A stretch of DNA of 64,000 nt from a virus (Duplodnaviria > Caudoviricetes): positions 9,313-73,312 of IMG/VR virus record IMGVR_UViG_3300012344_000002. The stretch is one strand, 5' to 3'. Positions 1 through 64,000 of the stretch are shown piece after piece. The notes beneath the pieces were generated by a model. It ran no database searches. It was not told the DNA's origin and saw only the letters and a program-made list of their open reading frames with translations. A program made the position numbers and the translations under genes. Position 1 is the first letter of the stretch, and every line of letters begins with the position of its first letter.

Positions 1-485
1 CTAACCTGATTCATTCTGTAGATGGTATGGTAGTTAGAGAAATGATTATTCGTTGTTCATCTACTAATGATGCATCAAGAGTATTAAATATTCTTAATGG
101 TTCTAAGATAAAAGGTACCTTAGAAGATGACTTTATGGTTCATACTCTATGGGACTTATACTTAGAATCTGGTTTCTTATCTGCAAGAATATTAAAGTAT
201 TTATATAGCTCTAATATAGATATGGTAGATAAAGATACTATTAAAGAGTTAATTAACTCTCTACCAAAGAAATCTTTTGAAATATTACCTATTCATGATT
301 GTTTTAGAGTATTACCTAATTATGGTAATGATTTAAGACAACAATACATCAATATTATGTACAGAATAAGTAAGTCTAATATGCTTAACTATTTAATTCA
401 TCAGTTTACTAATATCAATATTGATTGGGTTAAACCCGATGACTTCAGTGAAGATATTTTAAATAGTGAGTATGCCTTAAGTTAG
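1..485 (+). CDS. N4-like RNA polymerase II large subunit (gp16-like), 5'-truncated by window edge
   Basis: Frame is open from base 3 (N-L-I-H-S-V-D-G-M-V-V-R-E-M), matching the T7-family NxVHSxD motif, and later has PIHDCF (motif C, IHDxF). The ORF-track start at 27 is internal. Confidence 0.85.
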   Translation, partial: NLIHSVDGMVVREMIIRCSSTNDASRVLNILNGSKIKGTLEDDFMVHTLWDLYLESGFLSARILKYLYSSNIDMVDKDTIKELINSLPKKSFEILPIHDCFRVLPNYGNDLRQQYINIMYRISKSNMLNYLIHQFTNINIDWVKPDDFSEDILNSEYALS

Positions 486-514
486 GCATTGTTGGCTCTG
501 TATCGTTTTGTTGT

Positions 515-533
515 GGGCTTCGCCCTTATTCAG
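515..533 (+). promoter_or_regulatory. Candidate virion-RNAP hairpin promoter
   Basis: Template (minus) strand reads GGGC-GAA-GCCC, containing the GC-GAA-GC mini-hairpin of N4 early promoters. It is followed by TTATT on the coding strand and an AGGAGG RBS. Confidence 0.4.
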
Positions 534-550
534 TTATAGGAGGAACAATA

Positions 551-790
551 GTGTTCAACATTGATTTACAGAGCCAAAAGAAATATAGAGAAAGTATTAA
601 GTATTTAATGCGTAAATCTGTATTTCAGTTTAAATATCAAGATATGAGTATTTATGTCTTTCAGAATTATATATTTGAAGTAACAGCTGAGGGTATAAAT
701 AAAATTACATTCGATGAAGATGTTACTACACAAGAGTTAATTACAGAATCTTTAAGGAGAGTATTCAAATGGATGAATATAACCTACTAA
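551..790 (+). CDS. Hypothetical protein (79 aa)
   Basis: GTG start with strong AGGAGG RBS; no recognised motif. Confidence 0.7.
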   Translation: MFNIDLQSQKKYRESIKYLMRKSVFQFKYQDMSIYVFQNYIFEVTAEGINKITFDEDVTTQELITESLRRVFKWMNITY

Positions 791-888
791 TAGAATTAGA
801 TGACTATACCGATGAACCAATAGAAGAAGCCGATATAGATTTATCACAAGATAACCCAGAAAAAGAACTAGATTTTAATAATGATTAG
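769..888 (+). CDS. Small highly acidic protein (39 aa; not in ORF track)
   Basis: AAGGAG RBS, ATG at 769, MDEYNLLIELDDYTDEPIEEADIDLSQDNPEKELDFNND, TAG at 886-888, then a terminator. Confidence 0.65.
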   Translation: MDEYNLLIELDDYTDEPIEEADIDLSQDNPEKELDFNND

Positions 889-893
889 AATAG

Positions 894-923
894 CCCCTCA
901 TAAGAGGGGTTTTTATTTTTTTT
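894..923 (+). terminator. Intrinsic terminator
   Basis: CCCCTC-ATAA-GAGGGG followed by a T run. Confidence 0.85.
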
Positions 924-936
924 ATAGGATTCGTTT

Positions 937-2001
937 ATGAGTATTGATTTAACAGTAAATCCTTCTGAGGCAAAAGAGATGGTAAAGAGAACATTAAAAG
1001 CAGGCTTGACTCCATTATTAGAGTCACAGCCAGGCATCGGTAAGTCTCAATTAGTAAAAGAGATTGCTAAAGAATGGAAGTGTAAATTAATAGATGTACG
1101 TCTATCTACATGTGACCCATGTGACTTACAGGGTTTACCTAAACTTACAGATACAGAGGCTAAATTTGTGCCTTTTAACTGTTTCCCTACAGAAGATACA
1201 CCTATTCCTGAGGGCTATAATGGTTTTATTTTATTCTTAGATGAGTTTAAGTCTGCTCCTAGAAGTGTACTAGCAGCAGCTTATAAACTAGTATTAGACA
1301 GAGAAGTAGGTCAGTATAAATTACATTCTAAATGTGCTGTAGTGTGTGCATCTAATAGAACAGAAGATAATGCTATTGTTAATGATATGGGTACTGCTCT
1401 ACAGTCAAGAGTAGTCCATATTAACATGAGACCAGATATTGATTCTTGGTTCAATGAAGTAGGTTATCCACTTCAGTATGACCCAAGATTATTAGCTTTC
1501 TTATCCTTTAATAAGGATAAATTCTGTACCTTTAATCCAGAAGCAGAGAGTACAGATACATATGCTTGCCCTAGAACATATGAATTTGCTAATAAATTAA
1601 TTAAAGATAAAGAATCTTTAGATGATTTAGATATTAATTTACTCAATGGTACTATCTCATCTTCTGTTACGGCTGATTTTATTAGCTTTGTTAAATGTTT
1701 TAAGAGACTACCTAAGATTACTGATATTGAGAAAGACCCAGAGAATATTCCTTTATTCACTGGTTCTGATAGTAACCTTAAGTTTGCTATTACAGCAGCA
1801 CTTATCTCATCTACTAACTCTAAGAATGTAGGTAAGTTCTTAACTTATATTCAAAGATATGAGAACTCACCATTACTTAACTTATTCTTAAAAGCTACAG
1901 TAGCTAGAAATAAGAGATTATTAACAGTACCTGAGTTTAATAAAGCTATCTTAAAACTAGGTTCTAATGTTATTAGTGCTAATAGCACAGAGGACTTTTA
2001 A
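937..2001 (+). CDS. MoxR-like AAA+ ATPase (N4 gp24-like)
   Basis: Walker A SQPGIGKS, Walker B LFLDE, sensor ASN, Arg finger SR; PRT motif; N4 synteny. Confidence 0.85.
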   Translation: MSIDLTVNPSEAKEMVKRTLKAGLTPLLESQPGIGKSQLVKEIAKEWKCKLIDVRLSTCDPCDLQGLPKLTDTEAKFVPFNCFPTEDTPIPEGYNGFILFLDEFKSAPRSVLAAAYKLVLDREVGQYKLHSKCAVVCASNRTEDNAIVNDMGTALQSRVVHINMRPDIDSWFNEVGYPLQYDPRLLAFLSFNKDKFCTFNPEAESTDTYACPRTYEFANKLIKDKESLDDLDINLLNGTISSSVTADFISFVKCFKRLPKITDIEKDPENIPLFTGSDSNLKFAITAALISSTNSKNVGKFLTYIQRYENSPLLNLFLKATVARNKRLLTVPEFNKAILKLGSNVISANSTEDF

Positions 2002-3122
2002 TGCAAGAACAGGAACAAATGAAGAAGCTAGATAATCTAGCTCTTAAAATTATAAGGGAACCTAATTTAGCCTTCATTGGTTCCTTTTTATTTAATACAG
2101 AAATAACAATAGATAACACCATTGAAACAGCATGTACTAACGGTGTATATCTTAAAATTAATCCTGTATTTTTCTTTGAGTATTTAACCAAAGAAGAAAG
2201 ATTCTTTACTATTATCCATGAGTTATGGCATATAGCTAAATTACATGCTATGCGTAGAGAAAGTAGAGACCCATTTCTATGGAATATGGCTTGTGATTAT
2301 CATATCAATGCTTTAATTTTAGAAGATAACCGTAATTGGTCTGTTCAGCCTAAGCTCCCTAAAGGAGCTTTATATAATAAATGCTATAAAGATAAATCAG
2401 AAGAAGAGATATATGAAGAATTAGTAAAAAATCATATCACTCCTCCTGCTAACTTTATAACAGATATAAAAGACGCTACTAAAGAAGAACAGAGCCAAGC
2501 TATTAGTAAAGTAGGACAAGCTATTCAATCTGCTAAAATGGCAGGTACAGAAGTAGGTAAAGACTTTATTACATTCTTTAATGAATTTACTAAGTCTAAA
2601 ATTTCATGGAGGAAACTATTACATAAGTTCTGTACAGAAGCATTAGATAAATCAGACTTTACATGGAAGAAGCCTAATAGAAGATATAAAGATTTATATC
2701 TACCTAGTTTAGACTATGGAGAAGGAGCTTTAACACATCTTATCTATTTCTTAGATGTATCTGGTTCTATTGATGATAAGACCATACAGATATTTAATAG
2801 TGAGGTTAAAGCTATTAAAGAACAATTACACCCTGAGAAGTTAACTCTAATTCAGTTTGATACACATATATTGCGTACAGACATATTTACAAAAGATAAA
2901 CCTTTTAGTAATATATCCATTGTTAATGGAGGGGGTACCTCGTATGAGGATGTACGAGACTTGATACTTAAAGAGAAACCTACAGCAGCTATTATCTTAA
3001 CTGATTTGTATTGTTCTCCTATGCAACCAGTTAAAGTACCAGTTCTATGGGTTACTTTAGAGCGAGATAAAAAGTATCGAGAAACCCCCATCACAGGTAA
3101 AGTAATAGAGATTAAGGATTAA
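2001..3122 (+). CDS. HExxH metallopeptidase-like plus VWA-domain protein (N4 gp25-like)
   Basis: IIHELWH, WNMACDYHIN, MIDAS LDVSGS, GGGT, TD motifs; 1-nt overlap with the AAA gene. Confidence 0.85.
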   Translation: MQEQEQMKKLDNLALKIIREPNLAFIGSFLFNTEITIDNTIETACTNGVYLKINPVFFFEYLTKEERFFTIIHELWHIAKLHAMRRESRDPFLWNMACDYHINALILEDNRNWSVQPKLPKGALYNKCYKDKSEEEIYEELVKNHITPPANFITDIKDATKEEQSQAISKVGQAIQSAKMAGTEVGKDFITFFNEFTKSKISWRKLLHKFCTEALDKSDFTWKKPNRRYKDLYLPSLDYGEGALTHLIYFLDVSGSIDDKTIQIFNSEVKAIKEQLHPEKLTLIQFDTHILRTDIFTKDKPFSNISIVNGGGTSYEDVRDLILKEKPTAAIILTDLYCSPMQPVKVPVLWVTLERDKKYRETPITGKVIEIKD

Positions 3123-3124
3123 CT

Positions 3125-3304
3125 ATGTTAGATTTAGTAAATGAGATTCTAGAAGGATTAAATGACTTAGAGAAAGAGTTGAGAGTAGTACAGGGACAGG
3201 AGCGTTGGAAGGCTTCAGGTCGTAGAGCACGTGTTCTTACTATTGCTCTTGAGAAGAAATTTAAGGACTTCCGTAAGCAGTCAGTAGCAGAATCAAATAA
3301 GTAA
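3125..3304 (+). CDS. Histone H1-like Hc1-family small protein (59 aa; not in ORF track)
   Basis: MLDLVNEILEGLNDLEKELRVVQGQERWKASGRRARVLTIALEKKFKDFRKQSVAESNK; the K-A-x-G-x-R-A-R...LEK-x2-K-x-FRK-x-S signature resembles the short bacterial Hc1-like family. Confidence 0.65.
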   Translation: MLDLVNEILEGLNDLEKELRVVQGQERWKASGRRARVLTIALEKKFKDFRKQSVAESNK

Positions 3305-3323
3305 CTAATTTCAACAGTACAAC

Positions 3324-3351
3324 ATACCCTGTTTATACAGGGTATTTTTTT
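3324..3351 (+). terminator. Intrinsic terminator
   Basis: ATACCCTGT-TTAT-ACAGGGTAT plus T run. Confidence 0.85.
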
Positions 3352-3362
3352 AGGTAAGTATT

Positions 3363-4073
3363 ATGAAATATGATAATGTAAATAATCCAAAGCACTATGC
3401 TTTAGCTAATAAGACTTTAAATGTTCAGCCATTTGATATTTGTCAGTATTACTATTTTGCACAAGGTAATGCTATTAAATATGCTATTCGCTATAAGAAT
3501 AAAAATGGTAAAGAAGATTTAAAGAAATGTTTATGGTATTTAGATCATATTAAGTCTAAATCTATCCATATACCTAGTGATTTATTATTATCACTTATTA
3601 ATTTATATAAGGATAACTATCCTATTGCTTATACAATTATGATTGGTAATATCTATGCTGCTAAGAATTTAGTAACCGCTGAATTAGCCAATTATGAAGA
3701 AGACTTAGATAAAGTTGTACAGAAAGAATTATTTAAGAAAGAACCAGTTAAGAAAAAACCAAAGAAGAAATTACTTGATGCTTGGTTTAGTTTCTTAGAG
3801 ATGTTAGATAGTATTAGTAAGTTACTTGATAGAGGTAATACTCAGATTAAGTTTGATTCTTATTTAAAGACCTTACATGCTTATGATGGTTCTTTACCTG
3901 ATGATAAGTTCTTAGAATATGTAACTTATTTAATTACTACAGCTAATGACCTTATCTTAGATAATATTTCTGATTTCTTGGATTCTATTGAAGGTCTTAA
4001 GGTTGTTACATTCTTTAAAACCTTAACAGCAGAAGAAATTCTACAAGTTATTAAAGAGTATATCGAGGATTAG
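3363..4073 (+). CDS. DUF3310 (T7 gp1.7-like nucleotide kinase) domain fused to an unknown C-terminal region
   Basis: DNVNNPKHY...GNAIKY-x2-R-x3-KNGKEDLKKC-x-WYL signature in the first ~65 aa. Confidence 0.7.
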   Translation: MKYDNVNNPKHYALANKTLNVQPFDICQYYYFAQGNAIKYAIRYKNKNGKEDLKKCLWYLDHIKSKSIHIPSDLLLSLINLYKDNYPIAYTIMIGNIYAAKNLVTAELANYEEDLDKVVQKELFKKEPVKKKPKKKLLDAWFSFLEMLDSISKLLDRGNTQIKFDSYLKTLHAYDGSLPDDKFLEYVTYLITTANDLILDNISDFLDSIEGLKVVTFFKTLTAEEILQVIKEYIED

Positions 4074-4074
4074 C

Positions 4075-4977
4075 ATGATAGACGAAAACTTACATAAATT
4101 CGTTGATACTCTATTTGGAGATAGTCCTTTAGCTAAGTTTGCTACTGCTACTTTAGATAATTCTATGAATAGAGTTATTCAGAATAAACCTACAGTAACT
4201 ATCTTAGCTGATAGTATTACTGAAGATGGTCATAGATTGACTACCTTTCAGTTAAAATTCTGGAGAGCTATCTTACCAGAAATTACTAGACACAGATGTT
4301 TTAGCTTCTGTGTAAGAAGTTCTAGGGCTAATCCTACTGCTAATATCATTAAGCAAGTAGATACAGAGCCATGGGGTCCTGTAGAATTTGGTTCTAATCA
4401 GAAAGGTATGACCGCAGGTAAACCTTTAGAAGGTACAGATTTAGAACAAGCAGAGTTTCAATGGAAGTTAGCAGCAGGTCAGGCTGTGCTTACAGCTAAT
4501 GCTTTATTAGACTTAAATGTTCATAAACAAGTAGTTAATAGAGTACTAGAGCCATACACTTATAGTGATATGGTATTAGCTGGTACAGACTTTGATAACT
4601 TCTTTAAATTAAGAGAAGCACCAGATGCTCAGCCAGAAATTAGAGAGCTAGCAGTAGCTATGCATAAAGCCCTCGATAACAGTGAACCAAAGCTCTTACA
4701 GAAAGGTGAGTGGCATTTGCCATATATTACCTCATCTGATAGAGAAATGGCCACCGTTGACGAGCTATGCAAGGTTTCCTGCGCTAGATGTGCTAGAGTA
4801 TCTTATAAGGCTTTTGATGGTACTAGCTCTATTCAGAAAGATTTAGAGTTATTTAATAAATTACAAACATCAGGTCATTGGTCACCAATGGAATTTGTAG
4901 CAACTCCATGTGATGATAAAGATTACAGATTATCTAACTATAAAGGTTATAACCAATATAGAAGATTCTGTGAATAA
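4075..4977 (+). CDS. thyX: Flavin-dependent thymidylate synthase
   Basis: EITRHRCFSFCVRSSRA (RHRx7SxR), HKQVVNRVLEP, NFFKLR, SCARCARVSY, GHWSPMEF. Confidence 0.9.
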   Translation: MIDENLHKFVDTLFGDSPLAKFATATLDNSMNRVIQNKPTVTILADSITEDGHRLTTFQLKFWRAILPEITRHRCFSFCVRSSRANPTANIIKQVDTEPWGPVEFGSNQKGMTAGKPLEGTDLEQAEFQWKLAAGQAVLTANALLDLNVHKQVVNRVLEPYTYSDMVLAGTDFDNFFKLREAPDAQPEIRELAVAMHKALDNSEPKLLQKGEWHLPYITSSDREMATVDELCKVSCARCARVSYKAFDGTSSIQKDLELFNKLQTSGHWSPMEFVATPCDDKDYRLSNYKGYNQYRRFCE

Positions 4978-5013
4978 ATTATAATAATAGTCACACCTTG
5001 TTTCTTATATTTT

Positions 5014-5045
5014 ACCCAGCTTAATGCTGGGTCTTTTATTTTTTT
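5014..5045 (+). terminator. Intrinsic terminator followed by a long T-rich tract
   Basis: ACCCAGC-TTAAT-GCTGGGT then CTTTTATTTTTTT. Confidence 0.8.
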
Positions 5046-5088
5046 GTTTTGGTTTTTTTTTTTTTATTTATTTTTACAGGATTCATTT

Positions 5089-5346
5089 ATGTTAAATTTA
5101 TTTAGTTTATTTGCGGGTTCAAAAGAACCAAAAGAAAAGAATAGAGTAGGTATTAGAAAGTTCTTATCTAATCCTAATAAGCCATTAAATATTACCTTAG
5201 AAAGTAAAGATGAAATTTGTTCTATTGGTTCTCATGAGAAAAGACAAATTTTACAAGCTATCTTAGATATTTATAAGATTAAAGCTGAACTTAAAGAACC
5301 AAGAACTAAAAAGGCTAAGAAGAAAGAGACTGAAAATGTTAAATAA
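5089..5346 (+). CDS. Hypothetical basic protein (85 aa)
   Basis: ATG at 5089 after an AGGA RBS is preferred over the track's TTG at 5044, which would translate the T tract. Confidence 0.65.
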   Translation: MLNLFSLFAGSKEPKEKNRVGIRKFLSNPNKPLNITLESKDEICSIGSHEKRQILQAILDIYKIKAELKEPRTKKAKKKETENVK

Positions 5347-6619
5347 AGATCAACAAGCTATTGCAGAAGAATTTAGAGATTTCTTATTCAGTGATGATAA
5401 GGAATTTCTAATTGATGCTAGTGCAGGGTATGGTAAATCATATCTTATGAAGCATTTAGCTACTGTAAGCTTTAAAGAATATTTAGAAGGCTGTAAAGCT
5501 ATTAATGTAGAACCAAAGTATAGAGATATAGCTTTAACAGCTACTACTAATAAAGCAGCTGAATCTTTAGAAACAGCTACAGGAATGGATACTTCTACTA
5601 TTCAATCTTTATTTGGTCTTATTGTTAGACCTGATTTTGAGAAAGGTACTACTGAATTAAAGAAGTCTAATAAAACCAGTGTTATATGTAACACTGTTAT
5701 TTTTATTGATGAATGCTCAATGGTAAATAGTAAGCTACTAGAATTTATTAATGAATTAACCCATGAATGTAAGATTATTTATGTAGGAGATAAATATCAA
5801 TTAACCCCGGTTAAATCTGGATTATCCCCGGTCTATTCTAAGCATTTAAAGGAACATACTTTAACTATTCCTATGCGTAATGCTAATCATCAAGAATTAA
5901 TAGACCTATGTAATCAGCTTAAAGAAACTGTTATTACAGGAGAGTTTAAGCCTATTAAATTATATAAAGGTATTATTGATTTATATGATAATGATTTAAT
6001 TGCACAAGCATACAAACAAGAGTTTGTAGATAAGAATGGTAATGAAGCTAGAAGTCTTACTTACACTAATAAACAAGCTGTTACTTATAACAACTATATT
6101 AAGAATTTAAGAGGACAAACAGAGGTATATAACGATGGTGACTATTATATTGCTAATAGTGTGTGTTGTCTTGGCAACAAGACTATTCACGTTGAAGACG
6201 AAGTGTACATTGAAAGAGTTTTTAAAAGAGGTATTCAGAGATCATTAGCTAAAAGCTATCCTCCTGTATCTTTAACAGAAGCTCTAGTTAAATGGCATAA
6301 TATAGAATTACATGTAGCTTTACCTGAGTCTTATATGCAGATTAAAGCTTTACTTAAAATGCTATCTAAAGATAAGAAATGGTATCAATATTTTGCTATT
6401 AAAGAAGGTTATTTAGATTTAAGACCAAGAGATGCTTGTACTATACACAAAGCTCAAGGGTCAACTCTAGAGACTGTATTTATTGATGCTAATGACTTAT
6501 CTACATGTACACAATCAGGTGTCACAGCTAGATTATTATATGTAGCTTGTTCTAGAGCTAAATCTCATATTATTTTTTATGGAGATTTAAAACGTAAATA
6601 TGGACTATTTTGTAATTAA
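5336..6619 (+). CDS. SF1B (Dda/RecD-like) DNA helicase (N4 gp37-like)
   Basis: ASAGYGKS, FIDECSM, VGDKYQL, MRN, TIHKAQGST, LYVACSRAK. Confidence 0.92.
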   Translation: MLNKDQQAIAEEFRDFLFSDDKEFLIDASAGYGKSYLMKHLATVSFKEYLEGCKAINVEPKYRDIALTATTNKAAESLETATGMDTSTIQSLFGLIVRPDFEKGTTELKKSNKTSVICNTVIFIDECSMVNSKLLEFINELTHECKIIYVGDKYQLTPVKSGLSPVYSKHLKEHTLTIPMRNANHQELIDLCNQLKETVITGEFKPIKLYKGIIDLYDNDLIAQAYKQEFVDKNGNEARSLTYTNKQAVTYNNYIKNLRGQTEVYNDGDYYIANSVCCLGNKTIHVEDEVYIERVFKRGIQRSLAKSYPPVSLTEALVKWHNIELHVALPESYMQIKALLKMLSKDKKWYQYFAIKEGYLDLRPRDACTIHKAQGSTLETVFIDANDLSTCTQSGVTARLLYVACSRAKSHIIFYGDLKRKYGLFCN

Positions 6620-7112
6620 TAATTATTTCGACTTTTGTAATGCATTTATTAATGCAGCATCTAAACCTGCATTAAAATATTATAAAAGTATTATTAAGAA
6701 TGTAGCTAGTAAATATTCTGATATTGAAGGTATTTTAAAGTTAATATCTATTACTTGGGACCTTAAATTAGTAGAGATGATAACTAAAATAGAACCAGAA
6801 GATAAAGAACAACTAGAGATTTGTTTAGATGGTGTAAAGAAAGTACTTTCTTTAGAGAAATCTATTCAAGCAGGTTTAGCTAAATTACTACCTGAATATG
6901 AAAAGCTTTGCTTTAAATATAGTGGAAATAGTAATTGTTTATTAAGAAGTTTCTTTCCAGAATTTATATATCAATTACCTAAAGAAGTAAGTAGTAATAC
7001 ATATTTACAAGTAGTTAATACAAGTAAATTAAATATTGTAGATGAACCTGTAAAATTAGACCCACAGTTACAAGAAGATATTAGTCTTTTAATAGGATAC
7101 TCCTTACTATGA
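6600..7112 (+). CDS. Hypothetical protein (position of N4 gp38)
   Basis: Directly follows the helicase as gp38 does in N4; the call is by synteny only. Confidence 0.55.
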   Translation: MDYFVINNYFDFCNAFINAASKPALKYYKSIIKNVASKYSDIEGILKLISITWDLKLVEMITKIEPEDKEQLEICLDGVKKVLSLEKSIQAGLAKLLPEYEKLCFKYSGNSNCLLRSFFPEFIYQLPKEVSSNTYLQVVNTSKLNIVDEPVKLDPQLQEDISLLIGYSLL

Positions 7113-8011
7113 AATATTGTAGATGTAGTATTTATGATGAAGACATCATTAAAAAGAACATTACATTTCCATGCTATACACAGCTTAAGTGTGATGGTTC
7201 TTATAGAGAAGCTGTAGTATTAAATGGTACAGTTAAATTCTATAGTAGAGCAGGTAAGGAATATTCTAATCCTGTATTAGAGAAAGAGTTACTTGAACTA
7301 GGTGATGGTATTTATATGGGAGAGTGGACCATAGGTCCTGCAGATAATCCTAAAGAGAATAGATTCAAAGGTAATGGTAAATTAAATAGTAAGAATCCTC
7401 CTTATGAAGATATTTATTTTACTGTATGGGATTATATTGATAACCCTAAACTTGTTCAAGCTAGATATAAAGCTAGATGGGAAGCTCTTAAAGTCTTAGT
7501 TCAATATGAAGAACCAAAGCATATTAAACTAGTTCCTACTTATTACTGTAAAGGTCTTGCTGCTTGTAAACAGATAGCTCATATGTTTATGGCTAAAGGT
7601 TTAGAAGGAGCTATTATTAAAGACTTTAATTATAAATTCTTTGATGGTACATCTAAACTACAATATAAAGTAAAACTATGTTTAGATGCTGATATGCGCA
7701 TTACTGGTTTTACAGAAGGAACTGGTAAAAGAAAACAGTATATAGGTGCTATTGAATTTACTAATGATGAAAAGACTATCATAGGTCAATGTTCAGGTTT
7801 TACTGATAAACAGATGATAGAATTTTCTAAGGAACCAAGTAAATATATAGGTAAGGTAATTACAGTAGAATTTAATGATATAATTAAATCTCCTGATAAG
7901 CCTACATTTACTTTAAATCATCCTAGATTTGTATCTATTAGAGATGATAAAACAGACACAGATACTTTAGAAAGAGTCTTTGCTATTAAGCATATGACTC
8001 TATACAAGTAA
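7109..8011 (+). CDS. lig: ATP-dependent DNA ligase
   Basis: Motif I QLKCDG, FYSRAG, MGE, WDYI, LEGAIIK, KVK, OB-fold end HPRFVSIRDDK. Confidence 0.9.
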   Translation: MKYCRCSIYDEDIIKKNITFPCYTQLKCDGSYREAVVLNGTVKFYSRAGKEYSNPVLEKELLELGDGIYMGEWTIGPADNPKENRFKGNGKLNSKNPPYEDIYFTVWDYIDNPKLVQARYKARWEALKVLVQYEEPKHIKLVPTYYCKGLAACKQIAHMFMAKGLEGAIIKDFNYKFFDGTSKLQYKVKLCLDADMRITGFTEGTGKRKQYIGAIEFTNDEKTIIGQCSGFTDKQMIEFSKEPSKYIGKVITVEFNDIIKSPDKPTFTLNHPRFVSIRDDKTDTDTLERVFAIKHMTLYK

Positions 8012-8088
8012 GGACCATTAGCTTAGTTGGTTAAAGCAAACGACTCATAATCGTTGGAGCGTAGGTTCGAGCCCTACATGGTTCACCA
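8012..8088 (+). tRNA. tRNA with CAT anticodon, most likely tRNA-Ile2 (lysidine type)
   Basis: Acceptor GGACCAT/ATGGTTC, anticodon arm AACGA-CTCATAA-TCGTT, T arm GTAGG-TTCGAGC-CCTAC, encoded ACCA. C4:G69, C5:G68 and C29:G41 match E. coli tRNA-Ile2 determinants rather than Met. Confidence 0.9.
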
Positions 8089-8093
8089 TCTTT

Positions 8094-8118
8094 TAGGGTA
8101 TGGTGTAATGGTAACACT
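8094..8118 (+). pseudogene. 5' fragment of a tRNA (acceptor 5' strand plus D arm), tRNA-Gln-like
   Basis: TAGGGTA-TG-GTGT-AATGGTA-ACAC-T gives a perfect 4-bp D stem and ends at tRNA position 26, immediately before the HNH ATG. Confidence 0.7.
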
Positions 8119-8628
8119 ATGTTTAAAACATTAATTTATAATAATATTTTATATTCTGGCTTTAAAATAGATGAAAATGGAAACATTTTAAATTGTAAAA
8201 CTAAAACTATTTATAAAAAATCTATTAGAAAAGCTAATGGATATTTATATGCTTATTTACCTTTAGGTAAACGAGGACATACTAAATGTATTCGTATACA
8301 TAAAGCCGTAGCAGAAACATTTATTCCTAACCCTAACAATTTACCTTGTGTAAATCATATTGATGAGAATAGACAAAATTGTCATATAGCTAATTTAGAA
8401 TGGGTTACATCTAAAGAAAATTTTAATAAACATTTAGATAACCATATAAATGAACAACCTAATAATCGAAAACTTTCTTCTAAAGAAATTGAATTTATAT
8501 ATGATAATGTTACTAAGTATTCTCAACGAAAGTTTGCTAAGTTATTAAATGTTAGTAAAACTACTATTCAAAGAATATTAGCAAATAAATCTTATAATAA
8601 TGTTAAAAAATCTATGGGTATCGTATAA
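8119..8628 (+). mobile_element. Free-standing HNH homing endonuclease (I-HmuI/HNH_3-like, C-terminal HTH)
   Basis: IHKAVAETFIPNPNNLPCVNHIDENRQN-x4-NLEWVT-x2-EN-x3-H; C-terminal YSQRKFAKLLNVSKTTIQRIL HTH. Confidence 0.9.
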
Positions 8629-8688
8629 AGGTTATTACACTTGGCTTTGACCCAAGTAATATAGGTTCAATTCCTATTACCCATGCCA
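8614..8688 (+). tRNA. tRNA-Gln(TTG)
   Basis: Acceptor ATGGGTA/TACCCAT, anticodon arm CTTGG-CTTTGAC-CCAAG, T arm ATAGG-TTCAATT-CCTAT, discriminator G plus CCA; first 15 nt overlap the HNH ORF end. Confidence 0.88.
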
Positions 8689-8699
8689 TAGGTATTATC

Positions 8700-9389
8700 A
8701 TGAATATATTTCAAGCTTATCAATATAGAGAAGTAACAGATACTTTAAGAGAAATCATAGATGGACCTTATAAAGGGTATACATTATCTAATAAAGGCAA
8801 CCTACAGGATAAAGACAATAAAGCTGTACATGTTTATTGTTATAAACATCATCCTACCAGATATATAGCACAAAAAGGTTAAACCATTAGCCTACAGCGT
8901 TTAATGTGCTATATCTGGTTAGATGATTTAACTGAATTTGAAGCAACTGCTCCAGAACAAGAATATATCTATAATTACAATTTAACTAAGAGATTTTGGA
9001 CTAAGTATTCTTATTTAATTTCTAAAGTATATTATAGAGAAATTAAATCTTATTATGTTCCTTTACCTAGACTAATGGGTTTTAACCTTAAGACAGGTAA
9101 GATAACAAGAATGAAAATTAGAGATAGAGCAGTATTTGCTTTAGGAGACTTAAGCCTTCCTACTGTTATTGCTGACTTTAAAGCTTTAATGAATAATAAA
9201 AGTATTGAAGAACATAAGGATAATACAGTTAAGATTGAAAATGTAGTAGAATTAGCTACTAGATATAAAAATCTATCTGCAGAAAATAAAGATTTATTAG
9301 AACAGATAGCCTATTTAACTACTAAACAAAATAATTTAACCAAAGAATTGGCTGAAATTAAAGAAAACTTAGCTTCAATACTCAAATGA
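8700..9389 (+). pseudogene. Single reading frame broken by one TAA (8880-8882); NUMOD4/HNH-like N-terminus plus coiled-coil C-terminus
   Basis: Track ORFs 8700-8882 and 8904-9389 are in the same frame, and the 7 codons between them are open (KG*TISLQRLMC). No RBS is visible before 8904. Confidence 0.55.
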
Positions 9390-9874
9390 TAAAACAACTT
9401 ACCTCTACTGAAATTAAACCTATCAAGGAACAGATACTGCACAGACAGGGTAATAAGTGTGCTATATGTGGTAAAACTATTACCTTAGAAGAAGCAGTAT
9501 TAGACCACCAACATAAGAATAAAAAATCTGATGCCAATATCATTAATGGTAATGGTTTGGTTCGTGGAGTTCTTTGTAGAGAGTGTAATTTAGTAGAGGG
9601 TAAGGTATGGAATAATCTTAAAAGATTTAAGCAATTTACTACTACAGAAGAAAGACTAATATGGCTTACCCAATTATCCCAATATTATAAATACCCTAAG
9701 TATCCTTATATACATCCTACAGAAAAGCTAAAGGAACCAATAGTTTCAAAGAGACAGTTTAATAAACTATGTAAACTAACAGGTAAACAATTAGTTTACC
9801 CTAAATCTAAGAAACTAACTAAACCTTTAGAAAAACTATTTAATAAATATCATATTTCACCTTATAATACATAA
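9386..9874 (+). CDS. Endonuclease VII-family (Holliday-junction resolvase-like) protein
   Basis: QGNKCAICG...LDHQH...LVRGVLCRECN-x2-EG. Confidence 0.85.
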   Translation: MIKQLTSTEIKPIKEQILHRQGNKCAICGKTITLEEAVLDHQHKNKKSDANIINGNGLVRGVLCRECNLVEGKVWNNLKRFKQFTTTEERLIWLTQLSQYYKYPKYPYIHPTEKLKEPIVSKRQFNKLCKLTGKQLVYPKSKKLTKPLEKLFNKYHISPYNT

Positions 9875-9892
9875 AACTATTCTAAGGAGTCT

Positions 9893-10060
9893 ATGATGTT
9901 TTGTAGATGTTATATACATATGGAAACAGGAGATATTTATAGAGTAGATAATACAGCAAAACCTTATAGGCTTTATAAATACTGTATTGACCTACATGAG
10001 TGGGTAAGACTTAAAGGTTTACCTGCTAAGCAAATCCTGCAACAACTTAATTTATTTTAA
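9893..10060 (+). CDS. Hypothetical protein (55 aa; not in ORF track)
   Basis: AAGGAG RBS, ATG at 9893, TAA at 10058-10060, then a terminator. Confidence 0.6.
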   Translation: MMFCRCYIHMETGDIYRVDNTAKPYRLYKYCIDLHEWVRLKGLPAKQILQQLNLF

Positions 10061-10062
10061 AT

Positions 10063-10090
10063 AAAACCCTCCATTGTGAGGGTTTTTTAT
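10063..10090 (+). terminator. Intrinsic terminator
   Basis: AAAACCCTC-CATTGT-GAGGGTTTT plus TTATT. Confidence 0.8.
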
Positions 10091-10100
10091 TGGAGTTTAC

Positions 10101-10700
10101 ATGTACTGTTTAGAAAAGAATTTTACTTTTGGTAGCTATAAACAACGCTTTGAGAGTTGGTTAAGGTGCTATTATTTTGATAAGCTTTATATGAAAAAGA
10201 CCACAGTTAAATTAGGAGATATTGCTGTATATTATGCAGAATGCGATGAATTTTGGTCTGATAGCTGGTCTTTAAATGTAGATTCAAAACAAGGTTTAGA
10301 TTTTTTATATTTTGTTAATAAATACTTTAAAGAACCAAAAGAAAAACCTAAATCTTATTATGAAAGAACAAAGATCCTTATAGAGTTTTTATATCTTAAA
10401 TCCCATACTAGAATGGTAGGTTATTTTACACCTTATACTTATATGACACTTAATGATACTGTATATAATGCTATAAGCCAATTACACTTTAGAACTACTA
10501 GATTATTTAAGTATTTTACGAATAGAGCTAGTAAAGATAACTTAATTTGGTTAACTTATGCTTTATTTTTATATGAAGTCTTTTTCAGATTAAATAAGGG
10601 AGAGAGAAAAATATATAATGAAGACCCCTCAAACTTTTATAAATATGCTGAAGGAAGGGTGTTAATATTCAATGAAAATTCTATTAATAGTAAATCCTAA
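10101..10700 (+). CDS. Hypothetical protein (199 aa)
   Basis: GGAG RBS; aromatic-rich; no motif recognised. Confidence 0.6.
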   Translation: MYCLEKNFTFGSYKQRFESWLRCYYFDKLYMKKTTVKLGDIAVYYAECDEFWSDSWSLNVDSKQGLDFLYFVNKYFKEPKEKPKSYYERTKILIEFLYLKSHTRMVGYFTPYTYMTLNDTVYNAISQLHFRTTRLFKYFTNRASKDNLIWLTYALFLYEVFFRLNKGERKIYNEDPSNFYKYAEGRVLIFNENSINSKS

Positions 10701-12630
10701 AGTAACTTCTACAGAAATAAATAACTATTATTCATTTCCTACATTTGAACTATTTAAACTTAATACTTTAGCTTTAAATGGTAAAAAGAAGTTAGCTACT
10801 ACAGATATTAAAAATCATTTTAATACTGTAATTCTTCCCTATATAGAAAGTAAAAATATAGACTATTTAGGTATATGCGATGCTGATTATTTTAAAGTAT
10901 TACATAAAGTAACCAAACCTGATACATGTATCGGTTATGTCTTTAATAACATTAGTTATAAATATGCTTATATACCTAATTGTAAGGCTATTTTTTATCA
11001 TCCAGAGGAGACTAAAGATAAGATTAATAGAGCCAGAGAAGCTATTATTAATGATTCTCTTGGTTCTTATAAATCACCCGGTAGTAATATTATTCATTTT
11101 GAATGTTATCCAAAAACTGAATATGAAATTAATAAAGAACTAACTAAGTTACTACATTATCCTGCTCTTACATGTGATATTGAAACATATTCACTACATC
11201 ATGTAGATGCAGGCCTTGGTTCTATCTGTTTCTGCTGGGATGAACATAATGGTATAGCTTTTAAAATAGATAAGGATAGTTTTACTAAAAATACTCCTGT
11301 AAGAAAGTTATTAAGAGCATTCTTTATATTCTATAAAGGTACTTTAATATTTCATAACATAGCATTTGATGTTACTGTCCTTATCTATCAGTTATTTATG
11401 AAAGATATTCTAGATACAAAGGGTTTACTCTATGGACTAGATGTCATGTTAAAAAACTGGGAAGATACAAAGCTAATTACTTATTTATGTACTAACTCAT
11501 GCTCAGGCAATAATCTTGGACTTAAGTATCAAGCACAAGAATTTGCTGGTAACTGGGCAGAAGATGAAATAGGTGATATTACTAAAATCCCTCAGGAAGA
11601 ATTACTCAGATATAACCTTATAGATGGTTTATCTACTTGGTTCGTTTATAACAAATATAAAGATAAACTAATACAAGATAAACAAGATAAACTATATAAC
11701 ACTATATTTAAAGGTACCACTAAGGACATCATACAGATGCAATTAACGGGTATTCCTTTAAATATGGATAAGGTTAAAGAAGCTGAGGTTAAATTGAACC
11801 AAGATAAAGATAATGCTGTTAATATATTAATTAATAATAAACATATAAAAGATTTTACTTTGGTTCTTAAACAGTCATGGGTAGATACTTATAATGCTAC
11901 ACATACTAAAAAACAGGTAACTATACAAGATAGTCCTATAGAATTTAATCCTAACTCAGGTAAACAGATTAAAGAACTTTTATATGATAACCTTCATTTA
12001 CCTGTCATAAACCTCACAGAATCAAAGCAACCAGCTACTGATGGTGATACCCTAAAGGCTTTAATGAACCATGTTCAGAGCCAAGATATTAAGGATATTC
12101 TGCAAGCTTTAATAGACTACTCAGCTGCTGAAAAGATACTTACTGCTTTTATTCCTGCATTTAAAAAAGCGGTACCTGCCTGTGATGGTAGAAGTTATCT
12201 GTATGGTTCTTTTAACTTAGGTGGAACTGTATCAGGTAGATTAAGTAGTAGTAAACCTAATTTACAAAATCTGCCTGCTACAGGATCTAAATATGCTAAG
12301 CTAATTAAAGGATGCTTCCAAGCCCCTAAAGGATGGTTATGGGTAGGTCTAGATTATTCTAGCCTTGAAGACCATATCTCAGCATTAGTTACTAAAGACC
12401 CTAATAAATTAAAAGTATATACAGACGAATATGATGGTCATTGTCTAAGAGCTTATTCTTACTGGACTTCTCTAATGCCTGATATTACAGCTAAGTTAGA
12501 TGAAATACATAAGGAAGGTAAGGTATATAAAGTAACTTATGATGATGGCTCTATTGAATATCTAAATGAAAACAATCCTAAATTAATTAAATTAAGAGGA
12601 AACTCAAATGAAAGTAACTCAAGTAATTAA
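10672..12630 (+). CDS. Family A DNA polymerase, N-terminal part (3'-5' exonuclease through motif A)
   Basis: Exo I CDIETYS, Exo II FHNIAFD, Exo III YNLIDG; GTVSGRLSSSKPNLQNLP; motif A GLDYSSLE; YDGHCLRA. Confidence 0.92.
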   Translation: MKILLIVNPKVTSTEINNYYSFPTFELFKLNTLALNGKKKLATTDIKNHFNTVILPYIESKNIDYLGICDADYFKVLHKVTKPDTCIGYVFNNISYKYAYIPNCKAIFYHPEETKDKINRAREAIINDSLGSYKSPGSNIIHFECYPKTEYEINKELTKLLHYPALTCDIETYSLHHVDAGLGSICFCWDEHNGIAFKIDKDSFTKNTPVRKLLRAFFIFYKGTLIFHNIAFDVTVLIYQLFMKDILDTKGLLYGLDVMLKNWEDTKLITYLCTNSCSGNNLGLKYQAQEFAGNWAEDEIGDITKIPQEELLRYNLIDGLSTWFVYNKYKDKLIQDKQDKLYNTIFKGTTKDIIQMQLTGIPLNMDKVKEAEVKLNQDKDNAVNILINNKHIKDFTLVLKQSWVDTYNATHTKKQVTIQDSPIEFNPNSGKQIKELLYDNLHLPVINLTESKQPATDGDTLKALMNHVQSQDIKDILQALIDYSAAEKILTAFIPAFKKAVPACDGRSYLYGSFNLGGTVSGRLSSSKPNLQNLPATGSKYAKLIKGCFQAPKGWLWVGLDYSSLEDHISALVTKDPNKLKVYTDEYDGHCLRAYSYWTSLMPDITAKLDEIHKEGKVYKVTYDDGSIEYLNENNPKLIKLRGNSNESNSSN

Positions 12631-13048
12631 AGAAGCTATTACTACACGTATTAAAGCTAAATGTGATGAAGCTAATAAGAGCGCTAACTTACTTTTAAAA
12701 GTTGAATTAGATAGATTAGCTGAAGAACGTAGACAGTGTGTACAAGAATTAAAAGAAGAATACCATAAGACTTTTATGGTTATGTTAGAAAAGTTAGATA
12801 ATAAAAAGATTTCTTACTACTATACTAGATACCATAGTGAACTTGTTAAAGATAAAGAAGCTATTTGGTTAAATAATGAACCTAATGTTTATCTTGAATT
12901 AACTTCTGACTATGCTGAAGAACTAAAAAAGAAAATTTTAGATAATGAAACTAAAGCAAAGAAGTATATTAATGATATTATTCTAGAATTAGAGCTAGGA
13001 GCCAATAAACCTACTCTAGAGTCTTTGTTAAATAACATCACATTCTAA
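12608..13048 (+). CDS. Hypothetical helical protein lying between the two polymerase halves (146 aa)
   Basis: Own GAGG RBS; overlaps the upstream part by 23 nt and is TAATG-coupled to the downstream part; no nuclease motif. Confidence 0.75.
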   Translation: MKVTQVIKEAITTRIKAKCDEANKSANLLLKVELDRLAEERRQCVQELKEEYHKTFMVMLEKLDNKKISYYYTRYHSELVKDKEAIWLNNEPNVYLELTSDYAEELKKKILDNETKAKKYINDIILELELGANKPTLESLLNNITF

Positions 13049-13764
13049 TGAAAATAGAAGAAATATCAAAAACTAAAGCAGAGGTTGAGGTTATTAATAG
13101 TATTAAGCAATCTCATAAAGACCTTAGACAACGGAGTAAGGGTTGTACCTTTGCTTTAACTTATGCTGGTACTTGGGTGACTTTAGTTAAAAACTTTGGT
13201 TTTACTGAAGAAGAAGCCAAGCATATTGAGAACCAATACCATACCTTATATAGTCATTCTGATAAGGTAATTGCTAACAGATTAGAAATAGCTGCTAAGC
13301 AAGGTTATGAAGAAGTAGCTTTTGGTCTAAGAGTTAGATGTCCTAAAATGCACCAATCTCTTATGGGTATTAAAGCTACTCCCAAAGAAGCAGAGGCAGA
13401 GAAACGTACTGCAGGTAATGCTATAGGTCAATCCTTTGGTTTATTAACTAATAGAGCAGGTATTGAATTTAATACCTTGGTTCGTAATAGTAAATATAGA
13501 TATTCTGTTAAACCTATTATTATGATTCATGATGCTCTATATTATTTAATTCGTGATAATATAGACACTGTTTTATGGGTTAATAAGCATTTATCTGAAG
13601 CAGTTAAATGGCAAGAAGAACCCCAAATCCAACATGATAAAGTACATTTATCTGGAGAGTTATCTATATTTTACCCCGATTGGGCACATGAGTTATCTCT
13701 CCCTAATGATTTAGATAAGAATACTTTATGTAATTTAGTTAAAACTTTTAAGGATACTTTATAA
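13048..13764 (+). CDS. Family A DNA polymerase, C-terminal part (motifs B and C)
   Basis: RQRSKGCTFALTYAG (motif B), RTAGNAIGQS, MIHDALY (motif C). Confidence 0.92.
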   Translation: MKIEEISKTKAEVEVINSIKQSHKDLRQRSKGCTFALTYAGTWVTLVKNFGFTEEEAKHIENQYHTLYSHSDKVIANRLEIAAKQGYEEVAFGLRVRCPKMHQSLMGIKATPKEAEAEKRTAGNAIGQSFGLLTNRAGIEFNTLVRNSKYRYSVKPIIMIHDALYYLIRDNIDTVLWVNKHLSEAVKWQEEPQIQHDKVHLSGELSIFYPDWAHELSLPNDLDKNTLCNLVKTFKDTL

Positions 13765-14075
13765 TGGCAGATACCAATTTATATTATCTAGGTGTATTTA
13801 ATATCTCATTTCATAAGAAAGATGAAGAGAAGATTCATACTCATGTACTTAACAATGTATTCATTGGTAAGCAGTCTTTAAATGAGCCTACCCTATTAGC
13901 AGCTAGAGCACAGATGGCTAAGAAGTTCCTACAGGTATTTGAGGGAGCTGAGATTTTAGATATTGCTATCATGAATATTGTTCCTTTGGGCCTTATGACT
14001 CCTGATGAGTGGAGTCCTAAGGAGTTCCAAGAGAAGATGGAAGAACCTCCTAAGAAGAAAGAACCAAAAGAGTAA
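13764..14075 (+). CDS. Hypothetical protein (post-polymerase gene of N4-like phages)
   Basis: Coupled to the polymerase stop; the C-terminal I-x2-I-x2-LG-x-MT pattern resembles the N4-like gene at this position. Confidence 0.6.
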   Translation: MADTNLYYLGVFNISFHKKDEEKIHTHVLNNVFIGKQSLNEPTLLAARAQMAKKFLQVFEGAEILDIAIMNIVPLGLMTPDEWSPKEFQEKMEEPPKKKEPKE

Positions 14076-14081
14076 TAACAG

Positions 14082-14104
14082 ACCCTGCTTAGGCAGGGTT
14101 TTTT
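14082..14104 (+). terminator. Intrinsic terminator
   Basis: ACCCTGC-TTAG-GCAGGGT plus T run. Confidence 0.85.
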
Positions 14105-14116
14105 AATGGTGTAATT

Positions 14117-15079
14117 ATGCAAATAAAACAAAAGAAACTTAAAAATGAAGATGGTATTAATTTCCCTTTCTCTGTTTGGTTAGCTAATGATAGCTACGAC
14201 TATATTACAGAAGATAACTATATATCAACTACTCAATTATTAAAGCCTACTAGACAGATTATTTTAAGTATGCGCTCAGATGCTGATATAGACATCAAAG
14301 ACCGCCTTGCAGTATCTACTGGTACTGCTATTCATGATTCAGTAGAAAAGGCTTGGTTGGAGCATTATGACACTAATATGAGGGCTTTAGGATATAGTGA
14401 CCATCTTATTTCTCAAATTAAGATTAACCCTGAAAAAGTAGAGTTAGGAGATATTCCTGTCTATATAGAACATAGAGCTGTTAAAGAACTAAATGGTTTT
14501 AAGATTGGTGGTAAGTTTGATTTTGTTTTAAATGGTAATTTACATGACATTAAAACATCTTCTACTTATACCTATATGGAAGACTCTAAAAGAGAAGATT
14601 ATATACTACAAGGAAGTATATATAGATACCTGAACCAAGATATTATTACTGGTTCAGATATTACTATTGATTATTTCTTTACTGATTGGAGTAAAATAAA
14701 TGCTCTATCAAATAATCAATACCCACAGTCTAGATGTTTATCTAAAAGTTATCCTTTACTTTCTGTTTTGGATACTGAGCAGTATCTAAGAACCAAGTTA
14801 CAAGAAATAAAAGATAATTTAGATAAACCAGAGGATGAGATTATTCCTTGTCCAGATAAAGATTTATGGTTATCTCCTACAGTTTATAAGTACTATAGTG
14901 ACCCAACTAAAACTAATGGTAGAGCTACTAAGAATTTTGATTCTTTAGAAGAAGCTAATAACTATGCTGCAAGTAAGGGTAAAGGTATTGTTAAAACTGT
15001 AATAGGTACACCTAGACGCTGTATGTATTGTCCTGCTTATAGTATATGTTCACAACGTAGAAGGTATTATAATGATTGA
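14117..15079 (+). CDS. PD-(D/E)XK Cas4/RecB-like nuclease (N4 gp42-like)
   Basis: GTAIH, GGKFD, DIKT, Q-x2-IY, C-terminal C...RCMYC-x5-C. Confidence 0.8.
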   Translation: MQIKQKKLKNEDGINFPFSVWLANDSYDYITEDNYISTTQLLKPTRQIILSMRSDADIDIKDRLAVSTGTAIHDSVEKAWLEHYDTNMRALGYSDHLISQIKINPEKVELGDIPVYIEHRAVKELNGFKIGGKFDFVLNGNLHDIKTSSTYTYMEDSKREDYILQGSIYRYLNQDIITGSDITIDYFFTDWSKINALSNNQYPQSRCLSKSYPLLSVLDTEQYLRTKLQEIKDNLDKPEDEIIPCPDKDLWLSPTVYKYYSDPTKTNGRATKNFDSLEEANNYAASKGKGIVKTVIGTPRRCMYCPAYSICSQRRRYYND

Positions 15080-17249
15080 CCTAACTAAAGTAAGCCATCA
15101 TCCATGTATTGAAGAACTTACAAATTTATTATGTATTAAAACATCGAACCAAGATAAAGGATTTTATAGGCCTCTTATTGCTTATTTCTTAGCAGTAATG
15201 GCTAGTTCTCAAAGAGCCTTTGTACACACTAAGTTTATAGGTAATGTACCTGTTAATTTATATGTTATTAACTTGGCTCCTTCAGGATATGGTAAAGGTG
15301 TAAGTACAGGCATTATGGAAGATATTATTAAAGGATTTAAAGACTTCTTTATGCATTGTACTTTCCCTACTTTATTAGATAAGAATTTAAAAGACTTAGC
15401 GAATCAAAGGTCACAACTTAATCATACTGATATTGATTCAGAATACCAGACTGTATTAAAGCAATCAGAAAGAGCAGGTGAACCTATCTTTATTTTTGAT
15501 AGTGGTACTACTCCAGCAGTTAAGCAGTATAGAAATAAACTGTTATTAGCTAAATGTGGTTCACTTAATTTCCAGTGCGATGAAATTGGTTCTAATTTAA
15601 TTCCTAACGCTGAATTAATGAACTCTTTTTTAGAGCTATTTGATAGAGGATTAATTAAGAATAAATTAGTAAAGAATACACAGGATAATGTTAGAGATAT
15701 AGATATTACAGGTATTACACCTGCTAATTGCTTATTATTTGGTACACAAGATAAGATATTTGATGGTTCATCAACTGAAGATGCCTTCTATTCTTATCTT
15801 GAGATTGGTTATGCTAGAAGATGCTTATTTGGTATTGGTAAGACTATGAAGTCTAAATCTTACTATACAATGAGTGCAGCTGATATTTATCAACAATTAA
15901 TACAGCCTTCTAATGAAGCTACAGTTACTAAATGGAGCCAATTATTTCTTGGTTTAGCTAACCCTGCTAACTATAACAAACAAATAGACCTACCTGATGA
16001 TGTAGGTATTGAGCTGGTTCAATATAGAAAAGACTGTGAGATAGCTGCTAATAAATTACCTGAGTATGCAGGTATTAAGAAGGCAGAACTATCACACAGA
16101 TATTATAAAGCTTTAAAGCTAGCAGGAGCATTAGCCTTTGTAGATAATCAAGCTTATGTTTCTATGACTTGTTTACATCAAGCTATTAAGCTTGTAGAAG
16201 AATCTGGTAAATCATTCCAGACTATTCTTAATAGGGATAAGCCTTACATGAAATTAGCTAAATATCTGATGTTATGTGATATTCCACAAACTAATGCAGA
16301 CTTAATGGAAGCACTACCATTCTATAAAGGTAACGCTAAGAATGACATGATGTTATTAGCACAAGCTTATGCATATAACCAACATGGCTTAATTAAGAAA
16401 ACCTATATGGATGGTATTGAGTTCTTTAAAGGAGAGAGCTTAAAGCCTACTGATTTAAACAAGATGATTTTATCTTATAGTACTGATGTGGCTTATGACT
16501 ATAAGAATGTTGTTGTTCCTTTTAAAGATTTATATAAAATGACACATTCATCTACATTAATACATTGGATTAATCATCATGTTAAAGATGGACATAGATG
16601 TGATGCTAACTCATATAATAAATTTAATATGTTAGTTATTGATTGTGACGGTGACATTAACATCAAGCTAGCTATGGATTTATTAAAAGAGTACACATTC
16701 TTTGTACATACTACTAAATCTAATACTGAACCAGAGAATAATAGATTTAGAATGGTTATTCCTATTGCTTATGAGTTAGACCTTGATAAAGAAGATTATA
16801 AGAATTTCATGAATAATATCTTATCATGGATTCCTTTTCATTCTGATGAAGGTACTAACTCTCGTGTTAAGAAATGGGAAGGTTGTTCTAAAGGCTCCTG
16901 TTTTGGTGTAGACACTAACTATGCTTATAACGAAGGTATTCTATTAGACCCATTACCTTTCATCCCTCATACTATTAGAAACGAGAGATACCAGAAAGAG
17001 AATAAGAAGGCTATAGAAAACTTAGATAACTTAGCACGTTGGTTTGCTATTAGAATCTCTGTAGGTAATAGAAATAACAATATGATTAAATATGCCTTAG
17101 CCCTTAAGGACTCAGGCTTACCTTATCAGGAGGTAGAAGCAAGAGTCTTAGGTTTAAATAAACAATTAAGCTCACCATTAACAAATGAAGAATTAACAAA
17201 TACTATTTTAAAATCAGTTACACAAGGATATGTAAAGAATGAGCAATGA
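15072..17249 (+). CDS. N4-type DNA primase (gp43/dns-like)
   Basis: APSGYGKG, DSGTTPAVKQ, DEIGSN, GYARR, C-terminal VIDCDG/HTTKS/FRMVIP and GNRNN (PriCT-like). Confidence 0.85.
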   Translation: MIDLTKVSHHPCIEELTNLLCIKTSNQDKGFYRPLIAYFLAVMASSQRAFVHTKFIGNVPVNLYVINLAPSGYGKGVSTGIMEDIIKGFKDFFMHCTFPTLLDKNLKDLANQRSQLNHTDIDSEYQTVLKQSERAGEPIFIFDSGTTPAVKQYRNKLLLAKCGSLNFQCDEIGSNLIPNAELMNSFLELFDRGLIKNKLVKNTQDNVRDIDITGITPANCLLFGTQDKIFDGSSTEDAFYSYLEIGYARRCLFGIGKTMKSKSYYTMSAADIYQQLIQPSNEATVTKWSQLFLGLANPANYNKQIDLPDDVGIELVQYRKDCEIAANKLPEYAGIKKAELSHRYYKALKLAGALAFVDNQAYVSMTCLHQAIKLVEESGKSFQTILNRDKPYMKLAKYLMLCDIPQTNADLMEALPFYKGNAKNDMMLLAQAYAYNQHGLIKKTYMDGIEFFKGESLKPTDLNKMILSYSTDVAYDYKNVVVPFKDLYKMTHSSTLIHWINHHVKDGHRCDANSYNKFNMLVIDCDGDINIKLAMDLLKEYTFFVHTTKSNTEPENNRFRMVIPIAYELDLDKEDYKNFMNNILSWIPFHSDEGTNSRVKKWEGCSKGSCFGVDTNYAYNEGILLDPLPFIPHTIRNERYQKENKKAIENLDNLARWFAIRISVGNRNNNMIKYALALKDSGLPYQEVEARVLGLNKQLSSPLTNEELTNTILKSVTQGYVKNEQ

Positions 17250-17970
17250 AACCAATGACCAATTAATTATGATATGTGGTTATTCTGGTTCAGGTAAGTC
17301 TTATTCCTTAAAGAATATCAGGAACCAAGATAAATGGTTATATCTGAATTGTGAGGCAGGTAAGAGACTGCCTTATAAAAATAACTTTAAGAATGTAAGA
17401 ATATCTGACCCAAGAGAAGTATTAGCTTATTTAGATGCTGCTATTGCAGCTGGAGATAAGTCTGATGGAGTAATCATTGATAGTATAGACTTCTTAATGA
17501 ATATGTATGAGGCTAAATATATCAAGACAGCTCCTGATACTAGAAAGGCATGGGGTAACTATCAGACTTTCTTTGAAGAAATATTTCAAGACAGAATAAT
17601 TAAGTATGGAAAACCTGTTATAATTATCGCCCACGTGGCTGATAGTTATGATGAGAAGACCTTAGATATTAAGACTTCTATTCCTGTAAAAGGAGCTTTA
17701 AAGAATATTAGTATCGAGGCCTTCTGTTCATTCTTAATTTTCTCTGAGAAGATGAGTATTAAAGACCTAGAGAACTATCATAATGAGTTATTACATATAA
17801 CCCCTAAGGATGAAGCTACAGGCCTTAAATACTGCTTTCAGACCCAGCTAACAAAGACTACTTTAAATAAGAAAATCAGAGGTCCTGATGACTTATTTAC
17901 TTTAGAAGAAACATATATTGATAACGATGTACAATTAGTTTTAGATAAATTAACGGAGTATTATAAATAA
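17239..17970 (+). CDS. AAA_24/Sak4-like ATPase (N4 gp44-like)
   Basis: GYSGSGKS, LNCEAGK, IIDS, IIAH, PVKGALK. Confidence 0.85.
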   Translation: MSNETNDQLIMICGYSGSGKSYSLKNIRNQDKWLYLNCEAGKRLPYKNNFKNVRISDPREVLAYLDAAIAAGDKSDGVIIDSIDFLMNMYEAKYIKTAPDTRKAWGNYQTFFEEIFQDRIIKYGKPVIIIAHVADSYDEKTLDIKTSIPVKGALKNISIEAFCSFLIFSEKMSIKDLENYHNELLHITPKDEATGLKYCFQTQLTKTTLNKKIRGPDDLFTLEETYIDNDVQLVLDKLTEYYK

Positions 17971-18690
17971 ATGAGCGCATTTGGTAATCTAACTACAGAT
18001 GGTTTAGAGCGTCAAGAAGATTCCCTTGGTTCAGGTCGTCAGGTATTTCCATCTGATATTTATGACATGAAGATTAAATATGCTTATTCAGGTAAGTCTT
18101 CAGGCGGAGCCATGTCAGTAACAGTAGTAGGTGAATTAACTTCAGCTAATAACGCTGAGTACTCAGAAACCTTCTATATTACTAATAAACAGGGTCAAAA
18201 TTTCTTTGAGCAAAACGGTAAGAAATTACCTTTACCGGGTTTTACTATTATCAATGATTTATGTCTATTTGGTACAAGTAAGCCATTAGCTCAGCAATCT
18301 ACTGAGGATAAGATTATTGAGAAGTATGACCCAGAGATTAAAGGTATGACACAGGTATCTGTACCTGTAATTACAGCTTTAACTGGTCAGACTGTATCAG
18401 TAGCAATCAGACAGATTAAGGACTATAAACGTAAGAAGTTTGATTCAGGCTATAAGACTGTTAATGAAACTGTAGAGTTTAATGGTATTGAAAAAGTCTT
18501 TAATAAAGATAATCATCGTACCTCTAATGAGGTTATTGAGCATAAGGATGCAACATTCTATGATTCTTGGCTCAAGAAGAGAAAGAATGATATTAAAGAT
18601 AAAACCAAAGGTAAGTTACCAGAAGTAAATGAGTCTGGTGACTCTATGCCTAAAGCAGAAGCAGTTCCTAAAGTAAATCCATTTGCTTAA
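17971..18690 (+). CDS. ssb: Single-stranded DNA-binding protein (N4 gp45-like)
   Basis: D-x-LG start, LPGF motif, C-terminal NPFA tail; N4 synteny. Confidence 0.8.
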   Translation: MSAFGNLTTDGLERQEDSLGSGRQVFPSDIYDMKIKYAYSGKSSGGAMSVTVVGELTSANNAEYSETFYITNKQGQNFFEQNGKKLPLPGFTIINDLCLFGTSKPLAQQSTEDKIIEKYDPEIKGMTQVSVPVITALTGQTVSVAIRQIKDYKRKKFDSGYKTVNETVEFNGIEKVFNKDNHRTSNEVIEHKDATFYDSWLKKRKNDIKDKTKGKLPEVNESGDSMPKAEAVPKVNPFA

Positions 18691-18697
18691 GACTGCT

Positions 18698-18760
18698 AAT
18701 CCCCATTAATACAATGGGGATTTCTTTTCCCCATTGTATATTGAATAGGAATATACAATG
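18698..18760 (+). promoter_or_regulatory. Overlapping mutually exclusive hairpins (terminator / antiterminator / RBS sequestrator)
   Basis: 18698-707 pairs with 18713-722 (10 bp, then TCTTTT); 18710-720 pairs with 18728-738 (11 bp); 18732-742 pairs with 18750-760 (11 bp, covering the ATG at 18758). Confidence 0.7.
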
Positions 18761-19000
18761 TCTATAGCTAACATCGTTTTATTAGCAGTTCCAATATTAC
18801 AAGGTATTGCTACTGCTGTAGACTTATATAATAGTATTAATACAGGACAATTTAACAATGAAAATTACATTAAACGAGAAAGATATCAAGACCGCTATCC
18901 TACAGTTTCTAGGCGGAAAACTGACCTTAGCAAATACCCCTGTTGTAGAGCTTTCTATGAAAGGAAGGGGCGGAGCCGATGGAATGGAAGCAAATATTGA
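18758..19000 (+). CDS. Possible small protein with hydrophobic N-terminus, overlapping the next gene
   Basis: AGGA RBS; MSIANIVLLAVPILQGIATAV; the last 143 nt overlap 18858-19154 in another frame. Confidence 0.4.
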   Translation: MSIANIVLLAVPILQGIATAVDLYNSINTGQFNNENYIKRERYQDRYPTVSRRKTDLSKYPCCRAFYERKGRSRWNGSKY

Positions 19001-19154
19001 TTTAGATGGTATTGCAGAAGAACCAAAGGAAGAAGTAAAAGAGGAAGTAAAGGAGACTTCTAAGGAAGAAGCTGATGCTCTATTTGGTTCAGAAGAACCA
19101 GAGCCTAAAGACCCTGATACTTCAGCTAACTCTCCATTTGGTTCATTTGCATAA
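18858..19154 (+). CDS. N4 gp46-like protein
   Basis: MKITLNEKDIKTAI...GRG-x2-G-x2-A-x-ID and an acidic tail ending SPFG. Confidence 0.75.
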   Translation: MKITLNEKDIKTAILQFLGGKLTLANTPVVELSMKGRGGADGMEANIDLDGIAEEPKEEVKEEVKETSKEEADALFGSEEPEPKDPDTSANSPFGSFA

Positions 19155-19348
19155 TGAATGTATCAGACTTCTATCTTAGTCAGTTACAAGGTCTAAAATA
19201 TAAGCTCAGATGTCTTAAAGAAGAAGCTGAGCTTATTCATGAAACTTATGATGATGATAAAGCTGAAGGTATGCTTGAAGCTTATCAAAAGATAGATGAT
19301 TTAATTGATAATTTAATCTTTAAACTAAATAGAAGAAAAGGGGCATAA
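19154..19348 (+). CDS. Hypothetical protein (64 aa)
   Basis: TAATG coupling to the upstream gene; ends at a terminator. Confidence 0.6.
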   Translation: MNVSDFYLSQLQGLKYKLRCLKEEAELIHETYDDDKAEGMLEAYQKIDDLIDNLIFKLNRRKGA

Positions 19349-19360
19349 GCCCCTTTATTT
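19337..19360. terminator. Bidirectional terminator at the middle/late convergence
   Basis: AAAGGGGC-ATAA-GCCCCTTT flanked by A and T runs. Confidence 0.8.
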
Positions 19361-19362
19361 AT

Positions 19363-22300
19363 TTAGAATACTGTATCAAGTAAATTTAAGAAAGGATTCT
19401 TAGACCACCAAGCATTGAAGAATGATAGTGGTAAGAATGAACTACCTAACTGTCCTTGAGCCAGCTTACCTAAGAAACTATCACCTATAAGAGTACCATT
19501 ATCTAAGAATATATCTGGAGTTAAGCCTTCTACTAATAATATAGAAGCTGGATTATGTAACATAGCATCTATACTTGCTTTAGTAATACGTAACTTATAG
19601 TTATAGAACCAGATAATACCTAAATTCTCTAAGTACTCTCTAGACCTACCTGCCATCATATCGTAGTTAACAAACTCTTCCATACTCTTACGTGCAGCCA
19701 TCTCCTTATCCATACCATTTTGTATTAAATGGTCATAGTAGATAGATTTAGCTACAAAGTCACCATAAGTAGTAGCTTTTTCCATAAGTTTATATAAGTC
19801 AGAATCTTTAGATACTGTTAGCCATTTACCTGTATTAACTACAGAAGGTGGTAATTTATTTACACATTCATGTATCTTATCAGCCCATTCACCAGTAAAT
19901 ACACTATCATTGTAAGAATCACCAACATCAGCTAATGTAGATAACTCACCTTGTTCAATCATAGGAGCAATAGTCATCATAGATATACGCTGTTTATTAT
20001 CAGCTAGTCTATGCTCTAATATCTTCTTATGCTTTGGGTCAGTCTCTGTTAAGAGTCTTGCCTTAAGATTGATAGTTTGTTTTTCAATCTGTCTATACTG
20101 TTCTAATTCTTTAACCTTATCATTAATACCTTGAAGAATATCTAAATAAGATATGCCTCTCATTCTTAACTGTAAGATATTAGATACAGCATTCATATAA
20201 GGTACTGCTACAGAGCGTACTACAATATTACTTCTCATATAAGAAGTAGTGTATTCTATAGCTCTTTCAGCATGACCCAAGTATAAGTAAGCATTTTGAC
20301 CTAATAACTTGTTAGATAGCTTAGCTATTCTATTTAAAGTCTTAGGAGACCATCTACTAATACCTGTCCAAGCATCAGTTATAGATGCAGACCTATAACC
20401 TAAGAATGTATCTACCATATCTTTACGTAAGAAGATATGACCATCAAACTCTTTCTCTAAAGCATCTATTAGATACTGAGGTAGTCTAGAAATAGCATCC
20501 TCTACTATTTTATCTTTCTTTACATTTACTAATTCGTTTAAATCAACATAAGTATTATTTACCCATTCTTTACCAAAAGATTTTACATCTCTATCATACA
20601 TGTTCTTAGCTAAGTGTATAGCTTCTTTATTAAACTCTTTAGCAGATGTTTCCATAAAGTCATTAGCAGACCATTTACCTAATGCTGAAAAAGCATCATC
20701 GTCATATAAATCATCAGATAAGACTATAGGTCTATCATAACTCTTTATATTACCTTTCTGATTAAATACAGGTATAGGCTCATTAGCTGAAGCTGTTTCA
20801 GGAGAGCCATTATACTGGTCTACCTTTAAAGGTCTAGCTAAAGTAGTATTACTATTACCATACTTATTGGTTCCAAATACTTTAGTAGATATATTCTGGA
20901 ATACACCTTTATGGAATACTGGATCTGGTAAAGAAGTCTTCATTAAGTACATCTCACCAGCATTACCTAATTTATCTAACTTAGATACAAATTTCCATCC
21001 TTGGGTCTTAGCTCGTTTTACTTCTTCCTGTGTATAAACTACTTTATAGTTCATATTATTCTTAAAGCTTCTAGGTAAGTAACCCTTATGATAGTTAAGA
21101 GGATTTTTACCAAGTTTAGCTATTTCAGACTTTTTAATACTGTTATGCATATCAATAAAGTCTTGCATAGCATCTTGGTTATCCTCAACTATTCTAGTTA
21201 ACTCTTCTCTATCTTCTACAGATATGTTTTTAAGGGCATAACAAGAAACTAACTTATCTATCTGAGATACAGTAGATTCTTTTATCTTAGAAGGGTCTAA
21301 TTTACCTGTAGATTGAATAGCACAGATAGCATGAGCATTCTGTAATAAATGGTATCCAGATTCACCTGTAGCTAAATAATGACCTAATTGAGCAGCTTTC
21401 TGTTGCTGTATAGGTAATAAATTCTGCTTATATTCTTCTATTGATTCTTCAGGATGTCTAATAACATCACCTAAATTATCAATAGATACACCATCCATTA
21501 AAGAAGTTAAGTCTAATTTTAAGAAGTACTTAGCTAAACGTACTTCATCTCCCTTCTGTAAGTTCTTAAATTTCTCTTTTAAGAGCTGTGGGATAGCTTG
21601 TGTACGTTGATAAGCCTCTCTATCAAATCTTGCTGTAATCTTCTTTAATAAAGCATATACAGGGAAATTATGTGCATCTATACCAGCAAAGTCTCTAAGA
21701 ACATCATGTACTATCTGTGGTGCTTTAATTTTACTGTTTATAGTATTTAAGAAGAATGCCCAGTTAGAACCAGTAGTATCTATATCTGAAGCAGCTTTAG
21801 CTGCCTTAATAGCATCACCTGCATTCTTTAATGATTTAATACTAGAGTGCTGTAATACAGTACCTGTTATATCAACTGTCTTGTTAATAGCTTGGTTCAG
21901 TAAAGTATTACCTTTACCTTCTACAAAGGTTTCTACATCAGAAATAGTATCTAAGTTCTTTAGGATAGCATGTTGAGCTACACCTTTAGCCATAGTAGCA
22001 TTTAAAGCATCAGATATATTTCTACCTTTAGTTAAAGCATTAACAGCATTAACTACTGAATCTGTAATAAGTCTATCAATCTTATAAGGACTCTTAGATT
22101 TAGATATATTAGACTCTTGTAGTTTAGCTAACATACTTTTTACTTCTTGGTTCCTCATACCTAAGTAAATAAAGTTAGTTAAACCAGCTGTAGTAGTCTT
22201 ATGGTTATCCATACCTTTATCATTAACATCACCTATTAATAAGTTCTGTAAGCTATCAGGTAATTCTTTAAGTTCTGGGGACTTAAGAACAGTAGAATAT

Positions 22301-25300
22301 AAGTTATGTAAGTTATTAACTACAGAAGGAGCAAAATACTTATCTTTAAGCATAGTATCAAGTAAAGCTACAAAAGGACCATCTTCACCTACATCTATAC
22401 CTGCTGTTAAGAACTCATCTACAACAGTACCTGCTGTAGTAGGGTTATTAGCAAATGCCTTTACTAAGTTTAAAAACTTAGGGTCTTTACGCTTATTATC
22501 ATATAATTTATTTAATTGACCCATGGTAATAGGCATATCTTCTGTATTAATAATAGTCTCTGGTTCACCTACTGGAGCATCAAACATTGATAAAGAATCA
22601 GTATCTTCAGTTGATTTTTCTATTATCAAATTAGACATAAGAACCATAGCAGCTACTCTATTAGATACTTTACTATTATCTAATTCTTCTTGAGTAAATA
22701 AAGATTTACCAAAGAAAGCATCTAATTTATCTTCTTTACCTAAATGGAAGAATGCTTTAAATATATCCTTAAGACGCTGTAATAAAGTCTTAAGTTTATT
22801 AACGATATAGTCACTAGCTTGTTCATTACCTGTAGTCTGTATAGCAGAGTATCTAGACTGTAAAGTCTGAGCAAATAATTCATCTAAAGCTCTACCTAAG
22901 TCATTAAAAGAATTTATATAATCACTTAACTTTTGACCTTTAAACTTTGGTCCTTTTTCTATCTCTACTACTCTAGAGTAAATTTTAGATAAATGTGCTA
23001 GTAAGTTAGCTAAATCGTTACTACCTTCAGCATTTATAATATCTTGTTCTGATAATTGCTCGCCATTTTTAAGTCTAGCTAATAAGTTCTTTCTACTATT
23101 TTCATCTATCTTATTTACACTATCTCTTAAATATAGACTAGCTATACAGTGAGCTGCTTCATGGATATTAACATTTCTACCCATATAAGCATTACAGATA
23201 AAGTATTGAGATTTACCATTAACTGTTGTTTCAAAACAAAGAGAACCATTAACTAAAGGCCATACTTTTGTTGGTTCATATATATCATGTAGCTCTTTTA
23301 TTAACTCTGGGTCAGTAATAAAGGTAACTGGTTTAGATGTCTTCTTAAAGAAGCTCTGTAACCATCTAGATACTTTACGTTCTTGGTTTTGTTCAGTACC
23401 CTTTAGATTTTCATATAAAACCCTACTAAAATTATTACCTGATTGTTGTTCTTTACTTAATAAACCAAGCTTCTTATCTAAAGCATCTTTACGCTTATTA
23501 TAAAGTTCAAATTCTTCTTTAGTAGATGGAAGTTTAGTTGTAGATATAACATTACCTATAGGAGAAGACTTGTCTATATAACCATTCTTAACTAAGAAAT
23601 TAAACATTGCTTCCTTAGCTGATTCTTTATTATTATTATCTGCTTTAAAAAATTCAGCAGTTAATTGCATATATTTAACTAAATCATCAGCATCATTAAT
23701 ATCATTGATAGGATATATCTTTTGGTCTTCACCTTTTTTACCCATATCTATGTAAGCTTTATGGCTATAACCACCATTAGGCGAGAAAGCATACTGACAG
23801 CATGAATAAGGCATATAATGAGAAGCTAAAATATCAGCTACCACTCTAGCTTCCTTGGCTCTCTTATCTAAAGTTTTGCAGAAAGTCTTAAAGATATTTA
23901 TCTCACCGCCTAAAGTACGTTCATAGTCTACACGCTGAGGGTTAGCTGAAGGACCTCCTTGGTCTAACTCTAAAATATCAGTAATAGTAGCATTAGCTGC
24001 ATTAGAAGCATTAGACCTATAGGAATTAAGGTCTTCTGCAGTTACATAACCTTTCTCTACAGCATATTGGAAAGCTTTATTAATACTACCTAAAGGTGAG
24101 TTTTGTAAAGCAGTATTAGCAGCGATTTTATTAAGACTATCACCTACTTGAGCATGTTCGTCTGGACTTAAATTTAAGCCATCAAACACATCATTATAAG
24201 ATAAACCTAATGGTTCTAGAATTTGTACTATGAACTTATTCATAGTTTCACCATCACCAAAACCAATAGTAGAAGTAGGAACAGCAGCTACACCCGGAGT
24301 AGTATATGTAGATACACCCTTAGAATAGTGTAAGGTATCTACTTCTCCTGTACTCTTATCATAGATGTTTATATCATCGTTTTGGTCATGATCTGTAATA
24401 CCAGTATTTAAGTCAGTTTTATAGTTAAATACAGCAGTACCACTCTTATTAGTTATAATAGCTTGATATTTACTAATATTCTCTCTAACAATCTTTTTTA
24501 ATTCTTCTCTACTTAAGTTACTCTTAGCGCTAGCTAAGATTTTAGCGAATAATTTATCTTTATTTTCATCTTTTATTTTATTTTCAGGGTCTACTCTTTC
24601 TTTTAATTCCTGTAATAAATGGTTAACAAAAGCTTGATGAAGAATATTAGAAGCTAAAATAATACATTTACTGTTGTAATCTACTTCATCACCTAAAGCT
24701 TTAGTAATAGTAGATAATAAATGGTTAGACATTAAGTAATTAATAGCAGATATAGAATGTTTTCTTACACCATTTAAAGTTATTTCTTTATCTGTTAATG
24801 GCTTACCTGTATTATCAAATAAAGTTTCATAACCTCTACTATCTAATTCTGGATGATAAGTTAAACCTATAATATTACCTTGTTTATCTTTAATGTAAGT
24901 TACTCTATTTAAACAGGTAACAGCTAAGAAAGCATTAACATCTTTCTTAAGGTCTTCTTTTTGATCAGCGTTTAATTTTAAGCTATCTATAAATTTATCA
25001 AATGCTTTAGGACCCCAATAGCTAGTAGAGAATATTCCTTCTCTTCGTTGCTCTTTTTCTAAACCTTTTTGTATACCATGAGCTACTATTAAACGCCAAT
25101 TATAAACTTTACCATCAGAACCTTTATAACCATTAAGTTTCTGTAGTAACTTAAGTTCTACTTCATCCATAAACTCATTAGAAATAGAAGTAGGTCCTGC
25201 TTGATAATTAGCTTTAGTAGCAGGCTTTTTAGTAAACATTCTAGAGAATAATATAGAACCATCAGGATTCTGTACATTACCTACATCAGTATATACAAGT

Positions 25301-28300
25301 AGAGTATCCATAGAATCATGTAGTACATTAGTAGCTTTTAGTTTCTGACTATTAAGATCTCTTGTACCTTCTTCTACTTTAACTGTTACTGTAGAATCTG
25401 TATATGAAACACTGCCATCTTTTAAAACTTCTCTTGTACCAAAGATTTTTTCCTGTGCATTAGCATATTCAGTAGTAAATTGAGTAGCAATATTAGTATA
25501 AGTATCTTGTACTTTGTTATCTTTTAATACTGAACCAAAGGTCTTATCAGCCTCTTTAATAGCATCTGCATAGAATGGCTTAGATACTTGTCCCACAAAG
25601 AAACCTACTCTAGCTAAGTTAGCTAGCTCAGCTTTAACATCTTTACCTGAGGCAGCAGCTTTTAAAATATGAGATAAAGAACCAAGCATTAACTTAGAGA
25701 AGAAAATACCATTAGTAATACCATCAGCCTCACCATATAGAGATGATTTAATTGGTTTATTTTTAACATCCAAAGCTCTTAAGTAATCTGTATAAGCATG
25801 GATACCTAAAGTAGTTTGAGCATCCTCACCATATACTTCAGCAAAACGTTCATTTACTTGTGTAAATAAATCATTAAAACGTTCTTGTTCTTTTTTAATT
25901 AATTGTTCTCCATTAGCAATTTTATTAGCTAATTTAGCATATTCTTTAAAGATAGAAGTATCTTTACTATTAAAAGTTTGTCTTATATTTAATAAGAAAT
26001 TATCTACCTGTTTATCAGACATATGTTGGACTTTTTGTCCTAAACCCTGAGCTATCATACGTAGCCACAGTCTTTTCTTAAGGATACCTTCTTCAGATTT
26101 ATCACTTAGATTTACCTCGTATTCAATAGGTGAAATAGTCTCACGTATTTCTTTATTATTTCTAGGTGACATATAATCACTAGAGTTCATACGTGATACG
26201 GCAGTCATTTCATGGTTATAATATAAGCCTTCACCATCTTTCATTTGTTTCATGGTATTTCTTATATACTGTAAACCATTTAATAACTGACCTTCTCTAC
26301 CTTTACGAGAAACCTCAGCTAACTCATTAACAAATTGAGTGCTAGGTATATTTCTAGCTTTCTGGAAAGCTTCATCAGAGATGTAGTTAAGTATCTTACC
26401 AAAGGTAGTAATTATATGCTTCTGTAGTCTATCTGCTTTAATAGCAGCTCTCTGTAAGGTACTTAGTGGCTGTTCTGGGTGATGGTTCAGATGGCTCATA
26501 ACAGGCGCATCTGTTAAGTACTCTTTAGCCTCTTCATCAGTAAGTACCACAGATGTAAAAGTATTAGCCTGTTTATTCTTTAGTAACTGTTTATCTACAC
26601 TATTAGTTATAGCATAAGAATCATAACCTTTAGGTAGAACCAAGACAGTCATAGAAGATCTAATAAGTGTATCATTATCATCTACTTCACCTGTAGTATA
26701 TTCAACTTTATTAAAATCTTTTTGAGTATCTATTACTTGTTTAGTACCATTATCATAAATTACTACTCTATTTAAGTATGGATTAGCATCTGATTCACTT
26801 ACTGCATTCTTATCTTTAGTATCAGTAGCTGCTTGCCAAGCAGTTAAGATAGAAGAAGTTAAAGCATTAACTTCATTTCTATCTGGAATATGAGAATTAT
26901 CAATTCTAGGAACCAAGGAATTAAGGGTACTACTTAGAGTATTACCTAAGCCTTGCTTAGTTATATATCTATTATCCTTATTGGTTCCTACTTGATTAGC
27001 TGTTTTTAACTGTTCAGCTGTTAGATGTAAGAGAGCACCTTCAGGTAATAATTCTTTTATAGAGCTAGTACTTCTAGTAGAAGCAGCACCAAAGCTATAA
27101 ACAATAGCAGTACGTATATTCTCTTCTATAGAATTACCCTTTGTATCAGTAGCCCAAATTAACCTACCTTTATCATTAAATCTAAAGAAATACATTAAGC
27201 TTCTAGACATAAACTCTGCAGGGTTTTTATCAAACATATCCTGTGCGGTTTCTAATAATTTATCAGTTATTCTTACAGCTTGATTATATACACCTTGAGC
27301 TACTGGGTCTTTTAATAAAGGTTGATTATGTTCATCATGAGCATCAGTTATGGTTACTTCTGGTTGAGGTAAGAAAGTACATTTAGCATCTAAATATGTA
27401 TTACGTTCTTTTGCTGAGTATTCATCTTTAGCAAACTTTATATCATTATTAGCTACATCCGTTGCTGTTATATTTTCTTTTATTATTTTATTTTGAGACT
27501 GTTTAACAGCATTTATTAATTCTTCTTTAGTAGCATCAGCACTTATTTGACCAGAAGTCTCTTCATCTACTAAATTAATATCTATACCCGTAGCTAATGT
27601 TGGATTAATATATACATTCTCTTCATCTACTTTTTCATCTTCACCTTTACCATTACCTTTACCATTATCATTAATAATTAAATTACTAAAAGTATTTATA
27701 ACAGCTTTATCTTCAGCAATTAAATCTGTAAAACCTTTTTCTTTATACTCTTGAGTAAAGGCATCTATAATATCTTTTAAATCATTAGCATCTTTAACAT
27801 AATTCTTGTTATTGCCTTTCTTTAATAAATACTTACCTAAAAGTCTAATACACTGTCTCTTAGTCTCAGCAGAGAGTTTAGTATTATCTCCTAAAGCTAC
27901 AATATTCTTTGCTAACTTCTTAACTGCAGAACTTAAATCCTTTGTTGGATAATCTTTATTAATATCAATAGAAGATATAACATTATTTATTTCAGCTAAT
28001 GGGTCTTTAGATGGTTTACCTTTACCGCCTTTATTACCTCCCTTACTACTTTTACCTTGGTCACCACCTTTACCATCACCTGTATTAATAAATACACCAT
28101 CCCAATAGCCACTTACATTAGAACCAAGAGACTTACTAAATAAATATACTAAATTCTTAGCATTGTATGATTCTGCTCTTGGGTTCTCTACATTAGTATC
28201 TAATAGTAAATCTACATCAGCTACACTAGCAGGTAATTCATTACCATCGGCAGCTACAAATAAATGACCTATCTTTAGATTAGTAGGAGTATTTCTCTTA

Positions 28301-31300
28301 AAAGCATTTAAAGCAGCCATTAAACCACCCATAGCCATATAGACATTATTTTTCTTCTCTACTCCATGAGAAGCTGCGATGGCTTCATGTACTCTAAATA
28401 ATTGCTGTAATACATTAAAGGCTAACTTACCTCTCTTTTTAGCTAAAGGACCTCCTTTAAACTCTGTAGGAGTTCTTACTTTATATTCTTTACCTTGAAT
28501 CTTAAGAGTAATAGGTAATGATTTATCTACTTTAGTGTAAGTATAATTATTGCCTTTAGTACTTGTAGCTAGACCTGCAGTTGGTTTATTAAATGCTTCT
28601 ACAATACCATCAGCAAAAGAATTTAAAGAGTGGTATGGATTACCTTTAGAATTATTAGGTTTAGGAGTAGGCTTTTTAGGTTTAGAGTACTTATTATTAT
28701 TAATCATATTACCCATATTAGTTAATGTATCTGAAGCATCAGACATTAAATTATTTTCATAAGCCATCTGGTCTATAAGTTTTCCAGAATGCTTATTTAT
28801 AGTATATCTAGCACCATTTACATTCTCTAATGTTTGTGATTCTTGGGTCTCTAAATAAGTATCATAAGCTTTAGATATTTCATCAAATTTAGTCTGCTGA
28901 GTCTTTTTAAAATGATTAAAATCTTTAATTAAAGCAGAATACTTAGCTTGTTTAGTATTATTATCATCAGCACTAGATAGGATATTTAAAGCTTGTTTAT
29001 AGAACTCAAGCATACCCTTATAATGTCTAGTTTCACCTTGAGCATTAACATACTCATAACCACTAATAAACTTCTCATTTAATAATGCAGAAGAACTCTT
29101 ACCTGTAGAGGAATATTCACTAGCTTCAGTAGAAGCACCTTCTTGTGCTTCATCTACATATCCCTGTATTTTCTTAGATTGAGCATCATATAATTTTTGA
29201 TACTGTTTAACTAAATCTAATGTAGCAACAGCATTTTGTACTTGTTCTTCTGATACAGAAGCATCAAATGAAGATTCACCTGTAATACCTTTTACTACCT
29301 TCTCTAAGGCAGATATAGACCTAGAAACATCTTCACCTTTCTTGGCTCTATCTGTAGCATCAGCTATAGCAACATCTTGAACAGTAGTCCATAAATTCTG
29401 AGCCAATGGCTTAGTATTATCATCTAGCTTATCTACCATCTTAAGTACAGCTTCTCTGTACTTAGGTGAAGACTGTACTACTTCTTGAGTATTAACAGCT
29501 AATCTATGGATTAAATCCTGTTTTTCTTCTGGAGTAAATTTATCATTATTTTGGATTCTATTTACTAATTCAGATTGAGCAGTATGTAAAGCTGTAACTT
29601 TAGCAGCCATATGACCAATATCATCATCTGTAATAGTATCTTTAGTTTCTAAGTCTTTAGCCTGTCTTCTAAAAGACTCTTCTACTACCTTCATAGAAGT
29701 ACGTAGATTATTACTCTTAGTTAGTTTATCCTTTTCATCATCTGTTAAATCAGTGTTATCTACTACATTCTTAAAGGCATCCTGTGTACCTTCTTGTTCT
29801 GAAGGTCTTAAAACATTTTTAACAGTATCCTTTAAGTTATTCCAAGCTTTATTTTCTTTATCTACTTCTACCGTATTTTGTTCATTAGTTACAGGAGCCA
29901 TAATAGTATCAGTATTCTTTTGCTGAGTATGGTTCTTAACAGCATTCTTAACAGAATTAAATAAAGATTTACCACCTTTATAAGCCATAACACCTGCACC
30001 TACAGAAGCAGCACCTGTTAATGTAGTAGCTGCTTTAGCAGCATGTAAACCAGTACCTACAGCCTTAGTACCAGCCATACCAGCAGGAATACCAATAGCA
30101 TTCTCAGCAATAGCTTCACCTAAACCTTCTGTTAAGTCTTTATTATTATTTATACGTTTTTCAGATATATTGCCACCAACAGTCTCACCAATACCTTGTG
30201 CTACTTCTTCAGAAGTTTCTTTAGCTGTATCACCTAAAGCAGTCATAGGATTAAGTCTATTTAATAAACCTTTCTTGAGACCTTTACCCTCTATCTTAGA
30301 AGTACCCATAATCTTAGATACAGCAGCTTCCCAAGCACCTACACCTAAACGAGTAGTACGCTCTATAGAACTACGTATATCAGCTATAGCTTTAGCACTA
30401 GCATCTTCAGGAGATAAACCTTTATTTAAATATTCTTGTTTTTTAGCTTTATACTCTTCAGAGTTTTGTAGGTCAGCTTCACTTAGATTTTCTAAGTGCA
30501 TATCTTTAACAGCATCAGCACCTGCATCAGCACCATAAGCAAAGTTAATACCTATACCACCTACTTCTTCACCTACTTTATTAGCTTTAGCTTCTACTTG
30601 CTTATTAAGTCTTGCTTCTATTTCAGATCTATTTTGTTTAAATTTATCAAAATCAGATTCTGTTTTAGTAAGCTTACCTTCTGTTTCATTTGCTTTAGTT
30701 ACTGCTTCTGCATATTGTTTTTGAGCTGTATTATATTTAGCCTCTTGTACAGGTTTTTGGCTAGCTGTGGTAGTAATATTATAATTTGTATCAGCCAATC
30801 TTTTATTGTTAGTATCTTTATAATTAACTAACCTATCAAATCTATTATTAAGTGCTTTAGCTTCTGTATCTAAAACCTCTCTAGAAGGAGTAGCTAAAGC
30901 TTCATTAGTTATTTGAGCTTCATTACCTACTTGGTTCTCCATATAGCTTTGTCTAGCTTTATTCAAATCTTGTGCTTGCATAACAGCTTGTTGCTGTTCT
31001 GTTAAAGCTGCTTGGTCAGCAAGGATACCTTCTTTTTTAGCATTTAACTTAGCTATATCTGCATCTATCTTTTGTATAGTAGCAGTAGCTTCATCCATAC
31101 TGATTTTACCTGCTTGAGCAGCAGCTTGAGCTTCAGCTTTAACTTGTGATAATTCAGCTATAGTTTTTTCATAAGTAGCTGCTTTACCTGCAATAGTTTT
31201 AGCTGCTCTAGCAGCCATAATACCTTTAGCACCTAAAGAAGCAGCTTTACCTAGTAAACCACCACCTACAAAGGAACCAACTAAGGAACCAGTAGATTCA

Positions 31301-31836
31301 GCTGCCATCATACCTAAATCTTGACTATTAACATAATTAACAGCATCTCTACCAATCTTAGCTAATGAAGCTTCAGTTTGAGATTTACCATTAGCTAAAT
31401 CTTTTTGATATTGAGCTTGGCTTCTAGCTTGTAACCAAGCTCCTGTATTGGCTTTTAATTCTTGTCTATGCTGACTATCTGAAGAGGTTAAACTTCTTAA
31501 TCCTCTAGCAACATTACCTAATGTAACATCAGCTATACGTTCACCTGTTTGACCTCCTAAAGCACCTAATGAGCCAACAGCATCAACGGCCGCTGCTGTA
31601 CCATTAAGAACATAATCTTGTAGATGATTATTCATACCAATATAACGCTGCATATCCTGTGATTGTTGCACAGCATTAACAGCTTGTTGGTTAGTCATAT
31701 TCATATTAGCTAGTTGTGCTCTAGTTAAATCATCAATTAAAGGTCCTTGAGTAGGAGTACCCCCATTAGTAGGGGTAGAAGCAGGAGCAGAACTGTTATT
31801 AGCAAGGGAATTTACTAAATTATCAAAAGAAGCCAT
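19363..31836 (-). CDS. Virion-encapsidated RNA polymerase (N4 gp50-like), 4157 aa
   Basis: Motif A YGEADGITNG, motif B RMFTKKPATKANYQAG, motif C VFDGLNL; C-terminal IVVRSVAVP and GDFVAKSIYY blocks; size and synteny. Confidence 0.95.
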   Translation of the reverse strand: MASFDNLVNSLANNSSAPASTPTNGGTPTQGPLIDDLTRAQLANMNMTNQQAVNAVQQSQDMQRYIGMNNHLQDYVLNGTAAAVDAVGSLGALGGQTGERIADVTLGNVARGLRSLTSSDSQHRQELKANTGAWLQARSQAQYQKDLANGKSQTEASLAKIGRDAVNYVNSQDLGMMAAESTGSLVGSFVGGGLLGKAASLGAKGIMAARAAKTIAGKAATYEKTIAELSQVKAEAQAAAQAGKISMDEATATIQKIDADIAKLNAKKEGILADQAALTEQQQAVMQAQDLNKARQSYMENQVGNEAQITNEALATPSREVLDTEAKALNNRFDRLVNYKDTNNKRLADTNYNITTTASQKPVQEAKYNTAQKQYAEAVTKANETEGKLTKTESDFDKFKQNRSEIEARLNKQVEAKANKVGEEVGGIGINFAYGADAGADAVKDMHLENLSEADLQNSEEYKAKKQEYLNKGLSPEDASAKAIADIRSSIERTTRLGVGAWEAAVSKIMGTSKIEGKGLKKGLLNRLNPMTALGDTAKETSEEVAQGIGETVGGNISEKRINNNKDLTEGLGEAIAENAIGIPAGMAGTKAVGTGLHAAKAATTLTGAASVGAGVMAYKGGKSLFNSVKNAVKNHTQQKNTDTIMAPVTNEQNTVEVDKENKAWNNLKDTVKNVLRPSEQEGTQDAFKNVVDNTDLTDDEKDKLTKSNNLRTSMKVVEESFRRQAKDLETKDTITDDDIGHMAAKVTALHTAQSELVNRIQNNDKFTPEEKQDLIHRLAVNTQEVVQSSPKYREAVLKMVDKLDDNTKPLAQNLWTTVQDVAIADATDRAKKGEDVSRSISALEKVVKGITGESSFDASVSEEQVQNAVATLDLVKQYQKLYDAQSKKIQGYVDEAQEGASTEASEYSSTGKSSSALLNEKFISGYEYVNAQGETRHYKGMLEFYKQALNILSSADDNNTKQAKYSALIKDFNHFKKTQQTKFDEISKAYDTYLETQESQTLENVNGARYTINKHSGKLIDQMAYENNLMSDASDTLTNMGNMINNNKYSKPKKPTPKPNNSKGNPYHSLNSFADGIVEAFNKPTAGLATSTKGNNYTYTKVDKSLPITLKIQGKEYKVRTPTEFKGGPLAKKRGKLAFNVLQQLFRVHEAIAASHGVEKKNNVYMAMGGLMAALNAFKRNTPTNLKIGHLFVAADGNELPASVADVDLLLDTNVENPRAESYNAKNLVYLFSKSLGSNVSGYWDGVFINTGDGKGGDQGKSSKGGNKGGKGKPSKDPLAEINNVISSIDINKDYPTKDLSSAVKKLAKNIVALGDNTKLSAETKRQCIRLLGKYLLKKGNNKNYVKDANDLKDIIDAFTQEYKEKGFTDLIAEDKAVINTFSNLIINDNGKGNGKGEDEKVDEENVYINPTLATGIDINLVDEETSGQISADATKEELINAVKQSQNKIIKENITATDVANNDIKFAKDEYSAKERNTYLDAKCTFLPQPEVTITDAHDEHNQPLLKDPVAQGVYNQAVRITDKLLETAQDMFDKNPAEFMSRSLMYFFRFNDKGRLIWATDTKGNSIEENIRTAIVYSFGAASTRSTSSIKELLPEGALLHLTAEQLKTANQVGTNKDNRYITKQGLGNTLSSTLNSLVPRIDNSHIPDRNEVNALTSSILTAWQAATDTKDKNAVSESDANPYLNRVVIYDNGTKQVIDTQKDFNKVEYTTGEVDDNDTLIRSSMTVLVLPKGYDSYAITNSVDKQLLKNKQANTFTSVVLTDEEAKEYLTDAPVMSHLNHHPEQPLSTLQRAAIKADRLQKHIITTFGKILNYISDEAFQKARNIPSTQFVNELAEVSRKGREGQLLNGLQYIRNTMKQMKDGEGLYYNHEMTAVSRMNSSDYMSPRNNKEIRETISPIEYEVNLSDKSEEGILKKRLWLRMIAQGLGQKVQHMSDKQVDNFLLNIRQTFNSKDTSIFKEYAKLANKIANGEQLIKKEQERFNDLFTQVNERFAEVYGEDAQTTLGIHAYTDYLRALDVKNKPIKSSLYGEADGITNGIFFSKLMLGSLSHILKAAASGKDVKAELANLARVGFFVGQVSKPFYADAIKEADKTFGSVLKDNKVQDTYTNIATQFTTEYANAQEKIFGTREVLKDGSVSYTDSTVTVKVEEGTRDLNSQKLKATNVLHDSMDTLLVYTDVGNVQNPDGSILFSRMFTKKPATKANYQAGPTSISNEFMDEVELKLLQKLNGYKGSDGKVYNWRLIVAHGIQKGLEKEQRREGIFSTSYWGPKAFDKFIDSLKLNADQKEDLKKDVNAFLAVTCLNRVTYIKDKQGNIIGLTYHPELDSRGYETLFDNTGKPLTDKEITLNGVRKHSISAINYLMSNHLLSTITKALGDEVDYNSKCIILASNILHQAFVNHLLQELKERVDPENKIKDENKDKLFAKILASAKSNLSREELKKIVRENISKYQAIITNKSGTAVFNYKTDLNTGITDHDQNDDINIYDKSTGEVDTLHYSKGVSTYTTPGVAAVPTSTIGFGDGETMNKFIVQILEPLGLSYNDVFDGLNLSPDEHAQVGDSLNKIAANTALQNSPLGSINKAFQYAVEKGYVTAEDLNSYRSNASNAANATITDILELDQGGPSANPQRVDYERTLGGEINIFKTFCKTLDKRAKEARVVADILASHYMPYSCCQYAFSPNGGYSHKAYIDMGKKGEDQKIYPINDINDADDLVKYMQLTAEFFKADNNNKESAKEAMFNFLVKNGYIDKSSPIGNVISTTKLPSTKEEFELYNKRKDALDKKLGLLSKEQQSGNNFSRVLYENLKGTEQNQERKVSRWLQSFFKKTSKPVTFITDPELIKELHDIYEPTKVWPLVNGSLCFETTVNGKSQYFICNAYMGRNVNIHEAAHCIASLYLRDSVNKIDENSRKNLLARLKNGEQLSEQDIINAEGSNDLANLLAHLSKIYSRVVEIEKGPKFKGQKLSDYINSFNDLGRALDELFAQTLQSRYSAIQTTGNEQASDYIVNKLKTLLQRLKDIFKAFFHLGKEDKLDAFFGKSLFTQEELDNSKVSNRVAAMVLMSNLIIEKSTEDTDSLSMFDAPVGEPETIINTEDMPITMGQLNKLYDNKRKDPKFLNLVKAFANNPTTAGTVVDEFLTAGIDVGEDGPFVALLDTMLKDKYFAPSVVNNLHNLYSTVLKSPELKELPDSLQNLLIGDVNDKGMDNHKTTTAGLTNFIYLGMRNQEVKSMLAKLQESNISKSKSPYKIDRLITDSVVNAVNALTKGRNISDALNATMAKGVAQHAILKNLDTISDVETFVEGKGNTLLNQAINKTVDITGTVLQHSSIKSLKNAGDAIKAAKAASDIDTTGSNWAFFLNTINSKIKAPQIVHDVLRDFAGIDAHNFPVYALLKKITARFDREAYQRTQAIPQLLKEKFKNLQKGDEVRLAKYFLKLDLTSLMDGVSIDNLGDVIRHPEESIEEYKQNLLPIQQQKAAQLGHYLATGESGYHLLQNAHAICAIQSTGKLDPSKIKESTVSQIDKLVSCYALKNISVEDREELTRIVEDNQDAMQDFIDMHNSIKKSEIAKLGKNPLNYHKGYLPRSFKNNMNYKVVYTQEEVKRAKTQGWKFVSKLDKLGNAGEMYLMKTSLPDPVFHKGVFQNISTKVFGTNKYGNSNTTLARPLKVDQYNGSPETASANEPIPVFNQKGNIKSYDRPIVLSDDLYDDDAFSALGKWSANDFMETSAKEFNKEAIHLAKNMYDRDVKSFGKEWVNNTYVDLNELVNVKKDKIVEDAISRLPQYLIDALEKEFDGHIFLRKDMVDTFLGYRSASITDAWTGISRWSPKTLNRIAKLSNKLLGQNAYLYLGHAERAIEYTTSYMRSNIVVRSVAVPYMNAVSNILQLRMRGISYLDILQGINDKVKELEQYRQIEKQTINLKARLLTETDPKHKKILEHRLADNKQRISMMTIAPMIEQGELSTLADVGDSYNDSVFTGEWADKIHECVNKLPPSVVNTGKWLTVSKDSDLYKLMEKATTYGDFVAKSIYYDHLIQNGMDKEMAARKSMEEFVNYDMMAGRSREYLENLGIIWFYNYKLRITKASIDAMLHNPASILLVEGLTPDIFLDNGTLIGDSFLGKLAQGQLGSSFLPLSFFNAWWSKNPFLNLLDTVF

Positions 31837-31848
31837 AGTATCCTCATA

Positions 31849-31889
31849 ATAAAAAATGGTAGTACATGTTTATTGCATATACTACCATT
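31849..31889 (-). terminator. Probable intrinsic terminator just upstream of the vRNAP gene
   Basis: AATGGTAGTA...TACTACCATT 10-bp stem with a T run on the minus strand. Confidence 0.65.
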
Positions 31890-31907
31890 GTTTTATTAAG
31901 AGTAAAA

Positions 31908-33995
31908 TTAATTACCAGTATTAACTGGATTATTCTCATCCGAATAAGTCATTTGCATCTGTTGTTGTAGCTTTTTAGCACTTTCAGGACGACCTTTATT
32001 AACAGCATCTAACATTTGTATACCTAAAGCATTACGACTTAATTGAGCATTAATACCAGCTAATTTAGTAAGAATACCCGGAGATTGTTCTTCTACTTTA
32101 TTAACAGTATGCACCGCATCTATTAAATCAGAATCTTTCCAATCAGGGGTTAAAGTTTTACTACTAAACTTACCTGAATCTATTAATATTTGCATAACTA
32201 ATCGAGCACCAGTATCTGTTGCTCCATATTCTTTAGCTTTATTAAAACCAGCAGTATATTTTTGTCTAAATTTAGGTATATCATCAAAGTTTAACTGTTT
32301 AGCTAATTCTTCTTCTGGCTTACCATAATCTTTAAGTGTGCTATCTAAAGAAGTACCAAGAGCATTAAAATCACTTTTAGCTTTACCTAATTTAAGTAAG
32401 ATACTGTTATAATTTTTTAATATCTTATCTTTTTGTCCATTTAAAATTAAACTACTTTGGTTTAAAGCAGTTTTACCTGAAGTTATATCAAATTTAGTTA
32501 ATTTAGTTGGGTCAGTATTAAAAGCTAATACTTGTCCAGCAATTAAACCCCTTTTTATTAAAGAAGCATCTTGCTTTTTTGTTTGATAAGCATCATTAGC
32601 AGCATTAATATTAACCATAAATTTATTTACACTATTTTGAGCATCTTGTGTTTTAGCTGTACTTTCAATACCTGAACCAGTATCTGTAAATCTAATATTA
32701 TTTAGAGCACCTACATCGGTAGGTGTATATATATAAGGTAGTTGAGCATTAAATTTCTGATTCATAAAACGTGCAAGAGGACCATAAGCAAGGAGACCTG
32801 CTGAACCAGCTGGAGATACTAATATGCCTCCTTTAAGTGCTGCTTGAAACTCTGGAGGATTAGTAGCAGCTTTAGTTGTATTAGTTTTTATAATTTCATC
32901 TTTAAAATTATTAAAGTCTTTAGCAGTAGCCTTAGGATTCTTAGCTAAATTAGCTAGTTTTGCTTCTTGTTCTTCAGTAAGAGTCATATCAGATGCTTTA
33001 ACTGCTAATCTAATAGTTTGTGCTCTAGAAGCACTAAGATCTGCTCCTCCTTTTTCCATACCAAAAGCCATAGAGGTATTTTTATTACCATCATCTGTAT
33101 ATTGAACACTATTATCTAAGTCTTGTATTGCAGAATTAGTAGATGCTTCAGCTGTAGGTTGTAAATTAACACCTCTATCATAGATACTACCTTGTTTAAT
33201 ATAAGATAAATAATCAGGAGCATATTTAGCAACAAAAAAGGCAGGATTATTAATACCCCTAGATTGTGCTATTTTATTTAAAGTATCACGATAAATAGCA
33301 CCATAAGTAGAAGACTTAGGGTCTTCACCTTTAAGAGCCATAGCTGCATTAGTATCTGCTATTAAATTGGTTCCTTTTAATTGTTCTTCTTCTAATTGAG
33401 CTTTTCTAGCCCTTTCAGCCATAGCCTGACGAGTATTAGCCATATCAAGAGCACCTTTTGCAAGGTCTTGCTTTTTATTAGCGTCTGATAGATTCTGTTG
33501 AACTAAGTCCTCAAATTTAAGGTATTTTTGAGCTACAGGGTCTAATTTAGTACCACGAGCCATAGCTTCATTAAATGCTTTTGTATCACGTAATCTAAAA
33601 GCTTCAGCAGCTTGCATATTAATAGCAGAAGCATCATTTTCACCTTGCCAATCTAATGCTGTTCTATGCTCAATACCTTGCTGTATCTGTGAATCAATAT
33701 CATTACGAGCATTCTGCATAATATCACTAAGAGTGCTAGCAGAAGTAAATGCACTAGCATTCTGTAAAGCAGATGCTCTAGCTTGGTCAGGTGTCATTCC
33801 TTGAGCTAAAGCTGCATTATAAGCTTTAATAGCTTCATTATTAGCACTGCTTTCCATATTACTTCTAATAGTATTAATAGCATTATTAAAAGCATTACCA
33901 GCAAAAGTAGAAGCTCTAAGGGCAGCATCTGCATACCCAGAACCATCATTACCTGATGGATTAACTGGATTCCATGTACCTAATAAGTTAGCCAT
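31908..33995 (-). CDS. Internal virion/ejection protein (N4 gp51-like)
   Basis: Starts MANLLGTWNPVN, Ala/Asn/Gln-rich, directly upstream of vRNAP. Confidence 0.65.
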   Translation of the reverse strand: MANLLGTWNPVNPSGNDGSGYADAALRASTFAGNAFNNAINTIRSNMESSANNEAIKAYNAALAQGMTPDQARASALQNASAFTSASTLSDIMQNARNDIDSQIQQGIEHRTALDWQGENDASAINMQAAEAFRLRDTKAFNEAMARGTKLDPVAQKYLKFEDLVQQNLSDANKKQDLAKGALDMANTRQAMAERARKAQLEEEQLKGTNLIADTNAAMALKGEDPKSSTYGAIYRDTLNKIAQSRGINNPAFFVAKYAPDYLSYIKQGSIYDRGVNLQPTAEASTNSAIQDLDNSVQYTDDGNKNTSMAFGMEKGGADLSASRAQTIRLAVKASDMTLTEEQEAKLANLAKNPKATAKDFNNFKDEIIKTNTTKAATNPPEFQAALKGGILVSPAGSAGLLAYGPLARFMNQKFNAQLPYIYTPTDVGALNNIRFTDTGSGIESTAKTQDAQNSVNKFMVNINAANDAYQTKKQDASLIKRGLIAGQVLAFNTDPTKLTKFDITSGKTALNQSSLILNGQKDKILKNYNSILLKLGKAKSDFNALGTSLDSTLKDYGKPEEELAKQLNFDDIPKFRQKYTAGFNKAKEYGATDTGARLVMQILIDSGKFSSKTLTPDWKDSDLIDAVHTVNKVEEQSPGILTKLAGINAQLSRNALGIQMLDAVNKGRPESAKKLQQQMQMTYSDENNPVNTGN

Positions 33996-34510
33996 TATAA
34001 AGACCTCTCATTAATAATATTATCATAAGCGTGTCTATTACCTGTATTCTGTGTAGCAGCAGACTCATATACCTGAGCCAAATTATTATTATAGGTCTTT
34101 CTGCCTGCCTGATAATTACGCTCATTATTCATAACATTATAAGCAAATTGTTGCTTCATCTGATTTAAGTATTGCTTAGCTAACTTATTCTGACTCCAAG
34201 CACTATATAATCCACTAATACCTTGAGCTACATTAGCTAATCCTTGTATAGTTCCCATATTTAAACCAGAACCATCAGTACCATTATTAACTTGATTATT
34301 CCAGTTACCAGCTATAGGAGTAGCATTAGGTTTACCAAAACCATTATTAATAGCTTCATTATATGAGGTACCTCCTGTAAAAGGTCCGGATATATAATTA
34401 TTTATATCTGTGGGTGCAGGAGTACTACCAAATAAACTATTACCTATCCAATTATTTAAACTGGATATACCACTAACTAAAGAATTATCTGTTAAACTGT
34501 TATAAAACAT
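33995..34510 (-). CDS. Structural protein (N4 gp52-like)
   Basis: Gly/Asn-rich N-terminus, GLANVAQGISGLYSAW-x-QNKLAK coiled coil; synteny. Confidence 0.7.
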   Translation of the reverse strand: MFYNSLTDNSLVSGISSLNNWIGNSLFGSTPAPTDINNYISGPFTGGTSYNEAINNGFGKPNATPIAGNWNNQVNNGTDGSGLNMGTIQGLANVAQGISGLYSAWSQNKLAKQYLNQMKQQFAYNVMNNERNYQAGRKTYNNNLAQVYESAATQNTGNRHAYDNIINERSL

Positions 34511-34524
34511 AAAACACCTATGAA

Positions 34525-37392
34525 TTAAATTATTGCTTGGTCTACTTCTAAGTATCTATCTACATCTATTAGTTCAGTAGTTAAAGCGTCTATAGAGTAG
34601 TCCGTATAAGAGATTAAAGCATTATTCCAAGTAGGACCAGAAAGAACACCATCATAGATAGGACTGGTTTGTCTAGTGGTAATAGCATTTACATAATTAG
34701 ATACATTGAAGTTAGAAGTTTGATTGTATAACTCTGCCATCTTTGAAGATAACAGTTTGTTTTTTTGATTATACTGTTCTTGGTTCTGTTGGTCTAATGA
34801 ATTAAATTTATTGTATTCATCAGTAAGACTTTTATTCTTAGTATTAAAGTAATCTGCTGTGCCTTTTAATGTAGTAGAAGCTATAGATGCTGCACCTTTA
34901 AATGATGATGCATAATCAGATAGACCACTTAGAGTTCCACCTGCATCATAGTAGCAAACTACTAAAGTAATAACTATTTGGAACATGGTTCCTATAAAAC
35001 TATTACCGAATATAGCTTTAGCTAAAACTTTAGCTAAAAAAGCTACTACAAAAGCTACTAATATCTTACATAAAGCCATTAATACTATATAAGTAGTAGT
35101 ACCTACTGCTGCACCTACAGCAGCACATATAGCTGCTCCTACTTTAGATGCTGGAGCTGTACCTGAACCCCAAGTTACTATGGATACAATGATAACTATA
35201 ATAATAACTATAATAGTAACTACAATAGCTAACCATTTCTTATAACCTTTGTAATGGGGTTGTTCAAAATGATAAGATTCAGCAATTAAATAAGTACCTT
35301 TAGTTACTAAGTCATTTAACTCTGACATAGGAAAGTTTTCCATCATAGTTAAATCAAATGGAATAATAAATCCTGAATCATCATCAGCAATGCTAGGTTT
35401 AAAAGTAACAGATTGATTATTAACTGTTTGAAAGTCTATAACTACATTCTGATATACATTTTGATAACCTAAATAAACAGAACCAGCATTATCATATACA
35501 AACTGATTACCAGCAGCCATACCAATCATAAATTTTGGGTCATATTTATAAGTATAGCCTATTACCTCAGGTAGACGACCATAGCTATCAATAGTAGTTC
35601 TATTATCTTTATATATAGGCTCACCTTTACTCATACAGTAGTCAAAACTAGCTGCTGTATTAATTAAAGTAGCATCTATAGTAGCAAATAAATTACCTAT
35701 ACCATAATGACCCACTGGATTATAAAGAGTTAAATTATAAACACATATTTCTTGATAAGTTTCATTAGTATCTTGATATCTAAATGCTACTCCGGGACTT
35801 GTTAAATAATATGTATGGGTAATTGTTTTAGTATCTTCTACAGTAGCATTAGGGTCACCACCACTACCTGAAGGTTTAGTTACTGTAGTAATAGTATCCT
35901 TTTTAACATAAGGTTCAGATGTAACTGCACAAGGTTCTACAAAGTATTGTCCTTTCTTGGCTCCTGCTTGGGCTACACCTTTTACAGACCTAGATACAAT
36001 ACCTGTCCAGCATATACCTCTAGCTACGGTACCACTATATGAATACCATGAAATATAACCATTCAAATCCATTAAATGATTGGATATTACAGTCTGTTGT
36101 CTAGGACCATAATTAGTAACTAAAGTAGCTTGTTTTGTATACCATTCATCTTTAATATTCTCAGCAGATAAACCTCTTTGTACTAAGTAATGTTGATATA
36201 TTTGTTTAAATAATATAAATAAATATTTCTTACCTGATTGGGTTTTATTATTAAGATTAACTCCCCACATCATATAAGCATTAGCTAGTTCTTGTTGATT
36301 AGGTGTTTCTTCTATGTTTTTATAAATCATAGAATAAACATCAGTAGAAAAGATATGCTTTAAATAATTAACGCATTGTTTATACTTATTAGAGTTTTTA
36401 TCTATATAAAGAGAGCTTTCTTTAATAGGAGACCATGGAATAGGAACCATATGGAATGTTAATTGGGATATTGCCCATATCTGTATTATCTTTTCTAAAG
36501 CTAAATCAGAACCATCAACTACATAAGATACATTACGCCATATAATATTAGAATCATCTACTGATTCACCATAATTAATATTTAATACAGTATTAGATGC
36601 TGGTGTATCAGCTTGTACTGTTACTACTCCTTTAGGGGTAGTAACAGTAGTACCTCTGTTATATACGTATCTAAACATACCAAGAGGTAAAGCATCTGTA
36701 TCTTCTACTATATTACCATCTTCATCTTCTTTAGTAGGATAGGTAGTCAAACTATATAGAGTAGCTTTATCATAATAATAAAACTCCTCTATATATTTTG
36801 GTTCATCCTCATAAATATCATAATTATTGTATTTAAACTTAGGATTATCTATTAAATAAGTAAACTTACCCTTAGTTAAAGATGTCATCTTAGTTCTTAG
36901 GGTAAGTTTCTCACCATTACTGAAAGTAACTTCAATTACCCCGGTAGTTTCATCAAAATGTTGAGTGTAAGTATTATTAGAATACAAGTCATGATAAGCA
37001 CCAAATAAATAACCATCTAAAGCTACTTGTAAAGAATTAGTAGTTACTTGCCATGAATGTATAGAACAGTTACTGTTACTTGTAACATCAGTAAGATAGT
37101 TCTGTATAGCAGTACCTATATCTCTCTTGGTTCCAGCGTAAGCGTTGCCTGTATCTGCTCTAAACCCAATAGCATCAGCATAACCTGAGGTTATAGCCCA
37201 TCTAACACCATTCTTTAATTTAAAAGCTAAAGAACTAAATAAATTAGGAATAAAATAATTAGCATATATAGGCTCATCAGATGTTAATGCCCAATTAGTA
37301 GCAGCAGAACCTGCCCATGAAGTATATCTATGGTCAGACATTTCAATACTGCTAGCTGCTGTTGAGAATGCAAATACATCATAATGAGCCAT
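34525..37392 (-). CDS. N4 gp53-like protein with C-terminal transmembrane segments
   Basis: WLAIVVTIIVIIIVIIVSIVTWG and further hydrophobic helices; synteny. Confidence 0.7.
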   Translation of the reverse strand: MAHYDVFAFSTAASSIEMSDHRYTSWAGSAATNWALTSDEPIYANYFIPNLFSSLAFKLKNGVRWAITSGYADAIGFRADTGNAYAGTKRDIGTAIQNYLTDVTSNSNCSIHSWQVTTNSLQVALDGYLFGAYHDLYSNNTYTQHFDETTGVIEVTFSNGEKLTLRTKMTSLTKGKFTYLIDNPKFKYNNYDIYEDEPKYIEEFYYYDKATLYSLTTYPTKEDEDGNIVEDTDALPLGMFRYVYNRGTTVTTPKGVVTVQADTPASNTVLNINYGESVDDSNIIWRNVSYVVDGSDLALEKIIQIWAISQLTFHMVPIPWSPIKESSLYIDKNSNKYKQCVNYLKHIFSTDVYSMIYKNIEETPNQQELANAYMMWGVNLNNKTQSGKKYLFILFKQIYQHYLVQRGLSAENIKDEWYTKQATLVTNYGPRQQTVISNHLMDLNGYISWYSYSGTVARGICWTGIVSRSVKGVAQAGAKKGQYFVEPCAVTSEPYVKKDTITTVTKPSGSGGDPNATVEDTKTITHTYYLTSPGVAFRYQDTNETYQEICVYNLTLYNPVGHYGIGNLFATIDATLINTAASFDYCMSKGEPIYKDNRTTIDSYGRLPEVIGYTYKYDPKFMIGMAAGNQFVYDNAGSVYLGYQNVYQNVVIDFQTVNNQSVTFKPSIADDDSGFIIPFDLTMMENFPMSELNDLVTKGTYLIAESYHFEQPHYKGYKKWLAIVVTIIVIIIVIIVSIVTWGSGTAPASKVGAAICAAVGAAVGTTTYIVLMALCKILVAFVVAFLAKVLAKAIFGNSFIGTMFQIVITLVVCYYDAGGTLSGLSDYASSFKGAASIASTTLKGTADYFNTKNKSLTDEYNKFNSLDQQNQEQYNQKNKLLSSKMAELYNQTSNFNVSNYVNAITTRQTSPIYDGVLSGPTWNNALISYTDYSIDALTTELIDVDRYLEVDQAII

Positions 37393-37401
37393 ATAAACCT
37401 C

Positions 37402-38424
37402 TTATTTAGGAGTAGAACCATTCAGATTATTAGTATGATTACCTGTAGTAGGCAAACCAGCATTTGCATATACTTGGTCTACTACATTATTAAGTGAAGC
37501 ATTCTGCATAGAAGGAGGGGCTTCTACAGCATCATTCATGCCTTTAGAAGTAATCCATGCATTAGCAGCTAGGTTAGCTGCATCTATACCTGCCTTCTGC
37601 TTAAAGGCAATAATCTGTTGAGATGCTACATCTTTCTGTTTACCTATTTGACCTTTAACAATAGCTCCATCAGTTCTAGTATCTAATGTCTGTGCTCTAG
37701 CAGATTCTACCTGTTCTCTTACAAGTTTAATCTGCTCATTAATCATTTGAATCTGAGCACCTATAGAACCAGCAACAGTAGCATTATCTGTTCTGGTTCC
37801 AGAAGTTTGAGCCTTCTGTACATTAACTTCTTCACATAATTTATTATATTGAGCAATTAAAGTAATATAAGTCTCATGCAAATTAGATAATTTAAGCTTC
37901 TCACCTGCATATTGTGTTTGTGCAGTATAAGCTTGAATCTGAGCTGTTATTAAAGCTATTTTAGATTTAATAATACCAATAGCAACATCAATAGCAGCTA
38001 ATTGAGCAGTAGTAGTAGAAATATATACTTGGTCTTTTTTAAGTACAAAATCTACAGCTTGCTGTAGAGCCATCTGCATAGCTGCTATATAAGCATTACT
38101 ATAATCAGCACCTACTATACGTCCTTGACTAAATTCTTTCTCTAAATGTCTAGAAATAGCTGTCATAAAAGTATCAAAAGCACCTGCACCGTCAGGGTCT
38201 TTAGTAGTTACTTCTTCAAGAGTAGCAGATACTTTATAGTTAATAATCTTATCTAATAACCCATCAGGAAGTTTAAAATCATCAGGATTAATTTGTAGAT
38301 TATCTAAATTAAAGTTATCTGATTTAGTGAGGTTATAATAGAGTTTTTCTGATAATTGGTCTGATGACTTATTATCTGTAGTATTAGTATCAGTGAACCA
38401 ATCTGTAAAGGTAGGTTTCTGCAT
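37402..38424 (-). CDS. Structural protein (N4 gp54-like)
   Basis: DGAGAFDTFM, GRIVGADY, KAQT-x-GTR-x-D repeats, QIIAFKQKA. Confidence 0.8.
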   Translation of the reverse strand: MQKPTFTDWFTDTNTTDNKSSDQLSEKLYYNLTKSDNFNLDNLQINPDDFKLPDGLLDKIINYKVSATLEEVTTKDPDGAGAFDTFMTAISRHLEKEFSQGRIVGADYSNAYIAAMQMALQQAVDFVLKKDQVYISTTTAQLAAIDVAIGIIKSKIALITAQIQAYTAQTQYAGEKLKLSNLHETYITLIAQYNKLCEEVNVQKAQTSGTRTDNATVAGSIGAQIQMINEQIKLVREQVESARAQTLDTRTDGAIVKGQIGKQKDVASQQIIAFKQKAGIDAANLAANAWITSKGMNDAVEAPPSMQNASLNNVVDQVYANAGLPTTGNHTNNLNGSTPK

Positions 38425-38438
38425 AAGAGCCTCTTATT

Positions 38439-38459
38439 AAAAACCCCTATAAGGGGGTA
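38439..38459 (-). terminator. Intrinsic terminator
   Basis: ACCCC-loop-GGGGT with a T run on the minus strand. Confidence 0.7.
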
Positions 38460-38463
38460 GTTA

Positions 38464-39033
38464 TTAATCAATTCTATTACCCGCTGCTTGTTCTTTAGCA
38501 AGCTCATCTAACTGTGACTGTGTTAGTGGGGGTAAAATTTCAATATTAAACTCTGGTAGCTCTTGTGCTCTATCTACATTTGATAAATCATCTTTATCAT
38601 TAGAAATACCACCAATATTTACATACTTCTTACTCTTTAAGAAGTTATAAATACACATAGGAATATGCCATGATTCAGCAGCTTTACCTCTGAATGGAAC
38701 ATACTTAGTTACTTTACCAATAACAGAGTTAGCTACAGTATAATAATCACCCATTAAATCTCTCTTATTAGGGTCATTATTAGCAATTCTACAACGTACT
38801 AGCTTTAGAGCTTCCTCTCTACCATGCTTACGAATACGAGCCTGCTGTAATACAGGATCATCTGTAGGAATGTCATTATTTACTGTAGGTACTTCTTCAT
38901 GAGATTCCTGTACTGGTTCTGCAGATGCTTCAGCAATTTTCTTCTGTAAAGCTTCTGCACCAATATTAGGTGAATATTTAATACCTAATTCTTTAGCTTG
39001 GTTCTTTAATTCATCTAGAGTTAATTCTTCCAT
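38464..39033 (-). CDS. N4 gp55-like protein
   Basis: LKNQAKELGIKYSPNIG-x-EAL-x2-KI, KLVRCRI-x2-NDP-x-K, EFNIEILPPLT-x2-L-x2-LA-x2-Q. Confidence 0.85.
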   Translation of the reverse strand: MEELTLDELKNQAKELGIKYSPNIGAEALQKKIAEASAEPVQESHEEVPTVNNDIPTDDPVLQQARIRKHGREEALKLVRCRIANNDPNKRDLMGDYYTVANSVIGKVTKYVPFRGKAAESWHIPMCIYNFLKSKKYVNIGGISNDKDDLSNVDRAQELPEFNIEILPPLTQSQLDELAKEQAAGNRID

Positions 39034-39049
39034 TTATAGTCTCCATAAA

Positions 39050-39077
39050 TAAATAAACCCGTGGATTTCACGGGTTT
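39050..39077 (-). terminator. Terminator after major capsid gene
   Basis: AAACCCGTG-GATTT-CACGGGTTT, T-rich tail on the minus strand. Confidence 0.8.
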
Positions 39078-39094
39078 AATATTATCACATTAAA

Positions 39095-40321
39095 TTAGTC
39101 TGCTGCTACAGTCTTAATAACTGCAATACGCTCAGGTCTCTTAATTAAAGTACCATACCAGAACTTCATAGATGAGAAGCCAGTCTCACCATAAGGGTCA
39201 TTACGGTCAGCTGTCTCACGACCTGGCATCTTAGTTGTAACATCAAACTTAACAGTCTTACCATCAGTCTGGAAACCAATAGTAGAGAATGAGTCTGAAC
39301 CTACTACTAAGACTGGATAAATATCATACTTACCACCAGTCTCACGATAGCCCGGATTAGTAGTTACAGAAGCACCTGCACCTGCCCAATGCTGCATCTC
39401 AGGTACCTGTACAAATCTGAAGTGGTCAATAGAACCAATTTCACCATTTAATACAGTAGTACCTGCTGCATACTTCTGTACCTCTACAAAGGCAGGATTA
39501 CCAAATAAATCCTTCATAGCCTTTAAGGTAGGTACCAATTCTGAACCAACATAAGCAATACGAGCTGCTGGAATAGTCTTAGTATCTGTTAGACGAGTAC
39601 CTGTAATAATCTTAGTATCACGAGGACAACGATTATCAGTTAAAATCTGGTCTAACTGCATTAATGACTTATAGTCTACTAATGTAGGTGTAGCACCTTC
39701 ACCTGTTACTGCTGAATCCTCTGATACAGCACCTTTACCCGGATATAGAACAACACCTGCTGCGTTTAACAGGTCCTTCTGTAACATATCCTCTGTAAGC
39801 TCTGAAGCACCATTCATTAACTCTCTAGCTAAGTGTGACTGTAACTCAGCATCAGAATCAAAGTTTAAAGCATCACGAGAGAACTCATAGAACCAACCAA
39901 ACTTAGCAATAGAGCCTTCACGAGCTAAACGGGTGAAACCTACACGGTTTACTCTACCACCATTCTCACCTAATACAGGTAGCTTAGATGTAATAGTACC
40001 AATATCCTTAGATGAACCATACAAGTTACCATTATTATAGTGAGCACCCTTAGCATCTAAGCCTTGATCATTCTTGTTTCGGTCATCCAATAGAGGTACA
40101 TACTGATAAACCTTAATACGCTTACCAAAATGCTTAGGCATATCAATAGTAGATGCCAACTGCATAAATACCTGCTGTCTACGAGCATCAATAATAGCCT
40201 TTTTTAACCAGAAGAAGGTATTCATTTGCTTAGTAGATTCAGTACCACCGTTGTAGTCAATAGATGCTGCTGTAGTATCTGGGTTTTTATACTGTAAACC
40301 TGAAAAATCGCTTACTGCCAT
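39095..40321 (-). CDS. Major capsid protein (N4 gp56-like)
   Basis: [10 protein letters not shown]-x3[19 protein letters not shown], [32 protein letters not shown]. Confidence 0.95.
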
Positions 40322-40333
40322 AATTTAATTCCT

Positions 40334-41371
40334 TTAATAAGTACCGCCAAACTTCTTTTCAAATTCTTCATCACTCATGGAGAGCCAATTTGGGGTAGTA
40401 TCTGTTGATTTTGTATTTGCTCTTGTAGGAGCAGCTGCCTTAGCTCTTGCATTATTATTAAATGAAGACTTAGGCATACGAGGTTGAGTAGCTAATGGTT
40501 GATTAGACTGAATATTAGAAGGTGCTTGGTTCCTAGCTAGTTGTTGTCCTACTAAATTATAAGCTTCTAAGAATGAAAGGCTTGGATTTAAAGTACCCAA
40601 TGCCTTTTGGCGGTCAATCTCAGCAGTAATACTATCGTAGATTCCAGCTCGTTTTTGTTGTAACAAGTCATTCATCAATTCTGGATGGTCAACAAGTAAG
40701 TCTTTAGATTTTTCATCATAACTATTGAAAGTATCTCTTAACTTAATACCATCATCTGATTCACCTAGTCCTAAGTAAGCTTCTCTAAAGGCTACTTCTT
40801 TATCTGAAACTACATTAGAACCTTCCTTGTAGTTAGGCTCTGAATATGTATCAATATCTAAAGGGTCAATATTATGGTCCTTTAAGAATTTCTTTACAGC
40901 TTCAGGATTACCTTTATTAATATCAATTAAAAAAGATAATTTATTAACATCAAGTAAATCATTATCTTTCAGCATGTAATTTAACTTACGGTAAGGTGCA
41001 AGTTCTTGCATCTTCTTAGTATAGTTAGCACCTTGCTGAATAAGTTTAATAACTTCGTCTTGGTTCTTCAGTTGTATGGTATGACCATTGGCTTTAATAG
41101 GAGCCATAATCGAATCATAGAAGCCTTTATAATCAATCTCTTGATTTTCAGGCTCTGAATTATTTTCAACTGTATCAGCTTTTTCATCAGTGTCAACATT
41201 TTTTGTTGATTCTGTTTGTTCTTCAGTAGAAGGTGTAGCATTATCAGTTGATTCATTATTTGATGCCTCTTTAGTATCAGGTGCCTCAGAAGCTTCTTTA
41301 GCTTCTTGCTCTACTTGAGCCTCAGACATTGCCATAATTTCTTCATCAGAAGCATTATAAATATCAGCCAT
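40334..41371 (-). CDS. N4 gp57-like protein (putative scaffold)
   Basis: Acidic N-terminus, APIKANG, QGANYTKKMQ, C-terminal MSDEEFEK; precedes MCP. Confidence 0.8.
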   Translation of the reverse strand: MADIYNASDEEIMAMSEAQVEQEAKEASEAPDTKEASNNESTDNATPSTEEQTESTKNVDTDEKADTVENNSEPENQEIDYKGFYDSIMAPIKANGHTIQLKNQDEVIKLIQQGANYTKKMQELAPYRKLNYMLKDNDLLDVNKLSFLIDINKGNPEAVKKFLKDHNIDPLDIDTYSEPNYKEGSNVVSDKEVAFREAYLGLGESDDGIKLRDTFNSYDEKSKDLLVDHPELMNDLLQQKRAGIYDSITAEIDRQKALGTLNPSLSFLEAYNLVGQQLARNQAPSNIQSNQPLATQPRMPKSSFNNNARAKAAAPTRANTKSTDTTPNWLSMSDEEFEKKFGGTY

Positions 41372-41682
41372 TAGTTATCTTCCTCATTAATTGAATTAAG
41401 CTCTTTGAGCTGTTCTGTTGCTGTATCAGCGTCTATCTTGATAGTTTCAAGAAACCTTTGTAAAACACTAGTTGCTCTAGCATTAAATATTAAAGCATCT
41501 CTATAATCTTTAGGTATATTTGTCTGTGCGCTTAAATTTAAACAACGTACAGGATAAGCATTACAGAAACATTCTTTAATAATTAATTTAAAATCTTCAT
41601 TAGTTTCTAAACGTTCTAAGGCTACCCTTAGTTGGATAGCCTTGTCACATTTATTCCTTAACTCTTCATAATCTTTTATCAT
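41371..41682 (-). CDS. N4 gp58-like protein
   Basis: LERLETNEDFKLII-x3-F; lies between portal and gp57-like gene. Confidence 0.7.
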   Translation of the reverse strand: MIKDYEELRNKCDKAIQLRVALERLETNEDFKLIIKECFCNAYPVRCLNLSAQTNIPKDYRDALIFNARATSVLQRFLETIKIDADTATEQLKELNSINEEDN

Positions 41683-43895
41683 GCCATTGGGTCCATTAAT
41701 TTCTCATTAGTCTCAAAGGGTTTAATAGGTCTTGTAGCTTGATTACCATATTGTAATAAGTTATCACTATATCCCTTATTAGCTAGTTTATCAGAAATTG
41801 CATTATAACCAATACCTGCATCAATATTACCCTGTATTTCATCAGGCTTACGATTCTTAACCAAAGCTTTAGTAATTTCAAGATTCTGATTAGCTCTAGC
41901 CTGTGCAGCTTGTTTAGCAAGTTCAAATGCCTGAGTAGAACCAGAAGCAAGTTGTTGAGTTTCAACATTAACTTTATTAGTGTCAGCAATAAGTTTATTG
42001 GCTCTTTGATTAATAAAATTAACTTTAGCTTTTTCTTCCTCTACCTCAAGCTGTCTCTTAGCTTCTTCTATAGGATCTGGTTTAGGCTGATAATTACGTA
42101 ATTCTTCAGCTAAAGTAGGCATACGCTTTAAGTCTGCTATTTCAGCTAATATCTTCATAGTAATCATTGGGTCCATGTTAGGACCTAGAGTCTGTAGCAT
42201 AAAACCTAAATCTTGTGCTTTAGCTTGGTCTACTTCAGCAGTATTAATATCTACTTTAAGGTCAAAATTACCTTTAATATCTTCACGTTTAATAGCTATA
42301 AATTGCTTATTTGTTACACGTATTACTTCTTTTTCAGATAAGAATACAGCATTCATAGCTATAATCTTATTACCTATTTCAGCAACGCCATAAGCTAATC
42401 TTCTAAGTATAGCTGTTTCACGTTTAGTAGCAGCATCAATAGCTCCTTGAATACCAGCAGCTACTTGTCCATATGCATCACCTGACATACCACCTGAGAA
42501 TGATTTAACACCTGTTAAAGCTTCAGCATCAGCATTAAGCATCTGTATATAAGCTAATACAGATTGTGGTAGCTCATTAAAGGTATGCTCTATATAACCT
42601 GATTGAGGAGGTAAATTAGGATTAAATTCATAATCCTCACCATTCTCAAATCTACGTTTGTTTAGAGGGTCTAACATACCTTTAGCAAAACCTTGCTGAG
42701 CATTAGCAGACCTACCAAGTATATCCACCATACCACGAGTAATAGCACCCATAATCTGTTGATTTTCTTCTAATAGCTCACTATCAGGCTCACCATAGAC
42801 TGAATTTCTAACAGGTAAGTACTGTACTATTACAAATGGTAGTTTACCATCAGGGAATGGGTTTTCTTCCATTCTTATCATTACAGGACCTATCCAAGTA
42901 GCAACAATAGGAACCAAGGTACCATTCTTATGTATATCATAGAAGCCCCAATATTCATAAGCTACTACCTTTTTACGTATTAAATCTTCATTAAAATTTT
43001 CTTCACTATTAGTAAAATGGTCACCATCTGAATTAGGATTATTACCTGACCAATTAACTTTATCTAAATTAGAATAAATACCTGCTTTCTTACACTCTGC
43101 TTGATTAGTCTCAAAAGACTTAATAATAAATAAAGCTTTGTCTATATCACCATTACATGTTGGATCAACATAGACATTCATAGTATTTAATATCTCTAAG
43201 GTAGGTTTATTATCTAATACTTTATCTACTAATATTTCTTGAGAACCAACTTCTTCAGCTATTACTGGTTCACCACCATTCTGCTGACTATATTCTATAG
43301 ATGCTTTAACAACATCATCCAATTTTTCTTCATATTCTCTAGGATTAGTTTGTTTTAATTGCATAGCATTATTAAGCATCTGCATAGTTGGTTCATCATT
43401 TACAGGATAGTAACTATATACAGGTACTACCTGTTTTTCTTTAGTAGTAACTCTATCCCAACCTACTTGTATAATACAGGTACCCTCATCTACTACAGTT
43501 CTTACATATTCATCAATAAATTTTACTTTATTAAGTTTAGTATCAAATTGATAATTAAGTAATAGTTCATTCTGCTTAGCAGCCTCTAAATCCTCAAAAG
43601 TACGAGGGTTTACTTGGAATATCTTATCAGAATTAAGAAATGGCTCGGATAAAGCAGGATAACGCCATTCTGCCTGCCTTCTAACAAGTTTGGGTTGAAC
43701 ACTGGAACGACCTTTAACTTTAGGCGGTTTACTTTTACCAGTGACATTTCTTACATCATTCCATTTAATAATTTTAGCTGTTTGTACTGAATGAGCCTGC
43801 TTAGAGGCTTCTAAATCTCTTTTTAGAACTTCTACAGTAGGCTCATTTTCCCAATCAGTTATTTTCTTAGGTTGCATTAAATCATTATCAGTCAT
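41679..43895 (-). CDS. Portal protein (N4 gp59-like)
   Basis: TDWENEPT, GRSSVQPKLVRRQAEWRYPALSEPFL, ENPFPDGKLPF, GVKSFSGG. Confidence 0.95.
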   Translation of the reverse strand: MTDNDLMQPKKITDWENEPTVEVLKRDLEASKQAHSVQTAKIIKWNDVRNVTGKSKPPKVKGRSSVQPKLVRRQAEWRYPALSEPFLNSDKIFQVNPRTFEDLEAAKQNELLLNYQFDTKLNKVKFIDEYVRTVVDEGTCIIQVGWDRVTTKEKQVVPVYSYYPVNDEPTMQMLNNAMQLKQTNPREYEEKLDDVVKASIEYSQQNGGEPVIAEEVGSQEILVDKVLDNKPTLEILNTMNVYVDPTCNGDIDKALFIIKSFETNQAECKKAGIYSNLDKVNWSGNNPNSDGDHFTNSEENFNEDLIRKKVVAYEYWGFYDIHKNGTLVPIVATWIGPVMIRMEENPFPDGKLPFVIVQYLPVRNSVYGEPDSELLEENQQIMGAITRGMVDILGRSANAQQGFAKGMLDPLNKRRFENGEDYEFNPNLPPQSGYIEHTFNELPQSVLAYIQMLNADAEALTGVKSFSGGMSGDAYGQVAAGIQGAIDAATKRETAILRRLAYGVAEIGNKIIAMNAVFLSEKEVIRVTNKQFIAIKREDIKGNFDLKVDINTAEVDQAKAQDLGFMLQTLGPNMDPMITMKILAEIADLKRMPTLAEELRNYQPKPDPIEEAKRQLEVEEEKAKVNFINQRANKLIADTNKVNVETQQLASGSTQAFELAKQAAQARANQNLEITKALVKNRKPDEIQGNIDAGIGYNAISDKLANKGYSDNLLQYGNQATRPIKPFETNEKLMDPMA

Positions 43896-44400
43896 TTACT
43901 TTATGCTCTGCCTTATAAATATGCTGTATATACTCTATTTGGTTATCTCTGAGTTTAATAAATTCTCTGAGTTCTCTAACCAAATTTCTGCCTTCTGTAA
44001 GACTTCTGTCGAGTCTTGAGGTGTAATCTGCAAGACTTGAGCATCCGGAGGTAGAGAGGGCTTTACGTTTATATATCTCTGTTCGTTGCTGCGACTGCTG
44101 CAACTGCACAGTATAAGTAGACTTAAGCTCAGTAAGCTTATTCGTATACTGTTGTTTAACTTTATCATATGATAACTTTAAATTATTAATCTCAGTAATA
44201 TACTGAGATTCTTTATTTAGATACTCCTGTTGTAACTTAGTAATATAAGCATATTCTTCATTCTTAGCTTGGTTCCATTGGGTAGTTACTCTAGAAGTTC
44301 CTTCATGATAACCTATTATAAAGGAACCAAGACAAGATAATATACAAACAGGTACTAACCATTTAGATAAGAGCATATGCTTCATCCCAAGTAGATTCAT
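43888..44400 (-). CDS. Inner-membrane spanin (Rz-like)
   Basis: N-terminal TM, long coiled coil, contains an embedded lipoprotein ORF. Confidence 0.8.
   Translation of the reverse strand: MNLLGMKHMLLSKWLVPVCILSCLGSFIIGYHEGTSRVTTQWNQAKNEEYAYITKLQQEYLNKESQYITEINNLKLSYDKVKQQYTNKLTELKSTYTVQLQQSQQRTEIYKRKALSTSGCSSLADYTSRLDRSLTEGRNLVRELREFIKLRDNQIEYIQHIYKAEHKVND
43935..44168 (-). CDS. Outer-membrane spanin lipoprotein (Rz1-like), embedded in Rz
   Basis: Signal peptide with lipobox-like LLILCSC, Pro-rich mature part, alternate frame inside Rz. Confidence 0.75.
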   Translation of the reverse strand: MIKLNNSIRISLLSLSLLILCSCSSRSNEQRYINVKPSLPPDAQVLQITPQDSTEVLQKAEIWLENSENLLNSEITK

Positions 44401-44779
44401 TAATTATCTTAGCATCAGTACCATTTTCCTGATAAGCAATGGCCTTAGCTAATTTAATATAAGTAGCCTTATTAAAGTTAAGAACTTCTGTTGTGCCTTT
44501 TCCTAATGTATTAGCTACATAAAGAATATAGGCAGATGTATTATTCTCATGCGCAGGCGCCCATTTAGATATAATCTTTGTAATAGTATTACATTTATAT
44601 CTAATTACATAAGTTCTTAATAACTTAAGTAAAGCTCTGCAACCATAGATATTAGATTTAAACACACAAAATGATGGGTCAGTTTGCTTATCGGCTAAAC
44701 CTCTCCACCTAGCGCCTAATCTAATATTACCCGGATTATGATTTCTTATTCCTCGTGCTGTCATTTCTAATATCCTCAT
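44363..44779 (-). CDS. Endolysin (RGIRNxNPGNIR lysozyme-like family)
   Basis: ARGIRNHNPGNIR, YGCRAL-x2-LL-x2-Y, KWAP-x2-ENNT-x2-Y, QENG. Confidence 0.8.
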   Translation of the reverse strand: MRILEMTARGIRNHNPGNIRLGARWRGLADKQTDPSFCVFKSNIYGCRALLKLLRTYVIRYKCNTITKIISKWAPAHENNTSAYILYVANTLGKGTTEVLNFNKATYIKLAKAIAYQENGTDAKIINESTWDEAYALI

Positions 44780-45056
44780 CGAATAATGTAAATTGAACTG
44801 AACGATTAATCATTCGTTTTAGTATATATAAAGCTCTTGAACCAGCATTTCCTAATAGAGTGGCTGTAACTAAAGCTATATTGTAAGACATATGTATATC
44901 TTCATATAACTTAGAAAATAGATACCCTATAAAAGCAGCTACTAACATATCAAGAACTAGATAAACAAAGTTTAAGGTATGCCTTAATTTATATAAATTT
45001 ATGTATCTAATTAGGCACCCAGCGCAAGAGCAAAAAATAATATCATATATAATCAT
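44736..45056 (-). CDS. Holin
   Basis: 106 aa, 2-3 hydrophobic segments, G-x2-GSRAL, charged C-tail, directly upstream of the endolysin. Confidence 0.7.
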   Translation of the reverse strand: MIIYDIIFCSCAGCLIRYINLYKLRHTLNFVYLVLDMLVAAFIGYLFSKLYEDIHMSYNIALVTATLLGNAGSRALYILKRMINRSVQFTLFDEDIRNDSTRNKKS

Positions 45057-45118
45057 TTTTTATCCTAAAAGTATTAAACTGAATGTCCTTTTTTATTTTT
45101 ATTGGAGGCCTTTATTAA

Positions 45119-47248
45119 ATGAAAGTAATTAATAAATCAGGATGTATTAATGAGTGGAACAATGAAAAAATAGTAACTGCTATTAATAAAGCAGCATCTA
45201 GAGTTGATTGTCCTATTACTCATAATCAAGCTATAACTATAGCTAATGCTTGTAAAAAAGTAGCAGGTAAATATCTTAAAAATAATTGTATTTCCTCTGC
45301 TAAATTACATGAAATAGTTATTAGTCAGTTAGTTCATCATAATTTTAATTTAATAGCTAGTGCTTATCAGGAATACCGAGACTATAAGAATACCTATGCT
45401 AAATCATGGGAGCAACTTAAAGAAGATGCAGACCAAATTATCTTTTTAGGTGATAGAGAAAATGCTAACTTTGATAGTTCTTTAGTATCCACAAAAGGCT
45501 CACTTGTAAAGGGTGCTCTAACAAAAGAATTATATAAACAATTTTATCTTTCTAAAACAGAAAAATTCCTTACTAAACGAGGAGATATTTATATCCATGA
45601 CCTTAGGGATATGATTTTTGGTTCAGTAAATTGTTGTTTATTTGATATTGGTAACGTTTTAAAGGGTGGCTTTAAAATGTCTGGTATTAATTATACAGAA
45701 CCAAAAACAGTATTATCAGCACTACAGGTAATAGGTGATATTACTTTAGTAGCTACTGCTCAACAGTTTGGTGGATTTACTTTAGCAGAGATAGATAAAG
45801 TATTGCTTTACTATGTAAATAAATCATTTAATTACTATCTAAATAAATATACAGAATATAAAGTAGAAGACCCTGCTAAAAGAGCCAAAGAAGATACATT
45901 ACGTGAGTTAAGACAAGGTTTTCAATCTTTAGAGTTAAAGCTTAATACTGTACCATCAAGTAGAGGTGATTTTGCTTTTACTACATTAACCTTTGGTCAG
46001 TGGGATTATTCTTTATCAGATTCTGATAAGGAATGGTTATATTGGATTGGTTCTACTATGTTAGAGACTCGTAGACATGGTTACGATGGTGTACCTGTAG
46101 TATTTCCTAAATTAGTTTATCTATATGATAAAACACAGATAGAAAAAGATACATGGTCTGCTAAATTATTTGATGAAGCAGTAAAAACCAGTGCACAATG
46201 TATGTATCCTGATTACTTAAGCCTTACAGGTAATATAGAACAGAACCAAGTAGGTATGGAATACCATTTATATAACAAGATTATTAGTCCTATGGGCTGT
46301 CGTGCCTATTTAAGTCATTGGATGGATCCAAAGACTAATAAAGTAGTTACAGTAGGTAGATGTAATATTGGTGCAGTATCACTTAATATCCCATTAATTA
46401 TTGCAGTAGCTAAAAAAGAATTTAGTACATCATGGAAGGATGCTTTCTGGAATTTATTAGCTGATAGATTACAGGTAATACGAGAGTTTCATTGTAAACG
46501 ATATGAAATTATTAAACATACCAAAGCATCTACTAATCCTTTAGCTTTTACTCAAGGAGGTTTTTATAACGGTTATAAACAACCTGATGAAGAGATAGGA
46601 GATTTAACCGATTATATGACCGCTTCATTTGGTATTACTGCTTTAAATGAAGCAACCATGTTGTGGTGTGGTAAATCACTTTATGAAGACAAAGCTATAT
46701 TTGCTAATAAAGTAATTGATTTTATCTTAGCTAAATTAGCTAAGTATAAAGAACAAGACCATCATTTATATGCTTTATACGGTACTCCTGCAGAGTCTTT
46801 ATGCGGTACGCAAGCTACTCAGTATAGAGAATATACAGGAGATACTCAGTTTGGTGATTATTTTAGTAATAGTTTCCATTGTCATGTATCAGAAAATATA
46901 ACTCCTATTGAAAAACAAGACGCTGAGTATGAAGCTTTCCATAAAGTAGCTGGAGGACACATTCAATATGTTAGACTAGATAACCCATCTAATATAGAAG
47001 CTGTAAAAGCTATTATAGAACGTGGTATGTCTCTTGGATTTTATCAAGGAGTAAATTTCGATGCCTGTTATTGCAGCGATTGTGGGAATAGCTTTACTAA
47101 CGGTGGTATCACTTGTCCTAAATGTGGTAGCCATAATATTACCACTATTAGCCGTGTTTGTGGCTATTTGGGCTATAGTAACATCAATGGTAAATCACGA
47201 ATGAATGATAGTAAATTAGCAGAAATTAAAGATAGGAAATCTATGTAA
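45119..47248 (+). CDS. nrdD: Anaerobic (class III) ribonucleotide reductase with N-terminal ATP cone
   Basis: YIHDL, MGCRAYL, GRCNIGAVSLN, YGTPAESL, Zn ribbon CSDC...CPKC, glycyl-radical RVCGYLG. Confidence 0.95.
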   Translation: MKVINKSGCINEWNNEKIVTAINKAASRVDCPITHNQAITIANACKKVAGKYLKNNCISSAKLHEIVISQLVHHNFNLIASAYQEYRDYKNTYAKSWEQLKEDADQIIFLGDRENANFDSSLVSTKGSLVKGALTKELYKQFYLSKTEKFLTKRGDIYIHDLRDMIFGSVNCCLFDIGNVLKGGFKMSGINYTEPKTVLSALQVIGDITLVATAQQFGGFTLAEIDKVLLYYVNKSFNYYLNKYTEYKVEDPAKRAKEDTLRELRQGFQSLELKLNTVPSSRGDFAFTTLTFGQWDYSLSDSDKEWLYWIGSTMLETRRHGYDGVPVVFPKLVYLYDKTQIEKDTWSAKLFDEAVKTSAQCMYPDYLSLTGNIEQNQVGMEYHLYNKIISPMGCRAYLSHWMDPKTNKVVTVGRCNIGAVSLNIPLIIAVAKKEFSTSWKDAFWNLLADRLQVIREFHCKRYEIIKHTKASTNPLAFTQGGFYNGYKQPDEEIGDLTDYMTASFGITALNEATMLWCGKSLYEDKAIFANKVIDFILAKLAKYKEQDHHLYALYGTPAESLCGTQATQYREYTGDTQFGDYFSNSFHCHVSENITPIEKQDAEYEAFHKVAGGHIQYVRLDNPSNIEAVKAIIERGMSLGFYQGVNFDACYCSDCGNSFTNGGITCPKCGSHNITTISRVCGYLGYSNINGKSRMNDSKLAEIKDRKSM

Positions 47249-47700
47249 TGAATTACTTAGAACTAAATAAATATGATACTGCTAATGGTCCCGGTATTAG
47301 AGTTTCTTTATTTATTGCAGGTTGTACTCTTAAATGTAAAGGATGCTTTAATAAAAAATCTTGGGACTTTAATGCAGGTAAACCTTTTACTAAAGATACT
47401 TTAGCTAAAGTTTATGAATACTTATCTAAACCTTATATTACAGGTTTAAGTATTTTAGGTGGAGACCCACTAGAACCACAGAACCAAACTGGTGTATTAT
47501 CATTAGTTAATGGAGTACATACAGTATTTCCAGATAAGACAATTTGGCTTTGGACTGGTAGGACTTATAGAACCATTAAAAGTAATCCTATATTAAATTA
47601 TATAGATACTTTAGTAGATGGTCCTTATATAGAACATCTAAAAGAAGACCTCCCATTTAGAGGTAGTTCAAATCAAAATATTATATTTCTGAGGAAATGA
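47248..47700 (+). CDS. nrdG: Anaerobic RNR activase
   Basis: NGPGIRVSLFIAGCTLKCKGCFN, LGGDP, VDGPY, FRGSSNQ. Confidence 0.95.
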   Translation: MNYLELNKYDTANGPGIRVSLFIAGCTLKCKGCFNKKSWDFNAGKPFTKDTLAKVYEYLSKPYITGLSILGGDPLEPQNQTGVLSLVNGVHTVFPDKTIWLWTGRTYRTIKSNPILNYIDTLVDGPYIEHLKEDLPFRGSSNQNIIFLRK

Positions 47701-48122
47701 TGAATAAGAAAATTTTAAAATTTAAAGCTCTTCATATTGATGCTGTTATACCTACTAAAGCTCATCCTACAGATGCAGGATATGATTTATATGCTGTAGA
47801 GGATAAATGGCTTACCATTAATAAACCTACTTTAATTAAAACAGGTATAGCTATGGAAATTCCTAAGGGCTGCGTAGGTGATATTCGTCCTCGTTCTGGA
47901 TTAAGTGCTAAGGGTGTAACTGTAGCCTATGGTACTGTTGATTCTGGATATAGAGGTGAAGTTAAAGTAAATATGAAGGCTTGGTGCCATAAGATTCATA
48001 AAGGAGATAGAATTGCTCAGTTAGTAATTCTACCTTTAGTATCTTTTACCAATGAACAGTTTGATAATGAACTAAGTAAGTCAGATAGAGGAACCAAGGG
48101 ATTTGGTTCTACTGGTAAGTAG
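47697..48122 (+). CDS. dut: Trimeric dUTPase
   Basis: AGYDL, RPRSG, GTVDSGYRGE, RIAQL, RG-x2-GFGSTG. Confidence 0.95.
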   Translation: MMNKKILKFKALHIDAVIPTKAHPTDAGYDLYAVEDKWLTINKPTLIKTGIAMEIPKGCVGDIRPRSGLSAKGVTVAYGTVDSGYRGEVKVNMKAWCHKIHKGDRIAQLVILPLVSFTNEQFDNELSKSDRGTKGFGSTGK

Positions 48123-48152
48123 TATTATACTTTAGATACCAACTTTATAATA

Positions 48153-48175
48153 AAGCCCTCTTAGGAGGGCTTATT
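48153..48175. terminator. Bidirectional terminator
   Basis: AAGCCCTC-TTAG-GAGGGCTT between convergent genes. Confidence 0.8.
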
Positions 48176-48402
48176 TATACAGTAAACATTTCCCAATCTT
48201 CATTGATTAAATCTTTAGTAGTTGGCGTCCATTCTACTTTAGAGTTATTATTTACTTTAACTAATTTGGTTACTGTAGCATCTGTTGTGGTGGTTGATGA
48301 CCACTCCCATTCAACATATGAATCATCCCAGTAAGGAGCTTTAAGTTTAAACTGTGGATGTTCTTTAATAAATTCTATAGCTTTTCCAAAAGAAGTTTTC
48401 AC
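48175..48402 (-). CDS. DUF2829/Tad2-like small protein
   Basis: SFGKAIEFIK...W...WTPTTKDLINEDWE matches the F-x2-A-x3-K...W-x-P-x3-D-x3-DW pattern; AGGAGG RBS. Confidence 0.6.
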   Translation of the reverse strand: MKTSFGKAIEFIKEHPQFKLKAPYWDDSYVEWEWSSTTTTDATVTKLVKVNNNSKVEWTPTTKDLINEDWEMFTV

Positions 48403-48431
48403 ATGACCTCCTAGTAATGACGTATGACATA

Positions 48432-48461
48432 AATAGGGCAGTAAATTGTTACTGCCCTATT
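48432..48461 (-). terminator. Intrinsic terminator
   Basis: AATAGGGCAGTAA-ATTG-TTACTGCCCTATT 13-bp stem. Confidence 0.8.
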
Positions 48462-48464
48462 ATA

Positions 48465-48668
48465 TTACATTTTGTGTGCTTGTTTTAATTCATGAACTAA
48501 GCATAATACTTGTAAACTTTTCTTAACATTATGCATTTCTTCACATGTTAAATGTTCCTCTTCTTGGTTATTTCTATAAATCCAATCTATAGTACCTATA
48601 GCCATATGCTCAGCTTCTTTAAGTAATACAGGTAAGATACCTGTATCTGCATCTCTAATTTCCATCAT
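48465..48668 (-). CDS. Hypothetical protein (67 aa), third gene of a three-gene cassette
   Basis: Overlaps the upstream gene; GGAG RBS. Confidence 0.65.
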   Translation of the reverse strand: MMEIRDADTGILPVLLKEAEHMAIGTIDWIYRNNQEEEHLTCEEMHNVKKSLQVLCLVHELKQAHKM

Positions 48669-48978
48669 TGCTCCTTAAATAATTAAAGATTTTATCTAAA
48701 TCAACTTTATCAAATGTGTAATTAATAAGCGGAATAGTCGCTCTATCACCCATTTTATTTAAAGCTAATTTCATATTCTTATGCAGATTATCTACATCAA
48801 ACTTACCTTGACTGTCTGCTACTATCTGCATTGAATTTAATAGCTGTTCTAGCTTAGGTCTGCCTTGGTTCACTAAAAATACTAATAAACCTTTTTGCCA
48901 TACTGAGCCTTTATTAGCTAAATCATTATCAATCCATTTCTCAACTGCTTGAGTAAATTGTTCTGTAGTAATCTGCAT
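48655..48978 (-). CDS. Hypothetical protein (107 aa), second gene of the cassette
   Basis: GAGG RBS; IT-x-EQ...ID...DLDKIFNYL. Confidence 0.7.
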   Translation of the reverse strand: MQITTEQFTQAVEKWIDNDLANKGSVWQKGLLVFLVNQGRPKLEQLLNSMQIVADSQGKFDVDNLHKNMKLALNKMGDRATIPLINYTFDKVDLDKIFNYLRSNDGN

Positions 48979-48990
48979 AATTTACCTCTA

Positions 48991-49482
48991 CTAAGCTGCT
49001 GGAGTAGTAGGCGCTGTCCATGAATTATATCTGTTCATATACTCAGGGCAGATAGCTTCTTTAGCTACAATAGTCTTAGTAATACCACCTAAAGTATTAT
49101 TAATACCAGCAATAGCAGAATTGGTAGCTTGAGCTAGAGCAGATATCTGACCCTCAATATTACCAAACCTACGTTCATTAACTAGAGCATAATCATTCAG
49201 TCTATCACTGACTTTTCCTATCTCAGAATGCAAGGCAATATATGTCTTAGCAATCTCATCGTTAGTATATTTCTCAGCTTTTAACTGACCTATTTCTGCA
49301 TCCTTTTCAGCAAGCGTTGCAACAGCAGCATTACCAGCCATAGAAGCCATAGTAGCGTTATTATTACCAAATAAACCTCCTAGACCACCTAGTCCACCAG
49401 AACCAAGGAAGCCAAGAGAACCAAGAACTAAAGCAGGAATACCAACACCGTTGGCTAAGCCTTTACTAGCATAATCACCCAT
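48991..49482 (-). CDS. Gly-rich hydrophobic N-terminus plus coiled-coil protein (163 aa), first gene of the cassette
   Basis: MGDYASKGLANGVGIPALVLGSLGFLGSGGLGGLGGLFG; GAGG RBS. Confidence 0.75.
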   Translation of the reverse strand: MGDYASKGLANGVGIPALVLGSLGFLGSGGLGGLGGLFGNNNATMASMAGNAAVATLAEKDAEIGQLKAEKYTNDEIAKTYIALHSEIGKVSDRLNDYALVNERRFGNIEGQISALAQATNSAIAGINNTLGGITKTIVAKEAICPEYMNRYNSWTAPTTPAA

Positions 49483-49560
49483 AATAAAACCCTCTATTTA
49501 CATAGGCAGAATTACCTACATAAATAAAAGTATGTATTATTAATTAATAAGGCTAATATT

Positions 49561-49989
49561 TTATAGCTCTAATTGCTGAGTTAAATTCTTAACTATATTA
49601 AGCAAGGCTTTAAGGTCAGAACGTTCTACTAAGATTGGTTCTCTTAGTACAACTGAACTTTCTGTTGTGGTAGTTAGCTTACTTTTGATTTGAGTATCTA
49701 ACCAATAGAAAAAACTTTGTAAATATAAATTATTTTTAATACATGAAAGGCTATCTACTTTAAACCATAAGATATTCTGGTATCCTTTAATAGTCTGTAT
49801 CTTATGTTTACATACGCTCTCTTTAGGTAACATTTTAGCTACATAACTAGGATTAGTAATGTGTAAGATATTACATATATCTTTACCTGCTACCCAAAGA
49901 GTGCCATTTACGGAATGTATATGAAATCTTACTAAATAGTTTTCATATAAAAAAGATATAAATTTAGCAGGAGTATTGCTATCAAGCAT
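49561..49989 (-). CDS. BRO-N domain DNA-binding protein
   Basis: LWVAGKDICNILHITNPS...GYQNILWF...FFYWL; GGAGG RBS. Confidence 0.75.
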   Translation of the reverse strand: MLDSNTPAKFISFLYENYLVRFHIHSVNGTLWVAGKDICNILHITNPSYVAKMLPKESVCKHKIQTIKGYQNILWFKVDSLSCIKNNLYLQSFFYWLDTQIKSKLTTTTESSVVLREPILVERSDLKALLNIVKNLTQQLEL

Positions 49990-50014
49990 ATAAACCTCCT
50001 TTAAGGATTATTTA

Positions 50015-50209
50015 ATGACTTTTAATCAACCATACTATACTCGTGAAGATATTATTAACATATTAAATATGCTACAAGAGCATGGTAGACAGTCTATCAC
50101 AGATAACTCACAATTTGATGATTCTTTATTAACATCTTTCCTTAATACAATAGAAAATATAAAGGAAGACTTTATTTGTGCTATTCCGGGTAAAGAGGTA
50201 TACCTATGA
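50015..50209 (+). CDS. Hypothetical protein (64 aa)
   Basis: AAGGA RBS; first gene of a coupled plus-strand run. Confidence 0.6.
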   Translation: MTFNQPYYTREDIINILNMLQEHGRQSITDNSQFDDSLLTSFLNTIENIKEDFICAIPGKEVYL

Positions 50210-50409
50210 ACCAAAATAAAGCATTATGGTGTTTATTTTTAGCTTGTGTTACAACAATCTTTATATGCTTTTTAGTAGCTTTTGTTATAGCTATTTGTGA
50301 GTATCATTCTAAACAAAATAGATGCTCTTTTGAGCATACTGATTATTGTAAATCATTAAGTTTTAGACCATATTTAAAGCATGAGGCTTTTAACTATGAC
50401 CTTAAGTAA
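50206..50409 (+). CDS. Small membrane protein (67 aa)
   Basis: GAGG RBS, ATGA overlap, one Cys-rich TM helix. Confidence 0.6.
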   Translation: MNQNKALWCLFLACVTTIFICFLVAFVIAICEYHSKQNRCSFEHTDYCKSLSFRPYLKHEAFNYDLK

Positions 50410-50590
50410 TTTAATTCCTGTATTAGATAAAGACCAGTATATTTTTATTTGGTTCTCAGATGATATTATTGGGCGTGGTTCTACCAGTACTTTATTAAGA
50501 CGTAGAGAAATTAACGCTATATTAAATTATACTGTAACTAAAGTATATGCTAGTAATAATGAATTACATATACATACTGATTTTAAATAG
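50381..50590 (+). CDS. Hypothetical protein (true start probably 50396)
   Basis: GAGG RBS precedes the ATG at 50396. Confidence 0.55.
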   Translation: MRLLTMTLSNLIPVLDKDQYIFIWFSDDIIGRGSTSTLLRRREINAILNYTVTKVYASNNELHIHTDFK

Positions 50591-50620
50591 TCAGGAATAG
50601 TAAATATATTAGGAGGAATA

Positions 50621-50887
50621 ATGGATAATATTATTAGTGTATTTATTGGAGGGGTTTTAGGATTTATATTTGCATTAATAATGTTAGCTAATGCCTTTAC
50701 AGCTAATGATGATATTGCACTAAAGCTATCAAATATGATGAACTCTTCAATGCTAGATTGTGTAACTAAACAGGTTATCACAAAAGAACAGGTACATGAC
50801 ATTGAAACTATCTTTCATAAGCATATTGAAGAAAACTTTAAAAATATTAAAGCATCTCATGGTATTGAAAACAAATATAAAAATTAA
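50621..50887 (+). CDS. Small membrane-anchored protein (88 aa)
   Basis: AGGAGG RBS; N-terminal TM IISVFIGGVLGFIFALIML. Confidence 0.65.
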   Translation: MDNIISVFIGGVLGFIFALIMLANAFTANDDIALKLSNMMNSSMLDCVTKQVITKEQVHDIETIFHKHIEENFKNIKASHGIENKYKN

Positions 50888-50951
50888 CAAAACTATTTAA
50901 TATAAATCATCAGGAACCCACTAAATCTCATCATACAGAGACATTACTAAT

Positions 50952-50981
50952 AAGCTAAGGTAATTTATCACCTTAGCTTTT
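50952..50981 (+). terminator. Intrinsic terminator
   Basis: AAGCTAAGGT-AATTTATC-ACCTTAGCTT plus TT. Confidence 0.7.
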
Positions 50982-51007
50982 AATTTTAATCTATGAGCGT
51001 TTTTAAT

Positions 51008-51568
51008 ATGAAAATAGGCATTACTACAACTAAGTTATGGGATGACAATATTCATCTTGTATTTAAGCGTCTATATAACTTACATAACTATATTAACTTC
51101 TCATTTATAGAAGGAGTTAATAGACCTAATTGTGAAGCTATAGCTAAACAATTTAAGATGTATTGTATTGGTTCTTTATTTTATAAAGACCATGACTTTA
51201 AAAATCAATTAATAGAAGCATGTGAACTAGCTGATAAATGTAATGTTAAGTATCTTATGCTTGGTTCAGGTAGATACAGGCCAGCAATAGAACAAGAGAC
51301 TTCTTATACAGAGTTATTTTCTATAGCTTATAAATATAATAAAACTTTATTATTTGAACCAATAGCTAATACAGGTATTAACTGTGTTGCTGATATTAAT
51401 AAATACAATCCTACAGAAGTTCATATATGCTTACCTTGCTTAGAAGCTATAGGAGAGTCTCCTGAATTTATTTTAGGAAATGTAGTTAATTGTCATGTAA
51501 CGCCTGATTTATTGGTAAAATACATGTCTTACTTAAATAAACTAGAGAAGGTAACAATAGAATTATGA
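51008..51568 (+). CDS. Sugar-phosphate isomerase/epimerase-like TIM-barrel protein (shortened)
   Basis: MKIGI start, LMLGSGRYR (cf. LVFGSPxxR), LLFEP, CHVT metal-ligand positions. Confidence 0.6.
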   Translation: MKIGITTTKLWDDNIHLVFKRLYNLHNYINFSFIEGVNRPNCEAIAKQFKMYCIGSLFYKDHDFKNQLIEACELADKCNVKYLMLGSGRYRPAIEQETSYTELFSIAYKYNKTLLFEPIANTGINCVADINKYNPTEVHICLPCLEAIGESPEFILGNVVNCHVTPDLLVKYMSYLNKLEKVTIEL

Positions 51569-52539
51569 TTAGAGTTGGTATTATAGGTGGTGGTTTTTAT
51601 GGCTTATTTATAGCCAGTTATTTAACCCGTAAAGGCTATTATGTAAGGGTATTAGATACTAATCAACCTAAAGCATCTCAAGCCTGTCAGGCTAGACTGC
51701 ATAATGGTATGTTCTATTCTAGGTCATTATCAGATTTAAAATGCTGTATTAATAATGGAGCTACTTTTTATAAATGGTATAGAGATTTTATTATTAAGGA
51801 TTTTAATAGCTACTACTTAGTAGATAAAAACTCTAATGTATCCTTTGACTCATTTAAAAAATTAGCCAAAGAAAACAAACTTAGAGTTAAACCATGTAAA
51901 TTAGACTATGTAAATACAACTAATGTACAAGGTATCTTTAAAGCTAAAGAATACTCTATAGATATTCAAGGCTTACTAGACCATTTACTTAATACATTAA
52001 ATGAAGCTCCTGAATGTGCTCATGCCTATAAGTTAAAGAACCTATCTACAGGTATAGATGTATGTTCAGACCATGGTACATATCATTTTGATAAAGTTAT
52101 TGTTTGTGCTTATGGTGGCATTAATCCTATATTAAATAGTAGTGGGTATGAACCAATAGAAATGAAAGAAGTTAAACAACATATCTATTACTTTGAGGAT
52201 AACTTACCTAATGATGTACATGCAGTAGTAGATGGTTCTTATTGGAATACTATGATACATAGAGAACCAGAGAAAGATATAACTAAATCACTTATAGCTA
52301 CTAATGTTTATTATGATAATTCAGTTATAGAGATAGAATGGGATAGAGTATTACAGTTGGTTCATCATTACATACCTGAAGTAAATATGTATTATAGAGA
52401 TAGAAAGGAATTTACTAAATTCTTATCTACTAATACTAGACAAGCTTTATTTACTCAAGTAGATAAGAATATCTATACTGTATTTGCAGGTAAGCTACCT
52501 AATGTATTTAGTATATTAAAGGACTTAGATAGTATTTAA
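51565..52539 (+). CDS. FAD-dependent oxidoreductase (DAO-like)
   Basis: IIGGGFYG Rossmann motif, AS-x3-QARLHNG-x2-YSRS, VIVCAYGGIN, VFAGK. Confidence 0.85.
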   Translation: MIRVGIIGGGFYGLFIASYLTRKGYYVRVLDTNQPKASQACQARLHNGMFYSRSLSDLKCCINNGATFYKWYRDFIIKDFNSYYLVDKNSNVSFDSFKKLAKENKLRVKPCKLDYVNTTNVQGIFKAKEYSIDIQGLLDHLLNTLNEAPECAHAYKLKNLSTGIDVCSDHGTYHFDKVIVCAYGGINPILNSSGYEPIEMKEVKQHIYYFEDNLPNDVHAVVDGSYWNTMIHREPEKDITKSLIATNVYYDNSVIEIEWDRVLQLVHHYIPEVNMYYRDRKEFTKFLSTNTRQALFTQVDKNIYTVFAGKLPNVFSILKDLDSI

Positions 52540-52562
52540 AAAGGCTCCGAAGAGCCTTTTTA
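52539..52562. terminator. Bidirectional terminator (cUUCGg loop on the minus-strand transcript)
   Basis: AAAAGGCTC-CGAA-GAGCCTTTT between convergent genes. Confidence 0.85.
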
Positions 52563-52564
52563 AG

Positions 52565-52801
52565 TTACTTAATTCTAGCTGCCTCTCTAGCCTCATCTGT
52601 AGTAGTAATATACTTAGGAGGCTTTTCTGTAGATGGCTTATCATTAGGTCGAGCATGGTCTCTAGCAATACGAGCATACTCTCTAGCTTCATCTGTAGTA
52701 GTAGGTTGCTTATTAGGGATTGGGTCTGCTTTATGTTCTACTTTATTATGAGAAGCTAGCTCTCTAGCTTCATCAGTAGATGTAGGATTACCATTAATCA
52801 T
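52565..52801 (-). CDS. Small protein with three T(T/S)TDEARE repeats (78 aa)
   Basis: GAGGT RBS favours the ATG at 52801; own terminator; repeats are in frame. Confidence 0.7.
   Translation of the reverse strand: MINGNPTSTDEARELASHNKVEHKADPIPNKQPTTTDEAREYARIARDHARPNDKPSTEKPPKYITTTDEAREAARIK
52583..52786. repeat. Three 27-bp direct repeats (52583-609, 52679-705, 52760-786)
   Basis: Consensus CTCTCTAGCTTCATCTGTAGTAGTAGG; neighbouring copies share 24/27 nt; periods 96 and 81 nt. Confidence 0.85.
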
Positions 52802-52826
52802 AGGATACCTCAATAAATAAGTTAAT

Positions 52827-52852
52827 TGAATATTGGTTTTAAACCAAATTCA
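52827..52852. promoter_or_regulatory. Operator-like inverted repeat in the divergent intergenic region
   Basis: TGAAT-A-TTGGTTT-T-AAACCAA-ATTCA. Confidence 0.45.
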
Positions 52853-52885
52853 TTGTATATCAAATCTATTTTATAAGGAATAAAT

Positions 52886-53662
52886 ATGAATGAAGGATTA
52901 AATGTCTTAATAGGACATACTGGATTTATTGGTTCAAGTTTGACCCAAGGAATATATGATTTAAAGATTAATTCTAAAGTTATATTAGCTTATGGTACAC
53001 CTGCTAATATTATTACTATTGCTGCTCCTTCAGGCGTTAAGTATTTAGCTAATAAAGACCCAGATAAAGATGCTATGTCTTGTATGTCTTTATTAACTAC
53101 TGTAAAGAATTTTGTAGGAACCAAGAAAATATTTCTTATCTCTACTATAGATGCTTTATGCAGTACCAATGAACCATATGGTAAGAATAGGGCATTGTTG
53201 GTTCAATCTTTAAAAGAATATTGTAATGAAAAAAATATAGAATTATTTGTATTCTACCTAGGTATGACTTATGGTAGAAATGCTCGTAAGGGTATGATTT
53301 ATGACTTCCAACACAATGATGCTAGATACTATACTACTGGTTCATACCAACTCTACAATGTAAATTGGTTAGAAGATGATATGATGCTATGTGCTGATAA
53401 AGGTATACATGAAGCTGTATTAGCTTCTGAACCAATACAAGTAAAGGAAATAGCTAAAGTTATGAATGTATCTTTAGAAGGAGCACCTAAAGCAGGTGGA
53501 GCTAGATATAAAGTAAAAGCCCTAGGCTTACCTTTAATTAAAAAGGAAAAAGTATTAGAGTCTTTATCTGAAGATACTGTAAGACCTGCAGTATACGACT
53601 GGGATACTGAAATAAAGCGCTTAGTAGAAGAACATGCATTTAGTAAAGACCTTAGGAAATAA
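52886..53662 (+). CDS. NAD-dependent epimerase/dehydratase (extended SDR-like)
   Basis: LIGHTGFIGSSL, K-x2-AN-x2-P-x2-D, LISTID, PYGKNR. Confidence 0.8.
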   Translation: MNEGLNVLIGHTGFIGSSLTQGIYDLKINSKVILAYGTPANIITIAAPSGVKYLANKDPDKDAMSCMSLLTTVKNFVGTKKIFLISTIDALCSTNEPYGKNRALLVQSLKEYCNEKNIELFVFYLGMTYGRNARKGMIYDFQHNDARYYTTGSYQLYNVNWLEDDMMLCADKGIHEAVLASEPIQVKEIAKVMNVSLEGAPKAGGARYKVKALGLPLIKKEKVLESLSEDTVRPAVYDWDTEIKRLVEEHAFSKDLRK

Positions 53663-53666
53663 TTAA

Positions 53667-54482
53667 ATGGATAAAATCAATTTAGAATATTATAAAAGAG
53701 GCAAGATTAAAATAGATGTCATTTTAACTAATAGATGTAATCTTCAATGTTCTGCTTGTATGTTTGGTACTAATACTAATAAGATTCCTAAGTCAGAATA
53801 TGATTTTAATCAATTTAAAGAAGATTTAACCTATTTAGCTCAATGGAAAGAAGCCATACAAGTATTAGTATTCTTAGGTGGAGAACCTACTGTAAATCCT
53901 AACTGGCTCTCTTATATTGTATTTGCTAAAAAACTATTACCTGATACTGAACTTTGGATAATTACTAATGGTTTAGTATTAAATAAACAAAAAGAATATT
54001 TAAAGTTTATAAAGGCTTTAAATGTTAGAGTACTTTTATCAGAATACCCCGAAAATAGAAAAGATATTCAAGAGTTAAATCATAAGCTAGATTTATATCA
54101 TATAGACTGGTGTTACTTACAAGCAGAACATACTCCACAATTTAAAGCTATGTTTACAGCTCCTATTACTACTCTAAAACCTATTAACAAAGATGTAGCA
54201 AAGACACATATAGAATGTGGATATGGCTGTCTGTATATAAATAATGGATACTTTGGTGCTTGTGGTATTCAGTATAGTATTCCTATGAGAAATCAACTAT
54301 TTGGTACTAATTATAAAATAGACTTACTACCTATAAAGAGTATTAAGTCTAAGGAAGAATTGGTAGAGTTACCTATGTCATGGCATCCAGATATATGTAA
54401 GTATTGCCAACCGGGAACCAAACAATATAAATGGATACCACATACAATTAAGCATATTAGGAAGGAAGATTATATCTTATAG
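53667..54482 (+). CDS. Radical SAM enzyme with Cys-containing twitch/SPASM-like C-terminus
   Basis: TNRCNLQCSAC, LGGEP, ITNG, ECGYGC-x10-C, ICKYC. Confidence 0.9.
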   Translation: MDKINLEYYKRGKIKIDVILTNRCNLQCSACMFGTNTNKIPKSEYDFNQFKEDLTYLAQWKEAIQVLVFLGGEPTVNPNWLSYIVFAKKLLPDTELWIITNGLVLNKQKEYLKFIKALNVRVLLSEYPENRKDIQELNHKLDLYHIDWCYLQAEHTPQFKAMFTAPITTLKPINKDVAKTHIECGYGCLYINNGYFGACGIQYSIPMRNQLFGTNYKIDLLPIKSIKSKEELVELPMSWHPDICKYCQPGTKQYKWIPHTIKHIRKEDYIL

Positions 54483-55450
54483 AGGTTTTCTAAAATCTTT
54501 ATAGCATTTGCTTTATTTTTAAATATAAACTTAATAAAGGTTAAATTGTATTTAATATTATCAATTACTTTATCTGGCAGTAGATGCTTATTCTGTAAAG
54601 CATATTTAGCAAATATAGGGTAGTACTTTAATTTAACTATCTGCCAAGGATTAATATCATTAATGTTAAATCTTTCAAACATTAAATGAATATCGGGGGA
54701 AAAATGTATTAAATAAGGGTCACGCTTAATTCTGTACTCTTTCTTCCATAAGAGATGTACTACTAGTTGAGCGTCATCTAAAATACATTTTTCCTCTTCA
54801 GGTATTAAATAACAAAAGAATGATTGGTCTTGTACGTTAAATAACTCTTCACAATCTTTAGACATTTCTTTAAAAGTATTCCAGATATTATTAGGTAACT
54901 TTCTTAAATTTAAAAATCCCATACCTAAATTAAAATAAGACTCATACTTAAAAGTTTTATCTGTTTTTAAATACCTGCCTTTATTATTCATTTTATAGCT
55001 GGTAACAATATCATATGGTTCTCTAGCTCCTCCATAAGTTTTATTACTTTGTATAAAAGCTTTAACTAATTCTGATGGGTCTCTTCTAAATACCGAATCA
55101 AAATCCACTGTTACTAATATGTCATACTTACCTTGGTTCTTTAAATCCTCTATATGTTTAATTCTATCTATAAAGAAACATGCAGATTTATAAGGTGCCC
55201 AACCTAAAGTAATATATTTATTAACATCTACTTCTTTATAAGCCTGAGGCATTAAAGAATATATAAAATGAAGATTCTCATCTTCTAGAGGAGATAATAG
55301 TTTTTTAAAATATTCTATAGATTCATTAGAATCAGTCTGTATTTCCCACTCTACTGAATCAGTGTTTAAATCTTTAAAAGATGATAGACAGTTATAAGCA
55401 AACCATCCATACATCTCACCTACAGCAATACTAGAATATAATACTTTCAT
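54470..55450 (-). CDS. GT-A fold glycosyltransferase, GT8-like
   Basis: VTVDFDSV (DxD), YFNLGMGFLNL, QDQSFF, LIHF. Confidence 0.75.
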   Translation of the reverse strand: MKVLYSSIAVGEMYGWFAYNCLSSFKDLNTDSVEWEIQTDSNESIEYFKKLLSPLEDENLHFIYSLMPQAYKEVDVNKYITLGWAPYKSACFFIDRIKHIEDLKNQGKYDILVTVDFDSVFRRDPSELVKAFIQSNKTYGGAREPYDIVTSYKMNNKGRYLKTDKTFKYESYFNLGMGFLNLRKLPNNIWNTFKEMSKDCEELFNVQDQSFFCYLIPEEEKCILDDAQLVVHLLWKKEYRIKRDPYLIHFSPDIHLMFERFNINDINPWQIVKLKYYPIFAKYALQNKHLLPDKVIDNIKYNLTFIKFIFKNKANAIKILENLYKI

Positions 55451-56292
55451 TAGATACTCTTAACTTTAATATTAGTAGACCAAGGAACCAAGTCAGCATT
55501 AACACAATGGTCACAGAAAGCATACTTAGTATTTAATACTGCTAATATGTCTTCTATAGATTTAAAGTCAGTTATATTAAATAACTCGCTTCCCTTTACA
55601 ATAGGTATATCCATATGTTTTTTATCTGACCATTGATTGTTCTGTACTTCAAATACATTACTACATGTATACAATTTATCTTCCCATAAAGGTACACAAG
55701 CCATACCTTTAAGAAAAGCTCTGCAATCAGCAGCAGTCCATCCTTTAGGACGTTTCTGCCCATTAAGTACATAGTAATGGTGATGGAACCATGCTTGTGT
55801 ATCTGGTATTTGTTTTACATCTATATCCTGCATAGATGTATGAATAAAATGCCACTTAATTCCTAAGGAAGTTAAGTATCTACCTAACTTATCATAATCA
55901 TAATTAGGTAAGTTATATTTACTAATATCTAATTGATAATCATTAGCTAGAATAGCATCTATAAGCTTATTAGACATCTTAGGAGCCATAAGACCATTAG
56001 TAACTATATCTCTATTAAATAGTGGTAAATGGTCATGTACATAAGTCATTATTTCTATAAGATGAGGATACAGTAAAGGCTCACCACCTAGTAAGCCTAA
56101 TACTACAGCATGGTCTCCTTTGTATCTTTCTTTAAGAAAATGTAAATGACTAAATCCTTTAATTACTTTTTCTGGGTCAGCATCAAAGTTACTATTCTTA
56201 GAAGAACATCCATAACCACAATAATTACATCTTAAGTTACATCTTGTAGTTAATACTGGACTTAATACTAATTGTTTTACTTCACAAGTCAT
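55450..56292 (-). CDS. Radical SAM enzyme with Cys-containing twitch/SPASM-like C-terminus
   Basis: TTRCNLRCNYC, LLGGEPLL, VTNG, DISKY, DC-x8-C-x10-C, FCDHC. Confidence 0.9.
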   Translation of the reverse strand: MTCEVKQLVLSPVLTTRCNLRCNYCGYGCSSKNSNFDADPEKVIKGFSHLHFLKERYKGDHAVVLGLLGGEPLLYPHLIEIMTYVHDHLPLFNRDIVTNGLMAPKMSNKLIDAILANDYQLDISKYNLPNYDYDKLGRYLTSLGIKWHFIHTSMQDIDVKQIPDTQAWFHHHYYVLNGQKRPKGWTAADCRAFLKGMACVPLWEDKLYTCSNVFEVQNNQWSDKKHMDIPIVKGSELFNITDFKSIEDILAVLNTKYAFCDHCVNADLVPWSTNIKVKSI

Positions 56293-57261
56293 TTAATACT
56301 CCGGCTTTAAATCAGATTCCTTAGTCCTTGAACCAAAATACCCCCCCTCAAAAGAAGTAGGTACTTTAGCTAATTCAGCCTCAGATTCACTCTCCATAAC
56401 TTGTTGAGTTTTTTCCCAATATTGAGTAGTTAGATATATTTGATTTTGTAGTAATTCTTTATAAATAGTCTGTAATTCACTTTTAGTTAAATCTACCCAG
56501 AAATTACTATAAGCTCTAAAATGAATTTTCTTTTTACCATCTGTTGTAGCTAGAAGAGACTCTATATTTACTTTAGCTTGTAAATCACCATTAATGTATA
56601 AATTCTGTACACTAGAATTAAAATAAGTATCAGTACAGTTTAAACCTTTAAGACGTAGGTACTCTTGTTTAATTTCATTATACTTAGCGGCTTTCTTATC
56701 TAAGAAAGTATCTTCTTGTATTACATTATCTTGTAAAAAAGCATCCAAATCAGCATATAAGCTATCACTAGCTATCCAGTTAAATGGAGGAAGTTTCTTT
56801 AATAGATTCTCAGTATTAAAATCTAAAATAGAAATCTTACCTAATTTAAAATCTTCTATAAATTGATTAAGAATATTTGTAGCGTTATCACGCCACTTTA
56901 AAAATACATTAGCTTCTTTTTTATATGTCTCATTAGTAGAGAATAAATAAGAAATACAATTATCTGCATTAGCATATGTTTTAGTCTGTGCTTGAGTATC
57001 TACATAGTTATAGAACCAAGAAGTAATATTCTTAATTGCTTGGTTCTGAGAAATGTTAATACTTGGTGCAATATCTGCTTGCTGTACTTCTGTGATACTA
57101 CAACCATGGGCTTTAACATGCTGTAATAAAGCTTTACCAATATCAGTAGTAGTATCAGCAATAAAATTACCAAAGTCTTCCCCTTCAACAATTAAGCCTT
57201 CAAAGAGGATAGCTTGTTTTTCATTAGAACACCATTTAGCAGATAAGTATGAAATATCCAT
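56293..57261 (-). CDS. Tail-fibre assembly chaperone-like fusion (middle LD-x2-A-x3-Y...WRD domain plus DUF4376-like C-terminus)
   Basis: YVDTQAQTKTY-x5-CISY...FLKWRD...LP-x2-W, then F-x-A-x2-N-x4-LT-x2-EL-x2-I-x14-W. Confidence 0.6.
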   Translation of the reverse strand: MDISYLSAKWCSNEKQAILFEGLIVEGEDFGNFIADTTTDIGKALLQHVKAHGCSITEVQQADIAPSINISQNQAIKNITSWFYNYVDTQAQTKTYANADNCISYLFSTNETYKKEANVFLKWRDNATNILNQFIEDFKLGKISILDFNTENLLKKLPPFNWIASDSLYADLDAFLQDNVIQEDTFLDKKAAKYNEIKQEYLRLKGLNCTDTYFNSSVQNLYINGDLQAKVNIESLLATTDGKKKIHFRAYSNFWVDLTKSELQTIYKELLQNQIYLTTQYWEKTQQVMESESEAELAKVPTSFEGGYFGSRTKESDLKPEY

Positions 57262-57262
57262 A

Positions 57263-58750
57263 TTAAATTCCTAATTCAGTTAAGTTATATTGAAGAACCA
57301 AATCATTATACTTATTTAAAAGGCTACTGTGTTTTAAATAATCAATAATTTTTAAAAATATAGGGTCTAGGTCTTTTTTAATTGTATCTACATAATTATG
57401 ATACAAAGTAAAAAACATAGTCTCAGGTATGTTTGCTACAAAGTAACCCAAAACCACTTTATTAACAGTATTACATTTATCATTTCTTATATTTTGATAT
57501 GGTTTAGTAGGACCACAATAATGGTATATGATAGGAGTAGCTTTACTGGTTACAGCTCTATGATGAGCAGTAAAGTTATTTATATCTAATAGATATGTAA
57601 TCTGTTTATAAAAGGTATAGTTAATAAAGTCTTGTTCATTATAGAAACCTACATCACCCTTATGAGGAGTACATTTCCATTTATAATATAAGTCTTTAAA
57701 ACTATAGTTACCTTTCTTATAAATGATAAAGCCACCATTAATATACTTAAAGCAATTAATTAATGTAGCTCCGTGTATTGCTAGTATATCTCTTCCACCA
57801 AAGATATTACCTGACGAGATACTAGCCGTTAGTAATGTACTCTTAAGATTACCTTGACATAGTATATCGCAGTCACACATTACAGTAAGGTCATACATAG
57901 GAGTAAGTTCATCTAATATACTCATCTTACTATCTACATAATCTCTATTAAAGTGTAACTTTGTTTTGGCTTTAGTATGATAAGAATATTGAATTACTTC
58001 TATATTAGGAGAAATTTTACTATATCTTTTCTGTAATTCTTCTACTGCTTTCTTGGTTCCATTAACATAGTAAACTTTAAATAATTTAATATCATTAAAA
58101 GCAAACATACTATGCAGGAATACATAAGTAGGTTCTGTGTACTCTATTGAAGTAACACAAGCAAAACAAATATTCTTATTAATTAAACTTCTATCAGAAG
58201 GTTTAGCTAACACCCCTAACTTATTATAAATAAGCTGTACTCCATAAACCTTAGCTGTAACCAGCTCTATACCTGAAAAGCTTAACTTATAATTAGAAAA
58301 TATTTTAGGATAGATAAGTTTTAATATTTGTTCACATCTATCTAAATAAGACTGACTACTTTTAGCTGTAGAACCAAAGGTATAGACATAAGCTAAGTTA
58401 GATAAATAAGTAGCATTATTCTTATTAATTTCTACAGTATTTAACAAATTATCTATAGATGTAGGAAACCAAATAAAATATTTAGTTTGAGGATTCTTTA
58501 AATATACAGAGCCTTTAAAAATTAAAGGAGAATCTTCTGTTATATTTAATTCTTTATCTTTATAGGAGTCTAAATAAGTATCTAGACTCTTTAAAGGAAA
58601 GAATTGTGTAGTTAAATTAATTGTAATATCAGTATCTTTTTCTTTAATAAAAGAATACTGATGTCCTTTATTTAGATAAAAGAAAGCAGCTTTAAAGGCT
58701 TTTAAAGTATCTTCTGAGGCTGCTTCTGTAATATTAATAAATACTTTCAT
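57263..58750 (-). CDS. Unknown N-terminal domain fused to a GT8-like glycosyltransferase
   Basis: SKMSI, MCDCDILC (DxD), YINGGFII, NEQDFINY, IYHYCGPTKPY. Confidence 0.85.
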   Translation of the reverse strand: MKVFINITEAASEDTLKAFKAAFFYLNKGHQYSFIKEKDTDITINLTTQFFPLKSLDTYLDSYKDKELNITEDSPLIFKGSVYLKNPQTKYFIWFPTSIDNLLNTVEINKNNATYLSNLAYVYTFGSTAKSSQSYLDRCEQILKLIYPKIFSNYKLSFSGIELVTAKVYGVQLIYNKLGVLAKPSDRSLINKNICFACVTSIEYTEPTYVFLHSMFAFNDIKLFKVYYVNGTKKAVEELQKRYSKISPNIEVIQYSYHTKAKTKLHFNRDYVDSKMSILDELTPMYDLTVMCDCDILCQGNLKSTLLTASISSGNIFGGRDILAIHGATLINCFKYINGGFIIYKKGNYSFKDLYYKWKCTPHKGDVGFYNEQDFINYTFYKQITYLLDINNFTAHHRAVTSKATPIIYHYCGPTKPYQNIRNDKCNTVNKVVLGYFVANIPETMFFTLYHNYVDTIKKDLDPIFLKIIDYLKHSSLLNKYNDLVLQYNLTELGI

Positions 58751-59469
58751 TAGTTTAACTTCAAAGTTACTCTTACCATCTGTTGGCTTTCATTATTAAT
58801 AGGAACATTAAAGCTACATGAAGCAGTACCTGTTTTAATAGTAACCCATGTACCATTAATATTAATTTGTAATGAATAAGAACCAGATGCTGATGTATTT
58901 AAAGTATAACCTACTTGACCCGGATAATTAGACCAACGAGAATCTGTCCAATTACCCCAGCCACTATTAGTACTATACCAACCAGCCCACGTGTAAAGTA
59001 CATTATGACCATTACAAGTAAAGTTACTCATTACAATACGCATATCACCATTAGCAATAGCAAAGTTATTGATATGAATATTACTTTTAGTATCCCAGTA
59101 GTATCTATATTGAGTTTTACTACCCCATGATATACATACACCATATATATTATAGTTAGTACATACATCTACTTGTTTAGTACCTTCATGTAAAGTATGT
59201 GTAGCTTTATAGTATACATCACAGGTAGCTTTACCTATTTGAGCATGATACCAAGTAGGTCTATACCAAGTGCCATTACCTCTTACTATCATAGGTGCTC
59301 TTTTTAATACATGAACTCCACCATAAAGTATAGGGTCTCCTATATTACCTCCTTGGTATAAAGGTATATAACCTTGACCAGCTACCACAATACTAGGTGT
59401 AGTAATCTTATTACCTTGCATAAACAGTGGATAAGTTGTACCACCATAAGGAATTTTAATAGTTGCCAT
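58750..59469 (-). CDS. Putative receptor-binding/adhesin or fibre-tip protein
   Basis: Aromatic/Gly-rich beta composition (WAGWYSTNSGWGNW); directly follows two tail-fibre genes. Confidence 0.5.
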   Translation of the reverse strand: MATIKIPYGGTTYPLFMQGNKITTPSIVVAGQGYIPLYQGGNIGDPILYGGVHVLKRAPMIVRGNGTWYRPTWYHAQIGKATCDVYYKATHTLHEGTKQVDVCTNYNIYGVCISWGSKTQYRYYWDTKSNIHINNFAIANGDMRIVMSNFTCNGHNVLYTWAGWYSTNSGWGNWTDSRWSNYPGQVGYTLNTSASGSYSLQININGTWVTIKTGTASCSFNVPINNESQQMVRVTLKLN

Positions 59470-59473
59470 TATC

Positions 59474-60454
59474 TTATCCTATTGTTATTAAATATCCTGA
59501 TACTTTAACACCATTACTAAAATTATGCTGAGCAGATATAGTTTGAGCAGAGGTTTGTTTAACATACGTATCTGTAATAGTAGCACCTGTTCCATCTTGA
59601 GTAGCTTTAACAGCATTTGTACTATTGGTAGCATAATCAGCTGAAGTAGCTCTTTTAGCTGAATCTGCATTAGTAGCCTTATCAGATGTTTTAGCATGAT
59701 TTACTGATTGAGAGCTAATATTACCTGTAGTAATAAGTCCCCATGTAGTTACATCTACTGTAACATTTACATAGTTTTTATGGGTAGTATCCCATCCAAA
59801 TTTAATTCTATCAGGATAATTACCTTTAAGAGCATAGGTATTAACTATATTTCTATTACTACTATCGTTAGTAGCAGATTTAGCTGAACCAGTAATATTA
59901 CCTGTAACATTACCAACTACATTTCCTGTTAGATTACCATGAAATGTAGAAGTAACTGTACCTGTAACTGTAAGGTTATTATTTATAGTAACAGCACCAG
60001 TTAAAGTACCTCCTGCTAAAGGTAGGTAACTATTCTTAATATTCTTAATATTAGTTTCAGTTACTAACTTAAAATCATCTATATCAATACCTTGTATAGC
60101 ATTAATCTTAGTATACAAAGCATGTATCTGAGAGTCATGATTATTAACTGTTTCTGTAAGTTTAGTTACATTATTAGTAGCTGTGGTAGCCATCTCAGAG
60201 ATTAATTTAACTTGTTTATTATTCTCTGTTACATAAGTATTATAAGAAGTTACTAAGTTATCATAAGTAGGTACTTTATCTATAATACTTTGATATTCTT
60301 TCTGTTTAACAGTTCTCGTAACATGTCTTTGTACTAGGATTCTACCTTCCCCATCTACCATATCTTTATTGGTATCCGGGTCTCTAATTGGAATATCTAC
60401 CCAATAATCTGCTTCTATAGGAGCATCTAAATTAGTTACTTTATATTTAGCCAT
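59474..60454 (-). CDS. Tail fibre protein B
   Basis: YLPLAGGTLTG, GNLTGNVVGNVTGNITG, A-x2-A-x2-A repeats; paralogous to 60458-61798. Confidence 0.8.
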   Translation of the reverse strand: MAKYKVTNLDAPIEADYWVDIPIRDPDTNKDMVDGEGRILVQRHVTRTVKQKEYQSIIDKVPTYDNLVTSYNTYVTENNKQVKLISEMATTATNNVTKLTETVNNHDSQIHALYTKINAIQGIDIDDFKLVTETNIKNIKNSYLPLAGGTLTGAVTINNNLTVTGTVTSTFHGNLTGNVVGNVTGNITGSAKSATNDSSNRNIVNTYALKGNYPDRIKFGWDTTHKNYVNVTVDVTTWGLITTGNISSQSVNHAKTSDKATNADSAKRATSADYATNSTNAVKATQDGTGATITDTYVKQTSAQTISAQHNFSNGVKVSGYLITIG

Positions 60455-60457
60455 ATT

Positions 60458-61798
60458 TTAACCTACTGTAATTGTATAACCTGATACTATAACACCCGAT
60501 GCAAAGTTATGATTATTAGTAATATAACCACTATCATTAGTAAACTGAGACACCTTGGTAGGTCTTCCAGATACACCACTCCATGCAACAGAACCAGCTG
60601 AATTAGAATAGTTAACTGAGAAATTAGCTGGGTTATAAACATACATGTTTGAGCCATCTTCACCGCCCCATAGCCATGTAGGCTGACCATCTTTACCATA
60701 CCAATTAAAATTAAGGTCAACGTCCCCTACTCTACGAGGGTAAGCTCTATCAGCCGATGTTGCATGAGAAGCATTAATAGCAGTAGTTGCACTACCAGCA
60801 CTTGTAGCATAGTCTGCATTTGTAGCTGTTGTAGCTTTATCAGCTAATTTAGCATGAGCAGCAATACCTGTTAAAGGTAAATACTTAGCTTTCTCTTGGT
60901 CTGTATAAGCATTAGCACTAACAATAGCTTCATTCTTTTTAGTATCAGCATATGCTTTAGCAGTATCTAAATTAGAAGCATTTTCTACTTTAGTAGCATA
61001 AGTATCAGTAATGTCATTGTTATTCTTATCTGCTACTGCTTTCTGCGCTTGTAATACATTATTAATGCTAAGAACAGAAGTAGTACCTGCTCCTTTAGTA
61101 ATAGTTAATGTAGCATTAGCACCTGTAATATCTTTAATATAGTTATCAGCAATATCTTGACCCAAAGCATCTTGGGTAGCTTTATCAGCTAAACCATAGA
61201 AAAATTTACCTTCTTCTGATACTTTAAATACTTTACCCCATGTAGTAGTACAATCTAATACGTCATTATTAGTAGAAAATGAAGCATAAGATGAAGAACC
61301 TGTAGGAGTTAAAGTAAGCACTGCTGTCTTGGGTGTCTGAATAGATACATCACCCTTTAATACACCACCTGTAATTAAATAAGCAGACTTCTTTAAAGCA
61401 TCAACATCAGCTTGTACTTCATCAATATCAATACCCTGAATACCATTAATCTTACCTTGGATAACACTAACAGTCTGAGTTAAGTCACTTAAGTCATTCT
61501 GAGTGCCTAATAGGTTATCATTAATAGAACCAATGTCACTATTAATAGAAGCCACTTTATCTTTAGCATATTTATCTAATGCAACAATAGCTTCTTTATT
61601 AGTATTAATCTGAGGTAAAGCATTTTTAATATTAGCAATACCTTTAGAATTAATAGAACGAGTAACATATCTCTTAACAAGAATGTTACCTTCACCATCT
61701 ACTTGGTCTATACCTGTATCAGGGTCTTTAGAAGGAATATCCTGATATAAATCAATTTCGATTGGTTCATCAGGATTAGTTACTTTAAATTTAGACAT
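60458..61798 (-). CDS. Tail fibre protein A
   Basis: KATQDALGQDI-x3-Y, YLPLTG, ATTATNADYATSAGSAT repeats, WSGVSGRPTKVSQFTNDSGYIT. Confidence 0.8.
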   Translation of the reverse strand: MSKFKVTNPDEPIEIDLYQDIPSKDPDTGIDQVDGEGNILVKRYVTRSINSKGIANIKNALPQINTNKEAIVALDKYAKDKVASINSDIGSINDNLLGTQNDLSDLTQTVSVIQGKINGIQGIDIDEVQADVDALKKSAYLITGGVLKGDVSIQTPKTAVLTLTPTGSSSYASFSTNNDVLDCTTTWGKVFKVSEEGKFFYGLADKATQDALGQDIADNYIKDITGANATLTITKGAGTTSVLSINNVLQAQKAVADKNNNDITDTYATKVENASNLDTAKAYADTKKNEAIVSANAYTDQEKAKYLPLTGIAAHAKLADKATTATNADYATSAGSATTAINASHATSADRAYPRRVGDVDLNFNWYGKDGQPTWLWGGEDGSNMYVYNPANFSVNYSNSAGSVAWSGVSGRPTKVSQFTNDSGYITNNHNFASGVIVSGYTITVG

Positions 61799-61806
61799 AT
61801 ACCACC

Positions 61807-63255
61807 TTAAATAAATTCAGTCATAGATGCAGGTACTAAGTATAACTTATTAGCATCAGTAGACTCATATAGATTAGTTAAAGAGTCTTTAAGCTCAGTA
61901 CGAAGCATAATACCTTTATTAATATAATTACCAATATTAGTAATATTATCCATATTATTAACGGTATTTATAATCTGAGGTAATGCTTTATATACAGCAT
62001 TAACATTATCTATAGATAATCCTAAATTATTAATTACATCAATATACGTAGCTGTAGTATTAACGTTATTAATAGAGCCAGCTACAGTAGTTACATGCTC
62101 TATGTTTGTATTGATGGTCTTAATAGCATCTAGGTTATCATTAATAGCTTGGATACTATCAGTATTAGCTGATAAGTTAATTACAGCATCTTTATAAGAA
62201 TTAACTAATGTAATAGCAGGTAAGTTTGTATTAAGATTCTTAATAATATCAATATTATCTGCTACAGTATTAACATTCTTAATATTAGAACCAACAATAT
62301 TAATATTGTCTTTGTTCTCTTGGATAGTTGTCATAACTTCTAAGTGAGAGTTAATCCAAGCTAAAGTATAGATATGAGGTACTACTGCATTAATATTATC
62401 AATGCTCTTAGAACAATTCTTAATATCTTCTAAGTAGTCTTCAATGATATGTATATCTTCTAATCCTGCTGATACATCAATAACATCATAAATAGAAGCA
62501 GATACTCTAGCAATGTTATTTAAGTCTTCATCAGATAAATCAGGAATAGATGTTTTAGAAGCATACTTATCAGATATTTCACCATTTGTAGAACCCTGAG
62601 GTAAGAACCATCCTAGTAATCTAGAATTAGATACTATAGCCTCATTTACAGAGCGTAAGGTATATCTATCATTAATGGTTCTATCCAAACTATATGCTAC
62701 CCATCTGGTTCCATTAAATGATAAGGTAACTATATTTAAGGCACCAATACTAGAGTCTAGTTTAGATACATCACCTAACCAATCTACTTGAGTAGTATCA
62801 AAAGTGTACTTAGTTCCTTCTTTAATATTAGTTAAGTATAAAGTAATTGTTAAGCATGACTGCTTATCAAAAGTATCAGCAAACTTAAATAATATATTAG
62901 GTGTATTTACATTAAAGAAGAATCTATGACTTACTGTAGGATCAATAACATATGTCCCTGTTGATATATCTGCTCGTACAATATTTTCATCTACATACTT
63001 AAATCTAGCTGCAATAGAACCATCCTGTAAATCAGAAATAAAAGGAACATCCTCTTTCTGACCTAACTCAGTACCTTTCCATACAGATAGTCTATTCTTA
63101 TCATCTGGGTTAATAGTTAGCTGACCAGATAGTCCTCTAAACTTAGGTATATCTGCTGTATGTGCTTGACGTAACCTAAAGTCATATACACCTGTTGGTT
63201 CAATCTCTTGATTAGAGAGAGTAGTATTAATGTCTTGTTTTACTTGATTATCCAT
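61807..63255 (-). CDS. Tail/collar structural protein with about 10-aa N/I-rich repeats
   Basis: Repeated NI-x2-V-x2-VA-x-NI units in the C-terminal half. Confidence 0.65.
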   Translation of the reverse strand: MDNQVKQDINTTLSNQEIEPTGVYDFRLRQAHTADIPKFRGLSGQLTINPDDKNRLSVWKGTELGQKEDVPFISDLQDGSIAARFKYVDENIVRADISTGTYVIDPTVSHRFFFNVNTPNILFKFADTFDKQSCLTITLYLTNIKEGTKYTFDTTQVDWLGDVSKLDSSIGALNIVTLSFNGTRWVAYSLDRTINDRYTLRSVNEAIVSNSRLLGWFLPQGSTNGEISDKYASKTSIPDLSDEDLNNIARVSASIYDVIDVSAGLEDIHIIEDYLEDIKNCSKSIDNINAVVPHIYTLAWINSHLEVMTTIQENKDNINIVGSNIKNVNTVADNIDIIKNLNTNLPAITLVNSYKDAVINLSANTDSIQAINDNLDAIKTINTNIEHVTTVAGSINNVNTTATYIDVINNLGLSIDNVNAVYKALPQIINTVNNMDNITNIGNYINKGIMLRTELKDSLTNLYESTDANKLYLVPASMTEFI

Positions 63256-64000
63256 TACTCATCTCCTGCTTCTTTAATAAACTGTACTTTACCTGTTAAT
63301 GCTTTTAAGTTCTTAGCAGAAATAGTAAGAATAGTACCTTTAGCTGCAAATAACTGCATGTTATCATCAAAGTATCCCTGAGGCTTCTTTAACTTAAGTA
63401 CTACAGTAATATCACGTTTAGTAATAGATTCCTGTATTTCAGCTTCAATATCTTCTGTGTTAGGTTTGGTTTCACCATAATAGTAATTAACAAACCAACC
63501 ATTAGAAGGGGCTGTAAATTCTTGTGTATAGGTATCTATATCTGTTTTCTTAATAGAACCAAGTAATACATTAATTCTGTTATCTTGGTCTGTTAATAGA
63601 GCATTAGAAGGAAGATTACTATTAAAGGTATCAATGAACTTAATAGTCTGGTCCATATAAGGATACAGAGTATTAATATCAGAAGTAACTTTAGTCATTT
63701 GTTTTTTAACTTCACTAATAGAATTTAGTAAAGGCTCTCGATTTAAGTTACATTCTTTAATAGAATCCAAGTTCTGTACTGCACTAATATATGTTGATAA
63801 GTTGTCATATAGAACATTAAACAATGGTGCGTTTTCACTTAATGTTTTAATGCTTTCTGATATATCACTTACATTAGTAATATCATCTTTAATAGTTAAT
63901 AATGCAGTAAACTTCTGTACTAAGTTCTTTTGCTCTTCTACTATCTCTGCAGCAGTCTTAATGTTGTTAATATTATCTGATAAATTAGTAATCTCATATC
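63255..64000 (-). CDS. Tail-associated protein, 5'-truncated by window edge
   Basis: Frame is open from 63998 (YEITNLSDNINNIKTAAE...) into the track ORF, so the TTG at 63824 is internal. Confidence 0.7.
   Translation of the reverse strand, partial: YEITNLSDNINNIKTAAEIVEEQKNLVQKFTALLTIKDDITNVSDISESIKTLSENAPLFNVLYDNLSTYISAVQNLDSIKECNLNREPLLNSISEVKKQMTKVTSDINTLYPYMDQTIKFIDTFNSNLPSNALLTDQDNRINVLLGSIKKTDIDTYTQEFTAPSNGWFVNYYYGETKPNTEDIEAEIQESITKRDITVVLKLKKPQGYFDDNMQLFAAKGTILTISAKNLKALTGKVQFIKEAGDE

Follow-up and report, generated by a model that had tools for sequence, protein, structure and literature searches.

Nine genes (A to I) next to the tail-fibre genes of an uncultured N4-like phage, a 73-kb podovirus of wastewater origin, form a cassette whose likeliest product is an unusual sugar chain and which belongs genetically to the host-recognition (tail-fibre) module. 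As the target of this chain we tentatively prefer the phage's own fibre or other virion proteins over a host envelope glycan. Positions refer to the window, the whole 64,000-nucleotide stretch of DNA that was analysed. The source was placed in the Schitoviridae by a giant, vRNAP-sized ORF of 4157 aa together with N4-type portal and capsid genes (portal, phrog_1216 match at 2e-242; MCP, phrog_1357 match), and its portal is up to 60% identical to those of isolated N4-like phages, results that bear out the N4-like assignment made in a preliminary description of this DNA.

All seven enzyme genes named in that description were found as intact ORFs in the places given for them (Table 1). An alternative, upstream ORF start for A lies at 50993; the start that aligns with homologues is 51008, as described previously. 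Genes E to M occupy a single strand, their junctions measuring -1 to +8 nt, and E, F, and H are tightly packed with G and I in this late tail-fibre operon. The statement that the sugar genes are built into the tail operon therefore holds for E, F, and H, but not for A to D, which form a separate plus-strand unit that converges on the operon, the ends of D and E overlapping by 13 nt. As E, F, and H are expressed as part of the late fibre operon, between I and G, the phage's own fibre proteins appear to be the likeliest target. Inspection of the A to I sequences by eye revealed no obvious hydrophobic N-terminal or membrane-spanning segments.

Table 1. Genes of the cassette and of the adjoining tail-fibre operon, with predicted products (window positions).
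Gene	Position	Strand	Product
A	51008-51568	+	Short, putative TIM barrel, xylose-isomerase-like/ketose-3-epimerase-like, 186-191 aa
B	51565-52539	+	Predicted DAO-family FAD-dependent oxidoreductase, 324 aa
Small antisense ORF	52565-52813	-	82 aa, three T(T/S)TDEARE repeats; membership of the system uncertain
C	52886-53662	+	Short SDR-like NAD(P)-binding protein, 258 aa, NDP-sugar epimerase/reductase-like, YxxxR instead of YxxxK
D	53667-54482	+	Predicted radical SAM enzyme, 271 aa, CxxxCxxC plus four more conserved Cys, twitch-type pattern
E	54470-55450	-	Predicted GT8-fold retaining glycosyltransferase, 326 aa, basic C-terminal helical tail
F	55450-56292	-	Predicted second radical SAM enzyme, 280 aa, paralogue of D with the same Cys pattern
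G	56293-57261	-	DUF4376 protein, 322 aa; domain found in V22/A5 tail-fibre chaperones
H	57263-58750	-	Predicted GT8 (residues ~200-430) preceded by a degenerate N-terminal second GT8-like domain
I	58750-59469	-	239-aa all-beta protein; putative fibre-tip or virion protein
J + K	59474-61798	-	Two tail-fibre-like proteins
L + M	61807-63998	-	Upstream tail appendage/fibre proteins, operon shared with E to K; M cut by the window end

The product of G scored 25.6 bits against DUF4376 (cut-off 25), and its PHROG is tail fibre; the gene sits at the end of the fibre genes, and the gene directly upstream of it is the GT8 gene H rather than a fibre gene. DUF4376 is a domain of tail-fibre chaperones of the V22 gp27/A5 gp9 type, and modules of fibre plus DUF4376 chaperone are shared by the Alteromonas schitovirus A5 and the myovirus V22 (PMC7289586, PMC10579305). 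As in A5, a DUF4376 gene closes the fibre genes of a schitovirus, and, as with A5 and V22, the host-recognition module is common to unrelated phages (here the N4-like clade and L029, described below). In A5 and V22, however, the chaperone gene comes directly after its fibre gene, whereas here a GT8 gene lies between the two, and G moves together with the enzymes, not the fibres. A model of I (pLDDT 92.3) has an N-terminal beta region and a beta-sandwich at residues 79-239, for which structural searches returned generic beta-sandwiches only (Z ≤ 5.7); the family comprises 106 clusters, all in the clade of the source phage, and is a conserved partner of H and G. J and K share their N-terminal ~60 aa and C-terminal 21 aa (pairwise BLAST), and in relatives their genes follow the adaptor and L/M genes. 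L matched appendage and tail-fibre PHROGs, and L/M homologues come after terminase and SU10-type adaptor genes in L006, L009, and L066.

E and H look like two active GT8-type retaining glycosyltransferases. H scored 24.7 bits against Pfam Glyco_transf_8 (PF01501; cut-off 24.3) over profile positions 9-251 of 253, and its D293xD295, YINGGF, NEQDFIN, and H410..G413..K416-P417 motifs were invariant in 10 sequences reaching down to 30% identity. With all GT8 motifs in place, the earlier reading of the gene at 57263 as a GT8 fusion stands; the degenerate second GT8-like domain, which sets H apart from known GT8 enzymes, also retains GT8 motifs in relatives of 627-641 aa. The parallel claim for the gene at 54470, E, was upheld for the fold but not for Pfam membership. 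E had no Pfam match, PF01501 was absent for E and 14 members of its family at E ≤ 0.05, and hhalign of E against H gave a probability of 2.7%. Its AlphaFold model (pLDDT 87.7), by contrast, assigns E to the GT8-clan retaining GT-A fold, with Foldseek matches to XXYLT1, WbbM, LARGE1, and LgtC at E values of 1e-9 to 1e-7 and VIA-align Z scores of 20.9 for LgtC (rmsd 3.4 Å, 256 residues), 19.1 for glycogenin, and 18.9 for XXYLT1; as fold matches, LgtC, WbbM, LARGE1, and UGGT lie within 1 Z unit of each other. Invariant residues of E are D116 and D118, which form the DxD motif, N174, G176, and H249. The fold is thus shared with known GT8 enzymes (LgtC, glycogenin, XXYLT1, GlyE; Z 17-21), of whose motifs H has DxD, NxG, (D/E)QD, and H...KP, and E keeps the DxD, NxG, Q, and H positions yet lies beyond the reach of PF01501. 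The C-terminal 61 aa of E are basic and amphipathic (pI 9.9), resembling in kind the tail by which LgtC is anchored to the membrane.

Bacterial GT8 enzymes act mainly on LPS, and the best structural match of E is a LOS enzyme, LgtC; together with the high pI of the E tail, these points speak for a different target, namely a host envelope glycan that serves as receptor (LPS core or O-chain, capsule, or another lipid-linked glycan) and that would be remodelled in ways that block superinfection or the sticking of progeny to debris. We regard this alternative as a serious possibility, although one that will probably not hold. It would link the cassette to fibre genes because receptor-binding protein and receptor masking must match, the same logic as for llp next to pb5 in T5. 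The location of A to D on the strand of replication-phase genes likewise counts against a virion target. On the other hand, transcription of H, E, and F together with late structural genes comes late in a lytic cycle for surface remodelling, and no flippase, polymerase, or membrane protein is encoded within the cassette.

Within the A-B-C trio, A belongs, by homology, to the xylose-isomerase-like TIM-barrel family PF01261. Its match to Pfam AP_endonuc_2 (PF01261) fell below the cut-off (E 0.021; 14.9 versus 31.1 bits), but hhalign joined the A family to a cellular TIM-barrel family (98.2%, E 3e-14), one member of which had PDB matches to D-allulose, tagatose, and ribulose 3-epimerases, and AP_endonuc_2 is present in five proteins of the cellular trio loci. 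This profile-profile route to ketose 3-epimerases sustains the description of A as TIM-barrel isomerase-like; A and its relatives are short (186-233 aa), and a full barrel is only putative. B scored exactly the cut-off for Pfam DAO (27.9 bits) over its N-terminal 60 aa only, carries a GGGFYG motif (GxGxxG dinucleotide fold), and has PDB profile matches to NikD (residues 125-217) and glycine oxidases. Cellular homologues of B match DAO down to 9.9e-16, and we retain its designation as an FAD oxidoreductase. For C, previously called an NAD epimerase, a Rossmann motif (TGFIGSS) and best PDB profile matches to GalE and CapD, both weak, favour the assignment, but the Pfam Epimerase match is sub-threshold (E 0.024; 14.5 versus 20.9 bits) and the catalytic motif reads Y98-x-x-N-R102, with a Lys to Arg change that is invariant across three lineages. 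Having YxxxR instead of YxxxK and a Pfam score below cut-off, C was rejected as a canonical extended SDR; its motifs mark it as SDR-like, outside canonical SDR membership. Among cellular proteins, C-like neighbours of B have an Epimerase or RmlD_sub_bind domain.

Homologues of the trio (DAO-like, xylose-isomerase-like TIM, and SDR) are adjacent in bacterial surface-polysaccharide loci (L057-L063), which also hold GT2 (11 proteins), Wzy_C, a MurJ-like flippase, NTP_transferase, and DegT. This envelope-polysaccharide setting, with GT2, Wzy, and flippase genes, is a further point for a host-glycan target. The cellular trio differs from that of the phage in its longer proteins (370-395, 259-272, and 302-311 aa) and in its surroundings of GT2, GT1/4, Wzy, and flippase genes; the cellular trio stretches yielded neither a GT8 nor a D-family radical SAM.

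Both radical SAM enzymes of the preliminary description were confirmed, with Pfam Radical_SAM scores of 54.3 bits for D and 33.2 bits for F (cut-off 29.5) and invariant CxxxCxxC cysteines (C24/C28/C31 in D, C18/C22/C25 in F). The two proteins are 28% identical. Among the 2790 relatives of the D family, Cys residues are also conserved at 184, 188, 199, 244, and 247, and four more Cys columns (C, C, CxxC) show no variation in the D, F, and R' families, a pattern that suits one auxiliary cluster and suggests that D and F are twitch-type enzymes. NeoN and HygY are twitch radical SAM enzymes that act on sugars. Like BtrN-type twitch enzymes, D and F are small (~270 aa) and combine CxxxCxxC with a C...C...CxxC set, and D-family members are fused to sugar enzymes (GT2, PglD_N, DUF6716, and sugar C-methyltransferase domains). 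BtrN itself, however, aligned with the D-family profile over the N-terminal core only (E 6e-10); the best solved relative, PDB 7WZV, matched over the whole length (E 4e-26). Scores against NCBIfam NF033640 (N_Twi_rSAM; cut-off 170 bits) were below threshold for D (30.2 bits) and F (29.8 bits), and 44 of 62 D-family members matched this model only weakly.

The radical SAM enzymes could also be read as making something other than a glycoprotein, either a soluble product (a nucleotide sugar or glycoside acting on host metabolism or defence) or a protein or peptide modified by radical SAMs and GT8s. The best NCBIfam partial matches of F are RiPP maturases (lachnocin, CcpM) and D matches YydG in the PDB, in both cases confined to the N-terminal core; cassettes hold anywhere from 0 to 5 radical SAMs; and the antisense ORF inside the cassette, with its Thr-rich repeat (TTTDEARE), is a candidate peptide substrate. 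We nevertheless consider this alternative unlikely. The frame of the small ORF is open in close relatives, but the ORF is limited to one lineage and is no better conserved in amino acids (92-95% identity) than in nucleotides (93-95%), and in L006 a radical SAM gene occupies its slot. Moreover, the radical SAMs (271-280 aa) are too short for an RRE/leader-recognition extension, the fusion partners in the D family are sugar enzymes, and the constant core consists of C-A-B plus GT8, with no peptide.

That core, C-A-B with the GT8-like E and 0 to 5 radical SAMs, turns up again in large phages of unrelated types, in many cases next to DUF4376 or fibre genes; the link to tail-fibre genes extends to other phage lineages. 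In L029, an unrelated phage of ~180 kb without an N4 portal, C, A, three radical SAMs, and B converge on E, a G-like gene, a GT8, an I-like gene, a radical SAM, and a 731-aa tail fibre. A DUF4376 gene abuts the cassette in L030 and lies 3.4 kb away in L031. The order I-H-G is kept in three lineages of the source clade and in the distant N4-like contig L009. In four lineages a GT8 gene is kept with a structural-looking protein on one side and a gene of fibre-chaperone type on the other, which argues against a host glycan as target. So does the near absence of the phage-type cassette from cellular genomes: in 185,579 species genomes a close homologue of B was found only once, on a MAG contig of 19 kb. 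The host-glycan alternative draws support from L030, where replication genes lie close to the cassette, and from L028 and L032, where it was not seen beside fibre genes. A search of the phage genome collection found no record carrying the cassette. Among close relatives the cassette is heavily mosaic: module identity is 31-52%, compared with 65-69% for NrdD and portal, divergence is as fast as that of the fibres, and H-G-F-E is swapped as a block among phages whose fibres are 95-96% identical. Because this exchange is independent of I and J, G and H are not closely matched to any one fibre sequence, a point against a virion target.

Phage glycosyltransferases classically modify DNA, and the strand of A to D also carries the nucleotide-metabolism genes for NrdD, NrdG, and dUTPase. 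Glycosylation of phage DNA by the cassette is still very improbable. The genome encodes ThyX but no ThyA-type hydroxymethylase, and there is consequently no evident hydroxymethyl-pyrimidine acceptor; the transferases are located in the late fibre operon; and none of the GT8 enzymes known to us acts on DNA.

The pattern of fibres, GT8, and radical SAM genes is already known from marine myophages. The host recognition cluster (HRC) of pelagimyophages and cyanomyophages is hypervariable; in it, tail-fibre genes are interspersed with glycosyltransferases, most often of family GT8, and with radical SAM cassettes that one phage may have and a close relative may lack (Zaragoza-Solas et al., 2020; PMC7029224), and the earlier claim that no such pathway had been described for Schitoviridae has to be softened to this extent. 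Both the gene mix and the mosaicism of the HRC are found in the present cassette. HRCs, however, are 35-45-kb islands in T4-like marine myophages, described at the level of annotation, whereas the present unit is compact (~8.5 kb), resides in an N4-like podovirus, and has a defined constant core (SDR, TIM barrel, DAO, GT8-like) as well as a GT8 wedged between the structural-looking I and the DUF4376 protein G. For GT8-rich fibre regions, the authors of the HRC study prefer modification of the host O-chain (PMC7029224), which again favours a host target.

The pathway would start from host nucleotide sugars, since the phage encodes no sugar nucleotidyltransferase. B could convert a sugar hydroxyl to a keto group, A could epimerise next to the carbonyl, and C could reduce the keto group again, an oxidise-isomerise-reduce route whose logic would be analogous to that of DprE1/DprE2. 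D and F may contribute additional radical chemistry (epimerisation, dehydrogenation, or deoxygenation), and E and H would transfer alpha-linked sugars. If, as we prefer, virion proteins are the target, I, J, K, or G would receive the glycan while still in the cytoplasm, ahead of assembly. Virion glycosylation reportedly has a precedent in the mycobacteriophages Che8, Corndog, and Myrna. As in the mycobacteriophage O-glycosylation operons, phage glycosyltransferases would act on the phage's own structural proteins, an activity shown there and proposed here. Those operons are said to come from other phage types with actinobacterial hosts and to target capsid and tail tube, and to our knowledge they contain no radical SAM, flavoprotein, or TIM-barrel tailoring enzymes.

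We put forward as possible, rather than probable, a model in which an N4 podovirus glycosylates its own tail fibres or DUF4376 cap protein through a self-encoded rare-sugar pathway, which would include oxygen-sensitive twitch radical SAMs and the flavin/TIM-barrel/SDR epimerisation trio, and in which exchanged blocks (H-G-F-E and, separately, A-B-C) give rise to virion 'glycotypes', with swappable enzyme alleles leading to differing virion glycans. If this model is true, glycotypes would vary host range or defence evasion at a level that has yet to be described in phages infecting Gram-negative bacteria.

The sugar-chemistry locus lies in a source record of 73,312 bp with direct terminal repeats, of which the window covers bases 9313-73312. 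The phage is N4-like, as the preliminary description held: the window genome carries an ORF of 4157 residues together with an N4-type portal and major capsid protein, and the portal is at most 60% identical to those of isolated N4-like phages. The GC content is ~31%, and the phage also encodes an anaerobic ribonucleotide reductase (NrdD/NrdG), a dUTPase, and ThyX; no ThyA-type enzyme was found in the genome. The occurrence of ThyX without a hydroxymethylase and the GT8 class of the transferases both count against DNA as the acceptor of the sugars, a target that we regard as highly improbable. Near-identical sequence was present in wastewater metagenomes from several studies, with 0.39 of the sampled words in the best run. 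Megablast and tblastn searches against 50,697 phage records, in which near-identical records were possibly hidden, left the cassette region, H, F, and B unmatched and returned only weak partial matches for D.

Features of the locus and of its genome, in window positions
Feature	Position	Strand	Remark
ThyX	4075-4977	+	flavin-dependent thymidylate synthase
4157-aa ORF	19363-31836	-	counted among N4-like traits
Two small proteins	50206-50409, 50621-50887	+	hydrophobic, membrane-like segments; upstream of A
Hairpin	50952-50979		10-bp stem, then T-rich run; just 5' of A start
A	50993/51008-51568	+	TIM-barrel protein
B	51565-52539	+	DAO flavoprotein
Small ORF, 82 aa	52565-52813	-	antisense, between B and C; three T(T/S)TDEARE repeats
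C	52886-53662	+	SDR-like protein
D	53667-54482	+	radical SAM protein
D/E 3' overlap	54470-54482		13 nt
E	54470-55450	-	GT8-type protein
F	55450-56292	-	radical SAM protein
G	56293-57261	-	DUF4376 fibre-chaperone-type protein
H	57263-58750	-	GT8-type protein
I	58750-59469	-	beta-sandwich protein
J, K	59474-61798	-	fibre or appendage proteins
M, L, K, J		-	fibre or appendage proteins, ahead of I in minus-strand order

Two gene sets converge in the locus, A to D on the plus strand and M to E on the minus strand, where gene junctions measure -1 to +8 nt. The 3' overlap between D and E recurs identically, at 13 nt, in L006 (10966-10978), a contig of the same phage clade. All seven enzyme genes proposed from the sequence proved real: their ORFs were located, with H passing the Pfam GT8 model and D and F the radical SAM model. 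Their proposed inclusion in the tail operon holds for E, F, and H, which share the minus strand with the fibres, and fails for A to D, which run towards it on the plus strand. The frame of the small antisense ORF is open in all close relatives, with amino-acid identity (92-95%) no higher than nucleotide identity (93-95%). Its slot is occupied in L006 by a radical SAM gene, no remnant of which was found in the B-C gap of the window. A promoter scan was uninformative, as shuffled sequence gave more matches than the real sequence.

On the fibre side, the first ~60 residues of J and K are common and the last 21 are 62% identical, and the middles differ, which suggests two alternative fibres on one anchor. 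For I, neither Foldseek against the pdb and viral libraries nor a broad VIA-align search went beyond generic beta-sandwich matches (Z <= 5.7), and a protein atlas search gave nothing; judged from its model, I is assignable only as a beta-sandwich protein.

The DxD, YINGGF, NEQDFIN, and HxxGxxKP motifs of H are invariant down to 30% identity. Residues 1-195 of H align with an additional, motif-bearing GT8 domain of 627-641-aa relatives and have lost DxD and the other motifs; because of this loss, the N-terminal domain is classed as a degenerate GT8 domain, apparently a pseudo-enzyme. E had no Pfam match, and neither E nor H matched anything among PDB sequence profiles. A language-model search provided the lead from E to GT8. 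Because hhalign detected no homology between E and H, the assignment of E depends on fold and motifs: across 14 diverse sequences six positions never vary, among them DxD, NxG, and a His, and the model of E (pLDDT 87.7) can be superposed on LgtC with a Z score of 20.9 (3.4 A, 256 residues) and also on WbbM, LARGE1, UGGT, glycogenin, XXYLT1, and GlyE. The tail of E is basic (pI 9.9).

The radical SAM proteins D and F, as well as R', a third paralogue type present in relatives, contain CxxxCxxC and four further invariant cysteines (C...C...CxxC), the pattern that would be expected for one auxiliary cluster. With 2790 matches, the D family is a large one and includes proteins with fused GT2, PglD_N, DUF6716, or sugar C-methyltransferase domains. 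Its best solved relative, aligned over the full length (E 4e-26), is 7WZV, which, to go by a motif position, may be the aminoglycoside epimerase NeoN; a literature search for the identity of 7WZV found nothing. A RiPP-type reading of the radical SAM proteins was considered and ranked low.

B is a DAO-type flavoprotein by Pfam and profile matches, and C resembles SDR proteins, carrying the motif TGFIGSS but YxxxR where YxxxK would be canonical. A had a weak Pfam match and its identity was settled by cellular context; against PDB sequence profiles A matched nothing and C gave weak matches only. Among 185,579 species genomes, one had a close homologue of B; it lies in a fecal Bacilli MAG, on a contig of 19 kb. 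That contig carries the B homologue together with six radical SAM-like ORFs (five matching D/R' profiles strongly and one matching F weakly) and a 559-aa double E-like protein, and two paralogous proteins matching phrog_17273 adjoin this group; the whole contig may come from a phage or prophage that was binned with the MAG. More divergent B-like genes (370-395 aa) were found in 8 of 400 genomes of the same phylum. An SDR gene and a gene for a 259-272-aa protein lie within one or two genes of the cellular B-like gene, and Pfam families among 46 neighbouring proteins included GT2 (11), DAO (6), and AP_endonuc_2 (5), as well as Epimerase/RmlD, GT1/4, Wzy_C, MurJ, NTP_transferase, and DegT. The phage A family matched the 259-272-aa family by hhalign (98.2%, E 3e-14), and one member of the latter matches D-allulose, tagatose, and ribulose 3-epimerases. 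In low-GC bacteria (L057-L063), operons for polysaccharide biosynthesis repeatedly contain a DAO-like flavoprotein, a ketose-3-epimerase-like TIM barrel, and an SDR as a trio. The match of A to the cellular family and these trio loci argue that phage A-B-C is a shortened version of a trio with which bacteria make surface glycans. Such cellular ancestry is a point in favour of a host envelope glycan as the target, as are the basic tail of E and its resemblance in fold to LgtC; we regard this target as possible, though less likely than the fibres.

Three lineages of the clade have differing cassette versions: A B (small ORF) C D >< E F G H I in the window, A B R' C D >< E G H I in L006, and A B C R' >< E' F3 F2 F1 G H I in L010, where >< marks convergence and F1-F3 and E' are gene variants. 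In L009, a distant N4-like contig, the order of an I-like gene, a double GT8, and a G-like gene is kept up to the contig end; a scan of viral contigs with the H profile found no further phages of this kind. Scanning viral contigs with the B profile revealed the cassette core in unrelated phages. One of these, a 154-kb record estimated to be 84% complete and without an N4 portal, has an arm containing C, A, three radical SAM genes, and B, converging on an arm led by a double E and followed by a G-like gene, a 263-aa GT8, an I-like gene, another radical SAM gene, and a 731-aa tail fibre. In a second, C, A, B, and E directly adjoin a DUF4376 gene, and in a third, a tail protein and a DUF4376 gene lie 3.4 kb from the cassette. 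In two others (L032 and L028), the surroundings include exonuclease, tape-measure-like protein, sheath stabiliser, and topoisomerase genes. From this recurring gene content, the constant core is C-A-B plus the GT8-like E, and the number of radical SAM genes varies from zero to five. Linkage of the cassette to DUF4376/fibre genes was seen in four of six independent contexts and not in the rest, and the non-fibre neighbourhoods again count for the host envelope.

Between the window phage and L006, NrdD and the portal are 65-69% identical, and the module genes, like the fibres, are 31-52% identical. In L027 (9381-16764), identity to the window is 84-91% for E to I and 31-43% for A to C, which belong to a different type; all that is left of D is a 25-aa remnant. 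L027 is one of four loci (with L002, L004, and L018) on IMGVR_UViG_3300037400_005024, a contig of 158 kb. Other genomes of the clade are about half as long (~72 kb), and this contig may be a concatemer or chimeric assembly. L066 (10001-14272) lacks D, has a C of the L006 type, and carries an H-G-radical SAM-E block of the L010 type (36-49% identical to the window). Its fibres M, L, and J share 95-96% identity with those of the window, and its I shares 89%. The L066 pattern indicates that the enzyme block swaps as a unit between phages with nearly identical fibres and that G moves with the enzymes. This exchange fits variable glycan types and speaks against a tight match between G and any one fibre sequence.

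No sugar nucleotidyltransferase was found in the phage, so the starting material must be host nucleotide sugars or glycans. In the route that we propose, the flavin oxidase B would oxidise, the ketose-3-epimerase-like A would epimerise, and the SDR-like C would reduce the sugar; the putative twitch radical SAM proteins would carry out further radical tailoring, and the GT8 domains, two to three in number, would attach sugars in alpha linkage. Virion glycosylation is established in mycobacteriophages, and virion or fibre glycosylation is the outcome towards which we lean, with slightly less than even confidence. First, E, F, and H are placed in the late operon. Second, the I-H-G order is kept. 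Third, the cassette recurs beside DUF4376/fibre genes in unrelated phages. Finally, the cassette proteins look soluble. Each of these observations favours the fibres as target. Some other product altogether is improbable.

The closest published description is the host recognition cluster (HRC) of pelagi- and cyanomyophages, a hypervariable stretch in which fibres occur together with GT8 and radical SAM cassettes (PMC7029224); the published view of those comparable regions counts for the host envelope. DUF4376 fibre chaperones and module sharing between one schitovirus and one myovirus have been described in Alteromonas phages (PMC10579305, PMC7289586). The fibre-linked cassette is new for N4-like phages, and this analysis delineates both its compact, well-defined core and the corresponding trio of bacteria.

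Many uncultured phages contribute to a growing number of fibre-adjacent glycosyltransferase/radical SAM islands, among which this locus is unusually compact, with nine genes in a 73-kb genome and a clearly delimited constant core. This compact core and the natural allele swaps among near-identical phages make the question of target, virion glycan or host-surface remodelling, testable. If the fibres are glycosylated, then both the prediction of host range and the engineering of phages would have to consider glycans. If the cassette acts on the host surface, then a lytic phage would be masking receptors in a new way. The A-B-C trio also suggests a sugar-epimerisation route, so far uncharacterised, in the envelope polysaccharide loci of bacteria.

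Follow-up and report, generated by a model that had tools for sequence, protein, structure and literature searches.

T2/S16-type phages encode a gp37 fibre, a gp38 adhesin and a chaperone in a single gene arrangement, with which a 2018 study by Dunne is reportedly associated. Pelagimyophages and cyanomyophages have a host recognition cluster (HRC), a hypervariable and recombining region in which tail-fibre genes are interspersed with GT8-type glycosyltransferases and radical SAM cassettes; the GT8 enzymes are read by the authors as modifying the host O-chain (Zaragoza-Solas et al. 2020, PMC7029224). The Alteromonas schitovirus A5 and myovirus V22 share a module of a fibre and a DUF4376 chaperone (PMC10579305, PMC7289586). 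Sharing of fibre-chaperone modules between schitoviruses and myoviruses is documented, and DUF4376 proteins are experimentally required tail-fibre chaperones (PMC10579305, PMC7882524). Mycobacteriophage glycosyltransferases encoded in structural operons glycosylate the phages' own virions, according to the work as cited in PMC12801897 (Freeman 2023, Cell Host Microbe).

The locus described here, within a 64,000-nucleotide stretch of a Caudoviricetes record (the window), shares features with each of these systems. Like the HRC, it places GT8-type and radical SAM genes among fibre genes, but it does so in a 73-kb N4-like podophage, in a compact module of 5 + 4 genes whose enzymes are interleaved gene by gene from adhesin to chaperone, with overlapping stop and start codons. 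As with A5 and V22, a host-recognition module of fibre and DUF4376 chaperone is common to a schitovirus and a myovirus; in those phages, however, the chaperone directly follows the fibre and the module holds no glycosyltransferase or radical SAM genes, whereas here an adhesin and a GT8 protein stand between fibre and chaperone. The mycobacteriophage systems likewise have glycosyltransferases inside a structural gene block, but the cited account concerns siphophages of a Gram-positive-type host with capsid and tail-tube targets, and reports no radical SAM enzymes. Finally, a small, highly variable adhesin that has its own gene immediately behind that of the distal fibre, and that presumably docks on the fibre tip, recalls the T2/S16 arrangement, although the model of the protein is a beta-sandwich from which the gp38-type polyglycine fold was not recovered, and T-even phages have no interleaved enzymes.

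Gene order and late expression

Along the minus strand, 5' to 3', the run reads fibre A, fibre B, p239 (239 aa), GT495, DUF322, rSAM280 and GT326 (Table 1), with gaps by ORF coordinates of 3, 4, -1, 1, 0 and -1 nt, and the appendage-like gene lies 8 nt upstream of fibre A. Order and gaps agree exactly with the preliminary description, which had also placed a chaperone-like gene downstream of the first glycosyltransferase, as found, and had seen no terminator within the run; the only terminator-like site on the minus strand there is one weak hairpin of 7 bp (-10.7 kcal/mol) without an adjacent U-run. GT495 and GT326 each begin at a 1-nt TAATG stop/start overlap (58750 and 55450), and neither start has an AGGAG-like element upstream, whereas neighbouring genes have Shine-Dalgarno sequences. 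By these features, each of the two genes would be translationally coupled to the gene ahead of it. As tight packing is common in this genome, with 57% of co-directional pairs outside the region no more than 8 nt apart, a run of eight tight junctions is only moderately beyond chance (~0.01). The real weight for gene linkage is carried by the order conserved in relatives and not by the tightness of the junctions.

Table 1. Features in and around the fibre and glycosyltransferase run, in window coordinates
Feature	Position	Strand	Basis or remark
C-terminal part of an appendage/tail-fibre-like protein	63255..64000	-	N-terminal part matches PHROG tail fibre/appendage families
Appendage-like protein, 482 aa (N4 gp66-type)	61807..63255	-	PHROG appendage phrog_29955, E 1e-9; tail fibre phrog_22284
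Tail fibre A, 446 aa	60458..61798	-	tblastn match to annotated tail-fibre protein
Tail fibre B, 326 aa	59474..60454	-	N-terminal ~50 aa and C-terminal tip motif common to fibre A
p239, probable distal adhesin	58750..59469	-	AF2 model, sequence variability
GT495	57263..58750	-	Pfam GT8, invariant motifs
DUF322, Tfa-type tail-fibre chaperone candidate	56293..57261	-	DUF4376
Weak hairpin within DUF322 coding sequence	56879..56896	-	Terminator scan
rSAM280, radical SAM enzyme	55450..56292	-	Pfam Radical_SAM
GT326, divergent GT8-like GT-A enzyme	54470..55450	-	Profile-profile comparison
rSAM271, second radical SAM enzyme	53667..54482	+	Pfam radical SAM
p258, SDR epimerase/reductase-like (RmlD/Epimerase type; lead only)	52886..53662	+	Part of swapped cassette
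78-aa T(T/S)TDEARE-repeat protein	52565..52801	-	Three repeats, own Shine-Dalgarno, own terminator
FAD324, DAO-type FAD-dependent oxidoreductase	51565..52539	+	Family assignment
p191, possible xylose-isomerase-like TIM-barrel protein	50993..51568	+	Weak; only in positional counterparts in L015 and L016

These genes form the distal part of a co-directional operon of 12 genes, which opens with a gp69-like gene, the large terminase (TerL) and a virion structural protein and continues to GT326 with all junctions at 8 nt or less. Late co-expression of the glycosyltransferases with the fibres, as had been proposed, is well supported by this terminase-led run. In two myophage-type relatives, the T4 late-promoter consensus TATAAATA precedes the first gene of the corresponding run, by 37 nt in contig L002 and by 40 nt in L016. 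A scan of the N4-like phage found no enrichment of sigma-70-like sites (59 found vs 87 expected), a consensus that is uninformative for such a phage. It is possible that promoters lie inside coding sequence, which counts against the explanation preferred below.

The assignment of phage type draws on several genes. The major capsid protein (MCP) is 69% identical to that of N4-like coliphages, portal, MCP and structural PHROGs match the N4-like (Schitoviridae) set, TerL and a gp67-type protein are present, and a 4157-aa ORF is, by its size, a candidate giant virion-RNAP gene. Together these point to the backbone of a 73-kb N4-like podophage. The outermost appendage-type gene of Table 1 runs across the end of the record, which has a 99-nt terminal repeat, and continues in G000:1-805. 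The cluster adjoins a convergent sugar/rSAM arm on the plus strand and an auxiliary region of nucleotide metabolism. A thymidylate-synthase homologue is encoded in this genome beside a nucleotide-kinase-like protein, as are a dUTPase and an anaerobic RNR.

Fibres, probable adhesin, candidate chaperone and sugar enzymes

Residues 313-419 of fibre A match an annotated tail-fibre protein at 49% identity by tblastn, while a PDB sequence search with fibre A gave nothing significant. Fibres A and B share their N-terminal ~50 aa and a C-terminal tip motif. The p239 protein that follows has a conserved N-terminus of ~35 aa, common to a 223-aa protein in L016, and then a variable beta-sandwich (residues 79-239; AF2 model, pLDDT 93.9), within a family of 73 clusters at 50-89% identity. 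These properties make p239 a probable distal adhesin. Structure searches (Foldseek, VIA-align) returned generic C2/CBM-like beta-sandwich matches only (Z 5-6, at most 5.7), and a gp38-type adhesin fold, considered as a candidate, was not among them.

DUF322 begins with a conserved stretch of ~50 aa, continues with a helical part and has at its C-terminus a DUF4376 domain (PF14301, residues 190-296; 25.6 bits vs a cut-off of 25.0), which is also precomputed on many homologues, and it matches the PHROG tail fibre family phrog_1348. By analogy it is a candidate Tfa-type tail-fibre chaperone. It does not directly follow its client fibre, p239 and GT495 intervening in every relative. That DUF322 co-varies with the glycosyltransferases and not with the fibres was weighed as an argument against a chaperone and set aside: the first ~50 residues of DUF322 hardly differ between the two alleles described below, which fits binding to a conserved fibre tip. 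Its model gave helical-hairpin matches only (Z at most 7.8), with no evidence for a new fold.

The GT8 family is defined by a DxD motif and a C-terminal H-x-x-G-x-x-K-P motif. GT495 matches the Pfam GT8 profile (PF01501) marginally, at 24.7 bits against a cut-off of 24.3, but over residues 203-420 and profile positions 9-251 of 253; the same profile is precomputed on some of its homologues, and D293, D295, H410, G413, K416 and P417 are invariant in nine sequences, down to 30% identity. Its N-terminal ~190 aa are what is left of a GT326-like domain, degenerate and lacking the DxD motif. What the preliminary description called a 'GT8 fusion' is therefore more aptly termed a decayed two-glycosyltransferase protein, with a dead GT326-like remnant ahead of an intact GT8 domain. 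GT326 and 14 homologues have no Pfam or NCBIfam match. Nevertheless, hhalign relates the GT326 family to the GT8 domain of the GT495 family (95.8%, E 7e-9, 268 columns), and D116, D118 and H249 are invariant within it, the K-P part of the C-terminal motif being absent. PDB sequence searches gave nothing significant for either family.

Both radical SAM proteins match Radical_SAM (PF04055; cut-off 29.5 bits), rSAM280 at 33.2 and rSAM271 at 54.3 bits, and carry a CxxxCxxC motif (residues 18-25 and 24-31, respectively). The motif of rSAM280, C18xxxC22xxC25, is accompanied by five further C-terminal cysteines, possibly an auxiliary cluster. Neither protein could be placed in a SPASM/twitch subfamily (NCBIfam scores of 20-48 bits vs cut-offs of 170-650), the matches covering only the generic N-terminal core and the C-terminal cysteines being matched by no model. 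The gene for rSAM271 is convergent with GT326, overlaps its 3' end by 13 nt and is dispensable in relatives. PDB sequence searches returned nothing significant for FAD324, p258 or p191. Among 50,697 GenBank phage records there was no relative of GT495, p239, FAD324 or rSAM280, and rSAM271 gave remote core matches only; P0042, a distant homologue of GT495, had no match in viral contigs.

Recurrence and exchange of the block

The block from fibre tip to second glycosyltransferase recurs in the T4-like myophage contig L002 at 87.6% DNA identity. Homology sets in within the final ~25 codons of the fibre gene, so that the end of fibre B marks the upstream edge of what the two phages have in common. 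In L016, another large phage, the enzymes and a chaperone-like protein are 24-30% identical. The order there opens with a tail fibre of 731 aa whose tip is related, followed after 2 nt by a radical SAM gene and then by a p239-like gene, a gene like the N-terminus of DUF322 and a two-domain glycosyltransferase. In all ten related loci holding both genes (6 from IMG/VR and 4 from metagenomes, ~7 distinct contigs), GT495 directly follows p239, and the p239/GT495 and GT495/DUF322 junctions stay within -10 to +1 nt at ~50% protein divergence. The cassette is horizontally mobile between phage backbones, and its linkage to p239 is constant.

In near-identical phages the GT/chaperone/rSAM/GT/SDR block also exists as a second allele, ~50% diverged, with one breakpoint exactly at the junction of p239 and the glycosyltransferase. 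The TTTDEARE-repeat gene, whose product is 93-95% conserved, lies outside the swapped cassette and is missing from L002 and L003, which retain the enzymes. A core set of rSAM, SDR, FAD and glycosyltransferase genes occurs apart from p239 and DUF322 in L015 and L017, in the latter near a DNA polymerase gene, and in L002 the module borders topoisomerase II.

Candidate acceptors of the sugar

The best reading, to which we give a probability of roughly 45%, is that the locus is the end of an N4-like late packaging, appendage and fibre operon with a mobile cassette whose glycosyltransferases glycosylate a host-recognition component of the virion. The cassette would consist of the fibre tip, p239, the GT8 enzyme with its dead N-terminal remnant, the DUF4376 chaperone, a radical SAM enzyme and the second GT8-like enzyme. 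It would face a sugar-tailoring arm of a TIM-barrel isomerase-like protein, an FAD oxidoreductase, an SDR epimerase/reductase and the second radical SAM enzyme. We propose that this arm and the radical SAM enzymes provide an unusual activated sugar, and that the GT8-type enzymes, translated by termination-reinitiation at the TAATG overlaps and so kept below the level of the structural protein ahead, transfer it to the virion component during chaperone-aided fibre assembly in the cytoplasm. The likeliest recipient would be p239 or the fibre tip. The invariant catalytic motifs of both families count in favour, as do membership of the late operon, the overlapping starts without a Shine-Dalgarno sequence, the order kept in relatives and the published precedents for DUF4376 chaperones and virion glycosylation, and the same block in a T4-like phage suggests that it probably decorates the host-binding apparatus. 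Against it stand the tight packing that is usual in this genome and the core enzymes that occur without p239 or DUF322 in L015 and L017. Moreover, fibre B and p239 that are 88-95% identical are paired with glycosyltransferase and chaperone alleles only 37-49% identical, so that any fit of the enzymes to the variable region of the adhesin is not a close one.

GT8 enzymes are known above all for their part in making the LPS core, a further point against a virion acceptor, and the family includes LPS-core transferases. A somewhat unlikely alternative is that the GT8 proteins and the sugar arm alter the LPS/LOS or capsule of the infected cell, masking the receptor from superinfection or stopping progeny from sticking to debris; these genes and the receptor-binding module would then stay together because they follow one and the same receptor. 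LgtC is among the weak, non-significant PDB sequence matches of the GT326 profile, the two discrete alleles resemble serotype cassettes, and GT8 is the commonest glycosyltransferase family in the pelagimyophage HRC, with the O-chain reading noted above (PMC7029224). Translationally coupled expression at the end of a late operon is, however, poorly timed to change an existing surface in lytic infection, the cluster includes no flippase, bactoprenol transferase or membrane protein, variation among the glycosyltransferase alleles does not follow that of p239 or fibre B, and chaperone and p239 sit inside the conserved unit. Less probable still is that the enzymes are cargo without a functional link, settled in a recombination-prone host-recognition region and apparently coupled only because phage genes are tightly packed. 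Such a view would accommodate the 57% of co-directional junctions that measure 8 nt or less, the mosaic block exchanged as cassettes and the core set away from fibres in L015 and L017, but not readily the order adhesin, glycosyltransferase, chaperone, [rSAM], glycosyltransferase, kept at 50% divergence on podo- and myophage backbones, the boundary of the shared block inside the fibre tip, or p239, which never occurs without GT495 among the loci recovered.

A role in DNA hypermodification, with rSAM, FAD, SDR and glycosyltransferase proteins building a glycosylated or otherwise hypermodified base, appears improbable. Radical SAM and flavin enzymes do occur in known thymidine hypermodification pathways, the module has topoisomerase II as its neighbour in L002 and a DNA polymerase gene in L017, and the thymidylate-synthase homologue, kinase-like protein, dUTPase and RNR of this genome would suit such a pathway. 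Yet many N4-like phages with unmodified DNA encode thymidylate synthase and RNR, we know of no GT8-type enzyme that acts on DNA, and the genes sit in a terminase/fibre late operon in constant linkage to p239, fibre tip and fibre chaperone. The preliminary description had favoured a virion substrate over DNA on the ground that DNA-modification genes would be expected among replication genes. This argument is weak, with the cluster adjoining a nucleotide-metabolism region and the module of relatives bordering topoisomerase II or DNA polymerase; the preference itself holds as the best reading, in which the virion-protein acceptor is only inferred. It is very improbable that the radical SAM and glycosyltransferase proteins instead mature the TTTDEARE-repeat protein or another small, non-virion product. 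The locus does hold this conserved 78-aa protein with its own Shine-Dalgarno sequence and terminator, and peptide maturases are numerous among the best rSAM-core NCBIfam matches, although each of these scores far under its cut-off; but those matches are limited to the generic core, and the repeat gene lies outside the swapped cassette and is absent from L002 and L003 despite the enzymes.

Should glycosylation of a virion host-recognition component hold, a doubtful but possible extension is that phages of two unrelated morphotypes, N4-like podophages and T4-like myophages, exchange a self-contained glyco-adhesin cassette. Its GT8 enzymes would decorate the adhesin at the fibre tip with a radical SAM-tailored sugar during assembly by the DUF4376 chaperone, in at least two discrete, swappable glycotypes carried by phages that are nearly identical elsewhere. 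Adsorption, or evasion of a host or gut factor, would then be determined by a heritable and recombining trait, the glycan on the receptor-binding apparatus. Glycosyltransferase and radical SAM genes beside tail-fibre genes were already seen in marine myophages, where a substrate was never assigned. The present locus is a minimal version of nine genes with borders set by natural recombination. It occurs as two natural alleles, and a T4-like phage carries a copy, which makes self-glycosylation of receptor-binding proteins of Gram-negative phages directly testable. A glycosylated fibre or adhesin would add a post-translational layer to host-range determination, with a bearing on phage engineering and on the immunogenicity of phage therapy.

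As to the host, the two tRNAs of the phage are uninformative. Sutterella was considered, as the NrdD of the phage is 59% identical to Sutterella genes in a pattern-limited search, but the GC contents of the two appear to disagree. The Sutterella NrdD relative and a BFVD match to an uncultured podovirus give an apparent association of the phage with the human gut, as a lead only.

Gene order and late expression

Re-derivation of the ORF coordinates reproduced the minus-strand order and every junction listed in the preliminary description, including the position of the gene for the chaperone-type protein DUF322 downstream of the first glycosyltransferase gene.

Minus-strand genes from the tail fibres to the second glycosyltransferase
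Gene	Position	Strand	Product	Junction
fibA	60458-61798	-	tail fibre A	
fibB	59474-60454	-	tail fibre B	3 nt downstream of fibA
p239	58750-59469	-	probable distal adhesin	4 nt downstream of fibB
GT495	57263-58750	-	GT8 protein	start within TAATG overlap with p239 stop
DUF322	56293-57261	-	chaperone-type protein	1 nt downstream of GT495
rSAM280	55450-56292	-	radical SAM enzyme	0 nt downstream of DUF322
GT326	54470-55450	-	GT8-like protein	start within TAATG overlap with rSAM280 stop

No terminator was found between these genes, as had been claimed; a weak hairpin at 56896-56879, inside a coding sequence and lacking a neighbouring U-run, is the sole one on this strand. Because 57% of the other co-directional junctions in the genome are also 8 nt or shorter, tight packing is a habit of this genome, and the junctions alone are weak evidence. 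An ORF left 5'-open at the window end runs on across the record end. Upstream on that strand, overlapping or abutting throughout, come a gp69-like gene, the gene for the large terminase, and genes for a virion structural protein and an appendage-like protein. These are canonical late genes, which places the glycosyltransferase genes at the end of a 12-gene late run; the run stops on meeting the convergent plus-strand arm (50993-54482).

In a related locus on another contig (L002), the corresponding block is preceded at 37 nt by the T4 late-promoter consensus TATAAATA, most other copies of which in that locus likewise stand just upstream of gene starts. The same motif is found 40 nt ahead of the fibre gene in a remote relative (L016). 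The earlier proposal that the glycosyltransferases are late genes expressed with the fibres is thus well supported at the sequence level, by operon membership together with these motifs in myophage relatives. In L016, two overlapping copies of TATAAATA (6151-6167) also precede the p239-like gene by 30-46 nt, within the end of the gene before it, where they may give the adhesin a further late promoter.

Overlapping stop and start codons with no upstream AGGAG-like element are found at the two glycosyltransferase genes; such an element is present upstream of fibA, p239, DUF322, and rSAM280. This pattern fits termination-reinitiation, with enzyme output below that of the structural proteins.

Proteins of the cassette and its surroundings

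A 107-residue segment of fibA is 49% identical to an annotated tail-fibre protein. With fibB, fibA shares ~50 residues at the N terminus and, at the very C terminus, the motif HNF..GV.VSGY.IT.G. Ahead of both fibres lie two successive appendage-like paralogues of ~480 aa each (window 61807-64000, minus strand, continuing into positions 1-805 of the record); paired paralogues and two fibres with common ends suggest a branched or dual-fibre host-recognition apparatus. The p239 model (pLDDT 93.9) comprises an N-terminal part and a beta-sandwich, for which structure comparison gave no specific structural relative. Its homologues form a continuum (73 clusters at 50-89% identity), and conservation of the N-terminal ~35 residues extends even to a remote relative, as would be expected if p239 were an anchored adhesin that evolves fast. 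DUF322 contains DUF4376, which in Alteromonas and Campylobacter systems marks chaperones on which tail-fibre function depends (PMC10579305, PMC7882524).

GT495 matches Pfam GT8 marginally; homologues with as little as 30% identity keep its DxD and H..G..KP motifs without exception. Relatives of 630 aa carry a full GT326-like domain at the N-terminal position (hhalign 99.2%, E 8e-20), with which the N terminus of the short form aligns weakly (45.6%), its DxD lost. This N-terminal stretch of GT495, ~190 residues long, is best described as the decayed remnant of such a domain. GT326 itself has no Pfam match; profile comparison shows its family and the GT8 domain of the GT495 family to be homologous (95.8%, E 7e-9). 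The GT326 family keeps an invariant DxD and His and is rare, with 21 representatives among 1.8 billion.

Both radical SAM proteins, rSAM280 and rSAM271 of the convergent arm, have the CxxxCxxC motif plus further C-terminal cysteines, and among curated subfamilies the generic core alone was matched. The convergent arm also encodes an SDR epimerase/reductase-like protein (p258), a DAO-type flavoenzyme-like protein (FAD324), and p191, whose positional counterparts in two related loci (L015 and L016) match xylose-isomerase-like TIM barrels weakly. rSAM271 is reduced to its first 25 and last 21 codons by an internal deletion in L002 (14278-14413) and is missing from L004-L006 and L027, so it is dispensable for the module. 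Just outside the swapped cassette, at 52565-52801 on the minus strand, lies the gene for a 78-aa protein that contains the repeat T(T/S)TDEARE three times. The gene is served by a GAGGT ribosome-binding site and by a terminator made of a strong GC hairpin and a T-run; the protein is 93-95% conserved in close relatives and absent from L002 and L003.

Related loci and two alleles

Ten p239 loci were collected from IMG/VR and metagenomes, representing ~7 distinct contigs, as several were recovered twice. In all ten, p239 is followed directly by GT495 and then DUF322, and both junctions measure -10 to +1 nt even in lineages ~50% identical. L002 (IMGVR_UViG_3300037400_005024) belongs to a T4-like phage contig of 158 kb that encodes topoisomerase II and a T4-type baseplate hub/lysozyme; its positions 8996-14287 carry a block that is 87.6% identical in DNA to window 59555-54416, from the last ~25 fibre codons through GT326. 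This block (fibre tip, p239, GT495, DUF322, rSAM280, GT326) starts with a GTG-start mini-fibre of 93 aa, which joins a coiled-coil-like stretch to the same C-terminal tip.

The remote version in L016 (154-kb contig) has radical SAM, DUF322-like, and glycosyltransferase proteins 24-30% identical to those here, with short matches of up to 44% identity to the p239 N terminus and the fibre tip. There, the gene for a tail fibre of 731 aa, whose tip is related, stands 2 nt ahead of a radical SAM gene, and next come genes for a p239-like protein, a protein like the DUF322 N terminus, and a two-domain glycosyltransferase; the opposing arm holds FAD324, three radical SAM genes, and p258. A core set of radical SAM, p258-like SDR, FAD324-like, and GT326-like genes occurs without p239 or DUF322 in L015 (5059-10870), between head-like and tail/baseplate genes, and in L017 (9168-14783), near a DNA polymerase gene. 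The chemistry thus predates, and reaches beyond, its coupling to this fibre.

Near-identical N4-like phages (L004-L006, L027) retain fibB (91-95% identity), p239 (83-92%), and FAD324 and the small repeat protein (91-98%) and carry a second allele of GT495 (49-56%), DUF322 (46%), rSAM280 (32-34%), GT326 (36-38%), and p258 (43-44%). DNA identity falls exactly at 58749, the p239/GT495 junction, and recovers near 52841; it follows that the six genes from GT495 to p258 behave as a single exchange unit, extending over both convergent arms. By identity, DUF322 sequences form two discrete classes and GT495 sequences mainly two, with a few intermediates (81-87%); p239 varies continuously. The N-terminal ~50 residues of DUF322 are nearly invariant across both alleles, which is consistent with possible binding to a conserved fibre tip. 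In L027 (6259-7905), the rSAM280 homologue lies within a 548-aa ORF with an extra N-terminal region of ~270 aa.

Glycosyltransferase and radical SAM genes amid tail-fibre genes have been described in marine myophages (PMC7029224), as has a fibre-chaperone module common to schitoviruses and myoviruses (PMC10579305). The novel features in this N4-like phage are a compact arrangement that interleaves the enzymes gene by gene between adhesin and chaperone, two natural alleles whose breakpoint falls at a gene junction, and a copy of the cassette in another morphotype, N4-like podophage and T4-like myophage both carrying it. Among 50,697 GenBank phage records, no relative of GT495, p239, FAD324, or rSAM280 was found, and rSAM271 had remote core matches only.

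Possible acceptors and genome context

The constant linkage to p239, the chaperone within the unit, and the block boundary inside the fibre tip support a functional tie between the cassette and the host-recognition apparatus. As the enzymes are soluble, cytoplasmic, made last, and encoded beside the adhesin and chaperone, the most economical acceptor would be a virion protein, and phage self-glycosylation has a precedent in mycobacteriophages (Freeman 2023, as cited in PMC12801897). The published reading of GT8 genes in myophage host recognition clusters is that the enzymes modify the host O-chain against co-infection (PMC7029224); late timing, the lack of membrane components in the cassette, and the absence of co-variation between the glycosyltransferase alleles and the adhesin make this reading less probable here. 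A minor rival to a virion acceptor is DNA hypermodification, for which it can be noted that the genome encodes a thymidylate-synthase homologue, a kinase-like protein, and a dUTPase and that the core enzyme set adjoins replication genes in some relatives.

By its gene content the genome is assigned to the N4-like podophages: the major capsid protein is 69% identical to N4-like coliphage counterparts, portal and structural PHROG families of N4 type are present in the window, and a 4157-aa ORF has the size of a virion RNAP. The 73,312-bp record, of which the window is positions 9313-73312, has a 99-nt direct terminal repeat (window 63902-64000 and record positions 1-99). The repeat falls within an appendage-like gene, which makes the record a circularly closed assembly that does not show true genome ends. 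On the plus strand, a nucleotide-kinase-like gene is followed directly by the thymidylate-synthase homologue, of synthase or hydroxymethylase type (3363-4977), and anaerobic ribonucleotide reductase NrdD, its activase, and the dUTPase are inserted between two late arms (45119-48122). NrdD is 59% identical to Sutterella genes, a host lead that is only weak because the GC content of Sutterella is much higher than the ~30% of the phage.
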